A program made the translations under genes and the position numbers. Positions 1 through 64,000 of a DNA stretch of 64,000 nucleotides are shown piece after piece. How positions within the stretch are numbered: position 1 is the first letter of the stretch; each line of letters begins with the position of its first letter. The notes beneath the pieces were generated by a model. It was not told the origin of the DNA. It made no database searches and saw nothing but the letters and a program-made list of their open reading frames with translations. Source of the DNA: Candidatus Melainabacteria bacterium SSGW_16 (GTDB taxonomy: Bacteria; Cyanobacteriota; Vampirovibrionia; 2-02-FULL-35-15); contig DUDS01000015.1 of NCBI GenBank assembly GCA_004769085.1, positions 97,975 through 161,974 on the forward strand. The letters run 5' to 3'.

Positions 1-806
1 AAATAGTTAACCAGAAAATTAATCTAAGGGAAAATGCTGTAAGACAGGGTTCCAGAATAAACCTTACAATATTTAATTATTGTTTTCTTGTTTATTATTA
101 TTTAATAAAAGAAATTAAGAAGAGTGCACATTATGCTTCCGGTGTTTTGCTGGATGTAGGTTGTGGGAATACTCCCTTTCGGGAATATTTTTTAAAATAT
201 ATTAAAAAATATTTAAAGCATGAACATCCTGCAGCTGCTAAAAAAAACATTACCTATGACTATCTATCAGAGCTTCCTACATTAAATGTTCCTGATAGCT
301 CAGTCAATACTATTGTTTCATTTGCAGTACTTGAGCATGTTTCAGAACCATTTGAAACAATTAAAGAATTTTACAGAATATTAAAAACCAATGGTATCTT
401 CATGATTTATGTTCCCCAGTACTGGCATCTTCATGAAGAACCCCATGATTATTTAAGGTTCACCAGATATATTCTTCAGGAAAAAATCAGACAAAACAGT
501 TTTGAAATACTCTACATAAAAGGTATTGGAAAATCTTTTGCAATTGCAGGTCAGGCCTTCTGCAACGCACTTGTACTGATGTTTGATTTAAAGCATGTTA
601 AAAATATCTTTGCTCTATTAAAAGGTGAGAAAACGTCTGGTGTATTAAACAGCTTAATTTACACTATCTGTAAATCACCTTTAATCTTATTATCAGTTCT
701 CCTAATTCCAGTTATCAACTTAACTTTTCTTGCACTTGATTTACTCCTGGGAAGTGAAAAAGATACTATTGGATATTTTGTAATTGCCAAGAAAACCAGC
801 GGTTAA
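1..806 (+). CDS. Class I SAM-dependent methyltransferase, 5'-truncated by the window edge
   Basis: LDVGCG motif I, VLEHV and LKTNG motifs. The frame is open from position 3, so the real start is probably upstream of the window rather than at 147. Confidence 0.85.
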   Translation, partial: IVNQKINLRENAVRQGSRINLTIFNYCFLVYYYLIKEIKKSAHYASGVLLDVGCGNTPFREYFLKYIKKYLKHEHPAAAKKNITYDYLSELPTLNVPDSSVNTIVSFAVLEHVSEPFETIKEFYRILKTNGIFMIYVPQYWHLHEEPHDYLRFTRYILQEKIRQNSFEILYIKGIGKSFAIAGQAFCNALVLMFDLKHVKNIFALLKGEKTSGVLNSLIYTICKSPLILLSVLLIPVINLTFLALDLLLGSEKDTIGYFVIAKKTSG

Positions 807-849
807 AATAGCAGAATTTGTTGTTAAAATGTCTTTCGTTGTATATTAG

Positions 850-1950
850 ATGACTATGAAAGCAGTAATACTAAGCGGTGGATCTGGTGCAAGATTAGCT
901 CCGCTTACAAACACAATAACCAAACAGCTTCTACCAGTAGCAAATAAGCCTACTTTGTTTCACATCCTGGAACTAATTAAAGAAGAAACACCTGTTACTT
1001 CTATATCAATAGTTGTTAGCGAAGACTATGGTCATCAGGTAAAAGAAAGGATTTTAAATTCTGAATATAAAAAGCATTTTGAGTTTGATTTTGTATTTCA
1101 GGACAAACCGCTGGGACTTGCACATGCAGTACAACTAACAAGCATGCACATGCAGAATGAATCTTTTTTAATGTTTCTCGGAGACATATTAATAAACAAA
1201 GGCGAAATTAAAAAAGCTTATGAACAATTTACAAAAAACAAACCAGAGACACTTGTCATTTTAAAAGAAGTAGAAGATCCAAGACCATATGGACTTGCAG
1301 AAGTTGAAAACGGACGGGTTACAAAGCTTGTTGAAAAACCACAGGATCCAAAATCAAATCTTTGTCTTGCTGGAATTTATATGTTTAACCCTTCAATATT
1401 CTATGCCATAGCAAACATAAAACCCAGTTACAGAAATGAGCTTGAAATAACAGATGCAGTGGATTTTCAAATTAGTCAGGGGAAAAAGGTCGAATATTAT
1501 GTCATAAAAAGCTGGTGGTTTGACATCGGCACTCCTGAAAATATGATTAAAGCTAATGAAGTAGCACTTGAAATTAAAAAACCTGATTTACAATCTGAAA
1601 TCAAACCCACAGTAAAAATTAAAGGAACAGTAACAGTTGAAAAAAATGTTTTAATTGAAAATTCAGAAATTACAGGTCCAGTTATTATTGCTAAAAACAG
1701 TGTAATTAAGGGGTGTAAAATCGGACCAAATGTAAGTATTGGTGAAAGTGTAACTCTTGAAAACATTAAAATTGAAAACTCAATAATAAGAGAAAACACA
1801 AGAATACATCATTTCCCGGAAACCATCTCAAACAGCATTTTTGGGAGAAACATAGAGCTTAATTTCTCAGGCAACCACAGCGTTAACTACAATGGAAATA
1901 AAAAAGTAAGATATATCTTGGGAGATGATACAAAATGCTCATTGCTGTAA
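850..1950 (+). CDS. rfbA: Glucose-1-phosphate thymidylyltransferase, long form with C-terminal hexapeptide-like region
   Basis: AVILSGGSGARLAPLT, KQLLPVANKP, QDKPLGLAHAV, LVEKP, RNELEITDA, WFDIGTP motifs; adjacent to rfbB. Confidence 0.9.
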   Translation: MTMKAVILSGGSGARLAPLTNTITKQLLPVANKPTLFHILELIKEETPVTSISIVVSEDYGHQVKERILNSEYKKHFEFDFVFQDKPLGLAHAVQLTSMHMQNESFLMFLGDILINKGEIKKAYEQFTKNKPETLVILKEVEDPRPYGLAEVENGRVTKLVEKPQDPKSNLCLAGIYMFNPSIFYAIANIKPSYRNELEITDAVDFQISQGKKVEYYVIKSWWFDIGTPENMIKANEVALEIKKPDLQSEIKPTVKIKGTVTVEKNVLIENSEITGPVIIAKNSVIKGCKIGPNVSIGESVTLENIKIENSIIRENTRIHHFPETISNSIFGRNIELNFSGNHSVNYNGNKKVRYILGDDTKCSLL

Positions 1951-2915
1951 CAGGTGGACTAGGTTTTATTGGTTCAAACTTCATAAGATATATTCTTTCT
2001 GAAGAACCATCCATATCACTTATTAACATTGATGCACAGACCTATGCAGGCAATCCTGACAATTTAGCTGACATACAGTCAAAGAAAAATTACACCTATT
2101 TTAAAGGATTAATTCAGGACTATCATTTTATTGAAGATATTTTTAGAAATCATAAAATAGATGCTGTTATTAATTTTGCTGCAGAAACACATGTTGACAG
2201 AAGTATTGCATCAGCACAGCCTTTTATTGAAACAAATATAGTTGGAACACATGTCTTACTTGAGCTTGCACTTAAACACAAAATTAAAAAATACATTCAG
2301 ATTAGTACCGATGAGGTTTATGGCTCAATTGAACCACCACAGAAATTTAACGAAAACAGTCCTATTAAGCCAAACAGCCCTTATTCAGCAAGCAAAGCCT
2401 CTGCAGATCACCTGGTTAGAGCATACTATAAAACATATGGACTGGATACAGTAACCATAAGGTGTTCAAATAATTTTGGACCATATCAGTATCCTGAAAA
2501 AATCATACCGTATTTTATTTCACTTGCACTTGAAAACAAAAAAGTACCTGTTTATGGTGATGGCATGAATATTCGTGACTGGGTTTATGTACTTGATTTT
2601 TGTTCAGCAATAAAACTAATCCTTGAAAAAGGAAAAACAAGTGAAGTCTATAATGTTGGCGGTGATTATGAAATAACAAACATTGATTTAACCAAAAAAC
2701 TATTAAAATTGCTTGGAAAACCTGAAAGTTTAATGGATTTTGTAAAAGACAGACCGGGACATGACAGAAGATATGCAATGGATTCTACAAAAATAAAAAC
2801 CGAACTTGGCTGGCAAAGAAAATATAATTTTGAACAGGCACTTGAGGAAACAATTGACTGGTACAAATCAAATAAAGCATGGATTGAAAAAAGAACAAAA
2901 GCACTCATCACATAA
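1935..2915 (+). CDS. rfbB: dTDP-glucose 4,6-dehydratase
   Basis: VTGGLGFIGSNF, FAAETHVDRSI, STDEVYG, YSASKA, DRPGHDRRYA motifs. Confidence 0.96.
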   Translation: MLIAVTGGLGFIGSNFIRYILSEEPSISLINIDAQTYAGNPDNLADIQSKKNYTYFKGLIQDYHFIEDIFRNHKIDAVINFAAETHVDRSIASAQPFIETNIVGTHVLLELALKHKIKKYIQISTDEVYGSIEPPQKFNENSPIKPNSPYSASKASADHLVRAYYKTYGLDTVTIRCSNNFGPYQYPEKIIPYFISLALENKKVPVYGDGMNIRDWVYVLDFCSAIKLILEKGKTSEVYNVGGDYEITNIDLTKKLLKLLGKPESLMDFVKDRPGHDRRYAMDSTKIKTELGWQRKYNFEQALEETIDWYKSNKAWIEKRTKALIT

Positions 2916-2920
2916 CTTCT

Positions 2921-5776
2921 TCAGGCAGTAACTTTTTCTTTAGATCTTACACTAGATATTTTTTTATTATGTGGCATTTTCCTTACTATTAGTACCCAGA
3001 ATGTAATTAAAAGTAAAATGATTAAAGAAGCTAAAGTTAAAGAAAGTCCAATAAAAAACAGTTTTGGATAATAATAAAATTCAATCGTGTAATCTCCCTC
3101 TTTAGGCAAATAAACTGCTCTTTGCACAAGATTTGCCTGATAATGATTTGACTCATTGTTGTTAATTGTTACTTTCCAGTTTTCATTTAAATTATGCCCA
3201 AGGATTAAATATCCCTTTTGATTTGTTTTAACATTTAATTTTATATTTTCAGCTTCATAGTTTAAAAATTTAATTTCGTATGCAGGCTTTACTTTATTCT
3301 CGGTCTTGCTATTTAACAAAGCGTCAGGCTCTTTAGTAAAAATCACCTCTTTCAAAGGATCAAACTCATTTTTATCAAGCTCAACAATTACATCTTTTGG
3401 TGAGATTATAACCCTGTAATCAGTTACAAAAAATGCTCTGGGAAGATATCGTTTGTTTTCATAGACTACTGCATCGCCAGAAAAAATTTTATTCACCTTT
3501 TCTGACTGTACAGTTAGAAAATTCGGAACTACAAAGTATTTAACATTTAATAAATCAAGTATTCTGCTGTGAAAATTTGAGATTGGGTAAGGAGTATTAA
3601 TATTTGAAAACAAATCAAAGATTTTTCCTGAGTAAAGTTTGTTATAGTCCTTCGTCTGTATATAAACAAACATATAATAAATATCTTTTGGAATAAAAGA
3701 ACTATAACCAGATGCATCTTCTATACCATAAGGCAAAAGGGTATTTGGTTCAGCAATATCAGGTTTTAAAAGAGCCCCTTCAACCTTATGACTACTGAAA
3801 GGTAAAATCCTAAAAGGTTCTTTTGATTTTTTTTGTTCATTTAATATAAACTGAAGCACTCCTTCTTCTGGTATAGGTTTGTAATCTTTCCTGTCAGACC
3901 AGGTAACAAAAAACGAAGAAAAGTACATTAAATCAATTGCTGAAATAATAATAATCAGATTAACTAAAGTCTTATACATATTCTGTAAATAAGGTTTAAC
4001 AAGATCCTGAAATACCTGAAAACCCATACCAGCTAAAAATGGGACTGAGTAACTAAATATCTGAAGAAATCTATAATGCTGCATTTCCTTAAATCCGGGC
4101 ATAAAAGATCTAAGCATGAAAAAAAGCGGTGTCCCTGTGCACATAAGTAAAGAAAATAAAATACACATAAAAAAGAAAATTGAGATTTTTTGTTTTCTAA
4201 ACAGAGAAACAAAACTAAAAAGAGAAATTATAAAAGGTAAAAAACCAAAATAAACATAATTTCTCATAAAACCAAGCTTATAATCTTCAAATTCTTTTGT
4301 TCTGTTTATAAGTCCTGCAAGAGGCCAGTCTGGAATACCCAGATAGTAAGGATGAAGCAAGCCAATAAATGCTTTTAAAGGCACAGATGTGGCTTTTACA
4401 AGATCTAAGGGATTTTCAGTCCTGTGTGAAATTTTAAACATATTTAAAAACGGAAGGATTGTAATACTTCCAATAAGCAGTCCAAATACAAATACAAACA
4501 AAAAAGAAAAAACATGCATCATAGCACTTTTTCTGTCACTGAACATACAAACCAGAAAACGAAAGAATGCAAAGAGAAAAAAGAAAATAGCTGAGTAATA
4601 AATATACTGAAAATGTCCTGAAAGAAAAATTAATCCAAGTAATACTGCTGAAGCTATAAGGTTTTTATTTATGAGCCTGTTTTGTTTCAGTGCCTTCTCA
4701 TAAAACAAAATTAAAAACGGCATGGCAGCACTGTTCATAATCATATGTTCATAGCTCATCCATGTAGCATTAAATGGCTGAAACATAAAAACAATGCCCG
4801 TAAGCACTGAAGAAGGATGATTCAAATTCCACTCCCTGCTTAAAAGATAAGCACCAAAGCCAGCGAATAAAATACACAGGAATGTCAGTATCTGATGTGC
4901 AGTAAAATGATCAAATAAAAAATATAAAATAAAATAAAAAGGATGGAAATAACCTACCTGAGGCTCAGCAATAAATTCTGCCCCGGAAAGAATATAGTTA
5001 TTCCAGAAAGGAAGCCTGCCACTCTTTATAGAATTTGAAAAATATTCCCGAAAAGGAGTAAACATCTGAATTAAATCGTTATTAAAGTGATTATGAGCTT
5101 TAGTGATTTTCGAAAAATCCTCACAACCAATTTTTAAGTTTTTAATCTGAATTGATGCAGCGCTTGTTTTACTTTTATTATTTGCACTAATTCTTATGTC
5201 AAACTGATTAATGTTATTAACTGAAGACTGTTTTGAAAGAAAATTATTTAAAGGAAATTGTGCTTTATACCAGTTTGTACTCCCGTCTTCTGAAGATACT
5301 GGTACAACAGCAACACCAGGAGTATACTCTGCGCCTGTAGCTCTGTTTATAAGAGAAGGACCAAAGCTAAAAGCAACACTACTATCATATTCAGGCTTAA
5401 AGTCAAAGCTTATGAAATAGTTTGAGTCTTTAAAATCTGTAAGTTTTTTAAGTGATTCACTGCTAAGATTAATATTTAAATCAATGCTTGTAAAAGTATC
5501 TTTTGATGTTGTCCATTTAAAAATTTCACCATTAATTGACTGAAACTGAGGACTTTTAATTCTGGAGAAATCGCCTTCCCAAAGGGTTAGCATCTTTATC
5601 TTCTTATCAACCATGTAATATCGCCACGGATACATACGCATATCGCGTATATCACATGGAGTATCTACTTTCCCTAAAAAAGAGGGAAATAGATAAATCA
5701 CACTAACTACAAAAAATATCAGTAGTGCATAATAATTTAGATTTTTAAATTTTTTAATCTCGGCAATCTTATTCAT
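2921..5776 (-). CDS. YfhO-like polytopic membrane protein (putative GT-C glycosyltransferase), paralog 1
   Basis: GRLPFWNN..LSG, GHFQY, LPRAFFV, W.VTIN, QAN..QRAVYLP..G.Y.IEFYYYP and a C-terminal TM helix; many hydrophobic segments. Confidence 0.8.
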   Translation of the reverse strand: MNKIAEIKKFKNLNYYALLIFFVVSVIYLFPSFLGKVDTPCDIRDMRMYPWRYYMVDKKIKMLTLWEGDFSRIKSPQFQSINGEIFKWTTSKDTFTSIDLNINLSSESLKKLTDFKDSNYFISFDFKPEYDSSVAFSFGPSLINRATGAEYTPGVAVVPVSSEDGSTNWYKAQFPLNNFLSKQSSVNNINQFDIRISANNKSKTSAASIQIKNLKIGCEDFSKITKAHNHFNNDLIQMFTPFREYFSNSIKSGRLPFWNNYILSGAEFIAEPQVGYFHPFYFILYFLFDHFTAHQILTFLCILFAGFGAYLLSREWNLNHPSSVLTGIVFMFQPFNATWMSYEHMIMNSAAMPFLILFYEKALKQNRLINKNLIASAVLLGLIFLSGHFQYIYYSAIFFFLFAFFRFLVCMFSDRKSAMMHVFSFLFVFVFGLLIGSITILPFLNMFKISHRTENPLDLVKATSVPLKAFIGLLHPYYLGIPDWPLAGLINRTKEFEDYKLGFMRNYVYFGFLPFIISLFSFVSLFRKQKISIFFFMCILFSLLMCTGTPLFFMLRSFMPGFKEMQHYRFLQIFSYSVPFLAGMGFQVFQDLVKPYLQNMYKTLVNLIIIISAIDLMYFSSFFVTWSDRKDYKPIPEEGVLQFILNEQKKSKEPFRILPFSSHKVEGALLKPDIAEPNTLLPYGIEDASGYSSFIPKDIYYMFVYIQTKDYNKLYSGKIFDLFSNINTPYPISNFHSRILDLLNVKYFVVPNFLTVQSEKVNKIFSGDAVVYENKRYLPRAFFVTDYRVIISPKDVIVELDKNEFDPLKEVIFTKEPDALLNSKTENKVKPAYEIKFLNYEAENIKLNVKTNQKGYLILGHNLNENWKVTINNNESNHYQANLVQRAVYLPKEGDYTIEFYYYPKLFFIGLSLTLASLIILLLITFWVLIVRKMPHNKKISSVRSKEKVTA

Positions 5777-8598
5777 ATTTTTGCTATTACCTTTAATTTA
5801 CCATTTTTGGACTCTTCAGAGGCACTCAATGATAATTTATTTTTTGAACTAAGCTTTATATAAAGAGCTAAAAGAAGAATAATTATTATTGCTAAAAGAC
5901 TAAATGAAGAGCCAATTAAAAACAATTTTGGATAATAATAAAATTCAATTTTATAATCTCCGACATCAGGAAGATACACAGTTCTCTGGACAAGATTTGC
6001 TTGATAATGCTTTGCCTCTTTATCATTAATCTTCACTTTCCAGTTAGTGTTTAAATTATTGCCAAGAACCAGAAATCCGGGGGAGAGAACCTTTGCATTT
6101 AAAATTATATTGTTTTGTTCGTATTTGAGAAACTTTATGTCATTCCCACGAAAGCGGGAATCCAGATCAGTATTGTTTGTAGCTTCCTCTGGATTCCCAG
6201 TCAAGCTGGGAATGACAGGAGGTTCCATCATCAAAATAACTTCTTTTCTTAAATTAAAATTATCACTTTCCAAAGCAAGAATTGTTCCTTTTGGAGATTC
6301 GATTACTTTGTATTCTGTGACAAAAAATGCTCTGGGAAAATAATTTTTATTTTCATAAATTGAACAATCACCACTAAAAACCTTTTCAGTGTCAGGCGAG
6401 TCCAATGTAAGAACATTTGGAACAAGAAAATACTTTACATTTAACAAATCAAGTATTTTACTCTTAAAATTAAATATTGGATATGGAATATTCGGATTTT
6501 TAAAAAAGTATGTGAGTTCTTTTGGATATAGTTTTGCCGGATCCAGACTCTGAATATAAACAAATAAATAATAAATATCCTTCGGAACAAAAGAGCTATA
6601 GCCGGAAACTTCTTCTAGTCCATAAGGAAGCAAGGTATTTGGCTGAGCTACATTAACTTTTAATGATGTTTCACCAACTTTATCTATAGCAAAAGGGAGT
6701 ACTCTGAAAAGGTCTTTTGATTTATTTTTCTGGTTAATCAGAAACTCAAGCGATCCTCCCTTAGGAACAGGCTTATAATCCTGTCTATCAGACCAGGTTA
6801 TAAAATAAGATGAGTAATAAATCAAATCTATTAATGAAATAATAAAAACCACAGAGAACAATATTGCCAATGTCTTCTTCTTGAAAAGAGATAACATGTC
6901 AAAAACAGCTTTTAGTCCAAATCCTGCAAGAAAAGGAACTGAATAACTAAAAAGCTGGAGAAATCTGAAATGCTGAAGTTGTTTAAACCCTGGAATAAAT
7001 TCCCTGAGGAAAAGGAAAATTGGTGAGCCTGTACAAATAATTAATGATATTAAAATGGTCAGATAAAAAAATAAAACTATTTTATATGACTTCAAGAATT
7101 TAATACTAAATAAAGAGACTATAAAAGGTAAAAATCCAAAATAAATATAATTATTAAAAAATCCAATCCTGTAATCAGGATTAATGTTTGGATTTCCAGC
7201 CTGAAATGCTTCAGGTAAGCCGCCGTAATATGGGTAAATTAATCCCAATAATCCCCATAGGGGGAATGAGGTTTCTTTTATATAACTCACAGAGTTTGCA
7301 ATTCTGTGAGAGTTCTGAAGAATTGGGAAAAACGGAATAATTACTGCCATCCCAATCATCAATCCAATAGAAGTCACAAAGAATATACCAAATAAATGTT
7401 TAAATATTCCAGCATCTTTTTCAAAGAAGCTAGATACTGCTTTAAAAGAAGCAAATAATAAAAAGAACACTGCACTGTAATAAACATACTGAAGATGCCC
7501 GGATATAAAAATTAATCCTAAAAGTAATGCAGAGAAGAGCAGGTATTTATTAATTAGTTTATTCTCAAGCAGATTTTTTTCATAAAAAAGGATTAAAAAC
7601 GGCAAAGTAGCACTATTCATTATCATGTGTTCATAACTAAACCATGTAACATTAAACGGCTGAAACATATAAACAAGAGCTGTAAGCAGCGAAGGATAAA
7701 ATCCTATATTCCAGAATCTTGCAAGTAAAAATGCTCCTATGCCACTTAGCAAAAAGCTCACAAACACCACAATTGCATGTGCTATAAAATGATCAAAAAC
7801 TAAATAGCTTAAAAAATAAAATGGGTGAAAATAGCCTACCTGTGGCTCTCCCAGGAATTCAGCACCTCCAAGTATGAAATTATTCCAGAAAGGAAGCCTG
7901 CCACTTTTTATAGAATTTGAAAAATATTCCCGAAAAGGAGTAAACATCTGAACAAGATCATTAATAAAAAAATTGTGTACCTTAACAGTGCCAGAATAAT
8001 CATCAAAACCAAAGTTTACATTTTTAAGCACTAATGAAGCTTCTTTTGAACCTTTATTTAAGGCTAATACCTGAATAAAAAATGAATCCAGATCATCTGG
8101 AGATTTAAGAGATTGTATAAAATTACTTAAATTAAAATAAGCCCTATGCCATGAACCATTCGCTGAAGAGAGTGGAGTTACTGCAACTCCAGGAGTAAAA
8201 GTGTAACCTGAAATTTTATTTATAAGTGACAATCCAAAATTAATTTTTTCACCTGAATCAGTTACAGGACTAAAATCAAATGTTATAAAATAATTTTGTT
8301 TCTTCATGACGTTAAAATTCTGAAGATATTTTTTATCAGTATTTAACTCAAGCAGAAGCTTGCTTGTATTATTTGGCTGAATTTTGAGAGTGTAAACACT
8401 GTTACTATCCTCTTTTGAGTGAGCATTCCACAAAATAACTGTCCGGACCTTTTTATCCACAGAATGATATCTCCAGGGATACATCAGGGAATCTCTTATA
8501 TCAATAGGAGTATCAATCTTCCCCAGGAAAAATGGGTGTAGATAAATAACTGCTATAAACAAAATAAAAAGAAACGCAATTTTTTCTAATGTTTTCAT
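5773..8598 (-). CDS. YfhO-like polytopic membrane protein, paralog 2, with an in-frame palindromic element
   Basis: Colinear with paralog 1 (GRLPFWNN, GHLQY, FPRAFFV, IEFYYYP); 4-bp overlap with paralog 1. Confidence 0.8.
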   Translation of the reverse strand: MKTLEKIAFLFILFIAVIYLHPFFLGKIDTPIDIRDSLMYPWRYHSVDKKVRTVILWNAHSKEDSNSVYTLKIQPNNTSKLLLELNTDKKYLQNFNVMKKQNYFITFDFSPVTDSGEKINFGLSLINKISGYTFTPGVAVTPLSSANGSWHRAYFNLSNFIQSLKSPDDLDSFFIQVLALNKGSKEASLVLKNVNFGFDDYSGTVKVHNFFINDLVQMFTPFREYFSNSIKSGRLPFWNNFILGGAEFLGEPQVGYFHPFYFLSYLVFDHFIAHAIVVFVSFLLSGIGAFLLARFWNIGFYPSLLTALVYMFQPFNVTWFSYEHMIMNSATLPFLILFYEKNLLENKLINKYLLFSALLLGLIFISGHLQYVYYSAVFFLLFASFKAVSSFFEKDAGIFKHLFGIFFVTSIGLMIGMAVIIPFFPILQNSHRIANSVSYIKETSFPLWGLLGLIYPYYGGLPEAFQAGNPNINPDYRIGFFNNYIYFGFLPFIVSLFSIKFLKSYKIVLFFYLTILISLIICTGSPIFLFLREFIPGFKQLQHFRFLQLFSYSVPFLAGFGLKAVFDMLSLFKKKTLAILFSVVFIISLIDLIYYSSYFITWSDRQDYKPVPKGGSLEFLINQKNKSKDLFRVLPFAIDKVGETSLKVNVAQPNTLLPYGLEEVSGYSSFVPKDIYYLFVYIQSLDPAKLYPKELTYFFKNPNIPYPIFNFKSKILDLLNVKYFLVPNVLTLDSPDTEKVFSGDCSIYENKNYFPRAFFVTEYKVIESPKGTILALESDNFNLRKEVILMMEPPVIPSLTGNPEEATNNTDLDSRFRGNDIKFLKYEQNNIILNAKVLSPGFLVLGNNLNTNWKVKINDKEAKHYQANLVQRTVYLPDVGDYKIEFYYYPKLFLIGSSFSLLAIIIILLLALYIKLSSKNKLSLSASEESKNGKLKVIAKI
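6138..6217. repeat. Inverted dimer of GTCATTCCC-type palindromic units (dRS3/RPE-like) inside YfhO paralog 2
   Basis: TGTCATTCCC-ACGAAAGC-GGGAATCCAG ... CTGGATTCCC-AGTCAAGCT-GGGAATGACA. 11-bp perfect terminal inverted repeat; the left arm matches ATTCCC-N8-GGGAAT. Confidence 0.9.
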
Positions 8599-8601
8599 TT
8601 G

Positions 8602-11463
8602 TCAGACACTAATCTTAATTTTATCCGGTTCTTTATAGGATTTTCCATCTTTATAAGCTATAGAAATTTTATTTTTATATTTTAAAATCAATGCTAAGCA
8701 AATCAAGATAAAAATTGCAAAACAACTTATTCCAAATCCTATGAAAAATAGGATCGGATAATAATAAAATTCAATGCTATATTCCCCTGCTTGAGGTATA
8801 TAAACAGCCCTTTGAATCAAATTAGCCTGAAAATGTTTATTCTCTTTATGATTAATTTTTACTTTCCAATTATTGTTTAAGTTGTGCCCAAGCACAAGAA
8901 AACCACTCATGTCTACAGTCACTTTTAAAGTTATGTTTTCTGGTTCGTATTTGAGAAACTCTATGTCATTGCGAGAAGAGGCAAAGCCTCGACGTGGCAA
9001 TCTCATAACGTTATCAGATTGCTCCGTCGCTACTCTCCTCGCAATGACAGGAGGCTCTACCATTAAAATCACTTCATTTCTAGGATTAAAACTCTCACTA
9101 TCAAGTTCTACGATAGTCTCTTTAGAAGATTCAATCACTTTAAAAGTAGGTACAAAAAAAGCTCTTGGCAGATAGTTTTTATTCTCATATATTACACAGT
9201 CTCCACTAAATACTTTTTCTGTATCATTAGATTTAAGGGTTACTATATTTGGTACCAAAAAATATCTAATGTTTAATAAATCAAGTATCTTACTCTTAAA
9301 ATTATAAATTGGATAAGGAATATTAGTATTGTTAAAAAGTTTAATTATTTCTTTTGTATAAAGATTATTTGGATCCTTGGTTTGAACATAAACAAATAAA
9401 GAATAAATATCTTTCGAAATTAATGAACTATAACCTGATGCTTCTTCTAGGTTATACGGCTGTAAGGTGTTGGGCTCTGCAACTTTATATCCTATGTTAT
9501 GTACAGTAAATGGTAAGATTCTAAATAGCTTACTAGATTTCTTTTGTTGCCTGACTAAAAACTCTAATGCACTATCTTTATACAGAGGTTTATATTTCTT
9601 TTTGTCTGACCAGGTAACAAAATATGAAGAATAATACATAAGGTCAATTGTTGAAACTAAAACAACAATACTAACAATTAGCACTTTTATATTTTCTTTA
9701 AGAAAAGATACCAAATTTAAAAAAACTTGAAAGCCAATACCAGCTAAAAAAGGAACACAAAAACTATAAACCTCCAGGAACCTGTAATGCTGCAGTTGTT
9801 TAAAACCAGGCACAAAGTCTTTAATCATAAAAAACAGAGGAGAACCTACTGAAATTAACACAGAGAAAGTAATCGTTAGAAAGAAAAAAATTGTCAGTTT
9901 ATTTTTAAAAAGTACTTTTATACTAAAGAGTGAAAGTAAAAAAGGTAAAAGTCCAAAATAGACATAGTTTTTAAAAAATCCCCAGTTGATTATGGATTCA
10001 TCAAAATTTGGCCAAGCAGGATATCCTTTGTAATAAGGGAATAAGAGCCCCAAAAATGCTTCTATAGCTATTGAGCTATCTTTTATAGAGGCTTCAGAAT
10101 AAGCTACTCTATGGGAGCCCTGGAACAAAGTTAAAAAAGGAACTAAAACTATTGCTCCAATCATAATCGCTATAGAAGAAATAAATAAGGTACTAAAAAA
10201 GTGTTTTAAATAGTTTCGTCTCCAGATAAAAGCATCTATTGAAAATCTAAAAGCAACAAATAAGAAAAAGAATATAACCGTATAATAAACAATCTGCAAG
10301 TGACCAGATATAAAAATAAGTCCAAGCAACAAAGCTGAGAGCAATAAATATTTATTTATAATTTTTGATTCTTTTATACTTTTTTCATAGGCAATCAGCA
10401 CAAAGGGTAAAGTAGCACTATTCATTAACATATGTTCATAACTAAACCAAGTCACATTAAAAGGATGGAACATATAAACAATGCTTGTTAGTAATGAAGC
10501 TCCAAAACTTAATCCCCAAAATCTTGCTAACAAATATGCACCAATACCACATAACAAAAAACTAACAAAAGTTATAATTGAGTGTGCAGTAAAATGATCA
10601 AAAATTAAGTAGCATAGAAAATAAAAAGGATGAAAAAAACCTACTTGAGGTTCAGCAATGAATTCACCTCCCGTTAGGGTATGGTTGTTCCAAAAAGGTA
10701 ATTTAGCCTTTTTAATAGATTCAGAAAAGTACTCTCTTGCTGGAGTAAACCATTGAATTAAATCATTTATAAAATAATTATGAACTTTAGGGATTTCTGA
10801 AAAATCTTCACATACAATTCGTAAATCTTTTAAATACAATGAGGCTGCCTTGTTCTTATTTTTATTCTTTGCAATAAGTTGAATATTATATAAATTTAAA
10901 TCTTTTACAGAAATCACATTATTTAAAGGAATATAAGCGGTATGCCATGAGGTTATTTCGTCATTTTTTTCAACATTAGCTGGGTATACAACTATACTAG
11001 GATTTAAATATCCATTAGTAACTTTATTAACCAGTAAAATACCAATTTCAAAAGAAGGTGAATCATAACGAATAGGTTTAAAATTAAAGCTGAAGTAATA
11101 ACTCAGATCTTTTAAATTGCCTTGTTTACTTAGAAGAAGTTCATCCAGAGCAGGTGTAAACAAGGAACTTACTGTGCTCAATGAAGGAACTTGGATCTTA
11201 AGAACCTGCTCATTTATTTCTCTATCATTAACAGTTTTATTTTTAAAGGAATTATGTTCCCATAAAACGATTTTTTTTACTTTTTTATCCACATTGTAAT
11301 ACTTCCAAGGGTACATTTGGATATTACGGATATCAATTGGTGTATCCACCATGCCAAAAAAAATTGGATGCATATAAATAGTTGTAACTAATAAAATAAA
11401 TATGAAAGCAATTAGTTTGTCATTTAGAAGATTGAATTTTTTAATAAACAGCAAACTAAACAT
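8602..11463 (-). CDS. YfhO-like polytopic membrane protein, paralog 3, with a different in-frame palindromic element
   Basis: Colinear with paralogs 1 and 2 (KLPFWNN, GHLQI, LPRAFFV, IEFYYYP). Confidence 0.8.
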   Translation of the reverse strand: MFSLLFIKKFNLLNDKLIAFIFILLVTTIYMHPIFFGMVDTPIDIRNIQMYPWKYYNVDKKVKKIVLWEHNSFKNKTVNDREINEQVLKIQVPSLSTVSSLFTPALDELLLSKQGNLKDLSYYFSFNFKPIRYDSPSFEIGILLVNKVTNGYLNPSIVVYPANVEKNDEITSWHTAYIPLNNVISVKDLNLYNIQLIAKNKNKNKAASLYLKDLRIVCEDFSEIPKVHNYFINDLIQWFTPAREYFSESIKKAKLPFWNNHTLTGGEFIAEPQVGFFHPFYFLCYLIFDHFTAHSIITFVSFLLCGIGAYLLARFWGLSFGASLLTSIVYMFHPFNVTWFSYEHMLMNSATLPFVLIAYEKSIKESKIINKYLLLSALLLGLIFISGHLQIVYYTVIFFFLFVAFRFSIDAFIWRRNYLKHFFSTLFISSIAIMIGAIVLVPFLTLFQGSHRVAYSEASIKDSSIAIEAFLGLLFPYYKGYPAWPNFDESIINWGFFKNYVYFGLLPFLLSLFSIKVLFKNKLTIFFFLTITFSVLISVGSPLFFMIKDFVPGFKQLQHYRFLEVYSFCVPFLAGIGFQVFLNLVSFLKENIKVLIVSIVVLVSTIDLMYYSSYFVTWSDKKKYKPLYKDSALEFLVRQQKKSSKLFRILPFTVHNIGYKVAEPNTLQPYNLEEASGYSSLISKDIYSLFVYVQTKDPNNLYTKEIIKLFNNTNIPYPIYNFKSKILDLLNIRYFLVPNIVTLKSNDTEKVFSGDCVIYENKNYLPRAFFVPTFKVIESSKETIVELDSESFNPRNEVILMVEPPVIARRVATEQSDNVMRLPRRGFASSRNDIEFLKYEPENITLKVTVDMSGFLVLGHNLNNNWKVKINHKENKHFQANLIQRAVYIPQAGEYSIEFYYYPILFFIGFGISCFAIFILICLALILKYKNKISIAYKDGKSYKEPDKIKISV
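8964..9049. repeat. Inverted dimer of GTCATTGCGAG-type palindromic units (REP/RPE-like) inside YfhO paralog 3
   Basis: 12-bp perfect terminal IR TGTCATTGCGAG (8964-8975) / CTCGCAATGACA (9038-9049); inner IR GCAATCT/AGATTGC; internal hairpin GAGGC-AAA-GCCTC. Confidence 0.9.
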
Positions 11464-12106
11464 ATTTTAAATATTCAGGATATACCCCCAAGTTTTTGTC
11501 AAATATATTTTGTTTATCTACAAATACTGAAAATTCAAAAGGCATATAATCATTTCTAAGTACAATCCTATTTGAATATTTATATGCTAGGTCCAACACT
11601 TTTAAAGGATCTGAGTAATAAATATCTTCTTTTGTAAAGTCAACTTTGTTTGAAATAAAGTTAATAGCAAAACCATGTGTTGAGTACCTGTCAAACAAAT
11701 TAAAACTTTCTTTTATATAACTCCAGTTATCCTTTAACTTAAAGTTATGTACACCTGAAGAAAGAATATAATTAAACTCCTTGTCAATTTTTTCTGAAAA
11801 AATGTCCTTTACTTCAAGGAATGCACTCGGATATCTTTTCTTTCCCTCAATAATCAAATTTTTATTAATATCAATTCCATGGTAAACAAAATTTATTCCT
11901 TTTTCTTTTGCATAACCATACATGTCTCCAAAACCACAGCCATAATCAAGAACAGTTTTGCCATTTAAATCCCAGTGGCTAAGGAGAACATGATATCTCA
12001 GCCTATGTGTTTTTTTGTCCCAACCAAGGGTTTTTGGACTATAGCCAAAGGTTTTGTACCTTTCATTGTATGATTCAAGAATATTTGTTAAATCATTTTT
12101 TTTCAT
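11456..12106 (-). CDS. Class I SAM-dependent methyltransferase
   Basis: VLDYGCGFG, YHGIDIN; YGYSPKTLGW-like N-terminus of glycan-cluster methyltransferases. Confidence 0.85.
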   Translation of the reverse strand: MKKNDLTNILESYNERYKTFGYSPKTLGWDKKTHRLRYHVLLSHWDLNGKTVLDYGCGFGDMYGYAKEKGINFVYHGIDINKNLIIEGKKRYPSAFLEVKDIFSEKIDKEFNYILSSGVHNFKLKDNWSYIKESFNLFDRYSTHGFAINFISNKVDFTKEDIYYSDPLKVLDLAYKYSNRIVLRNDYMPFEFSVFVDKQNIFDKNLGVYPEYLKYV

Positions 12107-12890
12107 TTAATAAACCTTTCTTAATTCCTAAAAATTCTAAAAGGTTTTTATAAAAGATATTTTCAAGTTTAATTTGTGATATGCCTAAAGAAAGTTCTTT
12201 TACCCGTTCCACTAAATCTTTATGAGAATATGATGGGTGATCCGTACCAATACAAATACGCCTGTCAAATTGTTCGAATAAAAATTTAAGATCAAGATCA
12301 ATAGAGCTTCCTTTGTATTTTAAAATAGTAAAAGACAAATCAAGCAAAAGATTCTGATTATGTCTTACAAACTCAGCATATTGCAATAATCTTACATCTC
12401 CTCCATGCAGTAAAACAACTTTAGCTTCAGGTGATGAACTTAAAAGGTTTACCAGTGAAATAAAAGGATCATTATAATTTCCATTTGTAATCTTTCTATG
12501 CATGTAGCTACAAAGTAAGATAACTAAACCTTTTTTTGAAGCCAGGTCTAATATAACTGGCAAAGTTTTATATCCCCAGTCAATCCCAGCCAAACGCGGA
12601 TGAATCTTAATGCCCTTAAATCCTAATTCTTTAATGTGATCAATTTCTTTTTCCAGAGCTTTTTCATCTGTTTTTGGATCAATACCTGCAATTGGAATAA
12701 AACAGTCATGCTTTAAGCACTCTTTTATAAATAACTCATGATTATAACCATTTTCACCTGCAAGACCTACCGCCAGAGCCCATTTAAATCCGTAAGCTGA
12801 CATTTGATTCTTAACAACATCAAAACTAGTATCGATGTCAGCAGAATGATTGTTTACTGTGGGGTGAGTAAGTGAATCAAAAAAGAGCAT
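12093..12890 (-). CDS. Amidohydrolase-family (Amidohydro_2-like) metal-dependent hydrolase
   Basis: DSLTHP, GFKGIKIHP, VVLLHGG, ICIGTDHP motifs. Confidence 0.8.
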   Translation of the reverse strand: MLFFDSLTHPTVNNHSADIDTSFDVVKNQMSAYGFKWALAVGLAGENGYNHELFIKECLKHDCFIPIAGIDPKTDEKALEKEIDHIKELGFKGIKIHPRLAGIDWGYKTLPVILDLASKKGLVILLCSYMHRKITNGNYNDPFISLVNLLSSSPEAKVVLLHGGDVRLLQYAEFVRHNQNLLLDLSFTILKYKGSSIDLDLKFLFEQFDRRICIGTDHPSYSHKDLVERVKELSLGISQIKLENIFYKNLLEFLGIKKGLLNEKK

Positions 12891-13809
12891 TACAGTTTAA
12901 CCTTGCTAGTCCTAAGCCTTCTTTTCCAAAATCATTGCCATTATAAAACATATAGAGATAGTTCTTGTACTGTAACACATGAGCATAGCAAATAGACTTT
13001 GAATCCCAACCATGGTCAGACACATCAATACCTGCATTTTCATCTTTTCTTTCCCACTTTATGCCATCACTAGATGTTGCATATCCTATCCTGTACTGTT
13101 CACCTCTGTATGAATACCACATGTGATATTTATCCTTAATTTTTAAAACGCAGGGTTTTCCTATTGCATATTCATTTTGATTTTTAAAATCAATACAAAT
13201 AATATTATTTCTAATCCAGTGAATACCATCTTTAGACTCTGCATATTTAATTACATAGTAATGTTTATGCTCACCTGAGCCTTTGCCCCACTTCAAAAGA
13301 GAGGTGTACCACATTTTCCAAGTATTTCCTTCGACTAAAACACAAGCTGAACCAATCCATAGATAGTCTTCATTATTTCTTTCTAAAATTGGTGCTTTCG
13401 ACACACGTTCAAAAGTTCCATCACTTTTTAACACTGCTAACCCAAGATGATTTTGGAATGGTGTAAGTACAGTTGGCATCCACCCTACATAGTACATAAA
13501 AGTTTTTCCATTATGCTGTACAAGCCACGGATAAGATACTCCATTTTCATCAAATGCTCCTAGTTCTCCTAACTGGAAAATCGGCTTTGCAGTGATCTCT
13601 ATTATTTCAGTAGGATTTTCTATATTAAGTTTTATCCTGCCGATAGTTGATCTATTCAATGAATCTCTACCTGTTACATAAACATCAAAGAAGGGTCCTT
13701 TAGTTTGAAGAGCAAAAGAAGCTCCAGTATAAGTACTTATCCAAGGAATACTTGCATCCGGCTTAAAAAGCCTTCCTAGTTTTTCCCATGTGCATAGTGT
13801 ACTAATCAT
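12877..13809 (-). CDS. Five-bladed beta-propeller glycoside hydrolase/phosphorylase-like protein (GH32/43/130-like)
   Basis: Repeated blades GAFDENGVSYPW, MYYVG, KYAESKDGIHW, GYATSSDGIKW, MFYNGNDFG. Confidence 0.7.
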   Translation of the reverse strand: MISTLCTWEKLGRLFKPDASIPWISTYTGASFALQTKGPFFDVYVTGRDSLNRSTIGRIKLNIENPTEIIEITAKPIFQLGELGAFDENGVSYPWLVQHNGKTFMYYVGWMPTVLTPFQNHLGLAVLKSDGTFERVSKAPILERNNEDYLWIGSACVLVEGNTWKMWYTSLLKWGKGSGEHKHYYVIKYAESKDGIHWIRNNIICIDFKNQNEYAIGKPCVLKIKDKYHMWYSYRGEQYRIGYATSSDGIKWERKDENAGIDVSDHGWDSKSICYAHVLQYKNYLYMFYNGNDFGKEGLGLARLNCNALF

Positions 13810-13833
13810 AATTTGTGGTTAATCCATTTCAGG

Positions 13834-15987
13834 CTAAGCAAAGACAGGTTCTTTGCTAGATTTATTAGAAGCCTTTCTTTCATGTTTAATAGGTAATTTA
13901 GAATAAGCATCAAGAAATTCTTCAATTTGCTTGCGGTTTTCCCAACAGGCATTTGCAAGCTTTTCAACGAATTCAAATGATGGTTGCTGGCAATTATCAC
14001 CGGTTATGTAAATTGCAGTTGGTCCATCCAATTGTTCAAACTGAATATCATCAAGCGGCGCAGAAATATATTTAACAATACTTTCTTCTTTTTCGGTTTT
14101 CATTTTGTCTAGCAAGTCACTATCTGTCCAATCAAGAAGCAAGAGCATATTTTTTGCAAAATTGTACATATTAGAGCCCTCTTCATATGCTTCCTGCAAG
14201 AAGCTTCTCATAGCTTGAGTTTTAGTACTATAGCCTGCAAATTCAAGAAAAATATCCTTATTGAAACCTAATAGCTTTAGTACATAAGCAATTTCAACTA
14301 TTGAAAGTGTTCCTGTATCCAGTCTGGATAAGAGGTAACCAGCCATTGCACTTGCACCAGCTGGTTCTGGCTTCCGTGCATGGCGCATCACTCCTCTAAT
14401 TATGCTTTCAGTTGGCTTTTTTGTTTTGTCAAACCACCGGCTTAGATAGCGGAATATATCTTCACCAAAGATTAATGCCTGAGCAAAAGGGTTTACAGTA
14501 TGGGTAGAAACGTGAAATGCTTCTTTGCCTACAAAAGCTCCTCCACTTGTTAAGCTGTCCTTTAATATTTCAAAACAGCGGTTTCCATTACCATAAGAGC
14601 TAGATCCCAACCCTACATATGCTGTTCCCCTGCCAGAAGAATGATTTTCTACTACCACTCCAAGCAACTGGGCTAGAGACTGTAAGTTAGAAAGATCAAA
14701 TACTCCATGAATACGTGTTTTCAGGTCACGTCCCAGTTTGTTTGAATCCAAAAATTTACTAATTTCCGGGAACAGGCTATTCAACTCACTTCTTACACTA
14801 TCCTCCAGCTTCATTGGTTCGCGCAAAATATCATCTGCCAAAGCAATAGCTGCAAGAGCTGCACCAATCGATGCCTGGTTCCAGGTGGAAAGAGTTTTTC
14901 CCATATTGTTTTTAAGGAATTCTTCAAGCAAAATAAGGTAAGGCACCATAAGACCATAGATTCCGCTTTCCACTCCATGCTCAATAATGACTTTTCCGTC
15001 TTTGACATATGCACCAATACTTTCAAGAGCATGATGTATATTTTCATCTGTCAGAATCTCTACCAGGGGTACTTTCTTTTCTTTTTCAATCATTTTTAAG
15101 GCTATAAAAATGAGATTCTGCATTTCATCTTTAGATTGTGGATTAGTTGGGAAAAAATATCCTCCAGTAAGAAGAGCATCAGACAATGCTCCTGGATCCC
15201 GCTGCTGACGGTTTATATATGTGCGGAGCTTGGTAATTTGAGGCTCTTCCTTTTCCAGTTCTCGTAAAAAGAAAGTTTTCTCCTTGTTCATAAAATCAGC
15301 CCGTTCATCCGGACACCAGATAACAAGACTTCCTTCATTTTGATTCATCAAAGTGAATTCTTTACCTTTAAATTCTAATTTCTTACCTTGCATAAGCCTG
15401 AGAACTTGATGACAAGAAATTCCCATATTTGAGGAAGTAGAACAATATATAGTTCTCTTACCAAAACATGACCAAATCGCAACAGCTTCATCGTTTATCT
15501 GAAGCAGCTCGGATGCTTCAATGTTTTTTAGCTCATTAGGGGTGAATATCTTCTCCCCTGTATTGGTTTCCCTTGATTTAAGGAAATCTAGTTTCAAGTT
15601 ATTAAGGTCACTAGTCGAGAGCTTTTTCATTCTCTCTACTTCAAGTAAAATCTGCTCTGCCATTAAACCCAGAGCATTAAAGCCTTTCACACAACTTTCA
15701 AAGTGTTTCCAGCCTCGCAGGTAGATAATTTTTTTATTAACCAGAGCTGTGCTAAGTGGAGCTTTAAATGTTAGTGAATCGCTGCCAGTGCTGTATGGAA
15801 GTTCATCATCTTTAGTCTGACCTGGAAGCATAATACCTAACTGCATAGCCAGCCGTACTGTAGAAAGGCAAATTTGCATACTAGAGGAATTATTGTACTC
15901 TCCTCCTGGTGCAACCTTTACGGTTTCTTCTTCCAAAAAGTCTCCTGATAACTCTGGTATCTCCTTATGTAAATAGGTAAGTTTCAT
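13834..15987 (-). CDS. Highly divergent, expanded fold-type II PLP-dependent enzyme (threonine dehydratase/cysteine synthase superfamily)
   Basis: Family motifs in the expected order: IYLRGWKHFESCVKG (K101), CSTSSNMGIS, VIWCP..EK..LREL, ASIGAALAA, RIHGV, EPAGASAMAG, IYITGDN. About twice the usual length. Confidence 0.6.
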   Translation of the reverse strand: MKLTYLHKEIPELSGDFLEEETVKVAPGGEYNNSSSMQICLSTVRLAMQLGIMLPGQTKDDELPYSTGSDSLTFKAPLSTALVNKKIIYLRGWKHFESCVKGFNALGLMAEQILLEVERMKKLSTSDLNNLKLDFLKSRETNTGEKIFTPNELKNIEASELLQINDEAVAIWSCFGKRTIYCSTSSNMGISCHQVLRLMQGKKLEFKGKEFTLMNQNEGSLVIWCPDERADFMNKEKTFFLRELEKEEPQITKLRTYINRQQRDPGALSDALLTGGYFFPTNPQSKDEMQNLIFIALKMIEKEKKVPLVEILTDENIHHALESIGAYVKDGKVIIEHGVESGIYGLMVPYLILLEEFLKNNMGKTLSTWNQASIGAALAAIALADDILREPMKLEDSVRSELNSLFPEISKFLDSNKLGRDLKTRIHGVFDLSNLQSLAQLLGVVVENHSSGRGTAYVGLGSSSYGNGNRCFEILKDSLTSGGAFVGKEAFHVSTHTVNPFAQALIFGEDIFRYLSRWFDKTKKPTESIIRGVMRHARKPEPAGASAMAGYLLSRLDTGTLSIVEIAYVLKLLGFNKDIFLEFAGYSTKTQAMRSFLQEAYEEGSNMYNFAKNMLLLLDWTDSDLLDKMKTEKEESIVKYISAPLDDIQFEQLDGPTAIYITGDNCQQPSFEFVEKLANACWENRKQIEEFLDAYSKLPIKHERKASNKSSKEPVFA

Positions 15988-17321
15988 TAACTATGCTGAC
16001 TGACAGCTAAACTCCTTTCAAAATATTCTACCTGAACAAAAGACTCTATCATTTTTTCTTTTCTCAATACATCATCCCGATCATTTCCGCATACGATGAA
16101 ATATCCTGGTCTGTCACGGCTATCTTTTACAGGGTTTATATTGTCACCTTCTTTGAGATCAAGGTTAAAGACAAGCACATTGCTGGCAAGGTTCTTATCT
16201 ATATATGTCTTCTTTACTTTTCCAGGTGGAAAGTTAAAAAATTTGAGTACTGCATATTTCTTTTTGTAATCTTGAATCTTCACTTCAAATGGTTGCCCGG
16301 TTAATGTTTTTAAAAGTGCTTTCAATGGATCAAATCCTGTAAGAAATGGAATAATATGACTGCTTATACTTCCTCCTGCACCCCTTGCTGCAATCTCCAT
16401 TAGATAAATATTCCCATCTTTTACTTTGTATTCAGCATGTGTGTTACCAAAAGGTAGTCCCAAAGTTTTGATCACCTTTGTGTTAACATCAAAAATCTTT
16501 TTCTCAAGCAATAGATCGATATCTCCCAGAAAGGTGTTTCTCTCATCCAAACAAGGATTAGTATTGTAGTGGTACTTTTTAGTGAGGGTAATGTTGTAGA
16601 CTTTTTCATCTTTCACAAAAGATTCAACAGAAAACTCAAATCCAGAAATGTACTTTTCAATAATAATTCCCCGGCCTATGCTCTCTCTGAATGCAGTTGC
16701 TAACATTTGTTTGTACCTGTGATCCAGAATAGTAACCCCTTTACTCCCCTGAGAATTAATAGGCTTTACAACATACTCTGAGAGTTCAGACAGTCCTTTG
16801 CAGAAATTTTCTGCTTCGCGCTCATTATCAAAATAATGGGATTCCGGGATATGCTCATCCAATTTACCTTTCAGTGCGCTGCGCATGACATACTTATTAG
16901 TAAATTTCAAGGCTGTATTGTAACCAATTCCTACTAAGTTTAGCTTTTCAGCTATGAATGCAACAGTAGGGACAGCAACATCTGTTTGATCCGTTGTAAT
17001 GTAATCTATCTTATATTTTTCAGCACATGAAAGTGTTGCCTGTTTGTTAGTGGTATCAATTTGCTCATAATAGTCAGCATATTCCTTACAAGGAGGATTA
17101 ACATTCATGTCAGTAACCAAAACGCAGTAGCCCATTTGCTTTGCTTTTTGAACTAGTGGTATTTGGTTAAAACCGCCACCCACAATGTGGATTAATTTTT
17201 TATGCTCAAGACAAGCTTGAGCTTCCGTATGTCGATCTTTTTCGACAGATCGGATTTGCCCATCTTTTATATAAAATTGGGGGACAAATCCTTTACTTGT
17301 GAACTGATCTTCTTCTGTCAT
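15987..17321 (-). CDS. ATP-grasp carboxylate-amine ligase
   Basis: IVGGGFNQ, TNKYVMR, VVKPINSQGSKGV, IEKYISGFEFSVE, HAEYK, MEIAARGAG, V..SRDRPGY. TAATG coupling to the PLP gene. Confidence 0.88.
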   Translation of the reverse strand: MTEEDQFTSKGFVPQFYIKDGQIRSVEKDRHTEAQACLEHKKLIHIVGGGFNQIPLVQKAKQMGYCVLVTDMNVNPPCKEYADYYEQIDTTNKQATLSCAEKYKIDYITTDQTDVAVPTVAFIAEKLNLVGIGYNTALKFTNKYVMRSALKGKLDEHIPESHYFDNEREAENFCKGLSELSEYVVKPINSQGSKGVTILDHRYKQMLATAFRESIGRGIIIEKYISGFEFSVESFVKDEKVYNITLTKKYHYNTNPCLDERNTFLGDIDLLLEKKIFDVNTKVIKTLGLPFGNTHAEYKVKDGNIYLMEIAARGAGGSISSHIIPFLTGFDPLKALLKTLTGQPFEVKIQDYKKKYAVLKFFNFPPGKVKKTYIDKNLASNVLVFNLDLKEGDNINPVKDSRDRPGYFIVCGNDRDDVLRKEKMIESFVQVEYFERSLAVSQHS

Positions 17322-17361
17322 TTTTTCTTAACTTGATAGTGTTGGCTGGAATTCGTAGTTA

Positions 17362-18153
17362 TTATACTACTTTATATAAGGTATCCATTTCAAGATCAAC
17401 TGCATCTCTTATTTGAGCATTATCAAAAAGTTTATTTATAGCAAAGAGTAATGTCCAGCGCCCTTCAAAAGATAGCCAATTTGGTTTACATTCGGGGTCA
17501 ATAGTATCTACACCATGAGGTAACATTGCATTAAAATAAACAACATCCCCCACGTCTGCAAAGTCTTCAAGTAATATTTTCTTACCATCCTTAGTTTCTA
17601 CAAATACTCCACCGTTTTTAAAATCGACCCCTTTTTTAGACATTTGTAGTATTGGAGCAGTAAGCTGATGATGATCTATTGGATCAGAATGTTTGTGCAT
17701 ACCTCCAATTCCTTTTGGATAAAATTGAAAGGCAATTCTTGCAATGCAATTATCCTCAGGCTCAATCCCTAGAAATTTATTTTTTTGATTACCACTAATA
17801 AGATTTCTAACCTGATAAACTTTTTTAAAAACCTCAAAAAAGTTAAATACATCCTGGTTCCATGGGAAAAAGACAAATTGATGAAAACAAGCTTGAACAT
17901 ATGAACGCTTATCCCAAAGATTTATCCTGTGAAAATTTAGACACCCTTCTTCAATTTTTTTGTAGTTTGGAAGCGAGTTTCTACCTATGTTTGTTAGATA
18001 TAACTTGATCTGAACTATAAAGTCTTTTTCAGCTACATTTTTAATAATATAAATACCACCTGCTTCTATCCTCGTTCGCATTAGAGAAACAAGAGATGGA
18101 TCGTTTAAAAGTTCATCATGGCTTTCTAGATAATAAATATTCTCTTGATTCAT
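17362..18153 (-). CDS. Fe(II)/2-oxoglutarate-dependent oxygenase-like protein
   Basis: HSD...PHGVD...GRW facial triad and Arg pattern, GGVFV, GDVVYFNA. ATG at 18153 preferred over the GTG at 18183. Confidence 0.65.
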   Translation of the reverse strand: MNQENIYYLESHDELLNDPSLVSLMRTRIEAGGIYIIKNVAEKDFIVQIKLYLTNIGRNSLPNYKKIEEGCLNFHRINLWDKRSYVQACFHQFVFFPWNQDVFNFFEVFKKVYQVRNLISGNQKNKFLGIEPEDNCIARIAFQFYPKGIGGMHKHSDPIDHHQLTAPILQMSKKGVDFKNGGVFVETKDGKKILLEDFADVGDVVYFNAMLPHGVDTIDPECKPNWLSFEGRWTLLFAINKLFDNAQIRDAVDLEMDTLYKVV

Positions 18154-19099
18154 TTTTTTCTTCCTCACATTTTTCTTCTTCACAATTTAATGTCTCATCT
18201 ATTATATATAAAGGCCTGCCTTTTGCTTGTTCAAGAATTTTCCCAATATAAATACCAAGGATACCAATTGAAACTAATATAATGCCAGTTGTAAAAAGAA
18301 TTAAAACCATAAGAGAAGTCCAGCCTTCTTTAAAGCCTTTTATAAAATACATTACAACAAGCAATACTGAAAACAACATTGATAAAAATGAAAAGCTAAG
18401 CCCTACAGAAATTGATAGACGCAACAACTTATCAGATTGAGAAACAATGCCATCAATAGCATGCTCCCACAATTTTAAAAACGAATAAGAACTATTTCCG
18501 CTAAACCGGGGATTTTGAATTACATCTATATAACAATGCTTGAATCCAAGCCATCTTAAAAGTAAAAGATAGTGACGCTGAGTGTCTTTTATTTTACAAA
18601 AAGCATTAACAACTTTCCTGGATAAAATTGAAAAGCTTATTACGTTTTTACCTATATAATTACAATCACTAAACAAATTGAGAACTACCTTAAATAAATA
18701 TGAGTAAAAGTTTCTTAAGAAGGAATGTGTCTTATTTTGTACTCTGGTATAAACAATTTCATAACCCTCTCTAATCTTTTCATATAATTTTGGTATATAA
18801 CTAGGATCATCTTGAAGGTCACAATCAATTACAATTACATAATCTCCCTTTGAAGTTTCTAAACCAGCAGTTATTGCATGTTGCTGCCCGAAGTTATTAC
18901 TTAATTTAATTCCTTTAATTCTCTTGTCCTTACCACAATTTTCTTTTATCTTAGTCCACGAACTATCAGGACTACAGTCATCAATTAATATAATTTCAAA
19001 ATCTTCCGTTATTTGTGAAACTGCTTTAGTAATCCTACTTACAAGTTCATCAACTATATCTTCTGCTTTATAAACTGGACTTATTACACTAAGCTGCAT
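18116..19099 (-). CDS. GT2 glycosyltransferase, ArnC/GtrB-like (polyprenol-phosphate sugar loading)
   Basis: IDDCSPD, LSNNFGQQHAI.AGL, IDCDLQDDP, two C-terminal TM helices, IYIGKI...KGRPLYII. Confidence 0.88.
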   Translation of the reverse strand: MQLSVISPVYKAEDIVDELVSRITKAVSQITEDFEIILIDDCSPDSSWTKIKENCGKDKRIKGIKLSNNFGQQHAITAGLETSKGDYVIVIDCDLQDDPSYIPKLYEKIREGYEIVYTRVQNKTHSFLRNFYSYLFKVVLNLFSDCNYIGKNVISFSILSRKVVNAFCKIKDTQRHYLLLLRWLGFKHCYIDVIQNPRFSGNSSYSFLKLWEHAIDGIVSQSDKLLRLSISVGLSFSFLSMLFSVLLVVMYFIKGFKEGWTSLMVLILFTTGIILVSIGILGIYIGKILEQAKGRPLYIIDETLNCEEEKCEEEKNESREYLLSRKP

Positions 19100-19197
19100 A
19101 AAACCCTAACTCTTTAAACTGATTTGTATATAATAGAACCTGATTAATTTTGTCTTTATTATACATCTTTCAAAAATGAACTTCTGAGCAAGAGAAA

Positions 19198-19995
19198 ATG
19201 ACAACTATACGATTTGAAGAAATAATGGACGAGCTAAACATTGTCCTAGGTGATGTACTCTTTGTTCACAGTTCTTGGAATAGACTTAAATTCCTTGGCT
19301 TAAGCCCGCATGAAGTTATTGAAAAGTTAAAAGCAAGAGTTGGACAAAAAGGTTTACTATGTATGCCAACTTATCCGTGGATTCATCCAGATATACCATT
19401 TAATCCAAAGAAATCTTTCTCTATTATTAACACCCCATCAGAAGTAGGCTACCTAAGTGAAACCTTTAGAAATTATCCAGATGTTTATCGAAGTGCAAAT
19501 CCTCTTTTCCCTGTAGCAGCTTGGGGAAACAAGGCTTGTGATTTGGTTTCTGGACAAGAAAACGCAAAGGATTTATTTGGCGACGAATCGGTCTTTGTCC
19601 AACTTATAAAGCTTAAAGTTAAGCAACTGGGACTTGGAGTAAGTGTTGGACTCTCAACTTTCATACATATGGCAGACTGGAGATTGCGTCACTTACTTGA
19701 TTTTAGAGTTAGTGAAGAAGTAAAGGTCTCTATTAAATTGAAAGATCGTTTCTTAAGTGATGTGCCTTTTCTTGTTATTCCAGAAACTGTCTTTAAGGTT
19801 ATTAATTCAGCACTACTATTTCACAAGAGAAAAGATCTCATGGATCGGGTTATTTTTAAAACCGTTGAAGGAAATTTTCTTTATTCTTATTGCATACAAG
19901 ATATGCTTGAAGTGGCATTTGAAGAGGCTGAAAATGCTCTTCGTGCTAAGACTTTTCCTTGCTGGTATCACAAGCAACCAATTGATAAGCCTTAA
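19198..19995 (+). CDS. AAC(3)/Antibiotic_NAT-family N-acetyltransferase
   Basis: VLFVHSS, LCMPTY, TPSEVGYLSETFR, RSANP..VAAWG, LGLGV, TFIHMAD motifs. Confidence 0.8.
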   Translation: MTTIRFEEIMDELNIVLGDVLFVHSSWNRLKFLGLSPHEVIEKLKARVGQKGLLCMPTYPWIHPDIPFNPKKSFSIINTPSEVGYLSETFRNYPDVYRSANPLFPVAAWGNKACDLVSGQENAKDLFGDESVFVQLIKLKVKQLGLGVSVGLSTFIHMADWRLRHLLDFRVSEEVKVSIKLKDRFLSDVPFLVIPETVFKVINSALLFHKRKDLMDRVIFKTVEGNFLYSYCIQDMLEVAFEEAENALRAKTFPCWYHKQPIDKP

Positions 19996-20074
19996 GAAAG
20001 TCTTTTAAATCTAGTAAAAGTGCTGCAAGTTCAAGAGCATGAGTACAAGATGTTGAATGATAAGCCATGTGTTC

Positions 20075-20989
20075 TTACATTTGTAAAACCAACTTATACA
20101 AACTGTTTCCTAATAATTCATGAACCTTTTTACCGGGGTGTGCATCAAGTTTATTAATTGTAACTTCATTTTTACTCAAGTTTGAAACCAGATCAGAAAC
20201 CTCTACAACCTTAACTCCACAGCCTTCAAAAACATTTTTGACTTTAGTAACAATAAATTTACTTCCATCAACATCCTGTAAGAACGGAAATATAACCACT
20301 ATTAAATTTACTCCCATAGACTTACAAACCAGTGCAAGCTCTTCTTTATGCAAATTCCATACCTGGGGATCAGCATATTGTTTATTTACCCACTGTATAT
20401 AATTGGTAGAAGCATTGTTTAATTTAAATCTAACTAAGAGCCAGTAAATATAGTCAAGAAAATAAGATTTAGAAGTTATATTTTTTACAATTCCAGCAGC
20501 TGGAGTCGGAAACTTAAATCCCTGGTTTAACCTACTAGCTGCTTCCTCAATGTCATTTGGGAAGTACGACCATATAACAATGTCTGCTTTGTGCGGATAA
20601 TTCTTTAGCTGCATAAGCTCAGTTCTTGTACCCCAGCCATTTCCAGCAACTGTTATAACAGCATAAGCTGGTCCAAGATTCTGTGCTAGCACTCCAGAGA
20701 AGCGATCAGCTATGTTTTCAATGCCATGTCCTGCTACAAATGAATCACCAACTACTATTACCTTGGTTTTATTTTCTAAATTGTTTTTTGTCCACTCATT
20801 ATCTCTATATCCAAACGAGTTTATAGGATACCAATATCTCTTAAACCATCGTTGAGAAGAAAGTGTTATGCCAAATCCATCAGACCGGATAAAAAAGAAT
20901 CTAAAGTATATCTCCAAGCAAGAAAAACAAAGAAAGACAACCAAGAAACTTATTAACAAATTTATAGTTAAAGATTTATAATTTAACAA
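20075..20989 (-). CDS. Membrane-anchored SGNH/GDSL hydrolase-like protein
   Basis: N-terminal TM, INSFGYRD, VVGDSFVAG, YFPND, DAHP motifs. Confidence 0.8.
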   Translation of the reverse strand: MLNYKSLTINLLISFLVVFLCFSCLEIYFRFFFIRSDGFGITLSSQRWFKRYWYPINSFGYRDNEWTKNNLENKTKVIVVGDSFVAGHGIENIADRFSGVLAQNLGPAYAVITVAGNGWGTRTELMQLKNYPHKADIVIWSYFPNDIEEAASRLNQGFKFPTPAAGIVKNITSKSYFLDYIYWLLVRFKLNNASTNYIQWVNKQYADPQVWNLHKEELALVCKSMGVNLIVVIFPFLQDVDGSKFIVTKVKNVFEGCGVKVVEVSDLVSNLSKNEVTINKLDAHPGKKVHELLGNSLYKLVLQM

Positions 20990-21105
20990 TTTGCTTTCTT
21001 CTTCCCTATCTTCCAGGTAAAGCTTAGAAACAATAACATAGCACTGTTATCACCAAAAAGAAATATAATATAAAAGCCTAACAATCATCCTAAAAAAGCA
21101 AGAAT

Positions 21106-23271
21106 ATGGACATACAAAAATATCTTTTACTACTTATCTTTTTTTTCATTGTAACTAGCTTTGGCTACGCATTCACAAAAAGAATATTAAAGGAAAACAG
21201 AATAATTTGTTTGATTCCTCTTTCAATTTGTTTTGGATCGTCTTTTTTTGTAATCCTGTTACATTTACTTTCGCTTATTTTTGGTATTAAACTATCAACC
21301 TATATAAGTTTGTTTTTAATTTTTGTTGGGACATTATTTATTTTATTGAAGTATAAAACAACAACCAAGTTAGTGCTTAACTTGTCAGTCTTTCAATTTA
21401 TTCTACTTTCTCTATTTTCATGCATTGTTGCAGCTTTAACTTTTTGGCACCTTATTATTTTTGGCACTTATGATCCCCTCTATCAAAGTATAGAAGTCAT
21501 GATAAAAAACTCATATCCTCCTCATCACCCTTATAATTCAGAAATGATAGTTAGTTATCATTTTGGTGTCATTTTGTATGCTTGTGCATTAAGAGTATTT
21601 TCCAGTATAGATGTATGGAATAGTTTTATCCCTATCCAAACAATATTTGCATTTGTTACACCTTTTACTATTTTTTGTTTGCTTTTTTCCTCAACAAAAA
21701 ACTACATACAGTCTTTTATTGGTTCAGTAATCGGTTGCTTTTGTGCAAACTTAACATCCTTTAAGCTATTAATGCTCCTTCCTCAAGTCAACAATTATGA
21801 CTTTTTTAGTAATGCACACAAAACACTAGTAACAATGAATGAAAGTGGATTTGCTATAAGTACAAGCAAAGCTCTTGTTTCTCCTAATTTGTCTGTTGCA
21901 ATACCACTTTCAATATTGTTATTTTATTTATGTACTAGAGAGAATGCAAATGGTAAAAGATACTGTTCTGTAATTCTATTTGTTACAGCTTTTTTGTTTT
22001 TTAGCTATGAGTCCTTTTACGTGCCAGTTTTAATTTCTGTTTTTCTATATTACTTTTTCTTTTTTATTCTAAGCAAAGATAAGCCAAAGCAACTAATTAC
22101 ATCAATTCTAATAATAGCTTCACTTCTTTTGGGTCCTTTTTTAGTTGGCAGTGTTTTTGTTAATAATGTTAGAGGCATATCAAATCTTTTATATTTCCAT
22201 CCAAAACTTTATACTTACTCTTGGTCTGGCATACTGAATCAGTTTTATCCCAATGAGTGGTTTGGTAAAAATATGGTTTTATCTAACGGTGATGGGTGTC
22301 AGTTTTATAAGATTCCACTTCTATCAAAGTATTTTTTTGTTGAACTGGGGCTACCATTTATTATTTTACCTATTATAATGATCTGGCTTTTCTTTAAAAA
22401 GAATTTGATTCTGATTTTCTTTTTCTTAAGTGGATTAATTTCATTTATGTTCCCTTTTTTAATTAGCTACTTACCAAGAGAGATAGAAGTCTTGCGATTC
22501 TTCATTTATGCAAGGTATATTTTTTCTATTTTATTTGGGGCTTTTTTAGGCTGGTCGCTGACTGTTAAATTGCCTTATTTAGTTACAAATACTTACCGTT
22601 TGATTTTAATTATTGTTATTTTTCTCCAAATACTTCCAGGAATTGTTTGGTTTATACCTAGAAAAATAGCAGAATATGATTATAGGTATAGTCAAATACC
22701 CAACCTTGATAAAAAAGCCCTAAGCTGGCTGAGTAAAAAAGTTAAGCCTGGTGATAGAGGATTAGGCCCAACAAATATACCCCACGCACAGTTTGAATTA
22801 ATTAATATTGCAAGTGTTTTTGGAATAACAGGAGATCCCAAAGTTTTATTTGCAAGTGAAACAAGAAAAACTGCTTTAACCACACTAAACCCATGCTTAC
22901 TAAAAGAGCTAAAAGTCAGATGGATTTTTTTAAATAATGATTTGTTAACAGTAGTGCCAAAAGAAATGATTGAGAATCTAAAAAATGAAAAACTTTTGTT
23001 TCTTCGTTATAAGTGTAAAGATGATAAAGACACAAAAAAGATATATGAGTTTATTCCTAAAAATGTCGATAGGTACTGTACGAATAAAACATATGAGTGG
23101 GTTTTAGGAAGGATGTATGATGGTAAGTTTATACAGCTAATTGATTCTGACTCAATGTTAAAGATTGCATTTAATGATAAAGAGATTGCTCTAAATACAT
23201 TAGAACAATTAAAAAAACGCTTAGATCCTAAAGAAGCATACTGGTATAGAGTAGAAGCAATAAAAATATAA
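21106..23271 (+). CDS. Polytopic membrane protein, putative GT-C glycosyltransferase
   Basis: Many TM segments; extracytoplasmic loop GTYDPLY...YPPHHPY...SYHFG; soluble C-terminal domain with ALSWL. Confidence 0.55.
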   Translation: MDIQKYLLLLIFFFIVTSFGYAFTKRILKENRIICLIPLSICFGSSFFVILLHLLSLIFGIKLSTYISLFLIFVGTLFILLKYKTTTKLVLNLSVFQFILLSLFSCIVAALTFWHLIIFGTYDPLYQSIEVMIKNSYPPHHPYNSEMIVSYHFGVILYACALRVFSSIDVWNSFIPIQTIFAFVTPFTIFCLLFSSTKNYIQSFIGSVIGCFCANLTSFKLLMLLPQVNNYDFFSNAHKTLVTMNESGFAISTSKALVSPNLSVAIPLSILLFYLCTRENANGKRYCSVILFVTAFLFFSYESFYVPVLISVFLYYFFFFILSKDKPKQLITSILIIASLLLGPFLVGSVFVNNVRGISNLLYFHPKLYTYSWSGILNQFYPNEWFGKNMVLSNGDGCQFYKIPLLSKYFFVELGLPFIILPIIMIWLFFKKNLILIFFFLSGLISFMFPFLISYLPREIEVLRFFIYARYIFSILFGAFLGWSLTVKLPYLVTNTYRLILIIVIFLQILPGIVWFIPRKIAEYDYRYSQIPNLDKKALSWLSKKVKPGDRGLGPTNIPHAQFELINIASVFGITGDPKVLFASETRKTALTTLNPCLLKELKVRWIFLNNDLLTVVPKEMIENLKNEKLLFLRYKCKDDKDTKKIYEFIPKNVDRYCTNKTYEWVLGRMYDGKFIQLIDSDSMLKIAFNDKEIALNTLEQLKKRLDPKEAYWYRVEAIKI

Positions 23272-23272
23272 A

Positions 23273-24268
23273 ATGAAAAATAATCTAATCAAATATCTAT
23301 GTTGCCTTAACTGCAGGGGAGATTTACGGTTAACTAACCATAGCAATGACAATGAAACCACAAATGGTAAATTGAATTGTATAAATTGCAACAAAACCTA
23401 TGAAATATTGAATGGTGTACCAATTTTTACAAATTTTTATTCAGATCAAAACTATAAAGTAAAAATTACTGCGAAAAACTTTGCATATTCATGGCAAAAG
23501 TTTTCAAGAACAGATAAAAGTTTTTACAAGGGACAATTTTTTGACTGGATTAACCCAATAAATGAAGATTTTCTAAGAGGGAAATTTGTTTTAGATGCTG
23601 GCTGTGGTAAAGGGCACCACTTAATGACAATAAGTCCTTATGTAAAAGAAGCAATCGGTGTTGATATTAGTGATTCTGCTTTTATAGCATATGAAAACAC
23701 CAAACATTTACAAAATATTCATATAATTCAAGCAGATTTAAATTGTCTCCCACTAAAGGATGAGATTTTTGATTATATATATTCAGTAGGGGTCGTACAC
23801 CATACAGAATTCCCTAAAGTAACTACACAAAACCTTTACAAAAAAATAAAAAAAGACGGGGTAATGTCTATTTGGGTTTATGGAAAAGAAAATAATTGGT
23901 GGATTATATACCTTATTGATCCAATGAGAAAATTAATAACTTCAATACTGCCACCTCAAATAATCCACATATTATCTTTTTTTCTTGCACTATTCTTATT
24001 CCCAATTTTAAAATTAGTTTATTCCCCTGTTAATAAATTTAAGATTCTAAAACCTTTTAGTAAAATACTCTTCTACTATCCTTATTTATCATACATATGT
24101 AATTTTGATTTTATTGAAATAAATAATATTATTTTTGATCATCTAGCTGCACCTATTTCACACTACCTAAGTAAAAACGAAGTAAAAGATTTAATAAACT
24201 TTAATTCACATAAAGCAAAAATAGAATGGCACAATGAAAACAGTTGGAGAATTTTAATAACCAGATAG
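23273..24268 (+). CDS. Trm112-like Cys-rich domain fused to class I methyltransferase
   Basis: CCLNC..C..C..YEILNGVP N-terminus; VLDAGCGKG, YSVGVVHH, IWVYGKE. Confidence 0.85.
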   Translation: MKNNLIKYLCCLNCRGDLRLTNHSNDNETTNGKLNCINCNKTYEILNGVPIFTNFYSDQNYKVKITAKNFAYSWQKFSRTDKSFYKGQFFDWINPINEDFLRGKFVLDAGCGKGHHLMTISPYVKEAIGVDISDSAFIAYENTKHLQNIHIIQADLNCLPLKDEIFDYIYSVGVVHHTEFPKVTTQNLYKKIKKDGVMSIWVYGKENNWWIIYLIDPMRKLITSILPPQIIHILSFFLALFLFPILKLVYSPVNKFKILKPFSKILFYYPYLSYICNFDFIEINNIIFDHLAAPISHYLSKNEVKDLINFNSHKAKIEWHNENSWRILITR

Positions 24269-24376
24269 GGAGACTACCACTGGCTATTTCTACTAATTAT
24301 GATAACTATGACAATTGTCACACTTGATAACTAAGTCTAAGCTGTACTGTTAAAATATAAAGCTAATTAAAAAGGG

Positions 24377-24799
24377 GTGATTATTATGAAAAAGCAAGAT
24401 AGTTTATTTTTACTTATTGTTCTACTGGTTTCTTTTTCTCTACCACTTTGGGCCTATGCACATGAAGAAAAAGAAATTGAAGGCTTTACAAAAGACTGTA
24501 AGTTTTTATACATACTAAGAGAAGATTCAATAGATAAACATAGTTTGCCAAATCTTCAATTAGTAACTTCAGTAGATCTTCCTTCTCGCACAAAAGGAAA
24601 ATCAATTGAAATTGCTGGACAGTGTGGTGACCCAACTGAAACAATATTAGTATCAGTTAAAAGAAAAGGCCGTAATGGCGGAGAAGCTGTACTTTCCTAT
24701 AGTGAAGATTTACAACTTATAGGTGAGCTTAGCTTAGACGATGATGATGATGATGATGATGACGATGATGATGACGATGATGATGACGATGATGATTAA
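24377..24799 (+). CDS. Hypothetical secreted protein with a 20-residue poly-Asp C-terminus
   Basis: Signal-peptide-like N-terminus ending AYA; terminal D20. The start may be the ATG three codons downstream. Confidence 0.65.
   Translation: MIIMKKQDSLFLLIVLLVSFSLPLWAYAHEEKEIEGFTKDCKFLYILREDSIDKHSLPNLQLVTSVDLPSRTKGKSIEIAGQCGDPTETILVSVKRKGRNGGEAVLSYSEDLQLIGELSLDDDDDDDDDDDDDDDDDDDD
24737..24796 (+). repeat. (GAY)20 trinucleotide microsatellite encoding poly-Asp
   Basis: GAC(GAT)7 followed by three copies of GACGATGATGAT, then TAA. Confidence 0.95.
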
Positions 24800-24944
24800 A
24801 TGGAAACTCTCTCGGAACGTTTAAAGCAAAAATTGAATGGCATTAGGAGAACTGCTGTAGCAAACAGCCTTTAGCTTCTTCTTATATGAAGAATTAGGGG
24901 GGGGTAATAAATTTTACTTTTGAAGTGTATACTTAAATATAAGT

Positions 24945-26702
24945 ATGAAAGTTCTTGCGATTTCTTGCGAACAAGATGCTGGTGCTGTAATAAACATAAA
25001 TGGAAAAATTACTGCAGCAGCAAATGAAGAAAGATTTAACAGGAAAAAACTCTATATTGGTTTTCCTGAATTATCAATTTTAGCTATATGTAAAAAAGCA
25101 AATCTAGAACCAAAAGATTTTGATTTTATAGCAGTTTCAACTTATAACCACATTTCATCTTTAGACTATAGCAACCCGACTTTCCATCAAAAAATAGGAG
25201 AAAAACTTTCAAAAATAAAACTAATTCAGGCTGCTCTAAGGACTAATTTCTTTTCAACCATTGTGAAATATATACATAGGATTAGTCAAAGTCACTATAG
25301 AAGCTACATAAAAAAAAGGCTTAGAGAATTAGGTTTTAATCAAAAAGTTTATTTTATTGATCATCATTTATCCCATGCATGTTCATCATATTACACGTCA
25401 GGGTGGAATGATTGTTTAGTTGTTACCTTGGATGGTGCAGGAGATGGTGTTTGCTCAAAAGTATTCCTGGCAAAAGAGAATAAACTAGTTGAGGTACATA
25501 GTATTCCTTTTTACGGTTCTCCAGGATACTACTATTCTTATGCAACAAACATATGTGGTTTCAAATACGGAAGAGAAGGAAAGCTAACAGGTTTAGCAGC
25601 CTTTGGAAACCCTGAAACCACAAAGAACATTTTTGCATCAAGAATTAAATATGATTCAAAGCAATTAAGATTTATCAACCATGGTCATTATTTCAACAGT
25701 GAAATAAATTATTTAAGACTTGCACTTAACGGTAGCAAAAAAGAAGATATTGCAGCCGGAATTCAAATCCATCTTGAACAAATGTTAACTTCTTATATTT
25801 CTGACTTAATCAAAAAATTTAAAAATAACTCGCCAACAAAACTTGTTTTATCAGGAGGAGTCTTTGCAAATGTAAAATTAAATCAAAAAATTAGCGAACT
25901 AGAAAACATTTCAGAAATTTATGTTCACCCTCACATGGGCGATGGTGGATTAGCAGTAGGTGCTTCCTTTGCATTATTAATGAAAAAGAATTTTCCGTTA
26001 ATACCAACTAAACTTGAAAATGTATATTTAGGTCCTGAATATAGCGATAAAGATATCCTTAATGCTCTTGAATTACATGAAGTGGATTATTATACTCCAA
26101 CTAACTTAGCTCTAACTATTGCAAAAGCGCTTAGTAGAGGTAAGGTCGTTGCTTACTACAATGGTGCAATGGAATATGGACCAAGGGCTCTTGGACACAG
26201 ATCAATTTTTGTTAGTGCAAAAGATCCATTAATAAACCATACCTTAAATCTAAGGCTGCAAAGATCAGAGTTTATGCCTTTTGCACCAATAGTTTTAAAA
26301 GAATATGAAAACGATTATTTTTTAAACCTGGATCCAAAACATAACTGCACAAAATTTATGACAATCACTATGAATGTAACAAATAAAGCTCTGAAAGACA
26401 TCCCTGCAGCAGTTCATATTGATGGAACAGCAAGATTTCAATCAATAACAAAAGAGCAAAACCCTATTATTTATAATATGCTGACTAATTACCATTTAAT
26501 AACCGGTGTTCCTGCAGTTATAAATACAAGCTTTAATATGCATGAAGAGCCAATAGTAGAATCTCCCCAGGAAGCTATTGAATGCTTTAAAAAAGGGCAT
26601 TTAGATATGCTAGTCATTGGTAATTATGTGCTTGAAAAAGATGAAGCTAACACTAGCGATAAAAGTATTGCTGGGTCAGAAATAACTACTGTTAAGGTAT
26701 AA
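24945..26702 (+). CDS. Carbamoyltransferase (NodU/CmcH family)
   Basis: EERFNRKK, DHHLSHA, LDGAGD, EGKLTGLAAFG, SGGVFANV, MEYGPRALGHRS, FMPFAP, HIDGTAR, NTSFNMHEEP. Confidence 0.93.
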   Translation: MKVLAISCEQDAGAVININGKITAAANEERFNRKKLYIGFPELSILAICKKANLEPKDFDFIAVSTYNHISSLDYSNPTFHQKIGEKLSKIKLIQAALRTNFFSTIVKYIHRISQSHYRSYIKKRLRELGFNQKVYFIDHHLSHACSSYYTSGWNDCLVVTLDGAGDGVCSKVFLAKENKLVEVHSIPFYGSPGYYYSYATNICGFKYGREGKLTGLAAFGNPETTKNIFASRIKYDSKQLRFINHGHYFNSEINYLRLALNGSKKEDIAAGIQIHLEQMLTSYISDLIKKFKNNSPTKLVLSGGVFANVKLNQKISELENISEIYVHPHMGDGGLAVGASFALLMKKNFPLIPTKLENVYLGPEYSDKDILNALELHEVDYYTPTNLALTIAKALSRGKVVAYYNGAMEYGPRALGHRSIFVSAKDPLINHTLNLRLQRSEFMPFAPIVLKEYENDYFLNLDPKHNCTKFMTITMNVTNKALKDIPAAVHIDGTARFQSITKEQNPIIYNMLTNYHLITGVPAVINTSFNMHEEPIVESPQEAIECFKKGHLDMLVIGNYVLEKDEANTSDKSIAGSEITTVKV

Positions 26703-26716
26703 TTTATAGCTTAATT

Positions 26717-27928
26717 ATGTTACCTGGCAGTCATAAAAAACTAAAAGTCTTAATGGTAAATTACGAATTCCCGCCAATAGGCGGCGGCGGCGGTACCACG
26801 ACAAGGTTCCTGGCAAAGTACATGGTAAGACTTGGTGCAGATGTAAATGTAATCACTTCAAAGCCAGGAAAAGATGATTATATCGACCATCCTGAAGGAT
26901 ACAGAATTTATTATGTAGGTCCTACTAAAAACAAACTTTCAGGCACACATATACCTGAACTAGCCCGATTTGCACTGACAATGATTTACTACTCAAAATC
27001 AGTATTGAAGACTATTCAGCCTGATATTATTCATTGTTTTTTTACTTTGCCATCAGGAAGTTTTGGTTTATTCTGTAAAAAGTTTTGTAACATACCCTAT
27101 GTGGTTTCCACTCTGGGAGCTGATGTACCAGGATTTAGTATTGGTGACTGGAGGCTTGATGTTTATCATACTTTTACAAAATTTATTTCAAAATCTATCT
27201 GGGACAATTCTTCTGCTGTAGTTGCAAACAGCAAATCACTTCATGACACATGTAAAATATTTGCACCTGAAGATGATATAGGCATAATTACCAATGGTGT
27301 GGACACAGATCTTTTTTATCCACCAGCAAATAAAAAAACTACAAACGAAGTAAATATTCTTTTTGTAAGCAGGCTAATGCTTCAAAAAGGTGTTGATACT
27401 CTTATTAAATCCTGCAATGCATTAAAAGAAAGAGGAATTACAAACTTTAGACTAACCATTGTTGGTGAAGGACATTTAAAAGAAATGATGTTTTCACTGA
27501 TTGATAAATTTAACTTAGGGAAATACATTGATTTTCTTGGATGGAGAGATTTAGAACAGCTTCCTGAAATTTATAGAAATGCAGACATTTTTATCCTCCC
27601 TTCTGTAATGGAAGGGATGTCCAGTGTAACTCTACAGGCTATGGCTAGCGGGTTACCTATTGTGGCATCCAGGGTAAAAGGATTTGAAGAAATATTAGAG
27701 GAAAATGTAAATGGATTTATGGCAGATTACAAAAATGAGCAGCAGTTTGCAGATGCTCTTGAAAAGCTAATAAAATCGCCTGAGTTAAGGCAAAAAATGT
27801 CACAAAAAAGCATTGAAAAATCAAAACAATTTTCCTGGGAAAGAATCTCAAGGCAGTATATGGAATATTATGAGAAGGCTTTAAATATCAAAAAAACAGA
27901 AAAAGAGTTATTATATTTAAAGAAATAA
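26717..27928 (+). CDS. GT4-family glycosyltransferase
   Basis: NYEFPPIGGG, NGVD, QKG, PSVMEG..V.LQAMASGLP, FSWE motifs. Confidence 0.92.
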   Translation: MLPGSHKKLKVLMVNYEFPPIGGGGGTTTRFLAKYMVRLGADVNVITSKPGKDDYIDHPEGYRIYYVGPTKNKLSGTHIPELARFALTMIYYSKSVLKTIQPDIIHCFFTLPSGSFGLFCKKFCNIPYVVSTLGADVPGFSIGDWRLDVYHTFTKFISKSIWDNSSAVVANSKSLHDTCKIFAPEDDIGIITNGVDTDLFYPPANKKTTNEVNILFVSRLMLQKGVDTLIKSCNALKERGITNFRLTIVGEGHLKEMMFSLIDKFNLGKYIDFLGWRDLEQLPEIYRNADIFILPSVMEGMSSVTLQAMASGLPIVASRVKGFEEILEENVNGFMADYKNEQQFADALEKLIKSPELRQKMSQKSIEKSKQFSWERISRQYMEYYEKALNIKKTEKELLYLKK

Positions 27929-27931
27929 ATT

Positions 27932-28828
27932 CTATTTCTTCTTCTTTAAAGTCAGCACTATAGGTGTATGCATTCCAAAAAGATTTAAAATATTTGCTCC
28001 AATATTAGCCAAACCTAATTTTTGAACTAAAGAAACAAGTGGTCTTATTGACTTAAGAGAGGCCCAGTCTGAATAATTGCCCGACGCTAAGCGTTTTTTA
28101 AAAATATTCTTACCCCAATCAAGTATTTCAAAATTTTGGGAATTTATATTGTTTAGGATTTTTTTTAGAAATTGAGGACTTATAAGTTGCAAAGTATCAA
28201 TATAATCAGGGTTTTGCCCTGTAAGTCTTGCATAAATTTTTCCAAGAAATTTATTAGTAATGCATGGCCAAAGTATCCCATAATGCCCTTCCCAGAAAGA
28301 AAAATAATTTGGAACAACAAACTGCAAATACCCGCCAGGTTTTAGTACTCTAATGGATTCACTTAAAACTTTTTCAGGATCCTGTACATGCTCAAGAACA
28401 TTTGTAGAATAAATAAGATCAAATGTGTTGTCATTAAAATCTAGTTTTTCTGCTTTTCCACAGATAACCATATTATTTGGCAAATTGTATTCTTTAAGAA
28501 GAGAAAGTGATATCTGATTAAACGGAGAAAACTCATCCTTTGAAGGTTCTACACCATAAGCATCAATATCAAACCTTGTTCTTGCTACTATTAAAAAAGT
28601 ACCTACTCCAGCTCCAACTTCAAGCAGCTTTCTTCCTTTCAATTCATATTTCTCAAATCTGTTTATTTCAGATTTTAATAACTCAATTTGTTCTATTGCT
28701 CTTTCAACAGTTAAAAACTCTTCTGCAATTAGTTTTGTGTCTCTTTTAAGCAAATCCGAAGTTGACTCATTTAAGGCAACAGCCAGTTTATTTAAAAGTT
28801 CAGGATCTTTTGAAATTAGTGTAGTCAT
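27932..28828 (-). CDS. Class I SAM-dependent methyltransferase
   Basis: LLEVGAGVG, FDLIYSTNVLEHV, RVLKPGG, EGHY motifs. Confidence 0.88.
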   Translation of the reverse strand: MTTLISKDPELLNKLAVALNESTSDLLKRDTKLIAEEFLTVERAIEQIELLKSEINRFEKYELKGRKLLEVGAGVGTFLIVARTRFDIDAYGVEPSKDEFSPFNQISLSLLKEYNLPNNMVICGKAEKLDFNDNTFDLIYSTNVLEHVQDPEKVLSESIRVLKPGGYLQFVVPNYFSFWEGHYGILWPCITNKFLGKIYARLTGQNPDYIDTLQLISPQFLKKILNNINSQNFEILDWGKNIFKKRLASGNYSDWASLKSIRPLVSLVQKLGLANIGANILNLFGMHTPIVLTLKKKK

Positions 28829-28876
28829 TGGTTTATAAGAAATACAAGGATAATTCTATCCTGTTTAAGCATTACT

Positions 28877-28984
28877 GCAAAAAGCATCTTGCGCTCCGCA
28901 TTTTTCTCCTCAACCCCTCCGCCCAAGAACTGACGGGTCCCCGTCGGGGCATTCGGAGAATAAATGCTACACCGTGCTTTTTGC
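28877..28984. repeat. GC-rich nested palindrome (miniature element or structured RNA) between divergent genes
   Basis: GCAAAAAGCA/TGCTTTTTGC outer stem; GCATTTTTCTCC/GGAGAATAAATGC middle stem; inner GCCC/GGGC and GACGGG/CCCGTC stems. Confidence 0.65.
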
Positions 28985-29105
28985 CAGCTTATATTAAATC
29001 ATTAACATTCTATACCTCACCTGTAATTACAAGGTAAAAGCCAAAAAATATATAAACCACAAAAAGCTATAATAATTTACGTCTCTGCACCAAAAACATA
29101 AAGCA

Positions 29106-30176
29106 ATGAGAAGAAAAGCACTTAAATACTTAGCCTGTCCGGAATGTAATTCTGATCTGGATTTGGAAGGAAATATCTCTGAATCCAACTCACACATAAT
29201 GTCAGGCAAACTACAATGCAAAGCTTGTTCAAAAGATTTCCCAATTATAAAAGGTGTGCCGTTTTTTTGTCTGGATCCAAACAACAAGATCGTTGAAAAA
29301 AATAAAAATAATTTTGCAGACGAATGGATTTATTTTACATCAGTTCTTGATGAAAAGAATGAAAAACTTGCTAAGCATGAACTGGATAGTTACTTTCAAC
29401 CACTAATTAATTACGATGAGCTTGATAATAAAACCGTTCTTGATGCAGGTTGCGGGGGTGGAAGATTTACTTATGTAACCGGCAGAGAAACAAATGCAAA
29501 AGAAATATTTGGGGTTGACTTATCAAATGCTGTTTTAAGCGCATTTAAGAACACAAAAGATAATGAAAAAATTACCATAATACAGGCTGATATTACAAAG
29601 CTGCCATTTAAAAAAAAGAGCATTGATTTTATTTACTCAGTAGGAGTTTTACATCACCTACCTGATCCAAAACATGGTTTTTCTTCATTAGTTAAATTTC
29701 TTTCTGAAGAAGGTAAAATACTTTCCTGGGTTTATGGAAAAGAAGGTAACTCCCTTTACATTACATTTGCCGATCCTATAAGAAAACTTATCACTTCAAA
29801 ACTTCCATTCTGGTTGAATCTATTTTTGTCGTTTGTAATATCTTTTATTGTTTGGATAATTATCTGGGCTATATATTTTCCTCTTAATATAATGCTTACA
29901 AGGAAGATTGCAAATAAAATTCTTCCATTTAATGAATATTTTGGATTTTTCATGGAAAGAGGATTTGGTGATTTCTGGAGAACTGTAATAGACAAAATGA
30001 TTCCAACAATTTCTTACTATATAAGTGAAAAAGAATTTAAAGACTGGTTTACTTCAAATAATTTAAATCACAAAATCTTATTCAGAAACGGGCACAGCTG
30101 GCTTGGAATTGGAGACATAAAAGGAAACAAAAACCAGGTAAAAAGTAAATCCAACCTTGCTCAAAACAAAGTATAA
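29106..30176 (+). CDS. Trm112-like domain fused to class I methyltransferase (paralog of 23273..24268)
   Basis: LACPEC..C..C..FPIIKGVP; VLDAGCGGG, YSVGVLHH, WVYGKEGN. Confidence 0.87.
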   Translation: MRRKALKYLACPECNSDLDLEGNISESNSHIMSGKLQCKACSKDFPIIKGVPFFCLDPNNKIVEKNKNNFADEWIYFTSVLDEKNEKLAKHELDSYFQPLINYDELDNKTVLDAGCGGGRFTYVTGRETNAKEIFGVDLSNAVLSAFKNTKDNEKITIIQADITKLPFKKKSIDFIYSVGVLHHLPDPKHGFSSLVKFLSEEGKILSWVYGKEGNSLYITFADPIRKLITSKLPFWLNLFLSFVISFIVWIIIWAIYFPLNIMLTRKIANKILPFNEYFGFFMERGFGDFWRTVIDKMIPTISYYISEKEFKDWFTSNNLNHKILFRNGHSWLGIGDIKGNKNQVKSKSNLAQNKV

Positions 30177-30319
30177 ATAAACGGTGCAAGTGCTGAGCCT
30201 TCAGTAAAAACAATTAGTGCTCCTAATAAAAGAAGAAATAAAATAATTGGTGTAAGCCACCATTTTTTTCTTGTCTTTAAAAAACCCCAAAGTTCAGAAA
30301 ATATTGACAGACTAGCCAT
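30161..30319 (-). CDS. 52-aa SxtK/DUF5989-like small membrane protein (absent from the ORF track)
   Basis: Hand translation: MASLSIFSELWGFLKTRKKWWLTPIILFLLLLGALIVFTEGSALAPFIYTLF. Has the RKKWWL.P and APFIYTLF signatures and follows the carbamoyltransferase and sxtJ-like genes. Confidence 0.9.
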   Translation of the reverse strand: MASLSIFSELWGFLKTRKKWWLTPIILFLLLLGALIVFTEGSALAPFIYTLF

Positions 30320-30323
30320 ACGT

Positions 30324-31664
30324 TTATTTTACTAAATTGTTCTTAATAAGAAAATTACATATGTTAAAAGCTAACTCCTGTGATAACTCACTGTTGTAAT
30401 GATCAATATCCACATATAATGCCTTTTGCTTGTCCTGTTGAATATCAGCCAGCCAGAGAAAATCACTACCTAGTTTATCTTTAATTTCAGCCATTTTTTT
30501 ATAACCAAACTTAGAATATGTAAATCTACCAAACCCTTCTTTTGCAAACCTGTGATATTTCAAATCATAGTTATATGTAGGAGCAGGCTGCCAGACAAAA
30601 AGAGTTTTTACACCAAATGCTTTCCCGGCATTCTCCATTAGTTTTTTATTTGCCAAATAACGGTTAATCGTATCATTTATTAAATCAGGTTTATTATATT
30701 TTTCTTCATTCAAATCAAGCGCTAAGTCAGAATGTTTATTATTCCCTCTTAATTCTTCTAATAATTTAAGTAAAGGTATCCTGAACAAAATACCACCACC
30801 TGTTTCAACAAAACGTGCCAGCTTGTCCGTATACAAGGGTTCATCATTGTAATAATAAAAATCATTAATACCATCAATAAAAATTGCTAAATCCGACATG
30901 TAACCATTTGAAAGTAATTTCTCAAATAAAACTCTTTCCTGTGAAGAAAAATAATTACCTCTGCCAAAATTATAAACACAAACTCTTTTATTTCTTAAAG
31001 ACAAACTTAAACATTGCTGAATTCGGGAGGCAATAGTATGGTCATCAGGAACACCATAATTAAATGTAGTTGAACCTCCAAAAAGAAAAATATTGAAATT
31101 ATTAGTATCAGGCGGCCATGGACCCTGGTCTTTTACAATCCTAAAGCCATTTTCACTAACATTTACATATTTGCCTTTAAATGGTCTTTCTTTAAAAAGT
31201 GTATATGGTTCAAAAATAAAAGACCTAGACCATGTTTCCCAAAGCAGCTCATTTATTTCATCCGATTTCAGATAAGGATAGATTTTATCCAGAGGTTCGC
31301 TGTATTTCAAAAATATCTGATTCCTGTAAAAACCCAGATCCCTAATATTAAAATATAAAAACAGTCCGACATTTACTAAAATAAAAAGTATAAGGGTATT
31401 AAAAAGTATCATTGCAATATTTTTATACAGCTCAATACTATTTATAAAAAATTGTCTGTCAAATCTTGTAAAAATCAGAAACAGCCCTGAAACAATAAAA
31501 ATTAAATCAGCAAGCCAGAATGGAAACCGGTTATTAAATTCTGACAAGGAATATGAGCTAAGAAAGTTTCTAAGGATAAACTCATTAAATAAAAACCCAA
31601 GTATTATAAGTAAAACACCCAGAACGTTTTTAAAGCAAAAAAATGAATTAGTATTGTTTTTCAT
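30324..31664 (-). CDS. Membrane-anchored SGNH/GDSL hydrolase-like protein
   Basis: N-terminal TM helices; FGGSTTFNYG, YNFG, DGIND, WQP, YVDIDHY motifs. Confidence 0.8.
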   Translation of the reverse strand: MKNNTNSFFCFKNVLGVLLIILGFLFNEFILRNFLSSYSLSEFNNRFPFWLADLIFIVSGLFLIFTRFDRQFFINSIELYKNIAMILFNTLILFILVNVGLFLYFNIRDLGFYRNQIFLKYSEPLDKIYPYLKSDEINELLWETWSRSFIFEPYTLFKERPFKGKYVNVSENGFRIVKDQGPWPPDTNNFNIFLFGGSTTFNYGVPDDHTIASRIQQCLSLSLRNKRVCVYNFGRGNYFSSQERVLFEKLLSNGYMSDLAIFIDGINDFYYYNDEPLYTDKLARFVETGGGILFRIPLLKLLEELRGNNKHSDLALDLNEEKYNKPDLINDTINRYLANKKLMENAGKAFGVKTLFVWQPAPTYNYDLKYHRFAKEGFGRFTYSKFGYKKMAEIKDKLGSDFLWLADIQQDKQKALYVDIDHYNSELSQELAFNICNFLIKNNLVK

Positions 31665-32064
31665 AACTTTCTTTATTTATATTCTCATTATTTCTTTTTA
31701 TCCAGTAACTATCAGATTTATTATTGAAATTAATATCTAATGTATCTTGTCCTGATATCTTAAGGATAAGTCCTAGAGGAGTTATAACAAAATAAAATAA
31801 AATACCTAAAATAACCCTTGTTACAAAAAAACCAATTACTATTGCAAAAGTCATCCATATTTTATGTATTGGAAGAAGTGCAACAGGAGCAATTAAACCA
31901 AACAAGACAAGAAATATTGAAATTGCATAAAAATATGGATAAAAGCTTTTGCTTCGTAAAAGAAATAAAGTAGCAAGCAATCCAAAAACTGCTCCTACGA
32001 TGAGTCCAAACTCTCTGAGTTCTTTCCTGGTACTTTTTATTTTTCTTATTTCGTCTATAAGCAT
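31648..32064 (-). CDS. SxtJ-family membrane protein
   Basis: LREFG, P..L.P..KIWM, YFVITP.GL, SYWIKR, YEKQY motifs; directly downstream of a carbamoyltransferase. Confidence 0.85.
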   Translation of the reverse strand: MLIDEIRKIKSTRKELREFGLIVGAVFGLLATLFLLRSKSFYPYFYAISIFLVLFGLIAPVALLPIHKIWMTFAIVIGFFVTRVILGILFYFVITPLGLILKISGQDTLDINFNNKSDSYWIKRNNENINKESYEKQY

Positions 32065-32067
32065 AGT

Positions 32068-33894
32068 CTAATCCAACTCAAACTCCCTAAGCCAGTCAAT
32101 ATCCTTATCAAGAGGTTTTTGTTCTTTTTTCTCAAGCAGAAAATTTTCCATAATTAAATAATCCATATTTGTTCTCATAAAACACAGATAAGCTTCTTCA
32201 GGAGAACATACTATAGGTTCACCTCTTACATTAAACGATGTGTTTATAATTACAGGACAACCATACTTTTCGTAAAATCGTGAGATAAGCTTGTGATACA
32301 AAGGATTATCATCCTTAGATACAGTCTGAACTCTTGCAGAGTAATCTACATGCGTTACTGCAGGAATTTTTGATCTTACAGAAAAGAGTTTATTTATGCC
32401 GTGTAGTTCTTTTTCGTTGCTAGTGACATTATTTCTAACACTTTCTTTAACAGGAGCTACAAGCAGCATATAAGGACTCTCCTGGTTTAAATCAAAATAC
32501 TCATCTGATTTTTCTTCGAGCACCGAAGGTGCAAACGGTCTGAAACTTTCACGAAATTTTATTTTCAGGTTCATTTCTTCCTGCATTTTAGGAGACCTGG
32601 CATCACCAATTATTGACCTTGCACCAAGAGCTCTGGGACCAAATTCCATTCTTCCCTGAAACCAACCTATTACTTTCTCTTTTGCAATTAAATCAGCTAT
32701 AACTTCTACAATTTCATTGTCAGCAAGTTCTCTATATAAAATATTTTTTGTTTTTAAGAAATCAAGTATGTATTTTTTGTCAAACGCAGGTCCAAGGTAT
32801 GAACCTTTCTGAAGATCTTTTCTGCTATTTGTTAATCTTTTATTTCCAAGATACTGGTACCAGACAAAAAGTGCTGCACCCAGTGCACTGCCAGCATCAC
32901 CACTAGCAGGTTGAACCCAAACCTCTTTAAACGGTCCTTCTCTAAGGATTCTTCCATTACCAACACAATTTAAAGCAACCCCACCAGAGAGGCATAAACT
33001 CTTCAACCCAGTTACTTTATAAGCATGTTTTGACATACAAAGCATGATTTCTTCAGTAACATCTTGTATAGACTTTGCTATATCCATATAATGTTGAGTT
33101 AATTTTGACTCTGATTTTCTGGGTTTGCTTTCGAAAAGTTTATTGAAATTTTCATTTGTCATTTTAAGTCCGGCACAATAATCAAAATATTTCATGTTCA
33201 ATTTAAAAGAACCATCATCTTTTAAATCAATTAATTCTTTTAATATTAAATCTTTGTATTTTGGTTCGCCATAAGGAGCAAGCCCCATGAGTTTGTACTC
33301 ACCGGAATTTACTTTAAAACCTGTATAGTAAGTAAAAGCAGAATAAAGAAGTCCAAGTGAATGCGGAAATCTCATTTCATAAAGAAGTTCAATATTATTA
33401 TTTTTTCCAATTCCAATGCTTGATGTAGCCCATTCCCCAACACCATCCATGGTTAAAATTGCTGCTTCAGTAAAAGGAGAAGGGAAGTATGCACTTGCAG
33501 CATGAGATTCATGGTGCTCAGGGAAAATAATTTTCCCAGTATACCCAAGCTCTTTCCGGATTAAATTTTTCATCCAGAGTTTTTGTTTAATCCATAGAGG
33601 AATTGCTTTTATAAAAGACCTTATACCAAAAGGAGCATAAGCCACATACGTTTCTAGTATTCTTTCAAACTTAATAAAAGGCTTATCATAAAAAGCTACA
33701 AAATCAAGATCTTTTACTGATATTTTTCCTTCCTGGAGACAGTAACTAATTGCATTTTCAGGGAATGCAAAATCATGTTTTTTTCGAGTGAATCTTTCCT
33801 CCTGTGCTGCAGCAATAATATTTCCATCCTGCACCAGGCAGGCAGCACTATCATGATAAAAAGCTGATATTCCTAAAATGTTCATGAGGATCAA
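32068..33894 (-). CDS. Carbamoyltransferase, SxtI-like subfamily
   Basis: ILGISAFYHDSAA, QEERFTRKKHD, EHHESHAASA, GFKVNSGEYKLMGLAPYG, FRESFRPFAP, NTSFNVRGEP, FELD C-terminus. Confidence 0.95.
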   Translation of the reverse strand: MILMNILGISAFYHDSAACLVQDGNIIAAAQEERFTRKKHDFAFPENAISYCLQEGKISVKDLDFVAFYDKPFIKFERILETYVAYAPFGIRSFIKAIPLWIKQKLWMKNLIRKELGYTGKIIFPEHHESHAASAYFPSPFTEAAILTMDGVGEWATSSIGIGKNNNIELLYEMRFPHSLGLLYSAFTYYTGFKVNSGEYKLMGLAPYGEPKYKDLILKELIDLKDDGSFKLNMKYFDYCAGLKMTNENFNKLFESKPRKSESKLTQHYMDIAKSIQDVTEEIMLCMSKHAYKVTGLKSLCLSGGVALNCVGNGRILREGPFKEVWVQPASGDAGSALGAALFVWYQYLGNKRLTNSRKDLQKGSYLGPAFDKKYILDFLKTKNILYRELADNEIVEVIADLIAKEKVIGWFQGRMEFGPRALGARSIIGDARSPKMQEEMNLKIKFRESFRPFAPSVLEEKSDEYFDLNQESPYMLLVAPVKESVRNNVTSNEKELHGINKLFSVRSKIPAVTHVDYSARVQTVSKDDNPLYHKLISRFYEKYGCPVIINTSFNVRGEPIVCSPEEAYLCFMRTNMDYLIMENFLLEKKEQKPLDKDIDWLREFELD

Positions 33895-35645
33895 TAGTTC
33901 TTACCACTAAATTTTTTGTCCTTGGGTTTTTCATACTTATAAACCACGATCTGAGCATCATTGTTAAATCCATAAAGCTTGTAACTGTCATTTAAAATTG
34001 GAGCACCCATTAAAACCATTTCTTTGTTGTTTTGAAACAGCCAGTCCGATGGTCTTAAGAACAGGTACTCAACAGGTTCCGGGAGGATTGAGTTAACTTT
34101 TAATAACTGCTCATTTGTAGCATCTTTCATAATCTGTCTTATAGGATATTGGGTAAATGTAGTATGAATACCATCATTAAAATAAATAAATGCAGGCTTT
34201 TCATCTTTTACAACCGATTTAATAAGCTCATCGTTAAACTTTGCTCTTTTGTGAAAATTATGTTCATAGTCTATATAATGCCTGATTGAAGAAAGAAATA
34301 AAGGAAAATATAAAAACACAAGAAATGAACCAGCAATTACTTTACTAGCGACAGGATGATCAAATGTAAAAGGCTCAAAATAAGAAACCTGGTGTCTTAA
34401 AAGTATCCATAATGCAGGAATTGAAAGCGGTAAATAATACATGTTATAACGCCATAAATTCTCATGATAGGTTTTCATTATTGAACATAAAATTAAATTA
34501 AAAACTACAACAGAAGATATTGCAGTAACAGTAAATAGTTTTTCAACAGCTGAAAGTTTCTTCCAGCTTATACTAGCGAGAATTGTCATAAATAAAATCA
34601 TTAAAAAATAAATCCCGTTCAGCACATAGCAACAGGTAGTTCCAAGAACTGAATTCCTGAAAGATGCATAATCATCAGCTATGCGGGAAATAGCAGTAGG
34701 ATAAACAAAGTAAGAACCAACAATAACTTTCAGAAAATAATGATAATTCGATAAAAAGTTGTTAGGGAAATCATTAAACACTCCCCCTAAAAACTCAGCA
34801 TATGCCTGTTTCATTTCCTGCTGATGTGAAAAGTTCACCATTGGAGCGACAGGGTAAAACACAAATTGTTTAAAGACATAAAATAAGGCTGCAAAAATCA
34901 GCAATGCAATTCCTACAAATGCAGGAAAAGGAAGTACTGTTTGAATTTTTCTTCCTGTAATTTTCTGGTTATAAGCCAGAAATAAAAATACTACAGAACC
35001 AAAAAGGTATCCTATAAATATTGTTTTATAAAGCCATAAGACTGTAAATGATAATGCAAGCTTTAATAGAGTCAGATAACTAAATTTTCCTTTTTCATAA
35101 TCTTTTAGTATTAAAAATACTGATCCTGAAAGCAAAAGACAGCCAAACTGTTCCATCATCCCCGAGTCACAGTTTTTCATTACTGTAGGGAAAAATAAAT
35201 ATGACATTGAAATTAAAAATGAAAGTTTATGATTTTTATTTGTAAGAATAAGCGAATTAAAATAAAGAAATAAACAAACCCCTAAAGCCGCAACCCAGGT
35301 AGAAAAATAACCTACAGTTAAAGTCGAACCAAAAAGTTTAAAAAACAAAGCAATATAAGTAGAAGATATTGGAAAGTTAATTAAATGATGAGGAAATCCA
35401 TAATTTAAGAGTCCCATCACTGTATAAGATCTGGCACCAAAATGAAAATCCTCTGCAATACCACGAGCCACAGAAAGATAAGCCACTTCATCCCACCCAA
35501 GTCTGTGTGGCAATGCAAACTGACAGACAATATATGAAACAAGCCACACACCAAAAATCAGACTAAGATAAAAAATATTTCCTTTTGATTTTTTTAACTG
35601 TGAGTTTTTAATATTAGTATTTTTATCCAGAGTTTTAGTTGTCAT
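33891..35645 (-). CDS. ArnT/PMT-like polytopic GT-C glycosyltransferase
   Basis: GWDEVAYLSVAR acidic DE motif after TM1; numerous TM segments; late WRY motif. Confidence 0.65.
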   Translation of the reverse strand: MTTKTLDKNTNIKNSQLKKSKGNIFYLSLIFGVWLVSYIVCQFALPHRLGWDEVAYLSVARGIAEDFHFGARSYTVMGLLNYGFPHHLINFPISSTYIALFFKLFGSTLTVGYFSTWVAALGVCLFLYFNSLILTNKNHKLSFLISMSYLFFPTVMKNCDSGMMEQFGCLLLSGSVFLILKDYEKGKFSYLTLLKLALSFTVLWLYKTIFIGYLFGSVVFLFLAYNQKITGRKIQTVLPFPAFVGIALLIFAALFYVFKQFVFYPVAPMVNFSHQQEMKQAYAEFLGGVFNDFPNNFLSNYHYFLKVIVGSYFVYPTAISRIADDYASFRNSVLGTTCCYVLNGIYFLMILFMTILASISWKKLSAVEKLFTVTAISSVVVFNLILCSIMKTYHENLWRYNMYYLPLSIPALWILLRHQVSYFEPFTFDHPVASKVIAGSFLVFLYFPLFLSSIRHYIDYEHNFHKRAKFNDELIKSVVKDEKPAFIYFNDGIHTTFTQYPIRQIMKDATNEQLLKVNSILPEPVEYLFLRPSDWLFQNNKEMVLMGAPILNDSYKLYGFNNDAQIVVYKYEKPKDKKFSGKNY

Positions 35646-36510
35646 TTAAAATCCTTTTTTTAAGTAAAAATCCAATCAACCCTAACGAGAGAGTAAAAAG
35701 CGCAATTCCCTGCAAAATCATAAAACCCATAATTCCAAGCGAACTATTAAGAAGATTTGAAAATACAGGTATTAAAAGAACAACAAAACCTAAAACACTT
35801 ATCAAACCTGATGTAAGCATAAATATTTTAATAGGATTATATAGTGTAATGGTTTCTACAAGTATCTGTGCTGATCTTAAAATATCCCTCAGGTATTTTA
35901 CTTTTGATTTACCTATTCTCTGTCTGTATTCAATAGGAAAATAATGTACAGAAAGCCCTTCCAGTATAAAAATCAACGTGGTTGAAAGTGAGAATGAAAA
36001 TCCACTGGAGGTATTTGGCAGATATCTTAAAACGACATCCCTTTTAAAAACCCTGAGTCCTGAATTAACATCCTGAATTTTCTCACCTGCAACAAATTCT
36101 GCAATTTTCTTTAAAAGATATCTGGAGAGTTTTTTTATGGAAGGATCAAAAGATTTTAAATTACTTCTTTTACCAATTATCAAATCATATCCTTCCTCAA
36201 GTTTTCTCACCATAAGCAAAACAGATTCTATGGGATATGTAGTATCTGCATCAGTAACAACTATAATTTCCCCAGTTGCAGCTAGTATGCCTTTTTTAAT
36301 TGAGTAGCCATAGCCTTTATTATATGGATTTCTTAAAAGTTTAATGTCCTTTCTGCTTTTTAAAATCTCATGTGTCCCGTCAAAGGAACCATCATCTACA
36401 ACTATAATTTCATGAATAGCTTTTCCCAGATAAAAATTAATTTCATCTAATGTGCCTTCAATACCGCTTCTTTCATTAAAACAAGGAATTATTAGTGAGA
36501 TTTTGTCCAT
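35635..36510 (-). CDS. GT2 glycosyltransferase, DPM-synthase-like
   Basis: IPCFNE, VDDGSFDGT, NKGYG, DADTTYP, DVNSGLR, R.GKSK, two C-terminal TM helices. ATG at 36510 (MDKISL) preferred over 36582. Confidence 0.88.
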   Translation of the reverse strand: MDKISLIIPCFNERSGIEGTLDEINFYLGKAIHEIIVVDDGSFDGTHEILKSRKDIKLLRNPYNKGYGYSIKKGILAATGEIIVVTDADTTYPIESVLLMVRKLEEGYDLIIGKRSNLKSFDPSIKKLSRYLLKKIAEFVAGEKIQDVNSGLRVFKRDVVLRYLPNTSSGFSFSLSTTLIFILEGLSVHYFPIEYRQRIGKSKVKYLRDILRSAQILVETITLYNPIKIFMLTSGLISVLGFVVLLIPVFSNLLNSSLGIMGFMILQGIALFTLSLGLIGFLLKKRILNDN

Positions 36511-36631
36511 AGCTTTGTAAAAATTATTCAAGTACCAATTATACTTTAAAGAAAGCCTAAAATAGACTGGATATAGACCCAATTACTTACTGTTATTTAG
36601 ATAATTCCTTGTATATCTTGGAATTCCTGTA

Positions 36632-36698
36632 TTGCTTCCTGAGTAACGATTTGATACTATATTTCTATAGCTTACACTTTTATGTAATATATAGAAAT
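36632..36698 (+). promoter_or_regulatory. Sigma70 promoter and inverted-repeat operator of AbiE module 1
   Basis: TTGCTT (36632) -17 bp- TACTAT (36655) with extended TG, followed by the IR ATTTCTATA-GC-TTACA-N6-TGTAA-TA-TATAGAAAT (36661-36698), which reaches the start codon. Confidence 0.65.
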
Positions 36699-37332
36699 GA
36701 ACTTTAAAGAAGTAAAAGATAAATTCAAAGACTATCTGATTATTGATAACCAATCGATTAATTTAACACAGAATCCATCTTATTTCAGGAGACAAATTTC
36801 AGAATGGAAAAAAAAAGATTGGTTGATAGAACTTAGAAGAGGAATGTACGTCATTAATGACCTATACTTTAAAGAAAAAATCTCACACCTCTATATAGCA
36901 AATAAAATATACACTCCATCATATATAAGTCTAGAGTATGCATTATACGAATATGAAATAATACCTGAGACAGTCAAAGTAGTTACTTCTATTACCACCA
37001 GAAAGACTGCAAGATTTAAAAACAAATTTGGGCAGTTTAATTACACAAAAATTAAAAATGAGTTGTTTTTTGGATATAACCTTATTAACCATCAAGGTCA
37101 AAATATTTTTTATGCTATCAGAGAAAAAGCTATATTAGATTTTATTTATATTAACCTGAGTTCATTTAAAGAGACAGAGGAAGATTTCCACCACTACAGA
37201 TTTCAGAATCTGGAAAGTATTTCCTGGAAAAAATTAGAAGTATACTTAAAAAAATTTAAAAGTAATAAATTAAAAAGAGTAATAAAGCTACTTAAGGAAT
37301 ATCATAAAAAGGAGAAATATAGGAATCTGTAA
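36697..37332 (+). CDS. AbiEi-like type IV antitoxin / transcriptional regulator
   Basis: LIELRRGMY, PSYISLEYAL, IIPE.V..VTSIT, EKAILD motifs. Confidence 0.85.
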   Translation: MNFKEVKDKFKDYLIIDNQSINLTQNPSYFRRQISEWKKKDWLIELRRGMYVINDLYFKEKISHLYIANKIYTPSYISLEYALYEYEIIPETVKVVTSITTRKTARFKNKFGQFNYTKIKNELFFGYNLINHQGQNIFYAIREKAILDFIYINLSSFKETEEDFHHYRFQNLESISWKKLEVYLKKFKSNKLKRVIKLLKEYHKKEKYRNL

Positions 37333-37333
37333 A

Positions 37334-38128
37334 ATGCTTGAAATAATAGAAAATAAAATCAAAAAAGGTAAAAATAAGGAAGAAAAGACAAATATCCTTA
37401 GAGAATTCCTTCAAATACTAACTTTAAAGATTCTAAGAGACAAGAATGCATTTTTAAATATTGCTTTTATTGGGGGAACTTGCCTAAGGATACTCTATGA
37501 TTTGAAACGTTATTCTGAAGATCTGGATTTCTCATTGACTTCAAAAAAAGGATATAGTTTTTTAACTCTTCTGGAAAATCTGAAGAAAGAGCTTGAGTTA
37601 TACAACATACAAACAGACTTTAAATATAAAACAGGAACAGTTAATAATTGTTTTATAAAGTTTAAGGATGTGCTTCAGAATTTTGATCTACATCACCATA
37701 GAGATGAAAAACTCTCAATTAAACTTGAAATTGATACTAATCCACCAAGCGGAGCAAATCTTGAAGAAAGGATAGTTAATAACGAGTTTATTTTAAATTT
37801 AATAACCTACGATTTACCTTCGCTAATGGCAGGAAAACTTCATGCCATAATGTGCAGAAAATATGCAAAGGGAAGAGATTTTTACGATCTACTTTGGTAC
37901 CTGACAAAAAAAATAACTCCAAATATAAAGCTTTTAAATAATTCAATCGTTCAGACAGAAAAAGAGGACTCAAAAATTACAGAAGACAACTGGAGGGAGA
38001 TCCTTTTAGGAAAAATTAAAACCATAGATTATAAAAAAGTTCGGAATGATGTCTCCACATTTCTAGAGACAAAAGAAGAAGCAGAATTGATCAAACTAAG
38101 TAGCTATGAGGGTTTACTCAGTAATTAA
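37334..38128 (+). CDS. AbiEii-family nucleotidyltransferase toxin
   Basis: FIGGTCLR, RYSEDLDF, IKLEID, GKLHA, KGRDFYDL motifs. Confidence 0.9.
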   Translation: MLEIIENKIKKGKNKEEKTNILREFLQILTLKILRDKNAFLNIAFIGGTCLRILYDLKRYSEDLDFSLTSKKGYSFLTLLENLKKELELYNIQTDFKYKTGTVNNCFIKFKDVLQNFDLHHHRDEKLSIKLEIDTNPPSGANLEERIVNNEFILNLITYDLPSLMAGKLHAIMCRKYAKGRDFYDLLWYLTKKITPNIKLLNNSIVQTEKEDSKITEDNWREILLGKIKTIDYKKVRNDVSTFLETKEEAELIKLSSYEGLLSN

Positions 38129-38190
38129 AAGATTACGAGTGAGATTTTATCAATAATCGCTCTAAATCTAATACTTTTTCTAGCAAAAGA

Positions 38191-38877
38191 TTAACCAGTT
38201 TCGATACTACGCCAAAAGTCATCTGTTAGAAAATCAGTGTTAAATCTTAAAGCAGGTGAAAATAATAAAAAATTCTCATCCAATTTTAGTAATGAACTAT
38301 TAGCATTGTTAATTATTTGTTGAATATCAGAAACGATATATAAAGAGTTCAATAAGTTAATGCAACCAGAACGAAAAACCATACTCATAATTTTCCTAAC
38401 CAAAGATATATCACCGACAGGGAATACACATTGTGAGATTATTTTGCCATTATCAACTTCAATATCTACATAATGAGTAGTACTACCAACAAATTTACAA
38501 CCTGCTTCAATAGCTTCATTCACAGTTTTATCTCCAATTAAAGCTCTAAACGAAGGTAGCAAAGAGTAATGTAAGTTTATTAATTTATTTCTATATGAAC
38601 AAACTATATCCTTATGAATAATCTTATGAAAAGTAGTTATTATAAAATCTGGTTTTAACTTACTCAATAATGTTTGTAATTCGTGATAAGTATCTTTTGT
38701 ATAAGAAACAATATAAGATGAAAAATTATTATTTTTGGCAATTTGCAATGCACCACACTCCCTATCTGCAATTACAGCCTCTATCTTAAATTCCTTAGAT
38801 GAAATCTCTTTAATGTATTTAGCAATAAAATTTAAATTGCCACCACCACCTGATACTAAAAAAATTAATTTTTTCAT
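38191..38877 (-). CDS. PurN-like formyltransferase, probably a sugar or aminoacyl N-formyltransferase
   Basis: FLVSGGGGNL, INLHYSLLPSF, GSTTHYV..VDNGKII; last gene of the wecE/wbqC operon. Confidence 0.8.
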   Translation of the reverse strand: MKKLIFLVSGGGGNLNFIAKYIKEISSKEFKIEAVIADRECGALQIAKNNNFSSYIVSYTKDTYHELQTLLSKLKPDFIITTFHKIIHKDIVCSYRNKLINLHYSLLPSFRALIGDKTVNEAIEAGCKFVGSTTHYVDIEVDNGKIISQCVFPVGDISLVRKIMSMVFRSGCINLLNSLYIVSDIQQIINNANSSLLKLDENFLLFSPALRFNTDFLTDDFWRSIETG

Positions 38878-38885
38878 AACTTAAA

Positions 38886-39599
38886 CTAAGACTTCAAAGC
38901 AGTATTAAAGCTTTTCATGTAAGAAAGTGCATTTGGTCCTTCATTAAAAAGAAGATCAATTACGCTTACTTCATGAACAAAAGCTCCATGCAACTGATTA
39001 TATTCAGGATAGTTAGAATAATCGATATATTCTATTTTTATCCCATTTAATGTAAACAGGGATTCATCCAAATAATTTTTAGCAGACGGACCTGTAACAT
39101 AGCAAGAAGCTCTAAGCTCCTTACAAATGTTCACTAATCTTTCTGTCTTTTCCCCTATTAAATTAAAGCTGGAAGAGCAGCTAAGCTTTGTTTTTATACC
39201 TAACAGCTTACATATTTCTTGAATAAATTTATAATTTATCTCACATAATAATTTTACATCTAGATTCATATACAAACTTTCAAATCTCTCTTTATAATCG
39301 CTGAAATACTTTGCCTTTGAATAATTATTAGAAATCGCTGTCCAGTGCTTTCTGTTCCAATTGGAATTTGCAACTTGTGTGTCCATAATAGTTTGAGACA
39401 AGCTTTCAATCCTAACCGGTATAGTAAGCCATTGCACCCCCTGATTAGTTTTTATCCTGTTCCTATTTCTCCAGTCATTTTTAGTATATTGAACATTATC
39501 ATAAAAAATAAATTCATCAACCATATTAATTAGATCAAAATAACCTTTCCAGGGAATATAATTTGACTGTAAAATTGCTATTTTTTTCTTCAAAGACAT
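38886..39599 (-). CDS. WbqC-family protein
   Basis: ILQSNYIPWKGYFD, DWRNRNRIK, WLTIPV, Y.TGPSA, SVIDLLFNEG. Confidence 0.93.
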   Translation of the reverse strand: MSLKKKIAILQSNYIPWKGYFDLINMVDEFIFYDNVQYTKNDWRNRNRIKTNQGVQWLTIPVRIESLSQTIMDTQVANSNWNRKHWTAISNNYSKAKYFSDYKERFESLYMNLDVKLLCEINYKFIQEICKLLGIKTKLSCSSSFNLIGEKTERLVNICKELRASCYVTGPSAKNYLDESLFTLNGIKIEYIDYSNYPEYNQLHGAFVHEVSVIDLLFNEGPNALSYMKSFNTALKS

Positions 39600-39600
39600 T

Positions 39601-40524
39601 TCAATTATAAATATTTCTAATTATTGTATTTGGTCTGTTTTTTACTTGTAAGTATGTTCTGCCAATATAAATACCAACAATACCTATAGAAAAAATTATT
39701 AATCCTCCAATTAAATACAAAGATACCATCATCGATGTCCATCCAAGTAAAACCTCTGAACTACCAAATAACCTCTTTAATATCAAATAAGCTGCACAGA
39801 GAAAAGAAATTATTGACATTATAAAACCCAAAACACAAATATACAAAAGCGGTTTATTACTAAAGGAAAATATTGCATCTGCTGCAAGTGAAAGTTTTTT
39901 CAAAAAAGTATAGGTACTTTTTCCTTTATCAGCCTTATGGACAGGAACAGCTACCTGTTTAAAGCCTGCTAACTGCATAAGCCCAAGAATAAAAACATCT
40001 TTCTCCTTAAACTGTAATAAATTGTTAACGTAAGATTTTTTCATCACTCTTACAAGGATAGTTCCTTCATGCATAAATATATCGCCAATAAAATTAAACA
40101 ATTTATAAAATAGCTTACCAAAATATGTTCCTCTTCTGTCCTCCAAGTACCCATAAACTACGTCAGTATTTTTCAGATCTTTTTGCATAATCCCATAAAA
40201 AGTTAACAGTAAGTCAGGATCTTCTTCCAAATCAGAATCAACTAAAAAAACATAATCTCCTTTACAATGTTCAAGTCCAACAATAATTGCTTTGTGATGC
40301 CCAAAATTTCTTGACAACTCTACAAGACGAACCTTTTTATCTTTTTCAATAATTTTTTTGGCAATTCCACATGAATTATCAGTTGAACCGTCATCTACAA
40401 AAATTATTTCGTAATCATTAGAAATTTTAGAAGCTGCAGAAATAGTCCTTTGGTAAAACTCTTCAACATAATGCTCAGACTGATAAAGCGTTGTAACTAT
40501 TGACAAAAACGGCATACTTAACAA
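39601..40524 (-). CDS. GT2 glycosyltransferase, ArnC/GtrB-like
   Basis: VDDGSTD, LSRNFGHHKA, DSDLEEDP, two C-terminal TM helices, VKNRP. Confidence 0.9.
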   Translation of the reverse strand: MLSMPFLSIVTTLYQSEHYVEEFYQRTISAASKISNDYEIIFVDDGSTDNSCGIAKKIIEKDKKVRLVELSRNFGHHKAIIVGLEHCKGDYVFLVDSDLEEDPDLLLTFYGIMQKDLKNTDVVYGYLEDRRGTYFGKLFYKLFNFIGDIFMHEGTILVRVMKKSYVNNLLQFKEKDVFILGLMQLAGFKQVAVPVHKADKGKSTYTFLKKLSLAADAIFSFSNKPLLYICVLGFIMSIISFLCAAYLILKRLFGSSEVLLGWTSMMVSLYLIGGLIIFSIGIVGIYIGRTYLQVKNRPNTIIRNIYN

Positions 40525-40528
40525 AATA

Positions 40529-41383
40529 CTACTTTGTCGCTATAAAACCAATGTATTTATACAAATTCTTAGATAAAGGCAATGCTTTTTGCAACAACTC
40601 ATCAACTATTTCAGCATTTTTAAATCTTTCATCTTTGTCCTTAGTTGAATCATTAATTATGGCACCTTGACCAATATACCAATAATAGAAAAAATCAATT
40701 TTAGAAAATCCTATTTTTAAAAGCAGCTTTTTCATTTCTTCTTCCTTAAAACCACCTAAAACGTTTTTACCGTATTCAGCATAATCAACTATTTCTTTTG
40801 GAAGGCCAAAGTTCTTTTTAAAATCCTCATCTTTATATTTCACCATTTCAATTTCTCTCATTACAATAGGATCGTATCCTCCGTTTCTTTCTAAATTATT
40901 TATAATTTCCCATAAGTAGAAATTTGGTTCTAGATCCACATAAAACTTGCCGCCTTTTCTCAATGCTTTATAAGCAGTTTTCAAAGTAGGTTCAATATCA
41001 TATAAATGGTGCAGAAATGAATAAGCAGTAGCTATATCATAAGTTCCACTTTCAACCGAAAATGATCCCGTATCATGTTTAAAAGTTTGAATTTTTGCAC
41101 TGCCAGATTTGTCAACCTTATCTAACATCGCTTGCGTAACATCAATACCATGGATTTCTTGAACATATTTTTTTGCTATGTCAATAATAAATCCTGTTCC
41201 ACAGCCTAAATCTAAAAGCCTCTTAGCATTTGTTTCTTTAACTAGCTTCAATAATTTGGCTTCCACTTTTTGAACATTTTCAGGTCTAAAATGTGGTTCA
41301 CACATCTTATAATCATCCGCTAACGTCCCATGAAATGAGATATTGGCATCAATTACTTTCTGATACAAGTCTGTATTCACCAT
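40529..41383 (-). CDS. Class I SAM-dependent methyltransferase
   Basis: LLDLGCGTG, SFLHHL, LRKGG motifs. Confidence 0.87.
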   Translation of the reverse strand: MVNTDLYQKVIDANISFHGTLADDYKMCEPHFRPENVQKVEAKLLKLVKETNAKRLLDLGCGTGFIIDIAKKYVQEIHGIDVTQAMLDKVDKSGSAKIQTFKHDTGSFSVESGTYDIATAYSFLHHLYDIEPTLKTAYKALRKGGKFYVDLEPNFYLWEIINNLERNGGYDPIVMREIEMVKYKDEDFKKNFGLPKEIVDYAEYGKNVLGGFKEEEMKKLLLKIGFSKIDFFYYWYIGQGAIINDSTKDKDERFKNAEIVDELLQKALPLSKNLYKYIGFIATK

Positions 41384-41385
41384 TG

Positions 41386-42180
41386 CTATTCAACCTTTTG
41401 TTTAAATTTTCTCTTTTCAAGCGGAACATAATACTCATCATATGATGCTGGTATTTGTGCATAGAAGCCAAGTTTTTGTAACGCTCTTTCAGAATAATTA
41501 GAAATATCAATTCCAGACATAGCTCTTGGTATATCAACTCTTTGCTTCATCCAAGGTCTACACATATTAAACGTTAAGGCATGTCTCCATTTATTGGTTT
41601 TATTATGACCACCTAGGTGCCAAGTCCTAGCATTGAAAAACCATACTGTTCCTGCTTTAGCAATCAGTCTTTTAGCATGACTAAAAAAATATTCCTCAGA
41701 AGGGGGTTCATAAGTATTCTGAGAACACGGCAAAAACCATGTTGCACCATTTTCTTCAGTAAAATCATCGAGTAAAATTGTCGCCCCCATATTGGTGATA
41801 TACCCTGGAATTATTCTTGGAGAATCTACATGTATTCTGGAAGAATAATTACCACTACTTGGCGGCATTGATGAGGAAATATAAGCATAAACAATACAAC
41901 CATCTCCTAAAATTAAATTAAATGGTTCCATCATTTTAGGATTGTCAAAGATTTCAATAAATGCTCCTCCATAAAGAGAACATAACATCACCATTCCATA
42001 ATCACTATAATCTTTACCATTGTGGTAAGTTGCTTCACTTTGAATTGCATCCTTTAATTCATTCTTCATCTTATTAATAAAATCACGATCTAAAATATTT
42101 TCTACAATTGAATATCCTTGAGATTGAATATCATTTATGAATTGCTCTTTATTAAGGATGGTTTTTAACATTTGGTTCAA
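41386..42180 (-). CDS. Phytanoyl-CoA dioxygenase (PhyH)-family Fe/2OG enzyme
   Basis: QGYSIVEN, IHVD, LDDFTEENGAT..LP.S, AG...F..RTWH.GG.N, R motifs. Confidence 0.85.
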   Translation of the reverse strand: MNQMLKTILNKEQFINDIQSQGYSIVENILDRDFINKMKNELKDAIQSEATYHNGKDYSDYGMVMLCSLYGGAFIEIFDNPKMMEPFNLILGDGCIVYAYISSSMPPSSGNYSSRIHVDSPRIIPGYITNMGATILLDDFTEENGATWFLPCSQNTYEPPSEEYFFSHAKRLIAKAGTVWFFNARTWHLGGHNKTNKWRHALTFNMCRPWMKQRVDIPRAMSGIDISNYSERALQKLGFYAQIPASYDEYYVPLEKRKFKQKVE

Positions 42181-42270
42181 CTAAAAATTATAGATCAATT
42201 TATTATAGTAGTTATAAAAATCATCCTTAAGGATTAACAAGAATTAATACATATTTCAAAGAGCCAATAT

Positions 42271-43044
42271 TCATATTTTCTTTGCGATTAAAAGAAGCGA
42301 GCTACCAATCGGGCTTTTAAAGCCCAATTTAATCATGCAATATTCTATAAATAATATTTTTTCAAAGAAAAAATTCATTGATTTTCCAATTTTCAGCTCG
42401 GATAAAACATCGTATTGTTCCTTTTTAAATCTAGACATTAACCTAGACACAATTACCAACGGTAATAATAGAAAAACAAATGACGTCATGTAAATCACTT
42501 TAAAACCAGCATACTCAACTTTTGTTTTTAATTCCAAAGCAGTATACCTTCTCACATGATGCCCTTCTTCATCATATCTGCTCCACAAAAAAGGATGTTG
42601 TGGAACAGTTAAAATAATTCCCCCACCAGATTTTAAAGCTTTATTAATTTCACATAAAACTTTCTCATCCTGTTTTATATGTTCTAAAACATCAAAGGAA
42701 CCAATTACATCAAATTCCTCTTTAAAAGGAATACTAGTAGCATCGATTTGAAATAACTTAGCTCTTGAAACTCTTTTTGAAGCAAACCTTAAACCTTCTT
42801 GATGAATTTCACTTCCATACAAATCTAAAGATGGGAATTCTTTTTCAATACCAGATAAAACAAAACCAGTCCCACAGCCTATTTCCAGAAATTTGTTTGT
42901 ATTCTTAAAATACTTACCTAATACCCATAATATTAATTTATTCCTAATTCTAAACCAAAAATGTTTTTCTTCTGATGAAGCCAGTTTTTCAAAATGACTA
43001 ACTTCAAACCCTGCATTCACTTTGTTAGATATTAATAAGAGCAT
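42271..43044 (-). CDS. Class I SAM-dependent methyltransferase
   Basis: E..HFWF..R, LEIGCGTG, FDVLEHI, TVPQHPFLWS..D..HHVRRY. Confidence 0.9.
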   Translation of the reverse strand: MLLLISNKVNAGFEVSHFEKLASSEEKHFWFRIRNKLILWVLGKYFKNTNKFLEIGCGTGFVLSGIEKEFPSLDLYGSEIHQEGLRFASKRVSRAKLFQIDATSIPFKEEFDVIGSFDVLEHIKQDEKVLCEINKALKSGGGIILTVPQHPFLWSRYDEEGHHVRRYTALELKTKVEYAGFKVIYMTSFVFLLLPLVIVSRLMSRFKKEQYDVLSELKIGKSMNFFFEKILFIEYCMIKLGFKSPIGSSLLLIAKKI

Positions 43045-44225
43045 ATTTTACTTTTATCGTTATCAACTGAAACAGATTTAGAGACAAAATAGTTTTTTAT
43101 TTTATCAATTACATACTCCTGCTCTTCTTCTGTAATTTCATTATAAAAAGGTAACCTTAACAGTCTTTGACTAACATCTTCTGTTACAGACAAATCACCT
43201 GTTCTATAACCTAGTTTACTTCCCATAGGAGATGTATGAAGCGGTATATAATGAAAAACACTTTTAATACCATTACTATCCAAATGTTTTATTAGATTAT
43301 CTCTTTCTTTCTCATTTTTTAAAAGCATGTAAAACATATGATAGTTAGGGGTGCAACCATTTGATATCTTAGGAAGTTCAATTAAATCTTTTTTTTCTAG
43401 CTCATTTAAAGAATTAAAATAATTATCAAATATTCTTTTTCTTATCTTGTTAATCTCATCCATCTTTTCTAGTTGTGCAAAAAGAAAAGCCGCCAATATA
43501 TCTGAAGGCAAATAAGAACTGCCAATATCTACCCATGTATATTTATCAACTTCTCCTCTAAAAAACTTACTTCTGTTAGTCCCTTTTTCTCTGATAATTT
43601 CAGCCCTTTCAATAAATTTTTCATCGTTAATTACAAGAGCTCCACCCTCACCACATATATAATTTTTTGTTTCATGAAAACTATAACAACCCAAAGTACC
43701 AATTGTACCCAAATACTTATTCTTATACTGTGCATTTACAGCCTGGGCTGCATCTTCTACTACATAAAGATTATATTTTTTTGCAATATCCATAATTCTA
43801 TCCATATTGCACGAGATTCCTGCATAATGAACAGGAAATATTGCTTTTGTTTTTTTTGTTATTTTTTCTTCTATAAGATTTTCATCTATATTTTTAGTAT
43901 CTTTCCTTATGTCCACAAAAACTGGTTTTGCACCTCTTAGCATAAAAGCATCTACAGTAGATACAAAGGTAAATGATGGAACAATAACCTCATCTCCTTC
44001 TTTTAAATCAAGTAAAATAGAAGCCAACTCAAGAGCATGAGTACAGGAAGTGGTAAGCAGAATTTTTTTTGCACAAAAGCACTTTTCTAATAATTCATGA
44101 CATTTTTTTGTAAATTGCCCGTCACCAGAGATGTGCCAATTTGACATAGCCTCTTGAATATATTTAAGCTCATTTCCAGAAAAAGATGGTTTGTTAAAGG
44201 GTATTCTACAAATGCTTTTTTTCAT
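43032..44225 (-). CDS. wecE: dTDP-4-amino-4,6-dideoxygalactose transaminase
   Basis: IPFNKP, SGDG.FT, TTSCTHALE, SFHETKN, EKGTNRS.FFRG.VDKYTWVD.GSSYLPS, RLLRLP. Confidence 0.94.
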   Translation of the reverse strand: MKKSICRIPFNKPSFSGNELKYIQEAMSNWHISGDGQFTKKCHELLEKCFCAKKILLTTSCTHALELASILLDLKEGDEVIVPSFTFVSTVDAFMLRGAKPVFVDIRKDTKNIDENLIEEKITKKTKAIFPVHYAGISCNMDRIMDIAKKYNLYVVEDAAQAVNAQYKNKYLGTIGTLGCYSFHETKNYICGEGGALVINDEKFIERAEIIREKGTNRSKFFRGEVDKYTWVDIGSSYLPSDILAAFLFAQLEKMDEINKIRKRIFDNYFNSLNELEKKDLIELPKISNGCTPNYHMFYMLLKNEKERDNLIKHLDSNGIKSVFHYIPLHTSPMGSKLGYRTGDLSVTEDVSQRLLRLPFYNEITEEEQEYVIDKIKNYFVSKSVSVDNDKSKICSY

Positions 44226-44290
44226 AAATTATCTTTTCTAAATGATACCAAGATAGAACCTTTGCTATAAGAGTGATACAAATACTAATA

Positions 44291-46321
44291 TTAATTAGTA
44301 GTCAAATCTGCAGAATTAATGCTATTTAAGAGATCTCTGGCTTCTTCATTAAATGGGTTATACGAAAGCAGGGAATTTAGGGATTTCACTGCATCACCAT
44401 GGTACTTGTTCTGAATAAAATATTTTGCAGCTGTTATATACAAAAAATCTTCTCTAACACTAACCCTCCTATCGTCTTGGACAGCTTCTCTAAAATTGCT
44501 TAGTGCATCTTCAGTTCTCCCAAGCTGCATATAAAAATACCCTATAAACAAATGTGGATATGAATAGGCAGGATTCAGACTAATATAGTTTTTAATTATT
44601 CTTTCTGCTTCACTCACATTATTTGACTTAATAGCAATTTCAATAAATCTTAAATCATAAGAATGCTTAAAGCCGGGGGATTTCTTAATAGCTGTTTTCA
44701 AAGCATGCCATGAGTCTTTCCATTGATTAGAATCTTTTAAGAACTTAGCCACTTCATACCATCCCAGCCAGCCATCATTAACACCAACTGCTGTATTTAA
44801 TGCTTTAGATAGTTTTTCATACTGACCAGAATAATATAAAAATTTAAAGATTCCTCTAAATGCATAAAAATTATAGGCCATCTGCATTGGACCATATTTA
44901 GTCGACAGGCTTGGCTTCAAATCCAGATATGCACTCAACCACTCACCAATTAACTTACCAAATGCATTTTCATTTAACCACTGCGGAAGTTCTTTTTCTC
45001 TATGTTCTGTCCATCCAATATCAAGTGCTCTTGCATAATAAGTAGGCTTATTCCATAACGGTGCTTCCTTTGCACAATATATCCACTGACTTAATAGATC
45101 CTTACTCGATGGTAAATAGTAAATAGTTCTTGTAAGCAAAAACAAAAAAATTGGAATAGATAAAACGATTAAACATTTTCTGAAACTTGTTCTAGAACAG
45201 CTAAAAATAAAGCTCAACAGTGCAAACATCAATCCTAAGCCTGGAGCATATAAATAACGAACTCCAACAATAGTAAACAACGGAAATATTTGAATAAAAA
45301 GCACAATTGAAATAAAAAACCAGGATATTCCAACTGAGTACAAAGGATTTTTTTTATACATAAAACCAACAGATAGAATTAAGCAAAGAACAAGAGTTTG
45401 ACAAAACAAACTATACGGGCTAAACAATGAACCACCTACCATGTACCATTCAGCTTTTGAATCCATTAATCCAAAAGGCCAAAAAAATAATTTAAAATAA
45501 TGAACTATAAGTTGTGGTGAAAGCCATATTGCCCTAAGTAACATACCTTTAATCCCACCAATATCAGTCCATGACATAAGCTCATTTGATACAGATGTAT
45601 TAAAAATATTTCCATCAGAAGCTAAAAATCTTAAACTTAAATACAGTGGTATTGTGAAAAATATGGGTATACTTAGGTACCAATATTTTCTATTAAAAAG
45701 ACCTGTTCCTTTTAAATAATAACTCATCAAATAAAGCAACACAGGAAAGAAAAAATAGCTTTCTACAGACATTAACGCTATTAAAAAAAATAAGTTGGCA
45801 AGTGTTATATAAATCCATTTATAAGTAAAAGTATCGTTCTCCACAACTTTTAAATTAAAATAAATAAAACATAGACAAAAGGCAAAGCCCATCACACCAG
45901 CACCAACAAGAACTCTAGTAGACATCTGGACATTTACCGGATGCATTATCCAAAAAGCTACTACCATTACAGAAAACAGTTTATTCTTAGTAATACTGTG
46001 AAAAACTAGAGTAGCAAAAATACATACTAATGATTGGACTAATAAATGATATAAATGAAATCCAAAAGGATAAGCACCTGCACCAAAGATTTTATTTACT
46101 AAAAAATATTGTAAATAGTACATTGGTAAATAATGAACCCCTGAATATTGACTGGTATCATAAAAACTTTTAAGCATTAAATGAAAGTCTTTTGCCTGTG
46201 GACTAATTACCATGGGATCATCACCCCATACAGCACCATAAAAAACTGACTGTGAGTAAATCAAAAGAAACATAATTGATGGAATTAGATAGTAATATCT
46301 CTTAAGTACATCCTTTAACAT
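44291..46321 (-). CDS. TMTC-like membrane glycosyltransferase with C-terminal TPR-like repeats
   Basis: VWGDD acidic motif after TM1, GFH, MHP, Y.KLFFWP..L, RYLY.P..G; helical TPR-like C-terminus (SLNP, A...F..A, NP.NEEA). Confidence 0.7.
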   Translation of the reverse strand: MLKDVLKRYYYLIPSIMFLLIYSQSVFYGAVWGDDPMVISPQAKDFHLMLKSFYDTSQYSGVHYLPMYYLQYFLVNKIFGAGAYPFGFHLYHLLVQSLVCIFATLVFHSITKNKLFSVMVVAFWIMHPVNVQMSTRVLVGAGVMGFAFCLCFIYFNLKVVENDTFTYKWIYITLANLFFLIALMSVESYFFFPVLLYLMSYYLKGTGLFNRKYWYLSIPIFFTIPLYLSLRFLASDGNIFNTSVSNELMSWTDIGGIKGMLLRAIWLSPQLIVHYFKLFFWPFGLMDSKAEWYMVGGSLFSPYSLFCQTLVLCLILSVGFMYKKNPLYSVGISWFFISIVLFIQIFPLFTIVGVRYLYAPGLGLMFALLSFIFSCSRTSFRKCLIVLSIPIFLFLLTRTIYYLPSSKDLLSQWIYCAKEAPLWNKPTYYARALDIGWTEHREKELPQWLNENAFGKLIGEWLSAYLDLKPSLSTKYGPMQMAYNFYAFRGIFKFLYYSGQYEKLSKALNTAVGVNDGWLGWYEVAKFLKDSNQWKDSWHALKTAIKKSPGFKHSYDLRFIEIAIKSNNVSEAERIIKNYISLNPAYSYPHLFIGYFYMQLGRTEDALSNFREAVQDDRRVSVREDFLYITAAKYFIQNKYHGDAVKSLNSLLSYNPFNEEARDLLNSINSADLTTN

Positions 46322-46473
46322 ATGAACTATTATTATATAGGCTTTACTGAAAAACTTAGAGCTCAGACCTCCCCACCAGAGAGAACAGAAGAGAAGATAT
46401 ATCGTTTTTCTAAATAGTGTACTAATTACTGCTTAAATGATTAAATCTGATAGGATGGGCTAACAATTATGGA

Positions 46474-46543
46474 TAGACAAGTGGAAATTAAGGTATTATA
46501 ATAAGTATCTGAATTTCCGTATTGGTCAATTCAAATACTTATT
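46474..46543 (+). promoter_or_regulatory. Sigma70 promoter and 16-bp inverted-repeat operator of AbiE module 2
   Basis: TAGACA (46474) -17 bp- TATAAT (46497). IR AATAAGTATCTGAATT (46500-46515) / AATTCAAATACTTATT (46528-46543), one mismatch, overlapping the -10 element. Confidence 0.72.
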
Positions 46544-46550
46544 GAAAACT

Positions 46551-47318
46551 ATGAAAGAAAAAATTTTTCTAAGAGAAGTTTTACATTTTTGCTTTCTTGA
46601 GCACTTACTTAAAATATCTGATCCGAAAATATATATTCTTAAAGGGGGGGTCAATTTAAGATTCTTTTTTAACAGTCCAAGGTATTCAGAAGATATGGAT
46701 ATTGATGTAATAGCTGGCAATGTATCTACTTTGAAGAAAAATGGTTATAAGATATTAAACGACAACGGGTTTAAAAGAAAATTGCAGACATTTGGCATAG
46801 AAGAAATAAGTGTTAATGATCCTAACAAAGCAAAACATACGGAAACTACTCAAAGATTTAAACTAAAAATTATAACAAGTTCAGGCGAATCATTACCAAC
46901 CAAAGTAGAGTTTTCCAGACGAAAAAGAGTACAAAATTTATATGAAAGTAGTTTTGATCGAATAAGCACAACTGTAGCAGAAAGACATAAAAGACTTTCA
47001 TTTTTATGTCAACACTATTCTGGTTCTACTGCTATTATTCAAAAAATAGAAGCATTGTCTGGGAGATCACAGGTGCAAAGTAGAGATGTTTTTGACATTT
47101 TTATTTTATCTATTGGTGGATATGAGAAAGGATTGGATATAGGTAGATTAGATAATAAAATAATTACCAAATCCAAAGAAGCAGTATTGTCGCTTAACTA
47201 CAAAGATTTTCAGGGACAGGTTCTGGAATATTTAGATGATGAAAATTTAAAACTTTATTCAGAATTACAAGTCTGGAAAGAAATGAAAGAGAAAGTTGTA
47301 GGAATGTTGTCTGTATGA
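46551..47318 (+). CDS. AbiEii-family nucleotidyltransferase toxin (first gene of its module)
   Basis: LKGGVNLR, RYSEDMDID, KVEFS, QKIEAL..R, RDVFD. Start at ATG 46551 or TTG 46542. Confidence 0.87.
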   Translation: MKEKIFLREVLHFCFLEHLLKISDPKIYILKGGVNLRFFFNSPRYSEDMDIDVIAGNVSTLKKNGYKILNDNGFKRKLQTFGIEEISVNDPNKAKHTETTQRFKLKIITSSGESLPTKVEFSRRKRVQNLYESSFDRISTTVAERHKRLSFLCQHYSGSTAIIQKIEALSGRSQVQSRDVFDIFILSIGGYEKGLDIGRLDNKIITKSKEAVLSLNYKDFQGQVLEYLDDENLKLYSELQVWKEMKEKVVGMLSV

Positions 47319-47917
47319 ATATTAAATATTTACAACAGGAAATTATTTTTACTACCAATAGTTATGCATGCTCTAATGACTTAGCATTGTCTGCTGCTTC
47401 TAAACAATTAAACAGGCTTTATAAGAAGCACATAATAGAAAAAGTTACTCGTGGTGTATGGGCAAATATTAATCATCCTTATTACAACCCTTTAGCTGCA
47501 GTACCTTATTTACTTGGAAAAGAACAAGGCTATATATCTTTTTTAACTGCCTTACATTCCTACGGCATTATTTCTCAAATTCCTTCAAAGGTTCAGATAG
47601 CTACTACTGGACATAAAAGAGAATTAAGAAGTTTAATTGGACGCTTTGAATTTATTCACTTGGCACCTTATATGATGAAGGAAGGTATTAAATTAAGTGA
47701 CAATAAATCTAACTACTTCATTGCTTCTCCTGAAAAGGCTCTCCTTGATACTTTATATATTTCTACTCGTAAAGGTAAAAGATTTTCATTGCTACCCGAG
47801 CTAGATCTGGAAGATTTAAATATGAAGAAATTAAAAAATCTAATGAATAATAGTATTAAAAGTACAGCAATTAAAACTGCAATTGAAAAATATATGTCAA
47901 AAAATAAAGATTTTTAA
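47315..47917 (+). CDS. AbiEi-like antitoxin (second gene of its module)
   Basis: wHTH-like L.RL....I.KV.RGVW, YISF.TAL..YGII.Q.P, ASPEKALLD; ATGA overlap with the toxin. Confidence 0.85.
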   Translation: MNIKYLQQEIIFTTNSYACSNDLALSAASKQLNRLYKKHIIEKVTRGVWANINHPYYNPLAAVPYLLGKEQGYISFLTALHSYGIISQIPSKVQIATTGHKRELRSLIGRFEFIHLAPYMMKEGIKLSDNKSNYFIASPEKALLDTLYISTRKGKRFSLLPELDLEDLNMKKLKNLMNNSIKSTAIKTAIEKYMSKNKDF

Positions 47918-48083
47918 TTTTGTTTAACATTTAAATATGGTTTCTGTTAAAGGCTATAAGGATTAAAGCTCCATAAGTCCTGTGGAATGTAATAACCTTA
48001 TGTTTAAGCAAATTTCAGGCAAATTTACACTGGAGCTACTACTAAGTCAAACTAATAAGCTCTTTGCTATCATATGAGTAAAT

Positions 48084-49508
48084 ATGACCCAAAGTAATAC
48101 AAAACAAACAAAACAAAAAGTTTTACTTTTAAATCTGCCAGGTAAACAGCAATATCTGAAAGACTATTACTGTAATAACATCTCAAAAAGTAATTATCTT
48201 CATTACCCTATGGATCTTTTATTTCTAACTGGGAGGCTGGATGAAAATAATTTTGAAGTTAAAGTTATAGACGCACTTGCAAAAAAATATACCACTGAAG
48301 AAACGATAAATAAAATTAGTGACTTTAAGCCTGATTATATGGTGGGTCTTGTAGGTTCACTTTCCTGGGAAGAAGACAAAGAGTTTTTAAAAAAAGTAAA
48401 AAGCCAAAATCCAAAATTAAAAATCATTGGCACAGGAGATGTTTTTTTAGATGATGGTTTAAAAACGATTCAGGAAAATAGTTTCTTTGACGGTTGCATC
48501 CTGGATTTTTCAGACAATTCGATTTTAAATATTATAAAAAAACTCAGTGGCAGTTCTAATGGGAAAGAACCATTAGAAAACTGCATTTATAAAGAAAACG
48601 GAAGTGCTCCTATTCCAGGAAAAGTAACAAGAACCAAAGGAGAATTTTCATTACCCACTCCAAAACATGAATATTTTCCACTCAAAGAATACAAATATGC
48701 CTTTTCTAGAGAATTCCCTACAGCGCATCTTATGACTGATTTTGGCTGTGCATTTAACTGCTCCTTTTGCCCGATTAGAAACGATAACCTTGGGTTTAAG
48801 GTAAGGCCAGTGGATGAAGTCATAAAAGAGCTAAAATACATTAAATCACTTGGTGTAAAAGAGCTTTACTTCAGGGATCAGACATTCGGTGCAAATAAAA
48901 AACGTGCTATTGAGCTTTGCAACAAAATGACAGAAGAAGGATTTAAATTTTCCTGGCACTGTTTTTCACGGGTAGATGTAATTAATGAAGAGCTTCTTGA
49001 TGCCATGAAAAAGTCAGGCTGCCATACAATAATTTTTGGTATTGAGAGTGCAAATGAAAAAGCACTTCAGGATGTTCAGAAAAGAATAGATACAGAGAAA
49101 ATTAAAAATGCATTTGCTCTCTGTAAAAAACAGAAGATAAGACGCGCAGCTACTTTTATAATAGGTATACCTGGTGAAACAGAAGAAGACATAATGAGAA
49201 CAGTTAATTTTGCTATTGATATAGACTGCACATTTGCATCATTTAATCTGGCTGATATAAGACCAGGCACTGACTGGAGTCACCACAGAGAACAGGTAAA
49301 ATTCCTGCCTTATGATGAACTGGTTAGAATAAGAAATAAAGCAATAAAAAGATTTTATCTTAGACCTGGTTATATCTTTGGAAGAATAAAAGAAATTACT
49401 ACCCTGTACGATATCAATGTTCTTGTTGAAGAGGGTGTAGGGATAGTAGTAAATCTGTTTAAATCAGCATTCGGGCTACAGCCTAAGATGGTGAAAGAAT
49501 TTAAATAG
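48084..49508 (+). CDS. Radical SAM enzyme with B12-binding-like N-terminal domain
   Basis: GCAFNCSFC (CxxxCxxC), FRDQTF, GIESA, FIIGIPGET motifs. Confidence 0.88.
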   Translation: MTQSNTKQTKQKVLLLNLPGKQQYLKDYYCNNISKSNYLHYPMDLLFLTGRLDENNFEVKVIDALAKKYTTEETINKISDFKPDYMVGLVGSLSWEEDKEFLKKVKSQNPKLKIIGTGDVFLDDGLKTIQENSFFDGCILDFSDNSILNIIKKLSGSSNGKEPLENCIYKENGSAPIPGKVTRTKGEFSLPTPKHEYFPLKEYKYAFSREFPTAHLMTDFGCAFNCSFCPIRNDNLGFKVRPVDEVIKELKYIKSLGVKELYFRDQTFGANKKRAIELCNKMTEEGFKFSWHCFSRVDVINEELLDAMKKSGCHTIIFGIESANEKALQDVQKRIDTEKIKNAFALCKKQKIRRAATFIIGIPGETEEDIMRTVNFAIDIDCTFASFNLADIRPGTDWSHHREQVKFLPYDELVRIRNKAIKRFYLRPGYIFGRIKEITTLYDINVLVEEGVGIVVNLFKSAFGLQPKMVKEFK

Positions 49509-49513
49509 ATATC

Positions 49514-49726
49514 TTAATGAAATCCAGCAAGATATTCATTAATTTTTAATTCAGCATATTTATTTGCTTCTTCTTCTGAATCAAGAGATTTATTCCAAAA
49601 CAAAGGAATTACTTTTTTTTCTCGTAAATCTTTTAGAAGTACTTTTGGGCACCACTGTTCAGAACTACCAAGCTTAAATGGAGTAAACTCAAGTATGTAA
49701 TTAGATTTTATTCTCCAATTTTTCAT
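49514..49726 (-). CDS. Hypothetical 70-aa protein
   Basis: ATG start; fills the gap between convergent and divergent neighbours; plausible strands plus an SEEEA helix. Confidence 0.55.
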   Translation of the reverse strand: MKNWRIKSNYILEFTPFKLGSSEQWCPKVLLKDLREKKVIPLFWNKSLDSEEEANKYAELKINEYLAGFH

Positions 49727-49906
49727 ATAAGTGTTTTACCCATACGCCTAAAGAGATCAACGTTTTTTAGGATTAAAATATTAGGGTAAAGCTGTTCATA
49801 CATAAAGTAGGGATTAACAGGAAATATAAAGGGATAGCCTGGGGTTAGAATTCAGTGCTAATTCTTTCTAAAATTGATTTATTCTGATTACGCTATAATT
49901 TCCCCT

Positions 49907-51850
49907 ATGTGCGGAATCATAGGAATTTATAATTTTACATCCAGGGAGCCTGTTAACAGAGCACCTTTTGAAAACGCTGCATCAGTTATTTATCACAGAG
50001 GACCAGACGAATTTGGATATTTTTATGATGATAATGAAGGTGTAAGTCTTGGCAGCAGAAGGCTTAGCATTATTGATTTAAGTACAGGAAAACAGCCCCT
50101 CTATAACGAAGATAATTCAATGGTCTTAGTTGGGAATGGTGAAATATATAATTTTCCTGAGCTTTACGATAAGCTGACTGCTAACGGACATAAATTTAAA
50201 ACTAGATCTGATAATGAAGCAATAATTCACCTTTATGAAATGTATGGAACAAAGTGCGTCGATCATTTAAACGGAATGTTTGCATTTGCATTATGGGACA
50301 GGAAGAAAAAGCTTTTATTTTTAGCAAGGGACAGAATGGGGGTAAAGCCCCTATATTATGCACTTCAGAACAATTCAATTTATTTTTGTTCTGAGATAAA
50401 GGGACTGCTTGCATTACCATTTATTAAAAGAGAATTAAATTTAGAAGCGCTAAATAAATATCTGACATTTGAAAATATACCTTCCCCACATTCAATTATT
50501 AAAAATATTTTTAAACTTCCAGCAGGATACACACTTACAGTTAAAGATGGGAATATAAAAACAGAACAATACTGGGATATTCCTCTGGATTCACCAAAAT
50601 TAGATATTACTGAAAAAGAAGCTGTAGAAGAACTGGAGAGACTTTTTAGAGGTGCAGTGAAAAGAAGACTTCTATCAGATGTCCCTTTAGGAGTGTTTTT
50701 AAGCGGTGGCATTGATTCAAGCCTCGTAGCAAAATTTATGGCTGAAGAATCAAGTGAAAAAATAAGGACTTTTTCAATAGGTTTTCATGAAAAATCCTTT
50801 GATGAATCAAAGGCTGCAATGCGATTTGCAAAAGAATTAAAAAGTGAACATAACCAGTTTATGTTTGACAGCAAGGAATGTCTGAAGTTAATTCCTAATA
50901 TTGCAAACCTGGTTGATGAGCCTCTTTCAGATGCATCAATTCTTCCCACCTATTTTCTTTCAAACTTTGCATCTAAACAGGTAAAGGTCTGCCTTGGAGG
51001 AGATGGCGGGGATGAAATGTTTGCAGGTTATCAGATTTTTCCGGTTCATAAATTAATCGGACTCTATGATTTAATCCCCAGAGAGTTTAAAAAACTCCTT
51101 CTTTTTACAGCAAATACAATGCCTCCAAAAGAAACCTATCTAAGTTTTCCATTTGTTTTAAAGCAATTTTTAAGGGGTGTAGGGCTTTCAAATGAAATAA
51201 GAATGTTTATATGGATGGGCGCGTATCTTGACAGTGAAAAGAAACAATTGCTTAATCCAGAAATCCAAAAAACAATTCAAACAAATACATTTGACATTAT
51301 AAGAAGTCATTTAAATAAAAAATTTATCTCTACTGATGTAGACAGAATGCTATATCTTATTTCAAAGATTTATCTGACTGACGACATTCTTGTAAAGGTT
51401 GACAGGGCAAGCATGGCAACAAGTCTTGAAGTAAGGGCACCATTTCTCGACTACACCATACAGGAGTTTGCAGCACAATTACCATATGACTTTAAATTAA
51501 ATAGGCTGATCTCAAAATATATTTTAAAGAAAATGGCAAAAAGACATTTGCCTGATTACATTATAAATAAAAGAAAACAAGGCTTTGCAATCCCTGTTAC
51601 CAAATGGCTTAAGCATGAACTAAAAGACACGCTTCTTAATTACACAAGTAAAGAATACATAGAAAACCAGGGATTGTTTAACCATGACTTTATTGAAAAA
51701 CTTGTACAAAATCATTTGAGCGAAAAATGGGACAATAAAAAACTTTTGTGGAACCTGCTTGTTTTTCAGCTTTGGTATGAAAAATATAAGCCATCAATTC
51801 CATCCTTATCAGGAACAGAAAGCAATTCAGAAGTTCTTTTAAAGACCTAG
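49907..51850 (+). CDS. asnB: Asparagine synthase (glutamine-hydrolysing)-family amidotransferase
   Basis: True start is MCGIIG at 49907 (Ntn Cys). HRGPD, RLSIIDL, NGEIYN, LSGGIDSS, GDGGDE, KVDRASM, K.GF..P. Likely glycan amidation given its context. Confidence 0.93.
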   Translation: MCGIIGIYNFTSREPVNRAPFENAASVIYHRGPDEFGYFYDDNEGVSLGSRRLSIIDLSTGKQPLYNEDNSMVLVGNGEIYNFPELYDKLTANGHKFKTRSDNEAIIHLYEMYGTKCVDHLNGMFAFALWDRKKKLLFLARDRMGVKPLYYALQNNSIYFCSEIKGLLALPFIKRELNLEALNKYLTFENIPSPHSIIKNIFKLPAGYTLTVKDGNIKTEQYWDIPLDSPKLDITEKEAVEELERLFRGAVKRRLLSDVPLGVFLSGGIDSSLVAKFMAEESSEKIRTFSIGFHEKSFDESKAAMRFAKELKSEHNQFMFDSKECLKLIPNIANLVDEPLSDASILPTYFLSNFASKQVKVCLGGDGGDEMFAGYQIFPVHKLIGLYDLIPREFKKLLLFTANTMPPKETYLSFPFVLKQFLRGVGLSNEIRMFIWMGAYLDSEKKQLLNPEIQKTIQTNTFDIIRSHLNKKFISTDVDRMLYLISKIYLTDDILVKVDRASMATSLEVRAPFLDYTIQEFAAQLPYDFKLNRLISKYILKKMAKRHLPDYIINKRKQGFAIPVTKWLKHELKDTLLNYTSKEYIENQGLFNHDFIEKLVQNHLSEKWDNKKLLWNLLVFQLWYEKYKPSIPSLSGTESNSEVLLKT

Positions 51851-51853
51851 TCC

Positions 51854-53668
51854 TTAAATCCCACTTGTCTTATCCTGAGAGGTTATAATTAAAAATTTTT
51901 CAAAGTCTACTGGTTCACCAAAAAGAAAATTAAGTCCAAACTGTGTCTGTTGGCGAAGAGCATCCCAGTTCACGAGCATTTTAAAATCTTTTGGTCCGAC
52001 TTTTGCCCTGAACTGTCTTTCAATAAGCTCAGCAGCTTTAATATTATAAGTACCATAACCACCAAGTGTTACCCACTCATGAAGCTTTATATCCCCGTCA
52101 AGCAGCACGCTCTGCATGCCCTGAATATATTGATCATAAAAAAGTGGTGATTTTCCTTTAACAAAACCCTGATTATAACCAAGTTCAAATGAAAGAGGTC
52201 CAATTTTATTATCAAATAAAGGCCCACCGGTAAATATTCCCTGCAGGTCTCCTGTAGAATATGCCCTGAATGCATTCTGTGTTTTTAGCCTAAGTGCAGT
52301 GTTATATTTTTCATTTCCAAATTTAAATATTGGCTTGCTTATGGCTGAAATCTGTTCTTCAAATTTAAACGCACTGTTTTCAAAATCTTTTGGATTACCA
52401 GCATCTTTAAGAAAGTCTTTATACCTTGAGGGGAGAATTCCCTGATCACTTTGAGCCCAGCTACCTGCGGTTCTGAAATTTAAACCGGTTTCGGTAAAAG
52501 GTAATTTTATTTTTCTTCTATCAACAAGTTCTACATTTAATTTTGCTAATGTACTCCCTAAAAAACCATTATCAAGATATTTATTATAAGCAGCCCGAAA
52601 TTCTGTTTTGTTTCCAAATTTCTGCCTGAACTGTCCAACAAATCTGTCCTTTAATGAACCGTATGCTCCTTCCAGTATTGTACTTGGACCGTAAAACCCA
52701 ATCTTTTCACCAAATCCAAATTCACCTTCTGAACCAATCTGCCCAAAAGGTGACAAAGACAAAATATGATAATCAGTAAGATTAAAGTTAAATCTTGGAC
52801 CAACAGCAAAACCACCCAAAGCACCCTGTGTACCAAGAATAGGGGCAAGAAGGGGGGCACTTCGCACATCAGGATCTGAACTCACAGTGGTCGTAAATTT
52901 GGGCGATGCTGGTATTGAAAAATTTTTAAAATGAACCCTAGCGCCATATATCGTAAGGTTATTAATCTTTTTTTCACTGTCATAGACTATCTTCTCTGCA
53001 GTAACCTTGTATCTTTGTTTTTGGGGAATCTCATTCCAAGAAGGTTTCTTTCTGGATGTTACAGAATTTTTAAAGCTATAAAAGGTTCGAGGCCGTCGTC
53101 TTACACCAAAACCCTGTGCTATGCGAATAGGTTCACTGAGTTTTAGCCTTCCCTTTTCATATTCAATCCGATCACCACTCGTGCTGCTTACGGTTCTGGC
53201 TTTTATAACTGCACCAGATAAAGTAGTATGAGGCCTTGTTAAAAGATATTTATTTGAAGTAACATCAAACTTAAATGACTCCCCAACAGTAACAATATTT
53301 TGCCTGGTAATTTTTATATTTCCGGTTGCTTCAATATGCTGATCATCTCCATAATAAATAATACTGTCAGCTTCAAGATGCGCATCCTGATCAACTATAT
53401 GAGCTACCGACATACCATAGGTTATGTATAGGTTTTTTTCATGATCATACTCGACATTATCTCCTTCAAGTTCAAGATAGATAGCTTTTGCTTTCAGAGT
53501 ATTGTCCTGGATTACTGATTCACTCTGGATTTTTGTCTGTTTTTGTTTCGACTGTTTGTTATTTGATTGTTTGCTAAAGGGATTTTTTAATATGGCTGCA
53601 TAAGAAGAAGCAGAACAATAAGCCAGACTTAAAGCAAATATCAATAAAGTTAAATATAATTTTTTCAT
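51854..53668 (-). CDS. LptD/OstA-like LPS-assembly outer-membrane protein
   Basis: Signal peptide; OstA-like LEGDNVEYD, LEADSI.Y, IEATGNI; beta-strand-rich C-terminal half with GKSPLFYD. Confidence 0.6.
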   Translation of the reverse strand: MKKLYLTLLIFALSLAYCSASSYAAILKNPFSKQSNNKQSKQKQTKIQSESVIQDNTLKAKAIYLELEGDNVEYDHEKNLYITYGMSVAHIVDQDAHLEADSIIYYGDDQHIEATGNIKITRQNIVTVGESFKFDVTSNKYLLTRPHTTLSGAVIKARTVSSTSGDRIEYEKGRLKLSEPIRIAQGFGVRRRPRTFYSFKNSVTSRKKPSWNEIPQKQRYKVTAEKIVYDSEKKINNLTIYGARVHFKNFSIPASPKFTTTVSSDPDVRSAPLLAPILGTQGALGGFAVGPRFNFNLTDYHILSLSPFGQIGSEGEFGFGEKIGFYGPSTILEGAYGSLKDRFVGQFRQKFGNKTEFRAAYNKYLDNGFLGSTLAKLNVELVDRRKIKLPFTETGLNFRTAGSWAQSDQGILPSRYKDFLKDAGNPKDFENSAFKFEEQISAISKPIFKFGNEKYNTALRLKTQNAFRAYSTGDLQGIFTGGPLFDNKIGPLSFELGYNQGFVKGKSPLFYDQYIQGMQSVLLDGDIKLHEWVTLGGYGTYNIKAAELIERQFRAKVGPKDFKMLVNWDALRQQTQFGLNFLFGEPVDFEKFLIITSQDKTSGI

Positions 53669-53811
53669 GTGAATATTGACAGGTTAATTATATAGCTTGT
53701 TTATTATAAGCATGGTCCACAGGAGCTGAAAAGCCCTTCATTGTTTCCAAAAGCAAAAAAATTTTACCTTAAATTAAGGATCTGCCATATAGGATAAGAT
53801 ACTTAACTATT

Positions 53812-54960
53812 GTGCTGTTAAAAAAGTTAAAACTTACTGATTTTCGTAATTATAGTGAATTTGAGGAAGATTTTAAAGAGCTAAAGATCATAATTATTGG
53901 CCAAAATGCACAAGGGAAAAGCAATATACTCGAAGCAATAAACCTGTTGGCTACAAGCAAATCTGAAAGAGCTGAAAGAGACAGCGATCTGATTCACTGG
54001 GGGAAAGATTTTGCACTAATTTTTGCAGATATTGAAAGAAAAGATGGTTCTTCAAAAATTGCGCTACAGATTAATTCATCGGGCAGAAGAAAATTAAAAA
54101 TCAATGATGTTGCTAAAAAAGCTCCACAGGCTGATTTGCTTGGGAATTTTTTTGCGGTTATGTTTTCCTGTGATGATCTATACCTTATAAAGGGTTCTCC
54201 TTCAATACGACGGAGTTGGCTTGATTCTGTATTATTCCAGCTGGATTCAAAGTATCACAGAAGCCTTCATGATTATCAAAAATCAATATCACAAAAAAAT
54301 GCACTTTTAAAAAGTGGCCGGGAAAATCCTATTGCAAGAAAAGAACTAAAAATTCAGACTGAAATCTGGAATGAACAAATTATTAATTCCGGAACAGAGA
54401 TAATTTATACAAGACTGGAATTTCTTAAAGAAATAAGCCCTTACAGTTCTGAACTGCTGAAAAACATATCAATGAGAACAGAAGATCTTGGATTAAAATA
54501 CCTATGTACTATCAATAAGAATGAAATGGAAATACCCAACGAAAAAACCAATATTAAGTCCCTGTTTAAAGCTTCTCTTGAAAATTCATTTGAAGAAGAG
54601 TGTGCCAGAGGACAATCAGTAATTGGTCCACACAGAGATGATTTACAGTTCCAGCTTAATGGAAGAGAAGCCAGGTCATTTGCCAGCCAGGGTCAGCAGA
54701 GATCAATAATACTTTCATTAAAGCTTGGGGAAGTCCAGGTAATTGAAAAAAGGAAAAACGAAATGCCTGTTCTGCTTCTGGACGATGTATTCGCAGAGCT
54801 GGATGAAAAAAGGCAGGATTTTCTATTACATAATCTTCCTGAAAACATTCAGATTTTTTTAACCACAACACACATAAGCGATGTACAGAAAGAATTTATA
54901 AAAGGTGCTCATATTATTGAAATTAAGACAGGTAAAATAGTTCATAAGGTTTCAGCATGA
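53812..54960 (+). CDS. recF: DNA replication and repair protein RecF
   Basis: FRNY, GQNAQGKSNILEAI, GPHRDDL, SQGQQR, LLLDDVFAELD. Confidence 0.96.
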   Translation: MLLKKLKLTDFRNYSEFEEDFKELKIIIIGQNAQGKSNILEAINLLATSKSERAERDSDLIHWGKDFALIFADIERKDGSSKIALQINSSGRRKLKINDVAKKAPQADLLGNFFAVMFSCDDLYLIKGSPSIRRSWLDSVLFQLDSKYHRSLHDYQKSISQKNALLKSGRENPIARKELKIQTEIWNEQIINSGTEIIYTRLEFLKEISPYSSELLKNISMRTEDLGLKYLCTINKNEMEIPNEKTNIKSLFKASLENSFEEECARGQSVIGPHRDDLQFQLNGREARSFASQGQQRSIILSLKLGEVQVIEKRKNEMPVLLLDDVFAELDEKRQDFLLHNLPENIQIFLTTTHISDVQKEFIKGAHIIEIKTGKIVHKVSA

Positions 54961-55313
54961 CAAACAGCAACAAAATAAATTACAACAAGCCAAAGAAGCA
55001 AAGGCGTCCAAAAAGTAATCTGACAAAAATAAGTGAGGTTATTCCTGCAGTAAAAGAAAAGATGGGTATTAAAAAACTGTTAAAAATAAATGCAATAAAG
55101 GAAATCTGGCCTCTTATTACCGATTTTGAGATTGCAGAAAATAGTCAGCCTGCATATTTTGACAATAACAACAACCTTGTTATAAGAGTAAAATCAAGTG
55201 TACTTGTTACAGAGCTTTCTATGCAGAAAATAAGCATATTTCAGAGACTTAAGGATGCAATAAAAAATACTGATATTTCATTTAATGACATCAGATTTGT
55301 AAATAGACCATAA
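54957..55313 (+). CDS. DUF721/DciA-family protein
   Basis: W..I...IAE.S.P, L.I.V.SS...EL, I.F motifs; position between recF and gyrB. Confidence 0.8.
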   Translation: MTNSNKINYNKPKKQRRPKSNLTKISEVIPAVKEKMGIKKLLKINAIKEIWPLITDFEIAENSQPAYFDNNNNLVIRVKSSVLVTELSMQKISIFQRLKDAIKNTDISFNDIRFVNRP

Positions 55314-55398
55314 GTGTTTTTACTCCGGCGGCTCGCTCATAATTCGCTTCGCCACCTTTCCAGAGTGCACTAAATATCTGCTTCTTACCACGATGTCC

Positions 55399-55436
55399 AG
55401 GTTTTGCCGAGCAAGTCGGACAAAACCTTTCCTTTT
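55399..55436 (+). terminator. Possible intrinsic terminator after recF-dciA
   Basis: AGGTTTTG-CCGA-GCAAG-TCGG-A-CAAAACCT followed by TTCCTTTT. Confidence 0.45.
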
Positions 55437-55581
55437 ATTAATTGTTGTTGTGGTCATTTTATAGCTGGTGAGTAGCTACCCTTAAGTTTATATATGTAAT
55501 TTCAGTGTAAAACTTACCTGCTCAAAATTCCTTAAATACATCATATATATTGAATTTCAAGAGTGGCAATATTAACTCTAA

Positions 55582-57630
<2,049 letters not shown>

Positions 57631-57730
57631 TTTTTCTGTTACTACCTTTTTAAGACAATTTAATTAAAGGAATTAAAAGTAGAGCTATACTTTTACCAAT
57701 TCATTTTTAAGACTAAAGAGAAAATATTAT

Positions 57731-58477
57731 ATGCCAAGAAGTGTAAGAGTTAGTGGATCAGTAGCACGATCAAAGATACATCGTGGCAAACGAAGAGTTA
57801 TTGGGAAAATCCCACCTGGAAACAGAAAAAAAATTGTTCGTCCAGGTACAGTGATAATAAATGGAGTAAATGGTGCAAAACAAAATCACCCTTCGGCTGG
57901 GTTAAATGGTGCTCATACTTTCTCTACTTTAGACAATCCTTTAACTATTAGTACTGAACCCACATTTTTGCCAAGAGAAACAAAGGATTTTTTATTTGAC
58001 ATTCTTCAAAATAACAACAAATTTCCAATGAGAGATGTTGAACCAGGGAAAAAAGAAGAAAACCTTTTATTAAAAGGTGAAGCAGCACTTACACTATCTC
58101 TAAGTGGTTATACTACAAGCAGATTAACTGAAAGTATAAAAGGGATTTTAAATACTGTTGTAGAAAAGCCTATAAATGGTTCCGTTGTAGAACCTGAGCC
58201 ACAGGTTAGTCAGTTTTCTTTTACATTTATCGTTTCACCAAATGCACCTCAGCCTTTAAAACAAGCAGAAAGCAGTCCTCCTCAATATTCAAAAGGAGTT
58301 AAATATTTAATTGCTGCACTTTATGTTGCTTATGAAAATTCAAACAATAGAAATGGAATTGCTGAAATATTAAAACAATATAGATTAAGCAAAGATGAGT
58401 TAGTTGTAACAGCAAGAACCTTTAAACCTTTTAAACTGGCTGAATTAGCCGATAAACTACCTGGCAACAAAAAGTAA
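57731..58477 (+). CDS. Hypothetical protein with Arg/Lys-rich N-terminus
   Basis: 248-aa ORF in AT-rich DNA; no motif recognised. Confidence 0.6.
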   Translation: MPRSVRVSGSVARSKIHRGKRRVIGKIPPGNRKKIVRPGTVIINGVNGAKQNHPSAGLNGAHTFSTLDNPLTISTEPTFLPRETKDFLFDILQNNNKFPMRDVEPGKKEENLLLKGEAALTLSLSGYTTSRLTESIKGILNTVVEKPINGSVVEPEPQVSQFSFTFIVSPNAPQPLKQAESSPPQYSKGVKYLIAALYVAYENSNNRNGIAEILKQYRLSKDELVVTARTFKPFKLAELADKLPGNKK

Positions 58478-58583
58478 TATTTAAGACATTAGCCATTGCC
58501 AAATATTTCTGTATAGGTTATATTTTCAGACAAGTAAACATATTGCTTATCACCAAGCCGTTACAAAGCAGTAACAGTTTTTT

Positions 58584-59222
58584 ATGATTGTAAATCTTGA
58601 AACAGATCCACGGACTAAATTACACCAGCTACAGTCATGGGGAACAACCTTTCGTCATTTAGACAGACATACTTTAATCGACCTTGCAACAAATCCTAAT
58701 AGAAGAGTTAAAAACATTAACGTAAGACTTGATGCAATGTTGTTCCTCAGGGAAAGTGGTTGTGTTTCTTCAAAGGAGGTTGAACCATTATTCAGATTGG
58801 TAAAAGACGAAAAAGATTTCCCTATCTGGGTAGATGCAGATTCTATTGTTGTTCAGGAAGTTACACACGAAAAAAATCATGAAGATTTACCATATAAACA
58901 AAAACTAAAAAGAGATATTGAGGAAAATGTTGCTATATTAAGAAGTTGGGCTGCTCTTATGGTTGCTGAATTTGGTCAGAAAACTCAGATTTACAAAAGA
59001 ATTAAACAAGAATTTATTACTGAATTAAAGGAAATACTTAATAAAATTGCAACTGATCCTGTTTTTGTAAATCAAAATACACATAAAACATCAACTTACT
59101 TTAATGGCTTCTTAAAAGCGCTTTATCTGGCTGATAAACAGTCTGCAATGCCATTTATTACTAAATATGGGATTGATCTTTCCGATCTGTTTCCACCATA
59201 CCCAAGAAAAGCAGCGAAATAA
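58584..59222 (+). CDS. Hypothetical protein, apparently alpha-helical
   Basis: 212-aa ORF; no motif recognised. Confidence 0.6.
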   Translation: MIVNLETDPRTKLHQLQSWGTTFRHLDRHTLIDLATNPNRRVKNINVRLDAMLFLRESGCVSSKEVEPLFRLVKDEKDFPIWVDADSIVVQEVTHEKNHEDLPYKQKLKRDIEENVAILRSWAALMVAEFGQKTQIYKRIKQEFITELKEILNKIATDPVFVNQNTHKTSTYFNGFLKALYLADKQSAMPFITKYGIDLSDLFPPYPRKAAK

Positions 59223-59334
59223 GTATTTATTCCAAACAAACAATATTTTTATAATTCACTTGATCTTTTATGTGAATTTAGGAGAATAAAACTGTTAGCC
59301 TGGTTCTTACTATTTAAGAAAGGTTATAAGTTAA

Positions 59335-60342
59335 ATGATAGAAACTTTATATAAAACAGAAACAAAACAGAATCCACTTCTTACAAACGTGAATGGTAAA
59401 AGAGCAGTAAAAATATTTTCAGGCCGGGCAAATAAACCTTTAGCCCAGGAAATCTGTAATTATCTTAATTTACCTTTAGGGAAAATAAATATAAATCCTT
59501 TTTCAGACGGAGAATTATATGTTCAGGTTGAAGAAAGTGTACGCGGTTGTGATGTATTTTTAATTCAGCCAACATCACCACCAGTAAATGAAAATGTAAT
59601 GGAGTTGTTTATTGTTCTGGATGCATTAAAAAGAGCCAGCGCAGAAAAAATTACTGTCGTTATGCCTTACTATGGCTATGGTCGCCAGGACAGAAAAGCT
59701 GCAGGACGTGAGCCAATCACAGCAAAACTTATAGCTGATCTGTTAAGCCCTGCAGGTGCAAACAGGATACTTGCACTTGATCTGCATGCCACACAGATAA
59801 TGGGATTCTTTGATATTCTTGTTGATCACTTATTTGCAACACCTGTACTTGTGGAACATATAAACACTCTTAAATTAAAGGATATTGTAGTTGTAAGTCC
59901 TGACGTAGGCGGAGTGACGAGAGCAAGGGCATTTGCAAAAAAATTAAACGACGCACCGATTGCAATTCTCGACAAAAGAAGACCTGTAGGAAAACACAAT
60001 ACTGTTGAAGTTATAAACATCATCGGTGAAATAAAAGGTAAAACCTGTGTAATAGTTGATGACATGATTGATACTGCAGGAACCATTACACAAGGCGCAA
60101 TATTACTTGCAAAAGAAGGTGCCAAGGAGGTTATAGCATGTGCAACACATGGTGTTTTATCCGGTCAGGCAAAAGAAAGAATTGATAACTCTCCAATAAC
60201 AAATTTAATAGTTACTAATTCAATCCAGGTACCCACTGAAAGAGCTCCTAAAAAACTTAAAGTTCTCAACGTAGCAGGACTTCTTGCAGAAGCCATCAAA
60301 CGAATTCACCTTGATGATTCTGTCAGTGAAATGTTTAACTAA
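59335..60342 (+). CDS. prs: Ribose-phosphate pyrophosphokinase
   Basis: FSDGE, ESVRG, PYYGYGRQDRK, DLHA.QI.GFF, VSPDVGGV.RAR, VDDMIDTAGT. Confidence 0.97.
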   Translation: MIETLYKTETKQNPLLTNVNGKRAVKIFSGRANKPLAQEICNYLNLPLGKININPFSDGELYVQVEESVRGCDVFLIQPTSPPVNENVMELFIVLDALKRASAEKITVVMPYYGYGRQDRKAAGREPITAKLIADLLSPAGANRILALDLHATQIMGFFDILVDHLFATPVLVEHINTLKLKDIVVVSPDVGGVTRARAFAKKLNDAPIAILDKRRPVGKHNTVEVINIIGEIKGKTCVIVDDMIDTAGTITQGAILLAKEGAKEVIACATHGVLSGQAKERIDNSPITNLIVTNSIQVPTERAPKKLKVLNVAGLLAEAIKRIHLDDSVSEMFN

Positions 60343-61046
60343 TGTACAAACCACTGCTATTATTTTTTTTAATCTTGTCCGGATTTCAGTTAAAAGCTTA
60401 TTCACAAACAGGATCTACTGAAAATCCAGGTGGTATCCAGATCATAGCCCCACAGCAAAATTTAAGAGACAGAGAGCTATCTAACCTAAAGGATGAAATT
60501 ACCAGGCTTAGAAAAGAGATTGTGGGACAAAAAGAAACAACTTCAAATCTTGTTCAAAGATTCAATGAGCTTGTTACAAACCAGGGTTCATTTATAACAG
60601 AACTTAGAACTACAATCTTCACTAATCAGGATAATAAGTTCAAAGATGCTTTCATCCTGGGTAAAGATGGTAAACCATTTGCTTTTATAGATACAGGCTT
60701 AAAGATTTACGAATATGCAGGAGGGAATCTTCTCGGATGGATAACCTCAGATACAAATGAAGTAGTAAGAAACTTTGATAATTCAGTAGTTGCAATAATT
60801 GAAAGTGATTTTGTAATTGATGAATCAGGGCACCCAATCGGCTCTATAGAAAGATCTGAAACACTAAAATGGGACAGGGAAAAGCTTTATGGAAAAACAC
60901 AAAAAACACCTGTTTCACATTTTTTTGAAAGACCTCAGACACCACGCAGATTTATCCTGAGCCCATACAGATCAAGCGAATGGTCAACACTAAGAATTGA
61001 AGATGTGCTTAGCTTCTCTGAAAAAAGCATTCAAAGAATTAAATAA
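60342..61046 (+). CDS. Secreted hypothetical protein with coiled coil and four-fold beta-repeat domain
   Basis: Signal peptide; heptad region; four repeats like DGKPFAFI, GGNLLGWI, DNSVVAII, SGHPIGSI. Confidence 0.6.
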   Translation: MYKPLLLFFLILSGFQLKAYSQTGSTENPGGIQIIAPQQNLRDRELSNLKDEITRLRKEIVGQKETTSNLVQRFNELVTNQGSFITELRTTIFTNQDNKFKDAFILGKDGKPFAFIDTGLKIYEYAGGNLLGWITSDTNEVVRNFDNSVVAIIESDFVIDESGHPIGSIERSETLKWDREKLYGKTQKTPVSHFFERPQTPRRFILSPYRSSEWSTLRIEDVLSFSEKSIQRIK

Positions 61047-61102
61047 CAATATGTAATTCGTCTCTTAGAAAAGTCTCTTAAGTTATAATAAGTATGCTCT
61101 TT

Positions 61103-61174
61103 GGGCAGTTGGCGCAGCGGTAGCGCACCTCGTTTACACCGAGGGGGTCGGGGGTTCAAATCCCTCACTGCCCA
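61103..61174 (+). tRNA. tRNA-Val(TAC)
   Basis: Acceptor stem GGGCAGT/ACTGCCC, D arm GCGC-AGCGGTA-GCGC, anticodon arm CCTCG-TTTACAC-CGAGG, TTCAAAT T-loop; CCA end not encoded. Confidence 0.97.
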
Positions 61175-61243
61175 TGTCATTTCTTACGGCTCGTCACATC
61201 TTAGATTTTTATACTTTTCAAGCTACATCACCTAACATTGATC

Positions 61244-61273
61244 GGATTTGTCCGCCTAAGGCGGAACAAATCC
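61244..61273. terminator. Hairpin between convergent tRNA-Val and guaB3 (terminator or REP-like unit)
   Basis: GGATTTGT-CCGCC-TAA-GGCGG-A-ACAAATCC; no clear U-tract on either strand. Confidence 0.45.
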
Positions 61274-61316
61274 TCTAAACTTAAAACAGTTTTAATTAAA
61301 AAATTTAATTCGAGGC

Positions 61317-62513
61317 TTACTTCCCCATGCCAAGTTTTTGGGCTTTCTGAAACATTTTCCCTTCAGTAAGAATTGATGGAGCAATTACAATTTCTACCTG
61401 CTGCATTTCTTTTATATTTTGTGCTCCAAGTGTTGACATAGATGTTTTAAGTGCGCCTATAAGGTTTTGAGAGCCATCATCAAAAGTTGCTGGACCCAGT
61501 AATATTTCTCTTAGTGTTCCAATTGAACTTACTTTTATTCTTGTTCCTCTGGGTAAAACAGGACTCGGCGTAGCCATCCCCCAGTGAAAACCATTTCCTG
61601 GTGCTTCTTTTGCTTTTGCCAGCGGGGAGCCAATCATTACAGCATCTGCACCACATGCAATTGCTTTGCATATATCACCACCGGTTGACATTCCACCATC
61701 ACCAATAACATGCACATATCTTCCTGTTTTTACAAAATAATCGTCCCTTGCCGCTGCACAATCTGCTATTGATGTAGCCATTGGAACTCCAATTCCAAGC
61801 ACACCACGGCTTGTACAGGCAGCACCAGGACCAATTCCAATAAGCACTGCACTTGCACCTGCTTTCATGTGTTCAAGAGCAACTTCATATGTTACACAAT
61901 TTCCTACTATTACAGGAATTGACATCTTTTGTATGAAATCTCTCAGATTAAAACATGCAGATTTATCATTTGATTTATGTTCAACTGAAACTACTGTACT
62001 TTGAACCACAAAAATATCAGCACCTGCTTTTTCTGCTACTGGTCCATAAATATTTGCCACATTTGGAGTACAGGAAACAGCACAAATTGCTCCAGCAGAT
62101 TTAATTTCTTTAATCCTTTTCTGAATAAGTTCTTCTTTAACTGGTTCAGAATAAAGTTTTTGCATAAGAGGTACTAAAGCTTGATTATCTGCTTCAGTTA
62201 TTTCTTTTAAAGGATTTTCATAGTTTTCATATCTTGTATAAATTCCCTGCATGTTTAAAACACCAAGTCCTCCAAGTTTTGAAAGTGCAATAGCGGAAGC
62301 CGGGCTCATTACACTATCCATTGCAGAAGCTATTACAGGAAATTCAAATTTGTGCTTCCCTAAAATAAAGCTTGTGTCACAGAGTTCGATATCCAGTGTT
62401 ATTTTCCCTGGTGCAAGCGAAATCTCATCAAAGCCAAATGTCTGTCTTGCTTGTCTCCTGCCACCTATAACAGTTTTTGCCTCAGAGAGTCTTTTTTCAT
62501 CGACATTCACCAT
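61317..62513 (-). CDS. guaB3: GuaB3-family IMP dehydrogenase-related protein
   Basis: GFDEI.LAPG, ASAMDSV, GIGPGAACTSRGVLGIG, WGMATPSPVLPRGTRI, TEGK.FQKAQ.LGMGK; no CBS domains. Confidence 0.92.
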   Translation of the reverse strand: MVNVDEKRLSEAKTVIGGRRQARQTFGFDEISLAPGKITLDIELCDTSFILGKHKFEFPVIASAMDSVMSPASAIALSKLGGLGVLNMQGIYTRYENYENPLKEITEADNQALVPLMQKLYSEPVKEELIQKRIKEIKSAGAICAVSCTPNVANIYGPVAEKAGADIFVVQSTVVSVEHKSNDKSACFNLRDFIQKMSIPVIVGNCVTYEVALEHMKAGASAVLIGIGPGAACTSRGVLGIGVPMATSIADCAAARDDYFVKTGRYVHVIGDGGMSTGGDICKAIACGADAVMIGSPLAKAKEAPGNGFHWGMATPSPVLPRGTRIKVSSIGTLREILLGPATFDDGSQNLIGALKTSMSTLGAQNIKEMQQVEIVIAPSILTEGKMFQKAQKLGMGK

Positions 62514-62620
62514 ATTAGTGAAATATGGTAACTCTTTAAAAATAAAAATTCCAATAATATAGAATTAATTTATCTTTGCAGAAATAAAACTAAATACTAA
62601 ATACAGAAGGGAAACTCGCT

Positions 62621-62824
62621 TTATGCTACTTGTTGTCGTTTCAGAAAAATATGATTCAGAATCTCATATACCTCACCGGTGGGATATGCATCATAAAATT
62701 TCTTATAAAGGAAATACACATAGTTAAAAGAAACCTCAGGTGCAATAGTCTCAAGCATCTTAAGGTCATCAGTACCAATCTTTTTTATAAAGTCATCGAT
62801 TAGTTTTCGTACTGAATAATTCAA
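62621..62824 (-). CDS. Hypothetical 67-aa protein
   Basis: TTG start preceded by a clear AAGGAG Shine-Dalgarno sequence; fills the intergenic gap. Confidence 0.6.
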   Translation of the reverse strand: MNYSVRKLIDDFIKKIGTDDLKMLETIAPEVSFNYVYFLYKKFYDAYPTGEVYEILNHIFLKRQQVA

Positions 62825-62929
62825 GTGAATTCTCCTTATTAATATGAAACTACACTATGCTAAAGATTTGGTTAAGATAATAAAATATCCCTTTAAAATT
62901 AACCAGCCATTGCAAAAAAAATGTTACAC

Positions 62930-62965
62930 AAAAAAATATAAGGGGATAGGAAAACCCACCCCCTT
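62930..62965 (-). terminator. Intrinsic terminator of the sigma factor gene
   Basis: Minus-strand RNA AAGGGGGUGGG-UUUU-CCUAUCCCCUU (11-bp stem with two G-U pairs) followed by AUAUUUUUUU, about 25 nt after the stop codon. Confidence 0.8.
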
Positions 62966-62990
62966 ACATTAATAAAACAATTTAAAGTTC

Positions 62991-64000
62991 TTAATGAGTT
63001 AAGTAACCTTCAAGTTTTGTACATCTGTCAGGTTGCCTAAGCTTTCTCATTGCTTTAAATTCAATCTGGCGCACTCGTTCCCGGGTAATTCCAAATAATT
63101 GCCCTACTTCCTCAAGAGTTCTTTCGCGACCATCATCAAGCCCATAACGAAGCCTAATAACCTCTTTTTCCCTTGGCAGTAATGAGCCCAAAACAAGTTC
63201 AATATCATTTCTAAGAAGCTCGTCAGTTGCTGAACTATCAGGCTGAGCAGATTCTGAATCTGCTATAAAGTCACCTAATCTGCTGTCTTCTTCTTTTCCA
63301 AGGGGAGTTTCCAAAGAAACAGGTGTTCTGTTGGCAGCAACAATTTCCTTAACTTTTTGGACTGAAACATCCATTGCTGCAGCCAGTTCATGTTCTGTAG
63401 GCCTTCTGTTTAACCCCTGAGACAGTTCACGGGTAATTTTCTTAAACTTATTTATTGTTTCTACCATATGGACAGGTACCCTTATGGTTCTTGATTTATC
63501 AGCAAGAGCCCTCGTTATACCTTGACGAATCCACCAGGTTGCATAGGTAGAAAACTTATACCCTCTGTCCGGGTCAAATTTTTCAGCAGCTCTGATTAAA
63601 CCTAAGTTTCCTTCCTGTATCAAATCAAGAAAAGGAAGCCCTCTGTTTAAATATTTCTTTGCAATAGAAACTACCAGCCTTAAATTTGCCTGAACAAGCT
63701 GTCTTTTTGCCACAATTCCATCATAGCCACCACTGGCAATTCTTCTGGCTAAATCAATTTCTTCTTCAGCTTTTAAAAGCGGTATCCTTCCAATTTCACG
63801 TAAATAGAGACGGATCGAGTCATCAGTTCCAAGTTCAAGTCTTGGATCAAATAACTCCTCCTCAACAGGAGCATCAGTATCTATATCACTAAGCAGAGCA
63901 TCACTAAATTCAGATTCAATCTGAGTAAGTTGTTCTGCATCAGGTAACTCAGCAGCATCAGCAAGTATTTCTGCCAATGAATTTTGACTAACTATTTCAG
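62991..64000 (-). CDS. rpoD: RpoD/SigA-family sigma-70 factor, probably 5'-truncated by the window edge
   Basis: [65 protein letters not shown]. Frame stays open from 63977 to the window end. Group 1 versus group 2 is unresolved. Confidence 0.9.

Follow-up and report, generated by a model that had tools for sequence, protein, structure and literature searches.

Paralogs 2 and 3, two tandem genes for YfhO-like membrane proteins, carried different palindromic elements in frame at the same loop. These palindromes are quite probably gene-less head-to-head dimers of TGTC/CGTC-tagged hairpin families, derived from nuclease-encoding units and kept in a loop that tolerates them.

Host genes and in-frame dimers

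The features found in the window, that is, the whole stretch of 64,000 nucleotides analyzed, are listed in Table 1. The three paralogs were tandem minus-strand ORFs, and paralogs 2 and 3 showed 50-53% identity to paralog 1. Searches of the three proteins against Pfam and NCBIfam gave no family match, and the Pfam model PF09586 did not match them up to E = 10. In BLASTP, P0062, a member of PF09586, was matched with E values of 5e-26 and 9e-16, and the pairwise homology spanned the membrane part and the C-terminal domain of these proteins. The YfhO label given in the earlier note was therefore supported indirectly, by this BLASTP match, and found no backing in the profile searches. The AlphaFold2 model of paralog 2 had a mean pLDDT of 89.7, and its best PDB matches were GT-C glycosyltransferases, with structural likeness to AftA, AftD, PglB, and ArnT. 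The hosts are GT-C-fold membrane proteins and distant homologues of YfhO, with a predicted role as YfhO-like GT-C enzymes. In contrast to YfhO and the GT-C enzymes, the modeled protein has an extra N-terminal beta domain (residues ~27-200).

Table 1. Positions of the paralogs, dimers, and arms in the window
Feature	Positions	Strand	Basis or remark
Paralog 1, 951 aa, GT-C-fold YfhO-like membrane protein, ordinary loop	2921-5776	minus	ORF list, translation, alignment
Ordinary 17-codon loop of paralog 1, DALLNSKTENKVKPAYE, positional homologue of both inserts	3275-3325	minus	codon view
Paralog 2, 941 aa, type A dimer host	5773-8598	minus	ORF list, translation, alignment, AlphaFold2 model
In-frame 80-bp dimer of type A, arms head to head, coding for residues ~794-820 of paralog 2	6138-6217	.	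sequence, codon view, folding
Type A arm 1: TGTC tag, 8-bp stem ATTCCCAC/GCGGGAAT with one mismatch, GAAA loop, CCAG tail	6138-6166	+	
Type A arm 2, inverted: TGTC tag, stem ATTCCCAG/CTGGGAAT, 5-nt loop	6188-6217	-	
Paralog 3, 953 aa, type B dimer host	8602-11463	minus	ORF list, translation, alignment
In-frame 86-bp dimer of type B, arms head to head, paralog 3	8964-9049	.	sequence, codon view, folding
Type B left arm	8964-9003		part of type B dimer
Type B central ATAACGTTAT region	9004-9015		part of type B dimer
Type B right arm	9016-9049		part of type B dimer

The type A dimer in paralog 2 reads TGTCATTCCC...GGGAATGACA and is translated as VIPSLTGNPEEATNNTDLDSRFRGND, and the type B dimer in paralog 3 reads TGTCATTGCGAG...CTCGCAATGACA and is translated as VIARRVATEQSDNVMRLPRRGFASSRND. 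Both dimers were flanked by EPP and I(K/E)FLKYE at the same alignment position, and the frames were open across both inserts. On the coding strand the junctions of A and B were identical (CCTCC/TGTCATT and AATGACA/TA, with the slash at the junction), and 23 of the 24 nt downstream of the element were the same in the two paralogs; A and B themselves had just 7 nt in common at each end. Neither element length is divisible by 3; in the alignment, 81 nt in paralog 2 and 87 nt in paralog 3 replaced the 51 nt of paralog 1. When folded as DNA, both elements formed hairpins with z of -5.4 to -7.8, and none of 200 shuffles folded equally well, while the loop of paralog 1 (3272-3328 folded) formed no hairpin (z +1.26). 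Coordinates, translation, and alignment thus confirmed what the earlier note had claimed at the sequence level, namely two palindromes in the same in-frame loop of tandem paralogs. The inserts are predicted to be read through as part of the protein. For annotation purposes, VIARS...PRND or VIPS...SRFRGND peptides indicate a repeat insert, not a domain.

Repeat families in the genome and its relatives

Both palindromes belong to dispersed repeat families, as had been proposed. GTCATTCCC was present in 27 genome copies and GTCATTGCGAG in 15, the latter against ~0.4 expected from a composition estimate; a control with the pattern reversed found 0. Across the 12 family genomes (11 relatives and this genome), 9-289 type B heads and 0-48 type A arms were counted per genome, with 0-1 per genome for the reversed-pattern control. 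In type A arms the stem is 8 bp long, the loop is either GAAA or 5 nt, and the tail is CCAG. The stem of type B arms is compound and contains a variable inner hairpin, and their tail is CTC; type B shares the GTCATT head and AATC tail with type A. All four in-gene arms start with TGTC, and genomic type B copies with CGTC or TGTC. Outward-headed dimers were also present in this genome and in relatives. A and B thus appear to be two related families of TGTC/CGTC-tagged hairpin repeats, B being the larger compound relative. The type B arm was taken as the repeated unit because contigs of other organisms break at 9016 and 9049. A "type C" head, TCACTGCGAGG, was considered as a family of its own, but occurred only in the in-gene copy of G005 and in 7 copies in G011, and is probably a type B variant.

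Among 22 A/B loci examined in this genome, only the copies in paralogs 2 and 3 lay inside a long ORF. The flanks of ~60 copies, inspected by eye, contained no consistent target-site duplication or target consensus, and an Rfam search of 5700-9300 gave no matches. In relatives, 14 of 40 type B dimers sampled in G008, G010, and G005 were inside open frames of at least 150 aa, and 10 had host residues on both sides. Orthologues in G000 had a gap at the insert site in 8 of the 9 cases having such an orthologue. A loop of a RecJ-like protein was occupied by a dimer in three genomes, of type B in G010 and G004 and of type A in G002, with differing junctions; a ValRS-like site was occupied in 2 of 12. 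The hosts of dimers in relatives included many unrelated housekeeping genes, in frame, which lends no support to the idea of a dedicated loop-swapping device. In Melainabacteria, proteins that include housekeeping enzymes are reshaped by these elements, in a way similar to that known from the Rickettsia elements.

Recurrent occupancy of a disordered loop

In the model of paralog 2, pLDDT was below 50 only at residues 798-803 and 805-816 and in the C-terminal tail. The loop is thus disordered in a confident model, where the site is predicted to be a disordered link joining two beta strands of the C-terminal domain, a domain that is probably extracytoplasmic. At least 28 of 60 homologues had repeat-derived loop sequence, of six kinds, and 32 had ordinary loops. 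Occupant kinds, including A, B, D, and heptad repeats, were mutually unrelated in sequence, and close sister homologues differed in kind. Of 63 repeat-motif matches, 55 fell in this loop, and the tree needed 22 changes of occupant state. Most A, B, and D occupants start one codon past a conserved Pro and end at ND-I-x-F. Ordinary, type A, and type B loops all occurred among the homologues, and the number and variety of occupied loops fit the earlier suggestion of a targeted or recurrent hotspot. Other regions of the protein were equally variable in length but never carried repeats.

Association with GIY-YIG nuclease genes

A guess that GIY-YIG genes might be flanked by these repeats held for the related genomes. 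The 12 family genomes gave 26 small GIY-YIG matches, of which we read 21. All 10 genes of the subfamily with YxYIL...GFT..Y...REKQIK carried arms (8 on both sides, 2 on one side), in contrast to 0 of 11 other small GIY-YIG genes; UvrC-like loci were likewise never bracketed by arms (0/8). The arm-carrying subfamily is the one small GIY-YIG subfamily that resembles Ssn. Its full unit in relatives spans 358-451 bp, begins with TGTCATT and ends with AATGACA, and consists of an arm, a small single-domain GIY-YIG gene (~86-101 aa), and an inverted arm; both unit genes tested matched PF01541. The A-flanked genes (L025, L043) differed consistently in alignment from the B-flanked genes, and the L025 and L043 units agree with the dimer in paralog 2 in both kinds of arm and in polarity. 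The constant presence of arms on Ssn-like genes, together with the separation of A- and B-flanked genes, suggests that the dimers are gene-less derivatives of such units, and it may be the nuclease that moves the elements.

No arm-flanked GIY-YIG gene was present in the assembled genome (94.85% complete). The only GIY-YIG gene of the assembly, C37, belongs to the unflanked subfamily; its sole match in NCBIfam, to a group I intron endonuclease, was below threshold. The earlier statement that no nuclease or transposase is visible in the window was correct, and the lack of the arm-flanked nuclease type extends to the whole assembly. Lacking a cognate nuclease in its assembly, this genome probably carries copies that are either relics or the products of movement in trans.

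Origin of the dimers

In the explanation that we favor, full-length arm-nuclease-arm units in relatives would give rise to gene-less dimers, and those landing in frame in a tolerant loop would persist, as do Rickettsia palindromic elements. In this gene family the loop has been filled many times, with repeats of different families. The occupants of paralogs 2 and 3 were most likely gained separately, an order of events that we infer, as we do the topology of the loop. Several observations sit uneasily with this explanation. In this assembly the arm-flanked nuclease is missing and C37 is of the unflanked type, the four in-gene arms fall outside the strict published SRM pattern, and type B is outside the stem and loop sizes of CGTC-1 to CGTC-4. 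Target-site duplications or a target consensus were not found in the flanks inspected, and the other length-variable regions of the protein are free of repeats. Further, the exact sharing of junctions by A and B and the common boundaries of A, B, and D would be unexpected under random independent insertion.

These last points are what a single old insertion, spread by recombination to tandem paralogs and other strains and with its interior swapped for other families at the conserved GTCAT heads, likely by a nuclease cut at each head and repair from a further copy, would account for, and we consider it a possible, though less probable, alternative. The near-identity of paralogs 2 and 3 at and downstream of the junctions agrees with it, as do the start and end positions common to A, B, and D in distant homologues. 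Occupant kind tended to track genome over orthologue group (all B in G004, all heptad in G010), copies in G004 were mosaics with the spacer and one arm in common and the other arm different, and in a contig from another study (run X5), with flanks ~93-96% identical, 89 other letters replaced the 116 around the type A insert (6112-6227). However, ordinary loops whose endings are of the ancestral type occur among the closest relatives of paralogs 2 and 3, and paralog 1 is ordinary within a clade that has occupied members (support 100/99). P0007, P0024, P0012, and P0005 have other junctions and kept ancestral residues, A and B junctions differ in the RecJ-like gene, and the overlap between A and B is confined to the 7 nt at each end. 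No long conversion tract was found between paralogs 2 and 3, whose identity near the loop was 0.65-0.72, compared with 0.63 overall. The sequences did not show replacement of A by B (or the reverse) through shared termini, as proposed in the earlier note: with ordinary loops among the nearest relatives (P0021; P0031 and P0033), separate acquisitions are at least as likely. In a version that we regard as unlikely, the GTCAT heads would act as exchange points, an Ssn-type nuclease cutting both, the other dimer being copied in, and the element eroding and replacing the loop up to structural boundaries. If true, such exchange would explain the identical A/B junctions together with different occupants in near-identical sisters, and would let repeats rapidly swap a loop exposed on surface-glycan enzymes.

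It is rather improbable that the hairpin or peptide was kept as useful, through mRNA or DNA structure in the tandem genes or as a way to vary the exposed loop of a surface-glycan enzyme. P0002 and P0026, two proteins of 78% identity, have conserved arm peptides and different spacers, the dimer stems were intact in both genes, and occupancy was far above that of the ValRS-like site, all of which would suit usefulness; the occupants, however, are unrelated in sequence, ordinary loops are common, the loop of paralog 1 has no hairpin, Rfam gave no match, and these elements are also found in a wide range of unrelated genes. The sections of the 2013 survey used here also argue against functional constraint on intragenic REPs (PMC3733652). 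Movement as REPINs by a RAYT (IS200/IS605-type tyrosine transposase) is very improbable: inverted doublets of a tetranucleotide-tagged hairpin are as in REPINs, but a PF01797 profile search of the genome gave 0 matches (the control found 6 of 14 known genomes), the tag is CGTC/TGTC instead of GTAG, and the arms flank GIY-YIG genes in relatives. In addition, the sections of the survey consulted give no dedicated transposase for CGTC repeats (PMC3733652). Misassembly joining repeats into the genes is extremely improbable. Both elements are very abundant in metagenomes (depth spikes) and can mislead assemblers, but in Logan contigs of two runs, possibly from the source sample, a second assembler spanned both elements without a single difference; runs X3 and X5 yielded short pieces of low depth. 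The reading frames are open, type A also occupies this position in P0026 and P0043, which belong to other assemblies, and type B is found in the same loop in G004 and G005. When metagenome contigs were scanned for DNA of close relatives, one distant locus was all that came up.

Comparison with known systems

CGTC-1 to CGTC-4 REPs include Neisseria dRS3 and Rickettsia RPE-6 and RPE-4, according to the sections used here of the survey by Di Nocera, De Gregorio, and Rocco (2013; PMC3733652). As described there, they have an unpaired CGTC or TGTC tag, a CCA-type tail, and a stem of 8-9 bp that starts with AT and closes a loop of 4-5 nt, and are mostly head-to-head dimers. Type A is alike in tag, AT-starting stem, loop, and tail, whereas type B, with a longer compound arm and a CTC tail, is outside the sizes of the four families. 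Intragenic CGTC dimers encode 20-30 residues in genes including those for repair and tRNA synthetases, and different REPs occupy approximately the same site in recB of two Xanthomonas species (PMC3733652). The same sections, covering five phyla that do not include this lineage, report no associated enzyme and nothing like six occupants in one loop of one gene family (PMC3733652).

The 2025 Ssn/NTS paper in Nature Communications, in the parts drawn on here, describes a repeat-gene-repeat layout for ssnA and shows that Ssn, a GIY-YIG single-strand nuclease, cleaves ssDNA and affects transformation (PMC11893778). In the relatives, arms bracket small GIY-YIG genes in the same layout, and these genes, with a Pfam GIY-YIG domain, are predicted to be of the Ssn kind; in this genome, the repeats are present and the nuclease gene is absent from the assembly. 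By our own count, the type A left arm differs from the NTS consensus in those parts of the paper at 2 of 28 positions, so that the likeness to dRS3 pointed out earlier is real for type A. Arm 1 appears NTS/CGTC-1-like, and type A can be assigned by its features to the NTS/dRS3, that is, CGTC-1/2, class. None of the four in-gene arms matched the strict published SRM pattern, which matched 6 times genome-wide, 3 of these being type A arms. The main text of the Ssn paper nowhere uses the terms "in-frame," "intragenic," "open reading," or "within genes" (PMC11893778). Literature searches on in-frame palindromic elements with GIY-YIG, Melainabacteria repeats, and Rickettsia elements gave nothing relevant among the records listed.

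Rickettsia palindromic elements such as RPE-1, of Ogata and colleagues in 2000, are reportedly selfish repeats lying in frame in protein-coding genes at surface-exposed places. The open frames, orthologues with ordinary loops, loop disordered in the model, and empty G000 sites fit that pattern. The sequence families differ from A and B, except for the RPE-6/RPE-4 link in the sections of the survey cited above (PMC3733652). In contrast to the Rickettsia elements, a linked nuclease gene is visible here in relatives. In the REPIN-RAYT system of Bertels and Rainey in 2011, tagged inverted doublets are said to replicate, and their hairpins also flank an enzyme gene that is present in a single copy. 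Inverted tagged-hairpin doublets and a hairpin-flanked enzyme gene are the likeness to A and B; the GTAG tag and tyrosine transposase are the difference, no RAYT having been found here. Classical IS-derived MITEs have terminal inverted repeats and a target-site duplication. Inverted ends are present in these elements, a consistent target-site duplication was not seen in the ~60 copies inspected, and the in-gene dimers may be to the nuclease units what MITEs are to insertion sequences.

For the spread of CGTC hairpins, a question standing since 2013, the Ssn work of 2025 supplied an enzyme but no movement mechanism. The gene family offers a natural test bed, with six occupants in one loop, differing close sisters, two nuclease groups each paired with one arm type, and A/B junctions common to adjacent paralogs. 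With intragenic CGTC dimers described in 2013 and Ssn in 2025, the case is a vivid instance of a known phenomenon rather than a new mechanism.

Paired inserts in tandem YfhO-like genes

Three tandem YfhO-like genes were located in the window (paralogs 1-3), paralogs 2 and 3 being 50-53% identical to paralog 1. Paralog 2 carried an inverted dimer of type A, a hairpin repeat resembling NTS/dRS3, and paralog 3 a dimer of its larger relative, type B (single hairpin repeats are referred to as arms). As the earlier note had claimed, alignment placed these two different palindromes in frame at the same position, with identical coding-strand junctions (CCTCC followed by TGTCATT, and AATGACA followed by TA), where paralog 1 held 17 ordinary codons. 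Neither insert length is a multiple of three; the aligned segments span 81 and 87 nt versus 51 nt in paralog 1. Both dimers formed strong DNA hairpins (z -5.4 to -7.8; 0 of 200 shuffles equally good), and the paralog 1 loop gave no strong hairpin in the same folding test (z +1.3).

Coordinates of the three paralogs and their inserts in the window
Feature	Position	Strand	Length	Remark
Paralog 1	2921-5776	minus	951 aa	
Paralog 2	5773-8598	minus	941 aa	
Paralog 3	8602-11463	minus	953 aa	
Type A inverted dimer	6138-6217		80 bp	in paralog 2, translated as VIPSLTGNPEEATNNTDLDSRFRGND
Type B dimer	8964-9049		86 bp	in paralog 3, translated as VIARRVATEQSDNVMRLPRRGFASSRND

No family match was obtained for paralogs 1-3 against Pfam and NCBIfam. 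PF09586 was present in distant homologues retrieved with the C-terminal part of the proteins; paralog 2 matched one homologue, P0062, over residues 208-561 (E 9e-16) and 586-918 (E 5e-26), and P0062 matched the YfhO model at E 4e-31. The source names attached to close homologues assign the genome to the Melainabacteria. The AlphaFold2 model of paralog 2, for which 71 sequences served as input, was confident (mean pLDDT 89.7, pTM 0.88), and its top PDB matches were the GT-C glycosyltransferases AftA, AftD, PglB, STT3, and ArnT (E 4e-5 to 3e-3). Internal pLDDT fell below 50 only at residues 798-803 and 805-816, corresponding to the insert. Strands 786-789 and 820-826 of a beta-rich domain (~600-890) border this stretch; a membrane helix precedes the domain and the last one follows it. 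The disorder is consistent with the surface loop proposed earlier; judging from the GT-C relatives and the basic C-terminal tail, the domain would face outward.

Repeat families

Both palindromes recurred beyond these genes as dispersed families. The genome under study (2.25 Mb, 34% G+C) contained 27 copies of GTCATTCCC and 15 of GTCATTGCGAG, and the 12 genomes of the family each contained 9-289 type B heads and 0-48 type A arms (reversed control, 0-1). The 22 A/B loci inspected in this genome were mostly head-to-head dimers or remnants, placed between genes or immediately before a start; no copy lay within a long ORF except those of paralogs 2 and 3.

In the type A arm, an 8-bp stem (ATTCCC..) with a GAAA loop stands between a TGTC tag and a CCAG tail. 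This arm agrees with the CGTC-1 repeat as described in PMC3733652 and closely resembles the 28-nt Neisseria Transformation Sequence as given in PMC11893778, the left in-gene arm differing at 2 of 28 positions by manual count. The strict published Ssn-related motif pattern matched none of the four in-gene arms and three other type A arms of the genome. Type B shares with type A the GTCATT head and an AATC-type end, and its longer arm, variable inner hairpin, and central AACGTT region place it outside the four described CGTC families. The two families grade into each other, and some dimers are hybrids.

A head intermediate between A and B (GTCATTCCGAG...), with type B-like ends, was found on contig C19 (36000-36075) and near position 260 of locus L028 of a relative (G011). 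GC-rich inserts of two kinds were nested inside some A and B arms (C20:195900-196033, C40:16946-17064, C27:2789-2886, and C30:2000-2055). Contig depth, summed over four groundwater metagenome runs, rose ~20-fold to several thousand-fold at window positions 6063-6183 and 8967-9087, indicating that both arm types are highly abundant among the organisms sampled.

The loop as a landing site

Among the GTDB genomes searched, the YfhO-like family was present in six of the 11 same-family relatives, with one weak match elsewhere. The loop was occupied by type B dimers in G004, half a type B and a B-like variant in G005, and heptad-repeat hairpins of variable copy number in G010; it was ordinary in G001, G002, and G006. 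In 60 close metagenome homologues, assigned by a classifier whose states rest on peptides, not DNA, the loop was type B in 14, type A in six, ordinary in 32, and of the further repeat-derived kinds C, D, E, and heptad in two each; the 28 occupied loops are a lower bound, since a few "ordinary" ones resemble decayed repeats. Repeat-motif matches fell inside the loop in 55 of 63 cases, and the other eight look like chance. Length variation elsewhere in the proteins was as large as at the loop.

On a tree built without the loop columns, a quick method required 22 state changes, and the starred branches forced at least nine between ordinary and occupied. Close sisters carried different occupants (P0008 C, P0011 B, and P0012 A; P0028 heptad and P0038 A). 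The earlier suggestion of a hotspot is supported by this occupancy, the concentration of motifs, and the differing sisters, and ordinary, type A, and type B loops were all found among homologues. The nearest relatives of paralog 2 were P0026 (type A), then P0021 (ordinary), and those of paralog 3 were P0043 (type A) and P0031/P0033 (ordinary); the two paralogs were probably filled separately. On a contig of another study with flanks ~93-96% identical, 89 other letters replaced 116 around the type A insert.

In all three G010 paralogs (L003, L011, and L014), the loop contained inverted arrays of 7-nt repeats (GAGATCA... / ...TCTCACC); the nearly identical flanks and differing copy numbers suggest gene conversion among tandem copies. 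At L012 (G004:C42), two G004 paralogs shifted frame at a shared position ~10 codons past the type B insert (~750-760 and ~3520-3530); the shift may be genuine or stem from a consensus error in a fragmented assembly. One in-frame TGA each was seen in L002 (G005:C40:15381-18122) and in L011 and L014 (G010:C6).

In-frame copies in other genes

Insertion in frame is a general feature of the lineage. Of the type B dimers listed for G008, G010, and G005, the first 40 were taken, a non-random sample; 14 lay in open frames of at least 150 aa, 10 of them with host residues on both sides; apparent hosts included ValRS, MnmA, RecJ, and an amidase. An orthologue in the genome under study was found for nine of the 10 hosts, and eight of these orthologues had a gap at the element-coded residues. 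The ValRS-like site was occupied in two of 12 genomes, both of one genus. The RecJ-like loop, readable at eight of 11 loci, held a type B dimer in G010, type A in G002, and type B in G004, with three different junctions. At L112 (G004:C51), it contained a type B dimer and a run of GACAATA/GACAGCA-type short repeats, translated as DNRPGTIDNRQQTADNREQ.

Association with GIY-YIG nucleases

A search for GIY-YIG genes flanked by these repeats, as the earlier note had envisaged, was successful in the relatives. Twenty-six small GIY-YIG matches were obtained in the 12 family genomes, and 21 were read (the other five comprised four without a locus and a fragment of 49 residues). These split into subfamilies, one of which had arms at all 10 genes (eight on both sides, two on one side); arms were found at none of the remaining 11 genes, including the only one in the genome under study (C37), nor did they bracket any of eight UvrC-like loci. 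Genes with type A arms (L025 and L043) differed consistently in sequence from those with type B arms. The units, each an arm, a small Ssn-like gene for a putative nuclease, and an inverted arm, measured 358-451 bp with ends TGTCATT...AATGACA. The paralog 2 dimer had both arm kinds and the polarity of type A units, which identifies dimers as units without the gene. In tblastn with all 21 proteins, only the C37 locus was recovered in this genome, and no cognate enzyme for the repeats was detected in the assembled 95% of the genome. In the GIY-YIG search, a UvrC-like match (open frame of 567-651 aa) was found in 10 of the 11 relatives and not in this genome, which may have its uvrC in the 5% missing from the assembly, or a version too divergent to match.

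Origin of the inserts

We propose that gene-less dimers of nuclease-associated hairpin units would enter genes and survive where frame and fold allow, and that this loop would be such a place, refilled repeatedly. Plain independent insertion does not account for the identical A/B junctions in both paralogs or for the shared structural boundaries at which most A, B, and D occupants begin and end; a resident element may draw breaks and replacement to itself, or erosion starting at the element ends may remove flanking host residues. A single old insert whose occupants were exchanged later is rather unlikely, and selection for some function of the hairpin or peptide is less likely still, indeed improbable. 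The HUH/RAYT option of the earlier note did not hold: no RAYT was found in a search of the genome, and such a mechanism is nearly excluded. So is an assembly artefact, as the sequencing runs confirm the assembly, though they are possibly its own source.

Comparison with described systems

Intragenic head-to-head CGTC dimers coding for 20-30 residues were described in 2013, with hosts including repair and tRNA-synthetase genes and with one recB case in which different REPs occupied roughly the same site (PMC3733652). The account of CGTC repeats in that survey reports no enzyme found for them, and the 2025 Ssn paper supplied the GIY-YIG partner; the terms in-frame, intragenic, open reading, and within genes are absent from its main text (PMC11893778). 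Beyond these systems, the present locus contributes type B, a family paired with a nuclease group of its own, and an insertion site that is unusually busy and well sampled.

Follow-up and report, generated by a model that had tools for sequence, protein, structure and literature searches.

The 717-aa protein described here, encoded in a window (the whole stretch of DNA analysed) of 64,000 nucleotides, is, as judged from its predicted structure, a very divergent fold-type II (tryptophan-synthase-beta-like) enzyme and is likely to bind PLP. Its resemblance to fold-type II PLP enzymes exceeds chance, since the predicted structure reveals a likeness which sequence methods do not. With somewhat less than even confidence we propose that the protein and its relatives (family F0) are PLP-dependent beta-eliminating enzymes, making an acid for their ligase to join to a glycan. 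Taken separately, the role in glycan decoration is rather likely and beta-elimination as the reaction class is a tentative assignment.

The gene had been predicted by a sequence-only reading as a fold-type II PLP enzyme of about double the normal size. The open reading frame is real (Table 1), and the size comparison is correct: the genome also encodes six canonical PALP proteins, which are 323–465 aa long. Every motif string quoted in that reading was found in the protein at its place: apart from those listed in Table 1 these are IYLRGWKHFESCVKG (88–102, including K101), VIWCP (222–226), YFFPTNP (277–283), SIGAA (373–377), TRIHGV (424–429) and YVGLG (457–461).

Table 1. The F0 gene, its candidate active-site elements (residue numbers in brackets) and the adjoining genes, in window positions.
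Feature	Positions	Strand	Basis or remark
PLP-like gene (family F0)	13834..15987	-	717 aa, ATG start; predicted divergent fold-type II PLP-like enzyme
K101 codon, candidate Schiff-base lysine	15685..15687	-	conservation, AF2 secondary structure
STSSNMGIS (183–191), putative substrate-carboxylate or 'asparagine' loop	15415..15441	-	hhalign, conservation
GVESGIYG (338–345), probable phosphate-binding Gly-rich loop	14953..14976	-	hhalign extension, secondary structure, conservation
WNQASIGAA (369–377), family-specific invariant block	14857..14883	-	conservation, AF2
GRGTAYVGLGSSSYGN (453–468), invariant low-confidence loop	14584..14631	-	AF2, conservation
EPAGASAMAG (541–550), helix	14338..14367	-	block-wise hhalign, conservation
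IYITGDN (659–665), last core strand and loop	13993..14013	-	low-probability hhalign, conservation
ATP-grasp ligase, L-amino-acid-ligase-like, translationally coupled	15987..17321	-	Pfam ATP-grasp_4, ATP-grasp_3, LAL_C2
Fe(II)/2-oxoglutarate dioxygenase-fold protein (family F14)	17362..18183	-	AF2 pLDDT 87.2; without Pfam match
GT2 glycosyltransferase, C-terminal membrane segment (family F10)	18116..19099	-	Pfam Glycos_transf_2, E 1.5e-27
GH130-like beta-propeller protein (family F7)	12877..13809	-	Pfam Glyco_hydro_130, E 1.5e-6
Amidohydrolase_2 metal-dependent hydrolase/decarboxylase-like protein (family F4)	12093..12890	-	Pfam PF04909, E 6e-9
SAM-dependent methyltransferase (family F15)	11456..12106	-	Pfam Methyltransf_25/31
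Antibiotic_NAT-family N-acyltransferase (family F1), divergent orientation	19198..19995	+	Pfam PF02522, E 3.1e-29

Predicted fold and sequence searches

The AF2 model of the protein (pLDDT 86.6, pTM 0.89) displayed a two-domain alpha/beta fold. In a VIA-align comparison with 48,161 representative chains, ranks 1 to 33 were all occupied by fold-type II PLP enzymes, the next entry having Z = 6.2. The top matches reached Z 20–22, with about 300 residues aligned to targets of about 310; with threonine deaminase 1ve5, for example, 301 of 308 residues were aligned (Z 20.9, rmsd 3.1). In a second VIA-align look the top 27 entries were threonine deaminases or serine/aspartate racemases (Z 18.9–21.8), and OASS, CBS and SbnA were found at Z 17–18. 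The fold claimed in the sequence-only reading is thus recovered by VIA-align, on which our assignment is based, whereas Foldseek, which had been suggested as a check, is marginal by itself: its search against the PDB listed the right family with a best E of 1.2e-3 and gave no match at or below 1e-3. According to the model a core of about 300 residues resembles threonine deaminase and serine racemase, and about 350–400 additional, mainly helical residues are accommodated in some five highly conserved insertions.

Sequence searches with the protein yielded no Pfam family at E up to 0.1, no match to the PALP profile PF00291 at its gathering score and no NCBIfam match; phmmer and hmmsearch (with a 30-sequence profile) against the PDB gave nothing below E 0.05, and the ESM Atlas searches returned no usable match. 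As a positive control, the PALP profile matched six proteins of the same genome with E values from 3e-83 to 2e-42. Intermediates matching PALP were sought among 20 unfused distant relatives, none of which matched. An hhalign comparison of the family with the PALP of its own genome resulted in a probability of 19.8% and E 1.2e-3, collapsing to 5 columns in global mode, and block-wise hhalign retrieved the EPxGA block alone, missing the K101 and Gly-loop blocks. When profiles were aligned to each other by dynamic programming with cheap gaps, the score lay about 3.2–3.4 sd above 60 column shuffles; the residue mapping derived from it was rejected, as it paired K101 with a non-catalytic Lys and shifted the Gly loop between two gap settings. 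Nothing relevant to the family or its gene combination was found in open-access full text. The expectation that pipelines would call the protein hypothetical is borne out by the family's annotation, which reads 'hypothetical'.

Candidate active-site elements

Conservation was counted over 149 relatives at least 550 aa long. The proposed Schiff-base lysine K101 is retained in 144 of these (4 gaps, 1 Glu), is invariant in A1 and is the sole invariant Lys in that region. In the AF2 model it is located at the N-terminus of helix 101–121, ten residues past strand 87–91, as in canonical PALP, and the spacing around it equals that of the own-genome PALP, although the K101 block is without a profile alignment in hhalign. 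Its conservation at what is probably the canonical position agrees with the original proposal.

The Ser/Asn loop and the EPxGA helix, both quoted in the sequence-only reading, were aligned to canonical PALP by hhalign. STSSNMGIS was paired with GSTGNHGQS of the own-genome PALP (RTIYCSTSSNMGIS with KILLAGSTGNHGQS, in the alignment at probability 19.8%); S185 is retained in 145 of the 149 relatives, and residue 187 is Asn in 129 relatives, Ser in 16. The loop reads T-S-S-N in the window protein and P-T-S-G-S-F-G in a distant branch; P-T-S-G-N-T-G is the beta-replacement motif of O-acetylserine sulfhydrylase/CBS. By its letters the loop thus looks more like this motif than like the dehydratase motif. 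The EPxGA helix, which in canonical fold-type II enzymes is turned towards the pyridine nitrogen of PLP, was found by block-wise hhalign (PEPAGASAMAGYL versus AEGAGAASLAGLL, probability 58%, E 9.8e-5), E541 being present in all 149 relatives and A543 in 148; the own-genome canonical PALP proteins also carry Ala at the third position. For the last core strand a low-probability hhalign pairing of IYITGDN with VLTGGN of the own-genome PALP was obtained, with T662 and G663 conserved in 148/149.

The 'remodelled phosphate loop' that had been read from SIGAA was probably mis-assigned, a Gly-rich loop being retained at GVESGIYG. This segment lies between strand 332–335 and helix 341–359 of the model, and HGVESGIYG was paired with AVGGGSGICG in a low-confidence hhalign extension, although block-wise hhalign did not retrieve it. 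G338 is conserved, G342 is found in 144/149 and G345 in 147/149 relatives. Judging from order, spacing and the hhalign extension rather than from a superposition, GVESGIYG is probably the topological equivalent of the GGGG phosphate loop; the order of Asn loop, Gly loop and EPxGA helix in hhalign is collinear with canonical PALP. WNQASIGAA itself occupies strand 365–371 and the start of helix 375–389 in the model, 24 residues past the Gly loop, which resembles the position of the canonical 'VEp' strand (Q371 148/149, S373 147/149, G375 147/149). Furthermore, the loop 453–468 has a pLDDT below 50, yet G459 is present in 149/149 relatives and G461, S462, S464 and Y465 are nearly invariant; it is a possible active-site lid.

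Ligase linkage and glycan context

Grouped at 90% identity, the F0 family amounts to at least 202 clusters, with 91 representatives when the threshold is 50%; its members come from many phyla, the overall identity among relatives across phyla being 45–50%; within the insertions R260, R263 and D264 are invariant. A cultured, non-pathogenic carrier is Brevifollis gellanilyticus NBRC 108608, in which the homologue occupies positions 7986–10241 of locus L016.

The coupling to a ligase noticed in the sequence was corroborated by the related loci. In the window the F0 start codon and the stop codon of the ATP-grasp frame upstream share one base (TAATG), and a ligase adjoins the F0 gene in 35 of 40 loci, being of the ATP-grasp type in 14 and of the AMP-binding type in 21 (some fused), while both together were observed in none. 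The ligase type follows the F0 protein tree, a quick IQ-TREE tree, on which 0 of 500 shuffles were equally clustered. Fusions with an AMP-binding part were found in 13 of 120 relatives among the matches listed and in all five of the longer relatives, the PLP-like part being N-terminal. A different fusion is represented by P0165, a distant relative encoded in locus L050 and a single instance, in which an F0-like domain precedes the central, FMN and GXGXG domains of glutamate synthase and thereby replaces the glutaminase domain of this core, presumably at the site where GltB carries it. A region search for more such fusions gave P0165 alone; a metagenome scan gave three loci, of which L050 apparently encodes the same protein, P0165 (identical Pfam scores).

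The window itself is a glycan region (genes adjoining F0 in Table 1). The ATP-grasp ligase matched 4dim (E 4.4e-21) and the L-amino acid ligase 3vot (E 3e-14) in the PDB and, weakly, the dapdiamide synthase DdaF. For the dioxygenase-fold protein, whose H165, D167, H223 and R242 are invariant, Foldseek found AndA (E 1.1e-7) as well as OkaE, IPNS and FtmOx1. Most families of the cassette recur in the 14 ATP-grasp-type loci, namely the amidohydrolase in 13 (often immediately 3' of the F0 gene), the GH130-like protein in 11 and both the GT2 and the methyltransferase in 8, and the Antibiotic_NAT protein recurs in both locus types. The ATP-grasp-type loci carry GT2, DegT and formyltransferase genes, the AMP-type loci carry NeuB, CMP-transferase, PseB-like, DegT, GNAT and PIG-L genes, and Asn-synthase genes occur in some loci.

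Among the recurrent neighbours, a Rid-family protein with the arginine of the P-x-R-T motif is encoded in 5 of the 14 ATP-grasp-type loci (in 4 of them immediately upstream), a class I/II aminotransferase in 4 loci and a glutamate-dehydrogenase-like enzyme in 16 (directly upstream in 13). The latter belongs to the ELFV (Glu/Leu/Phe/Val) family, and no protein of the OCD family was detected among 27 neighbour-family representatives scanned. In the window's own cassette no Rid, aminotransferase or GDH-like gene was seen.

Proposed reaction and competing readings

In the proposed mechanism, K101 would carry PLP as the internal aldimine, and a Ser/Thr-like alpha-amino acid bearing its leaving group at C-beta, perhaps made by the adjoining Fe/2OG oxygenase, would be held through the STSSN loop. 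The beta-substituent would be eliminated and the enamine/imine let go, giving a 2-oxo acid and ammonia. This product may be used as it is, or may first be re-aminated by aminotransferase, GDH-like or housekeeping enzymes; the co-translated ATP-grasp (elsewhere AMP-binding) ligase would then activate it and form an amide to an amino sugar or to a precursor of nonulosonic acid, and the conjugate would be brought to the cell surface by the GT2 and membrane proteins that the operon encodes. The Rid, aminotransferase and GDH-like neighbours, together with the glutamate-synthase core of P0165, point indirectly to elimination chemistry; against a simple dehydratase, about 400 strongly conserved extra residues would not obviously be needed.

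The nearest known structures are the threonine deaminases and serine dehydratases (IlvA, TdcB; 1ve5, 1tdj, 9jfi, 2gn0), aligned over about 300–314 residues at Z 20–21.8 and rmsd 3.1–4.5, with which F0 appears to share one order of elements, from the Lys helix through the Ser/Asn loop, the Gly loop and the EPxGA helix to the TGxN strand. F0 is, however, only 13–17% identical to them, leaves PALP unmatched, has about 400 extra residues, lacks the ACT regulatory domain and carries STSSNMG for SxGNHG and GVE[GS]G for GGGG. The genomic setting differs as well, F0 being found with ligases in glycan clusters, the deaminases in Ile biosynthesis or Thr catabolism. A Rid-family neighbour, as in tdcB–tdcF, is a feature in common.

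F0 might instead be a beta-replacement synthase, in which a nucleophile (amine, thiol or ammonia) would trap the PLP-aminoacrylate, giving a non-proteinogenic amino acid for the ligase, for example a product of the 2,3-diaminopropionate type made with a GDH-like partner as in SbnA/SbnB or CmnB; we regard this as unlikely, though it is the best of the alternatives. SbnA and SbnB together make an unusual amino acid, and SbnB/CmnK is a NAD dehydrogenase partner of the ornithine-cyclodeaminase family. The set of PLP enzyme, dehydrogenase and ATP-dependent ligases is common to these systems and F0, the frequent upstream dehydrogenase recalls the two-enzyme logic of SbnA and SbnB, and the OASS/CBS-like Ser/Asn loop and PTSGSFG, the L-amino-acid-ligase-like partner with its weak DdaF match and the Asn-synthase genes all fit. 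SbnA, CmnB, DAP ammonia-lyase (5d84, 8if7, 4d9g), AMA synthase, CapA1/2, OASS and CBS have the same fold and align at Z 15–18, but the deaminase/racemase branch is ahead by 2–4 Z units. Moreover, the partner dehydrogenase is GDH-like rather than of the family of SbnB, the setting is that of glycans and not of siderophores or antibiotics, and the Rid neighbours suit released enamines better.

An amino-acid racemase/epimerase supplying a D-amino acid to the ligase for the glycan, comparable to the treatment of D-Ala by Ddl (ATP-grasp) or by DltA (AMP-binding) and its carrier, is rather improbable. Serine/aspartate racemases (3l6c, 5cvc, 5ybw, 1v71; Z 19–21) tie with the threonine deaminases at the top (Z 20–21), and F0 differs from both groups in the same way. 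Fold-type II racemases also leak aminoacrylate, and such a leak would account for the Rid neighbours; in the Elusimicrobia loci the F0 protein is encoded together with an AMP-binding enzyme and a PP-binding carrier protein. The AMP-binding partners, however, score highest with FadD-type acyl-CoA ligases, DltA being absent among the best 25 matches.

The carrier proteins of some loci and the tight coupling or fusion to the ligase would also fit an F0 protein that acts after the ligase and edits an aminoacyl group (from Ser, Thr or another amino acid) already tethered by its carboxyl to an amino sugar, CoA or a carrier, for instance by beta-elimination to a 2-oxoacyl amide, with the insertions binding the nucleotide-sugar or carrier. 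This would explain the roughly 400 extra residues with the invariant R260, R263 and D264; it is nevertheless improbable, as the Ser/Asn loop is kept as if to bind a free alpha-carboxylate and the PLP-like part comes first in the fusions.

The same order of domains is that of donor and synthetase in asparagine synthetase, and P0165 carries its F0-like domain at the N-terminal glutaminase position. F0 might accordingly be an ammonia-donor module, which would deaminate an amino acid and pass NH3 to its partner like a glutaminase domain, the insertions forming interface and tunnel. ATP-grasp, adenylating, GDH-like and glutamate-synthase enzymes can use free ammonia, so that all recurrent partner classes would qualify. 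We consider this quite improbable, given the single glutamate-synthase fusion, the normal use of glutamine by cells and the simpler reading in which the product of F0 is the substrate of its partner. That F0 is a cofactor-less, non-catalytic descendant serving the ligase as scaffold or as regulatory subunit, with, at the extreme, coincidental motifs, would accord with the lack of a PALP match in any sequence library, the marginal Foldseek E and the K101 region left unaligned by hhalign, but is very improbable in view of Z 20–22 over about 300 residues and of PLP-chemistry residues that, at 45–50% identity across phyla, are nearly invariant and thus differ from those of a decayed pseudoenzyme.

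The preferred reading, beta-elimination followed by ligation, has a partial counterpart in the amidation of the Campylobacter jejuni capsule, in which the PLP enzymes Cj1436/Cj1437, reportedly of fold-type I, are said to supply the amine. There, too, an ATP-grasp enzyme (Cj1438) forms a glycan amide, although it is TupA-like whereas the ligase of F0 is L-amino-acid-ligase-like. A passage in PMC11800379 describes the Cj1438 ATP-grasp domain as amidating the glycan carboxylate, and a study cited in it concerns two PLP-dependent enzymes of the same capsule pathway.

F0, which sequence searches of Pfam, NCBIfam and the PDB do not detect, would represent a double-size relative of a well-studied fold, linked to carboxylate-activating ligases in nonulosonic-acid and amino-sugar clusters. 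Because of this linkage, F0 is probably responsible for one of those unusual decorations, N-acyl or aminoacyl, which define bacterial surface antigens. To our knowledge, the genes for most such decorations are unknown, and naming the family would improve the annotation of many glycan loci. For PLP enzymology F0 would be an extreme case of a fold that has tolerated insertions in its evolution, and with Brevifollis gellanilyticus as a cultured carrier its chemistry may be accessible by a tractable route.

The F0 gene and its family

As outlined in the table, the gene of F0, the family of the 717-aa PLP-like protein, starts within TAATG, in a one-base overlap with the stop codon of the upstream ATP-grasp ORF, and belongs to a same-strand run of ORFs, most of which overlap, extending from about 19099 to 2921. 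The region holding this run is of low GC (about 0.29-0.39) and abundant in glycan genes, comprising a nucleotidyltransferase, a 4,6-dehydratase, GT2 and GT4 transferases, carbamoyltransferases, a DegT aminotransferase, a formyltransferase, WbqC and many methyltransferases. Immediately after the F0 cassette three tandem ORFs without Pfam match follow on the same strand, at least two of which are paralogues according to BLAST clustering; the single one inspected has many hydrophobic stretches. Together with a nearby hydrophobic ORF they may be membrane glycosyltransferases or polymerases using the cassette product. Two toxin genes of the AbiEii nucleotidyltransferase family (type IV toxin-antitoxin), each adjoining a small ORF without Pfam match, lie inside the glycan region, and two NodU/CmcH-type carbamoyltransferase genes of this region suggest O-carbamoylated sugars. 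Furthermore, the window carries a second amino-sugar cassette, all on one strand, with formyltransferase, WbqC, GT2, methyltransferase, PhyH-family dioxygenase and DegT aminotransferase genes.

Coordinates of the F0 gene, its surroundings and related features (window positions unless a scanned locus, L0xx, is named)
Feature	Coordinates	Strand	Remarks
F0 ORF	13834..15987	-	717 aa, ATG start
ATP-grasp ligase	15987..17321		upstream of F0
F14 family, window member	17362-18183	-	273 aa, predicted Fe(II)/2-oxoglutarate dioxygenase fold
Antibiotic_NAT-family acyltransferase	19198..19995		adjoins window cassette
Tandem ORFs	2921-5776, 5773-8598, 8602-11463	-	~950 aa each
Hydrophobic ORF	21106-23271	+	721 aa
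Carbamoyltransferase	24945-26699	+
Carbamoyltransferase	32071-33894	-
AbiEii-family genes	37334-38125, 46542-47315	+
Second amino-sugar cassette	38194-44225	-
F0-glutamate-synthase fusion P0165	L050:3896-8839	+	1640-1648 aa
F0 member with extra residues	L045:6678-8720 region		906-aa ORF
F0 members with extra residues			P0158, P0173, P0180 (843-902 aa)

The window protein matched no Pfam family (E up to 0.1) and no NCBIfam model. The best PDB hit by phmmer was a restriction enzyme (E 0.053), a 30-sequence profile performed no better, and the ESM Atlas gave no usable match. With 8000 candidates scored, a word-indexed search revealed at least 202 relatives (E ≤1e-3). Identities of the 120 listed ones lie between 100% and 44% over ~90-100% of the length, and every source-named one is a 'hypothetical protein', the label that the sequence-only reading had predicted of a standard pipeline. 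Exhaustive searching of 50%-identity representatives gave 91 relatives (40 at E ≤1e-30), many of them fragments. The alignment A1 of 30 F0 sequences from different phyla shows a mean column identity of 50% and more than 100 invariant columns, and the gene is sporadic in the window's own class (4/151 genomes searched, G000 included). A distant branch of 25-33% identity (e.g. P0155, P0163, P0165) carries the same motif set in altered form (GAIKG, PTSGSFG, PTNPKS, G.YGL, NQPS[VI]GAT, NGLGT, YPE.AGAASLAG, TG.NGT); none of 20 unfused distant relatives matched Pfam PALP. Some F0 members contain an extra ~150-200 residues, which have no Pfam match and are not AMP-binding.

Predicted fold and residue mapping

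The AlphaFold2 model calculated from A1 reached a mean pLDDT of 86.6 and a pTM of 0.89, with low-confidence segments at 1-4, 11-19, 453-468 and 700-717. Foldseek against the PDB returned fold-type II PLP enzymes in nearly all rows at marginal E-values (best 1.2e-3, none reaching 1e-3). The deciding fold comparison was VIA-align against 48,161 representative chains, in which T. thermophilus threonine deaminase (1ve5) ranked first (Z 20.9, rmsd 3.1 A); the alignment covers 301 of its 308 residues and spans residues 35-670 of the model. The fold-type II PLP fold is common to ranks 1-33 (Z 20.9 to 10.8), and rank 34 falls to Z 6.2. Named among the 33 were 32 chains (threonine deaminases, racemases, DAP ammonia-lyase, threonine synthases, CBS, OASS, SbnA, CmnB, TrpB and ACC deaminases); the remaining one, 9jqf, is a C. 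jejuni protein without a name. On rescoring Foldseek's 987 best chains, all of the top 27 entries were threonine deaminases or serine/aspartate racemases (Z 18.9-21.8); next came DAP ammonia-lyase and serine dehydratases at ~18-19, then OASS, CBS and SbnA at ~17-18. Based on these ranks and the rescoring, the F0 core as modelled adopts the fold-type II PLP fold and falls in the deaminase/racemase branch. It comprises ~300 of the 717 residues in the model, the rest being insertions that, judged from secondary structure, probably lie at roughly 120-175, 203-215, 300-335, parts of 375-540, and 556-655. The PLP-enzyme call originally made from raw sequence is thus borne out for the fold and the key motifs, and all peptide strings quoted with it are present at their positions and in order, with residue 101 as the candidate lysine.

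For comparison, A1 was aligned via hhalign with A2, an alignment of six canonical PALP proteins from the same genome. The overall match was weak (prob 19.8%, E 1.2e-3) with collinear pieces, pairing F0 RTIYCSTSSNMGIS with PALP KILLAGSTGNHGQS, LVIWCPDE...EK with VVIVCPEN...VK, HGVESGIYG with AVGGGSGICG, PEPAGASAMAGYL with AEGAGAASLAGLL, and IYITGDN with VLTGGN. By itself, the EPxGA block scored a prob of 58% (E 9.8e-5); neither the K101 block nor the Gly-loop block was recovered by hhalign when taken singly. Conservation and the model support K101 as the candidate: it is the sole invariant Lys in its region and is retained in 144 of 149 aligned relatives (those ≥550 aa out of 208 proteins), the others being four gaps and one Glu. 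In the model K101 begins helix 101-121, ten residues past strand 87-91, and the preceding helix-strand-helix-strand order corresponds one-for-one to that of the own-genome PALP enzymes. The Gly-rich loop would be GVESGIYG (338-345), with G342 present in 144/149 and G345 in 147/149 relatives, and SIGAA (373-377) would be the loop past the next strand, at the canonical 'VEp' position. The earlier proposal of SIGAA as a remodelled phosphate loop is therefore probably wrong: since GVESGIYG keeps the conserved G342 and G345, the loop is not seen to be remodelled away.

The residues carrying PLP chemistry in fold-type II are near-invariant in F0, and the modelled enzyme is likely PLP-dependent. By its predicted fold, F0 belongs to the tryptophan-synthase-beta-like PLP superfamily and would work like a member of it; as it fails the Pfam PALP sequence definition, the most fitting description is that of a new family, hitherto unrecognised, inside this superfamily. 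It falls outside the families of threonine deaminase, serine racemase, OASS and SbnA.

Ligase linkage and recurrent neighbours

Scanning one genome per species gave 42 related loci from many groups, among them Melainabacteria, Gammaproteobacteria, Nitrospira, Bacteroidota, Planctomycetota, Bdellovibrionota, Verrucomicrobiota (including cultured Brevifollis gellanilyticus NBRC 108608), Elusimicrobiota, Patescibacteria, Acidobacteriota, Myxococcota, Rhodospirillaceae and Actinomycetota. ORFs were picked crudely (longest non-overlapping, ≥110 aa) and clustered by BLASTP, and one representative per cluster was named with Pfam and NCBIfam. The window and the 42 loci together make 43 places, in 40 of which an F0 ORF was thereby obtained; L030 and L032, where a longer opposite-strand ORF displaced F0, and L049, with a 133-residue match only, were left out. 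The window-type ATP-grasp family occurs in 14 of these 40 loci and an AMP-binding (FadD-like) ligase in 21, fused to F0 in L019, L025, L040 and L046; none holds both. Five have neither: in L027, L043 and L047 the sequence ends at or inside the F0 gene, in L048 an opposite-strand ORF occupies the position of the ligase in close relatives, and L021 is truly without a ligase within 8 kb. At the protein level, F0-AMP-binding fusions with F0 N-terminal make up 13 of the 120 listed relatives and all five relatives longer than 1255 aa. F0 is obligatorily linked in its genetic setting, up to fusion, to one of two unrelated carboxylate-activating ligases (35/40 loci).

When 37 F0 domains were placed on a tree by a quick IQ-TREE run, those of AMP type came out in a single clade (SH-aLRT 98), which consists of 21 AMP rows together with L048 and L045, the latter on a long branch, with the ATP-grasp-type rows in the other lineages; 0 of 500 shuffles clustered the ligase labels as strongly. 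The tree crosses organismal phyla, which indicates transfer of the cassette.

The F0 genes reside in amino-sugar or nonulosonic-acid clusters. ATP-grasp-type loci contain Amidohydrolase_2 (13/14), a GH130-like protein (11/14), GT2 and methyltransferase genes (8/14 each) and, also in eight, F14, a 260-aa protein without Pfam match; the window member, of 273 aa, matches no NCBIfam model either. The F14 model (pLDDT 87.2; Foldseek match to AndA, E 1.1e-7; also OkaE, IPNS and FtmOx1) is an Fe(II)/2OG dioxygenase fold, and the H165-x-D167...H223 triad and R242 are invariant. A Rid-family protein of 145-155 aa is found in five of the 14, directly upstream of F0 in L012, L013, L035 and L038, wedged between the ATP-grasp and F0 genes, and nearby only in L014. 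It scores 70 bits against a RidA model cut-off of 106 and retains the Arg of the P-x-R-T-T-V/I-E-V motif, a residue that marks active imine deaminases. Class I/II aminotransferases occur in three ATP-grasp-type loci and one AMP-type locus. A glutamate-dehydrogenase-like gene accompanies F0 in sixteen AMP-type loci, and in 13 it is the directly upstream neighbour. Nonulosonic-acid genes of this type comprise NeuB (11 loci), CMP-transferase, PseB-like dehydratase, DegT, GNAT and PIG-L deacetylase; VOC/glyoxalase-like protein, hexapeptide sugar N-acyltransferase, arylformamidase-like cyclase and methyltransferase genes were found as well, and a PP-binding carrier protein in Elusimicrobia. An Antibiotic_NAT-family acyltransferase is common to both locus types.

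Reaction class and relation to known systems

We consider it very likely that the F0 enzyme and the ligase act in one pathway, which probably decorates a surface sugar with an acyl group derived from an amino acid. Among the reaction classes beta-elimination is tentatively favoured, because the nearest structures are deaminases and because enamine/imine, 2-oxo-acid or ammonia products are what all the recurrent helpers deal with: Rid imine deaminase, aminotransferase, GDH-like reductive aminase and, in one case, the FMN core of glutamate synthase. The Fe/2OG oxygenase of the window cassette could install the beta-leaving group. However, this cassette is itself without Rid, aminotransferase and GDH-like genes, and the ~400 conserved extra residues need explaining, for instance by a bulky substrate (tethered or linked to a nucleotide), by an interface with the ligase or by a channel. 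The Ser/Asn loop also speaks against elimination, as it resembles the motif of beta-replacement enzymes; beta-replacement, which this loop favours, is rather unlikely. Racemization, a class likewise present among the top-ranked chains, is less likely again, and action on the ligase product is improbable. Still more improbable is an ammonia donor. In this respect P0165 is the single instance of a distant F0-like domain ahead of glutamate-synthase central, FMN and GXGXG domains, at the N-terminal position that the glutaminase domain normally holds in GltB; around the P0165 gene lie ThiC, a CRP regulator, OmpW and a P-type ATPase, and no glycan gene. A non-catalytic F0, with its near-invariant PLP residues, is the least credible reading.

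SbnA/SbnB and dapdiamide biosynthesis follow the logic of a PLP enzyme plus a dehydrogenase and ligases. The two PLP enzymes of the C. jejuni capsule pathway reportedly provide the amine and have another fold type than F0. Capsule amidation in C. jejuni is the nearest pathway analogy to the F0 loci with a documented ATP-grasp step. According to PMC11800379, whose reference list includes a study of two PLP-dependent enzymes from this pathway, glucuronate is amidated there by the ATP-grasp domain at the C-terminus of Cj1438. No publication on the F0 family or its gene combination was found in the open-access full-text literature searched. F0 represents a double-size family of predicted PLP enzymes that is invisible to sequence methods and tied to ligases in probable glycan-decoration clusters.
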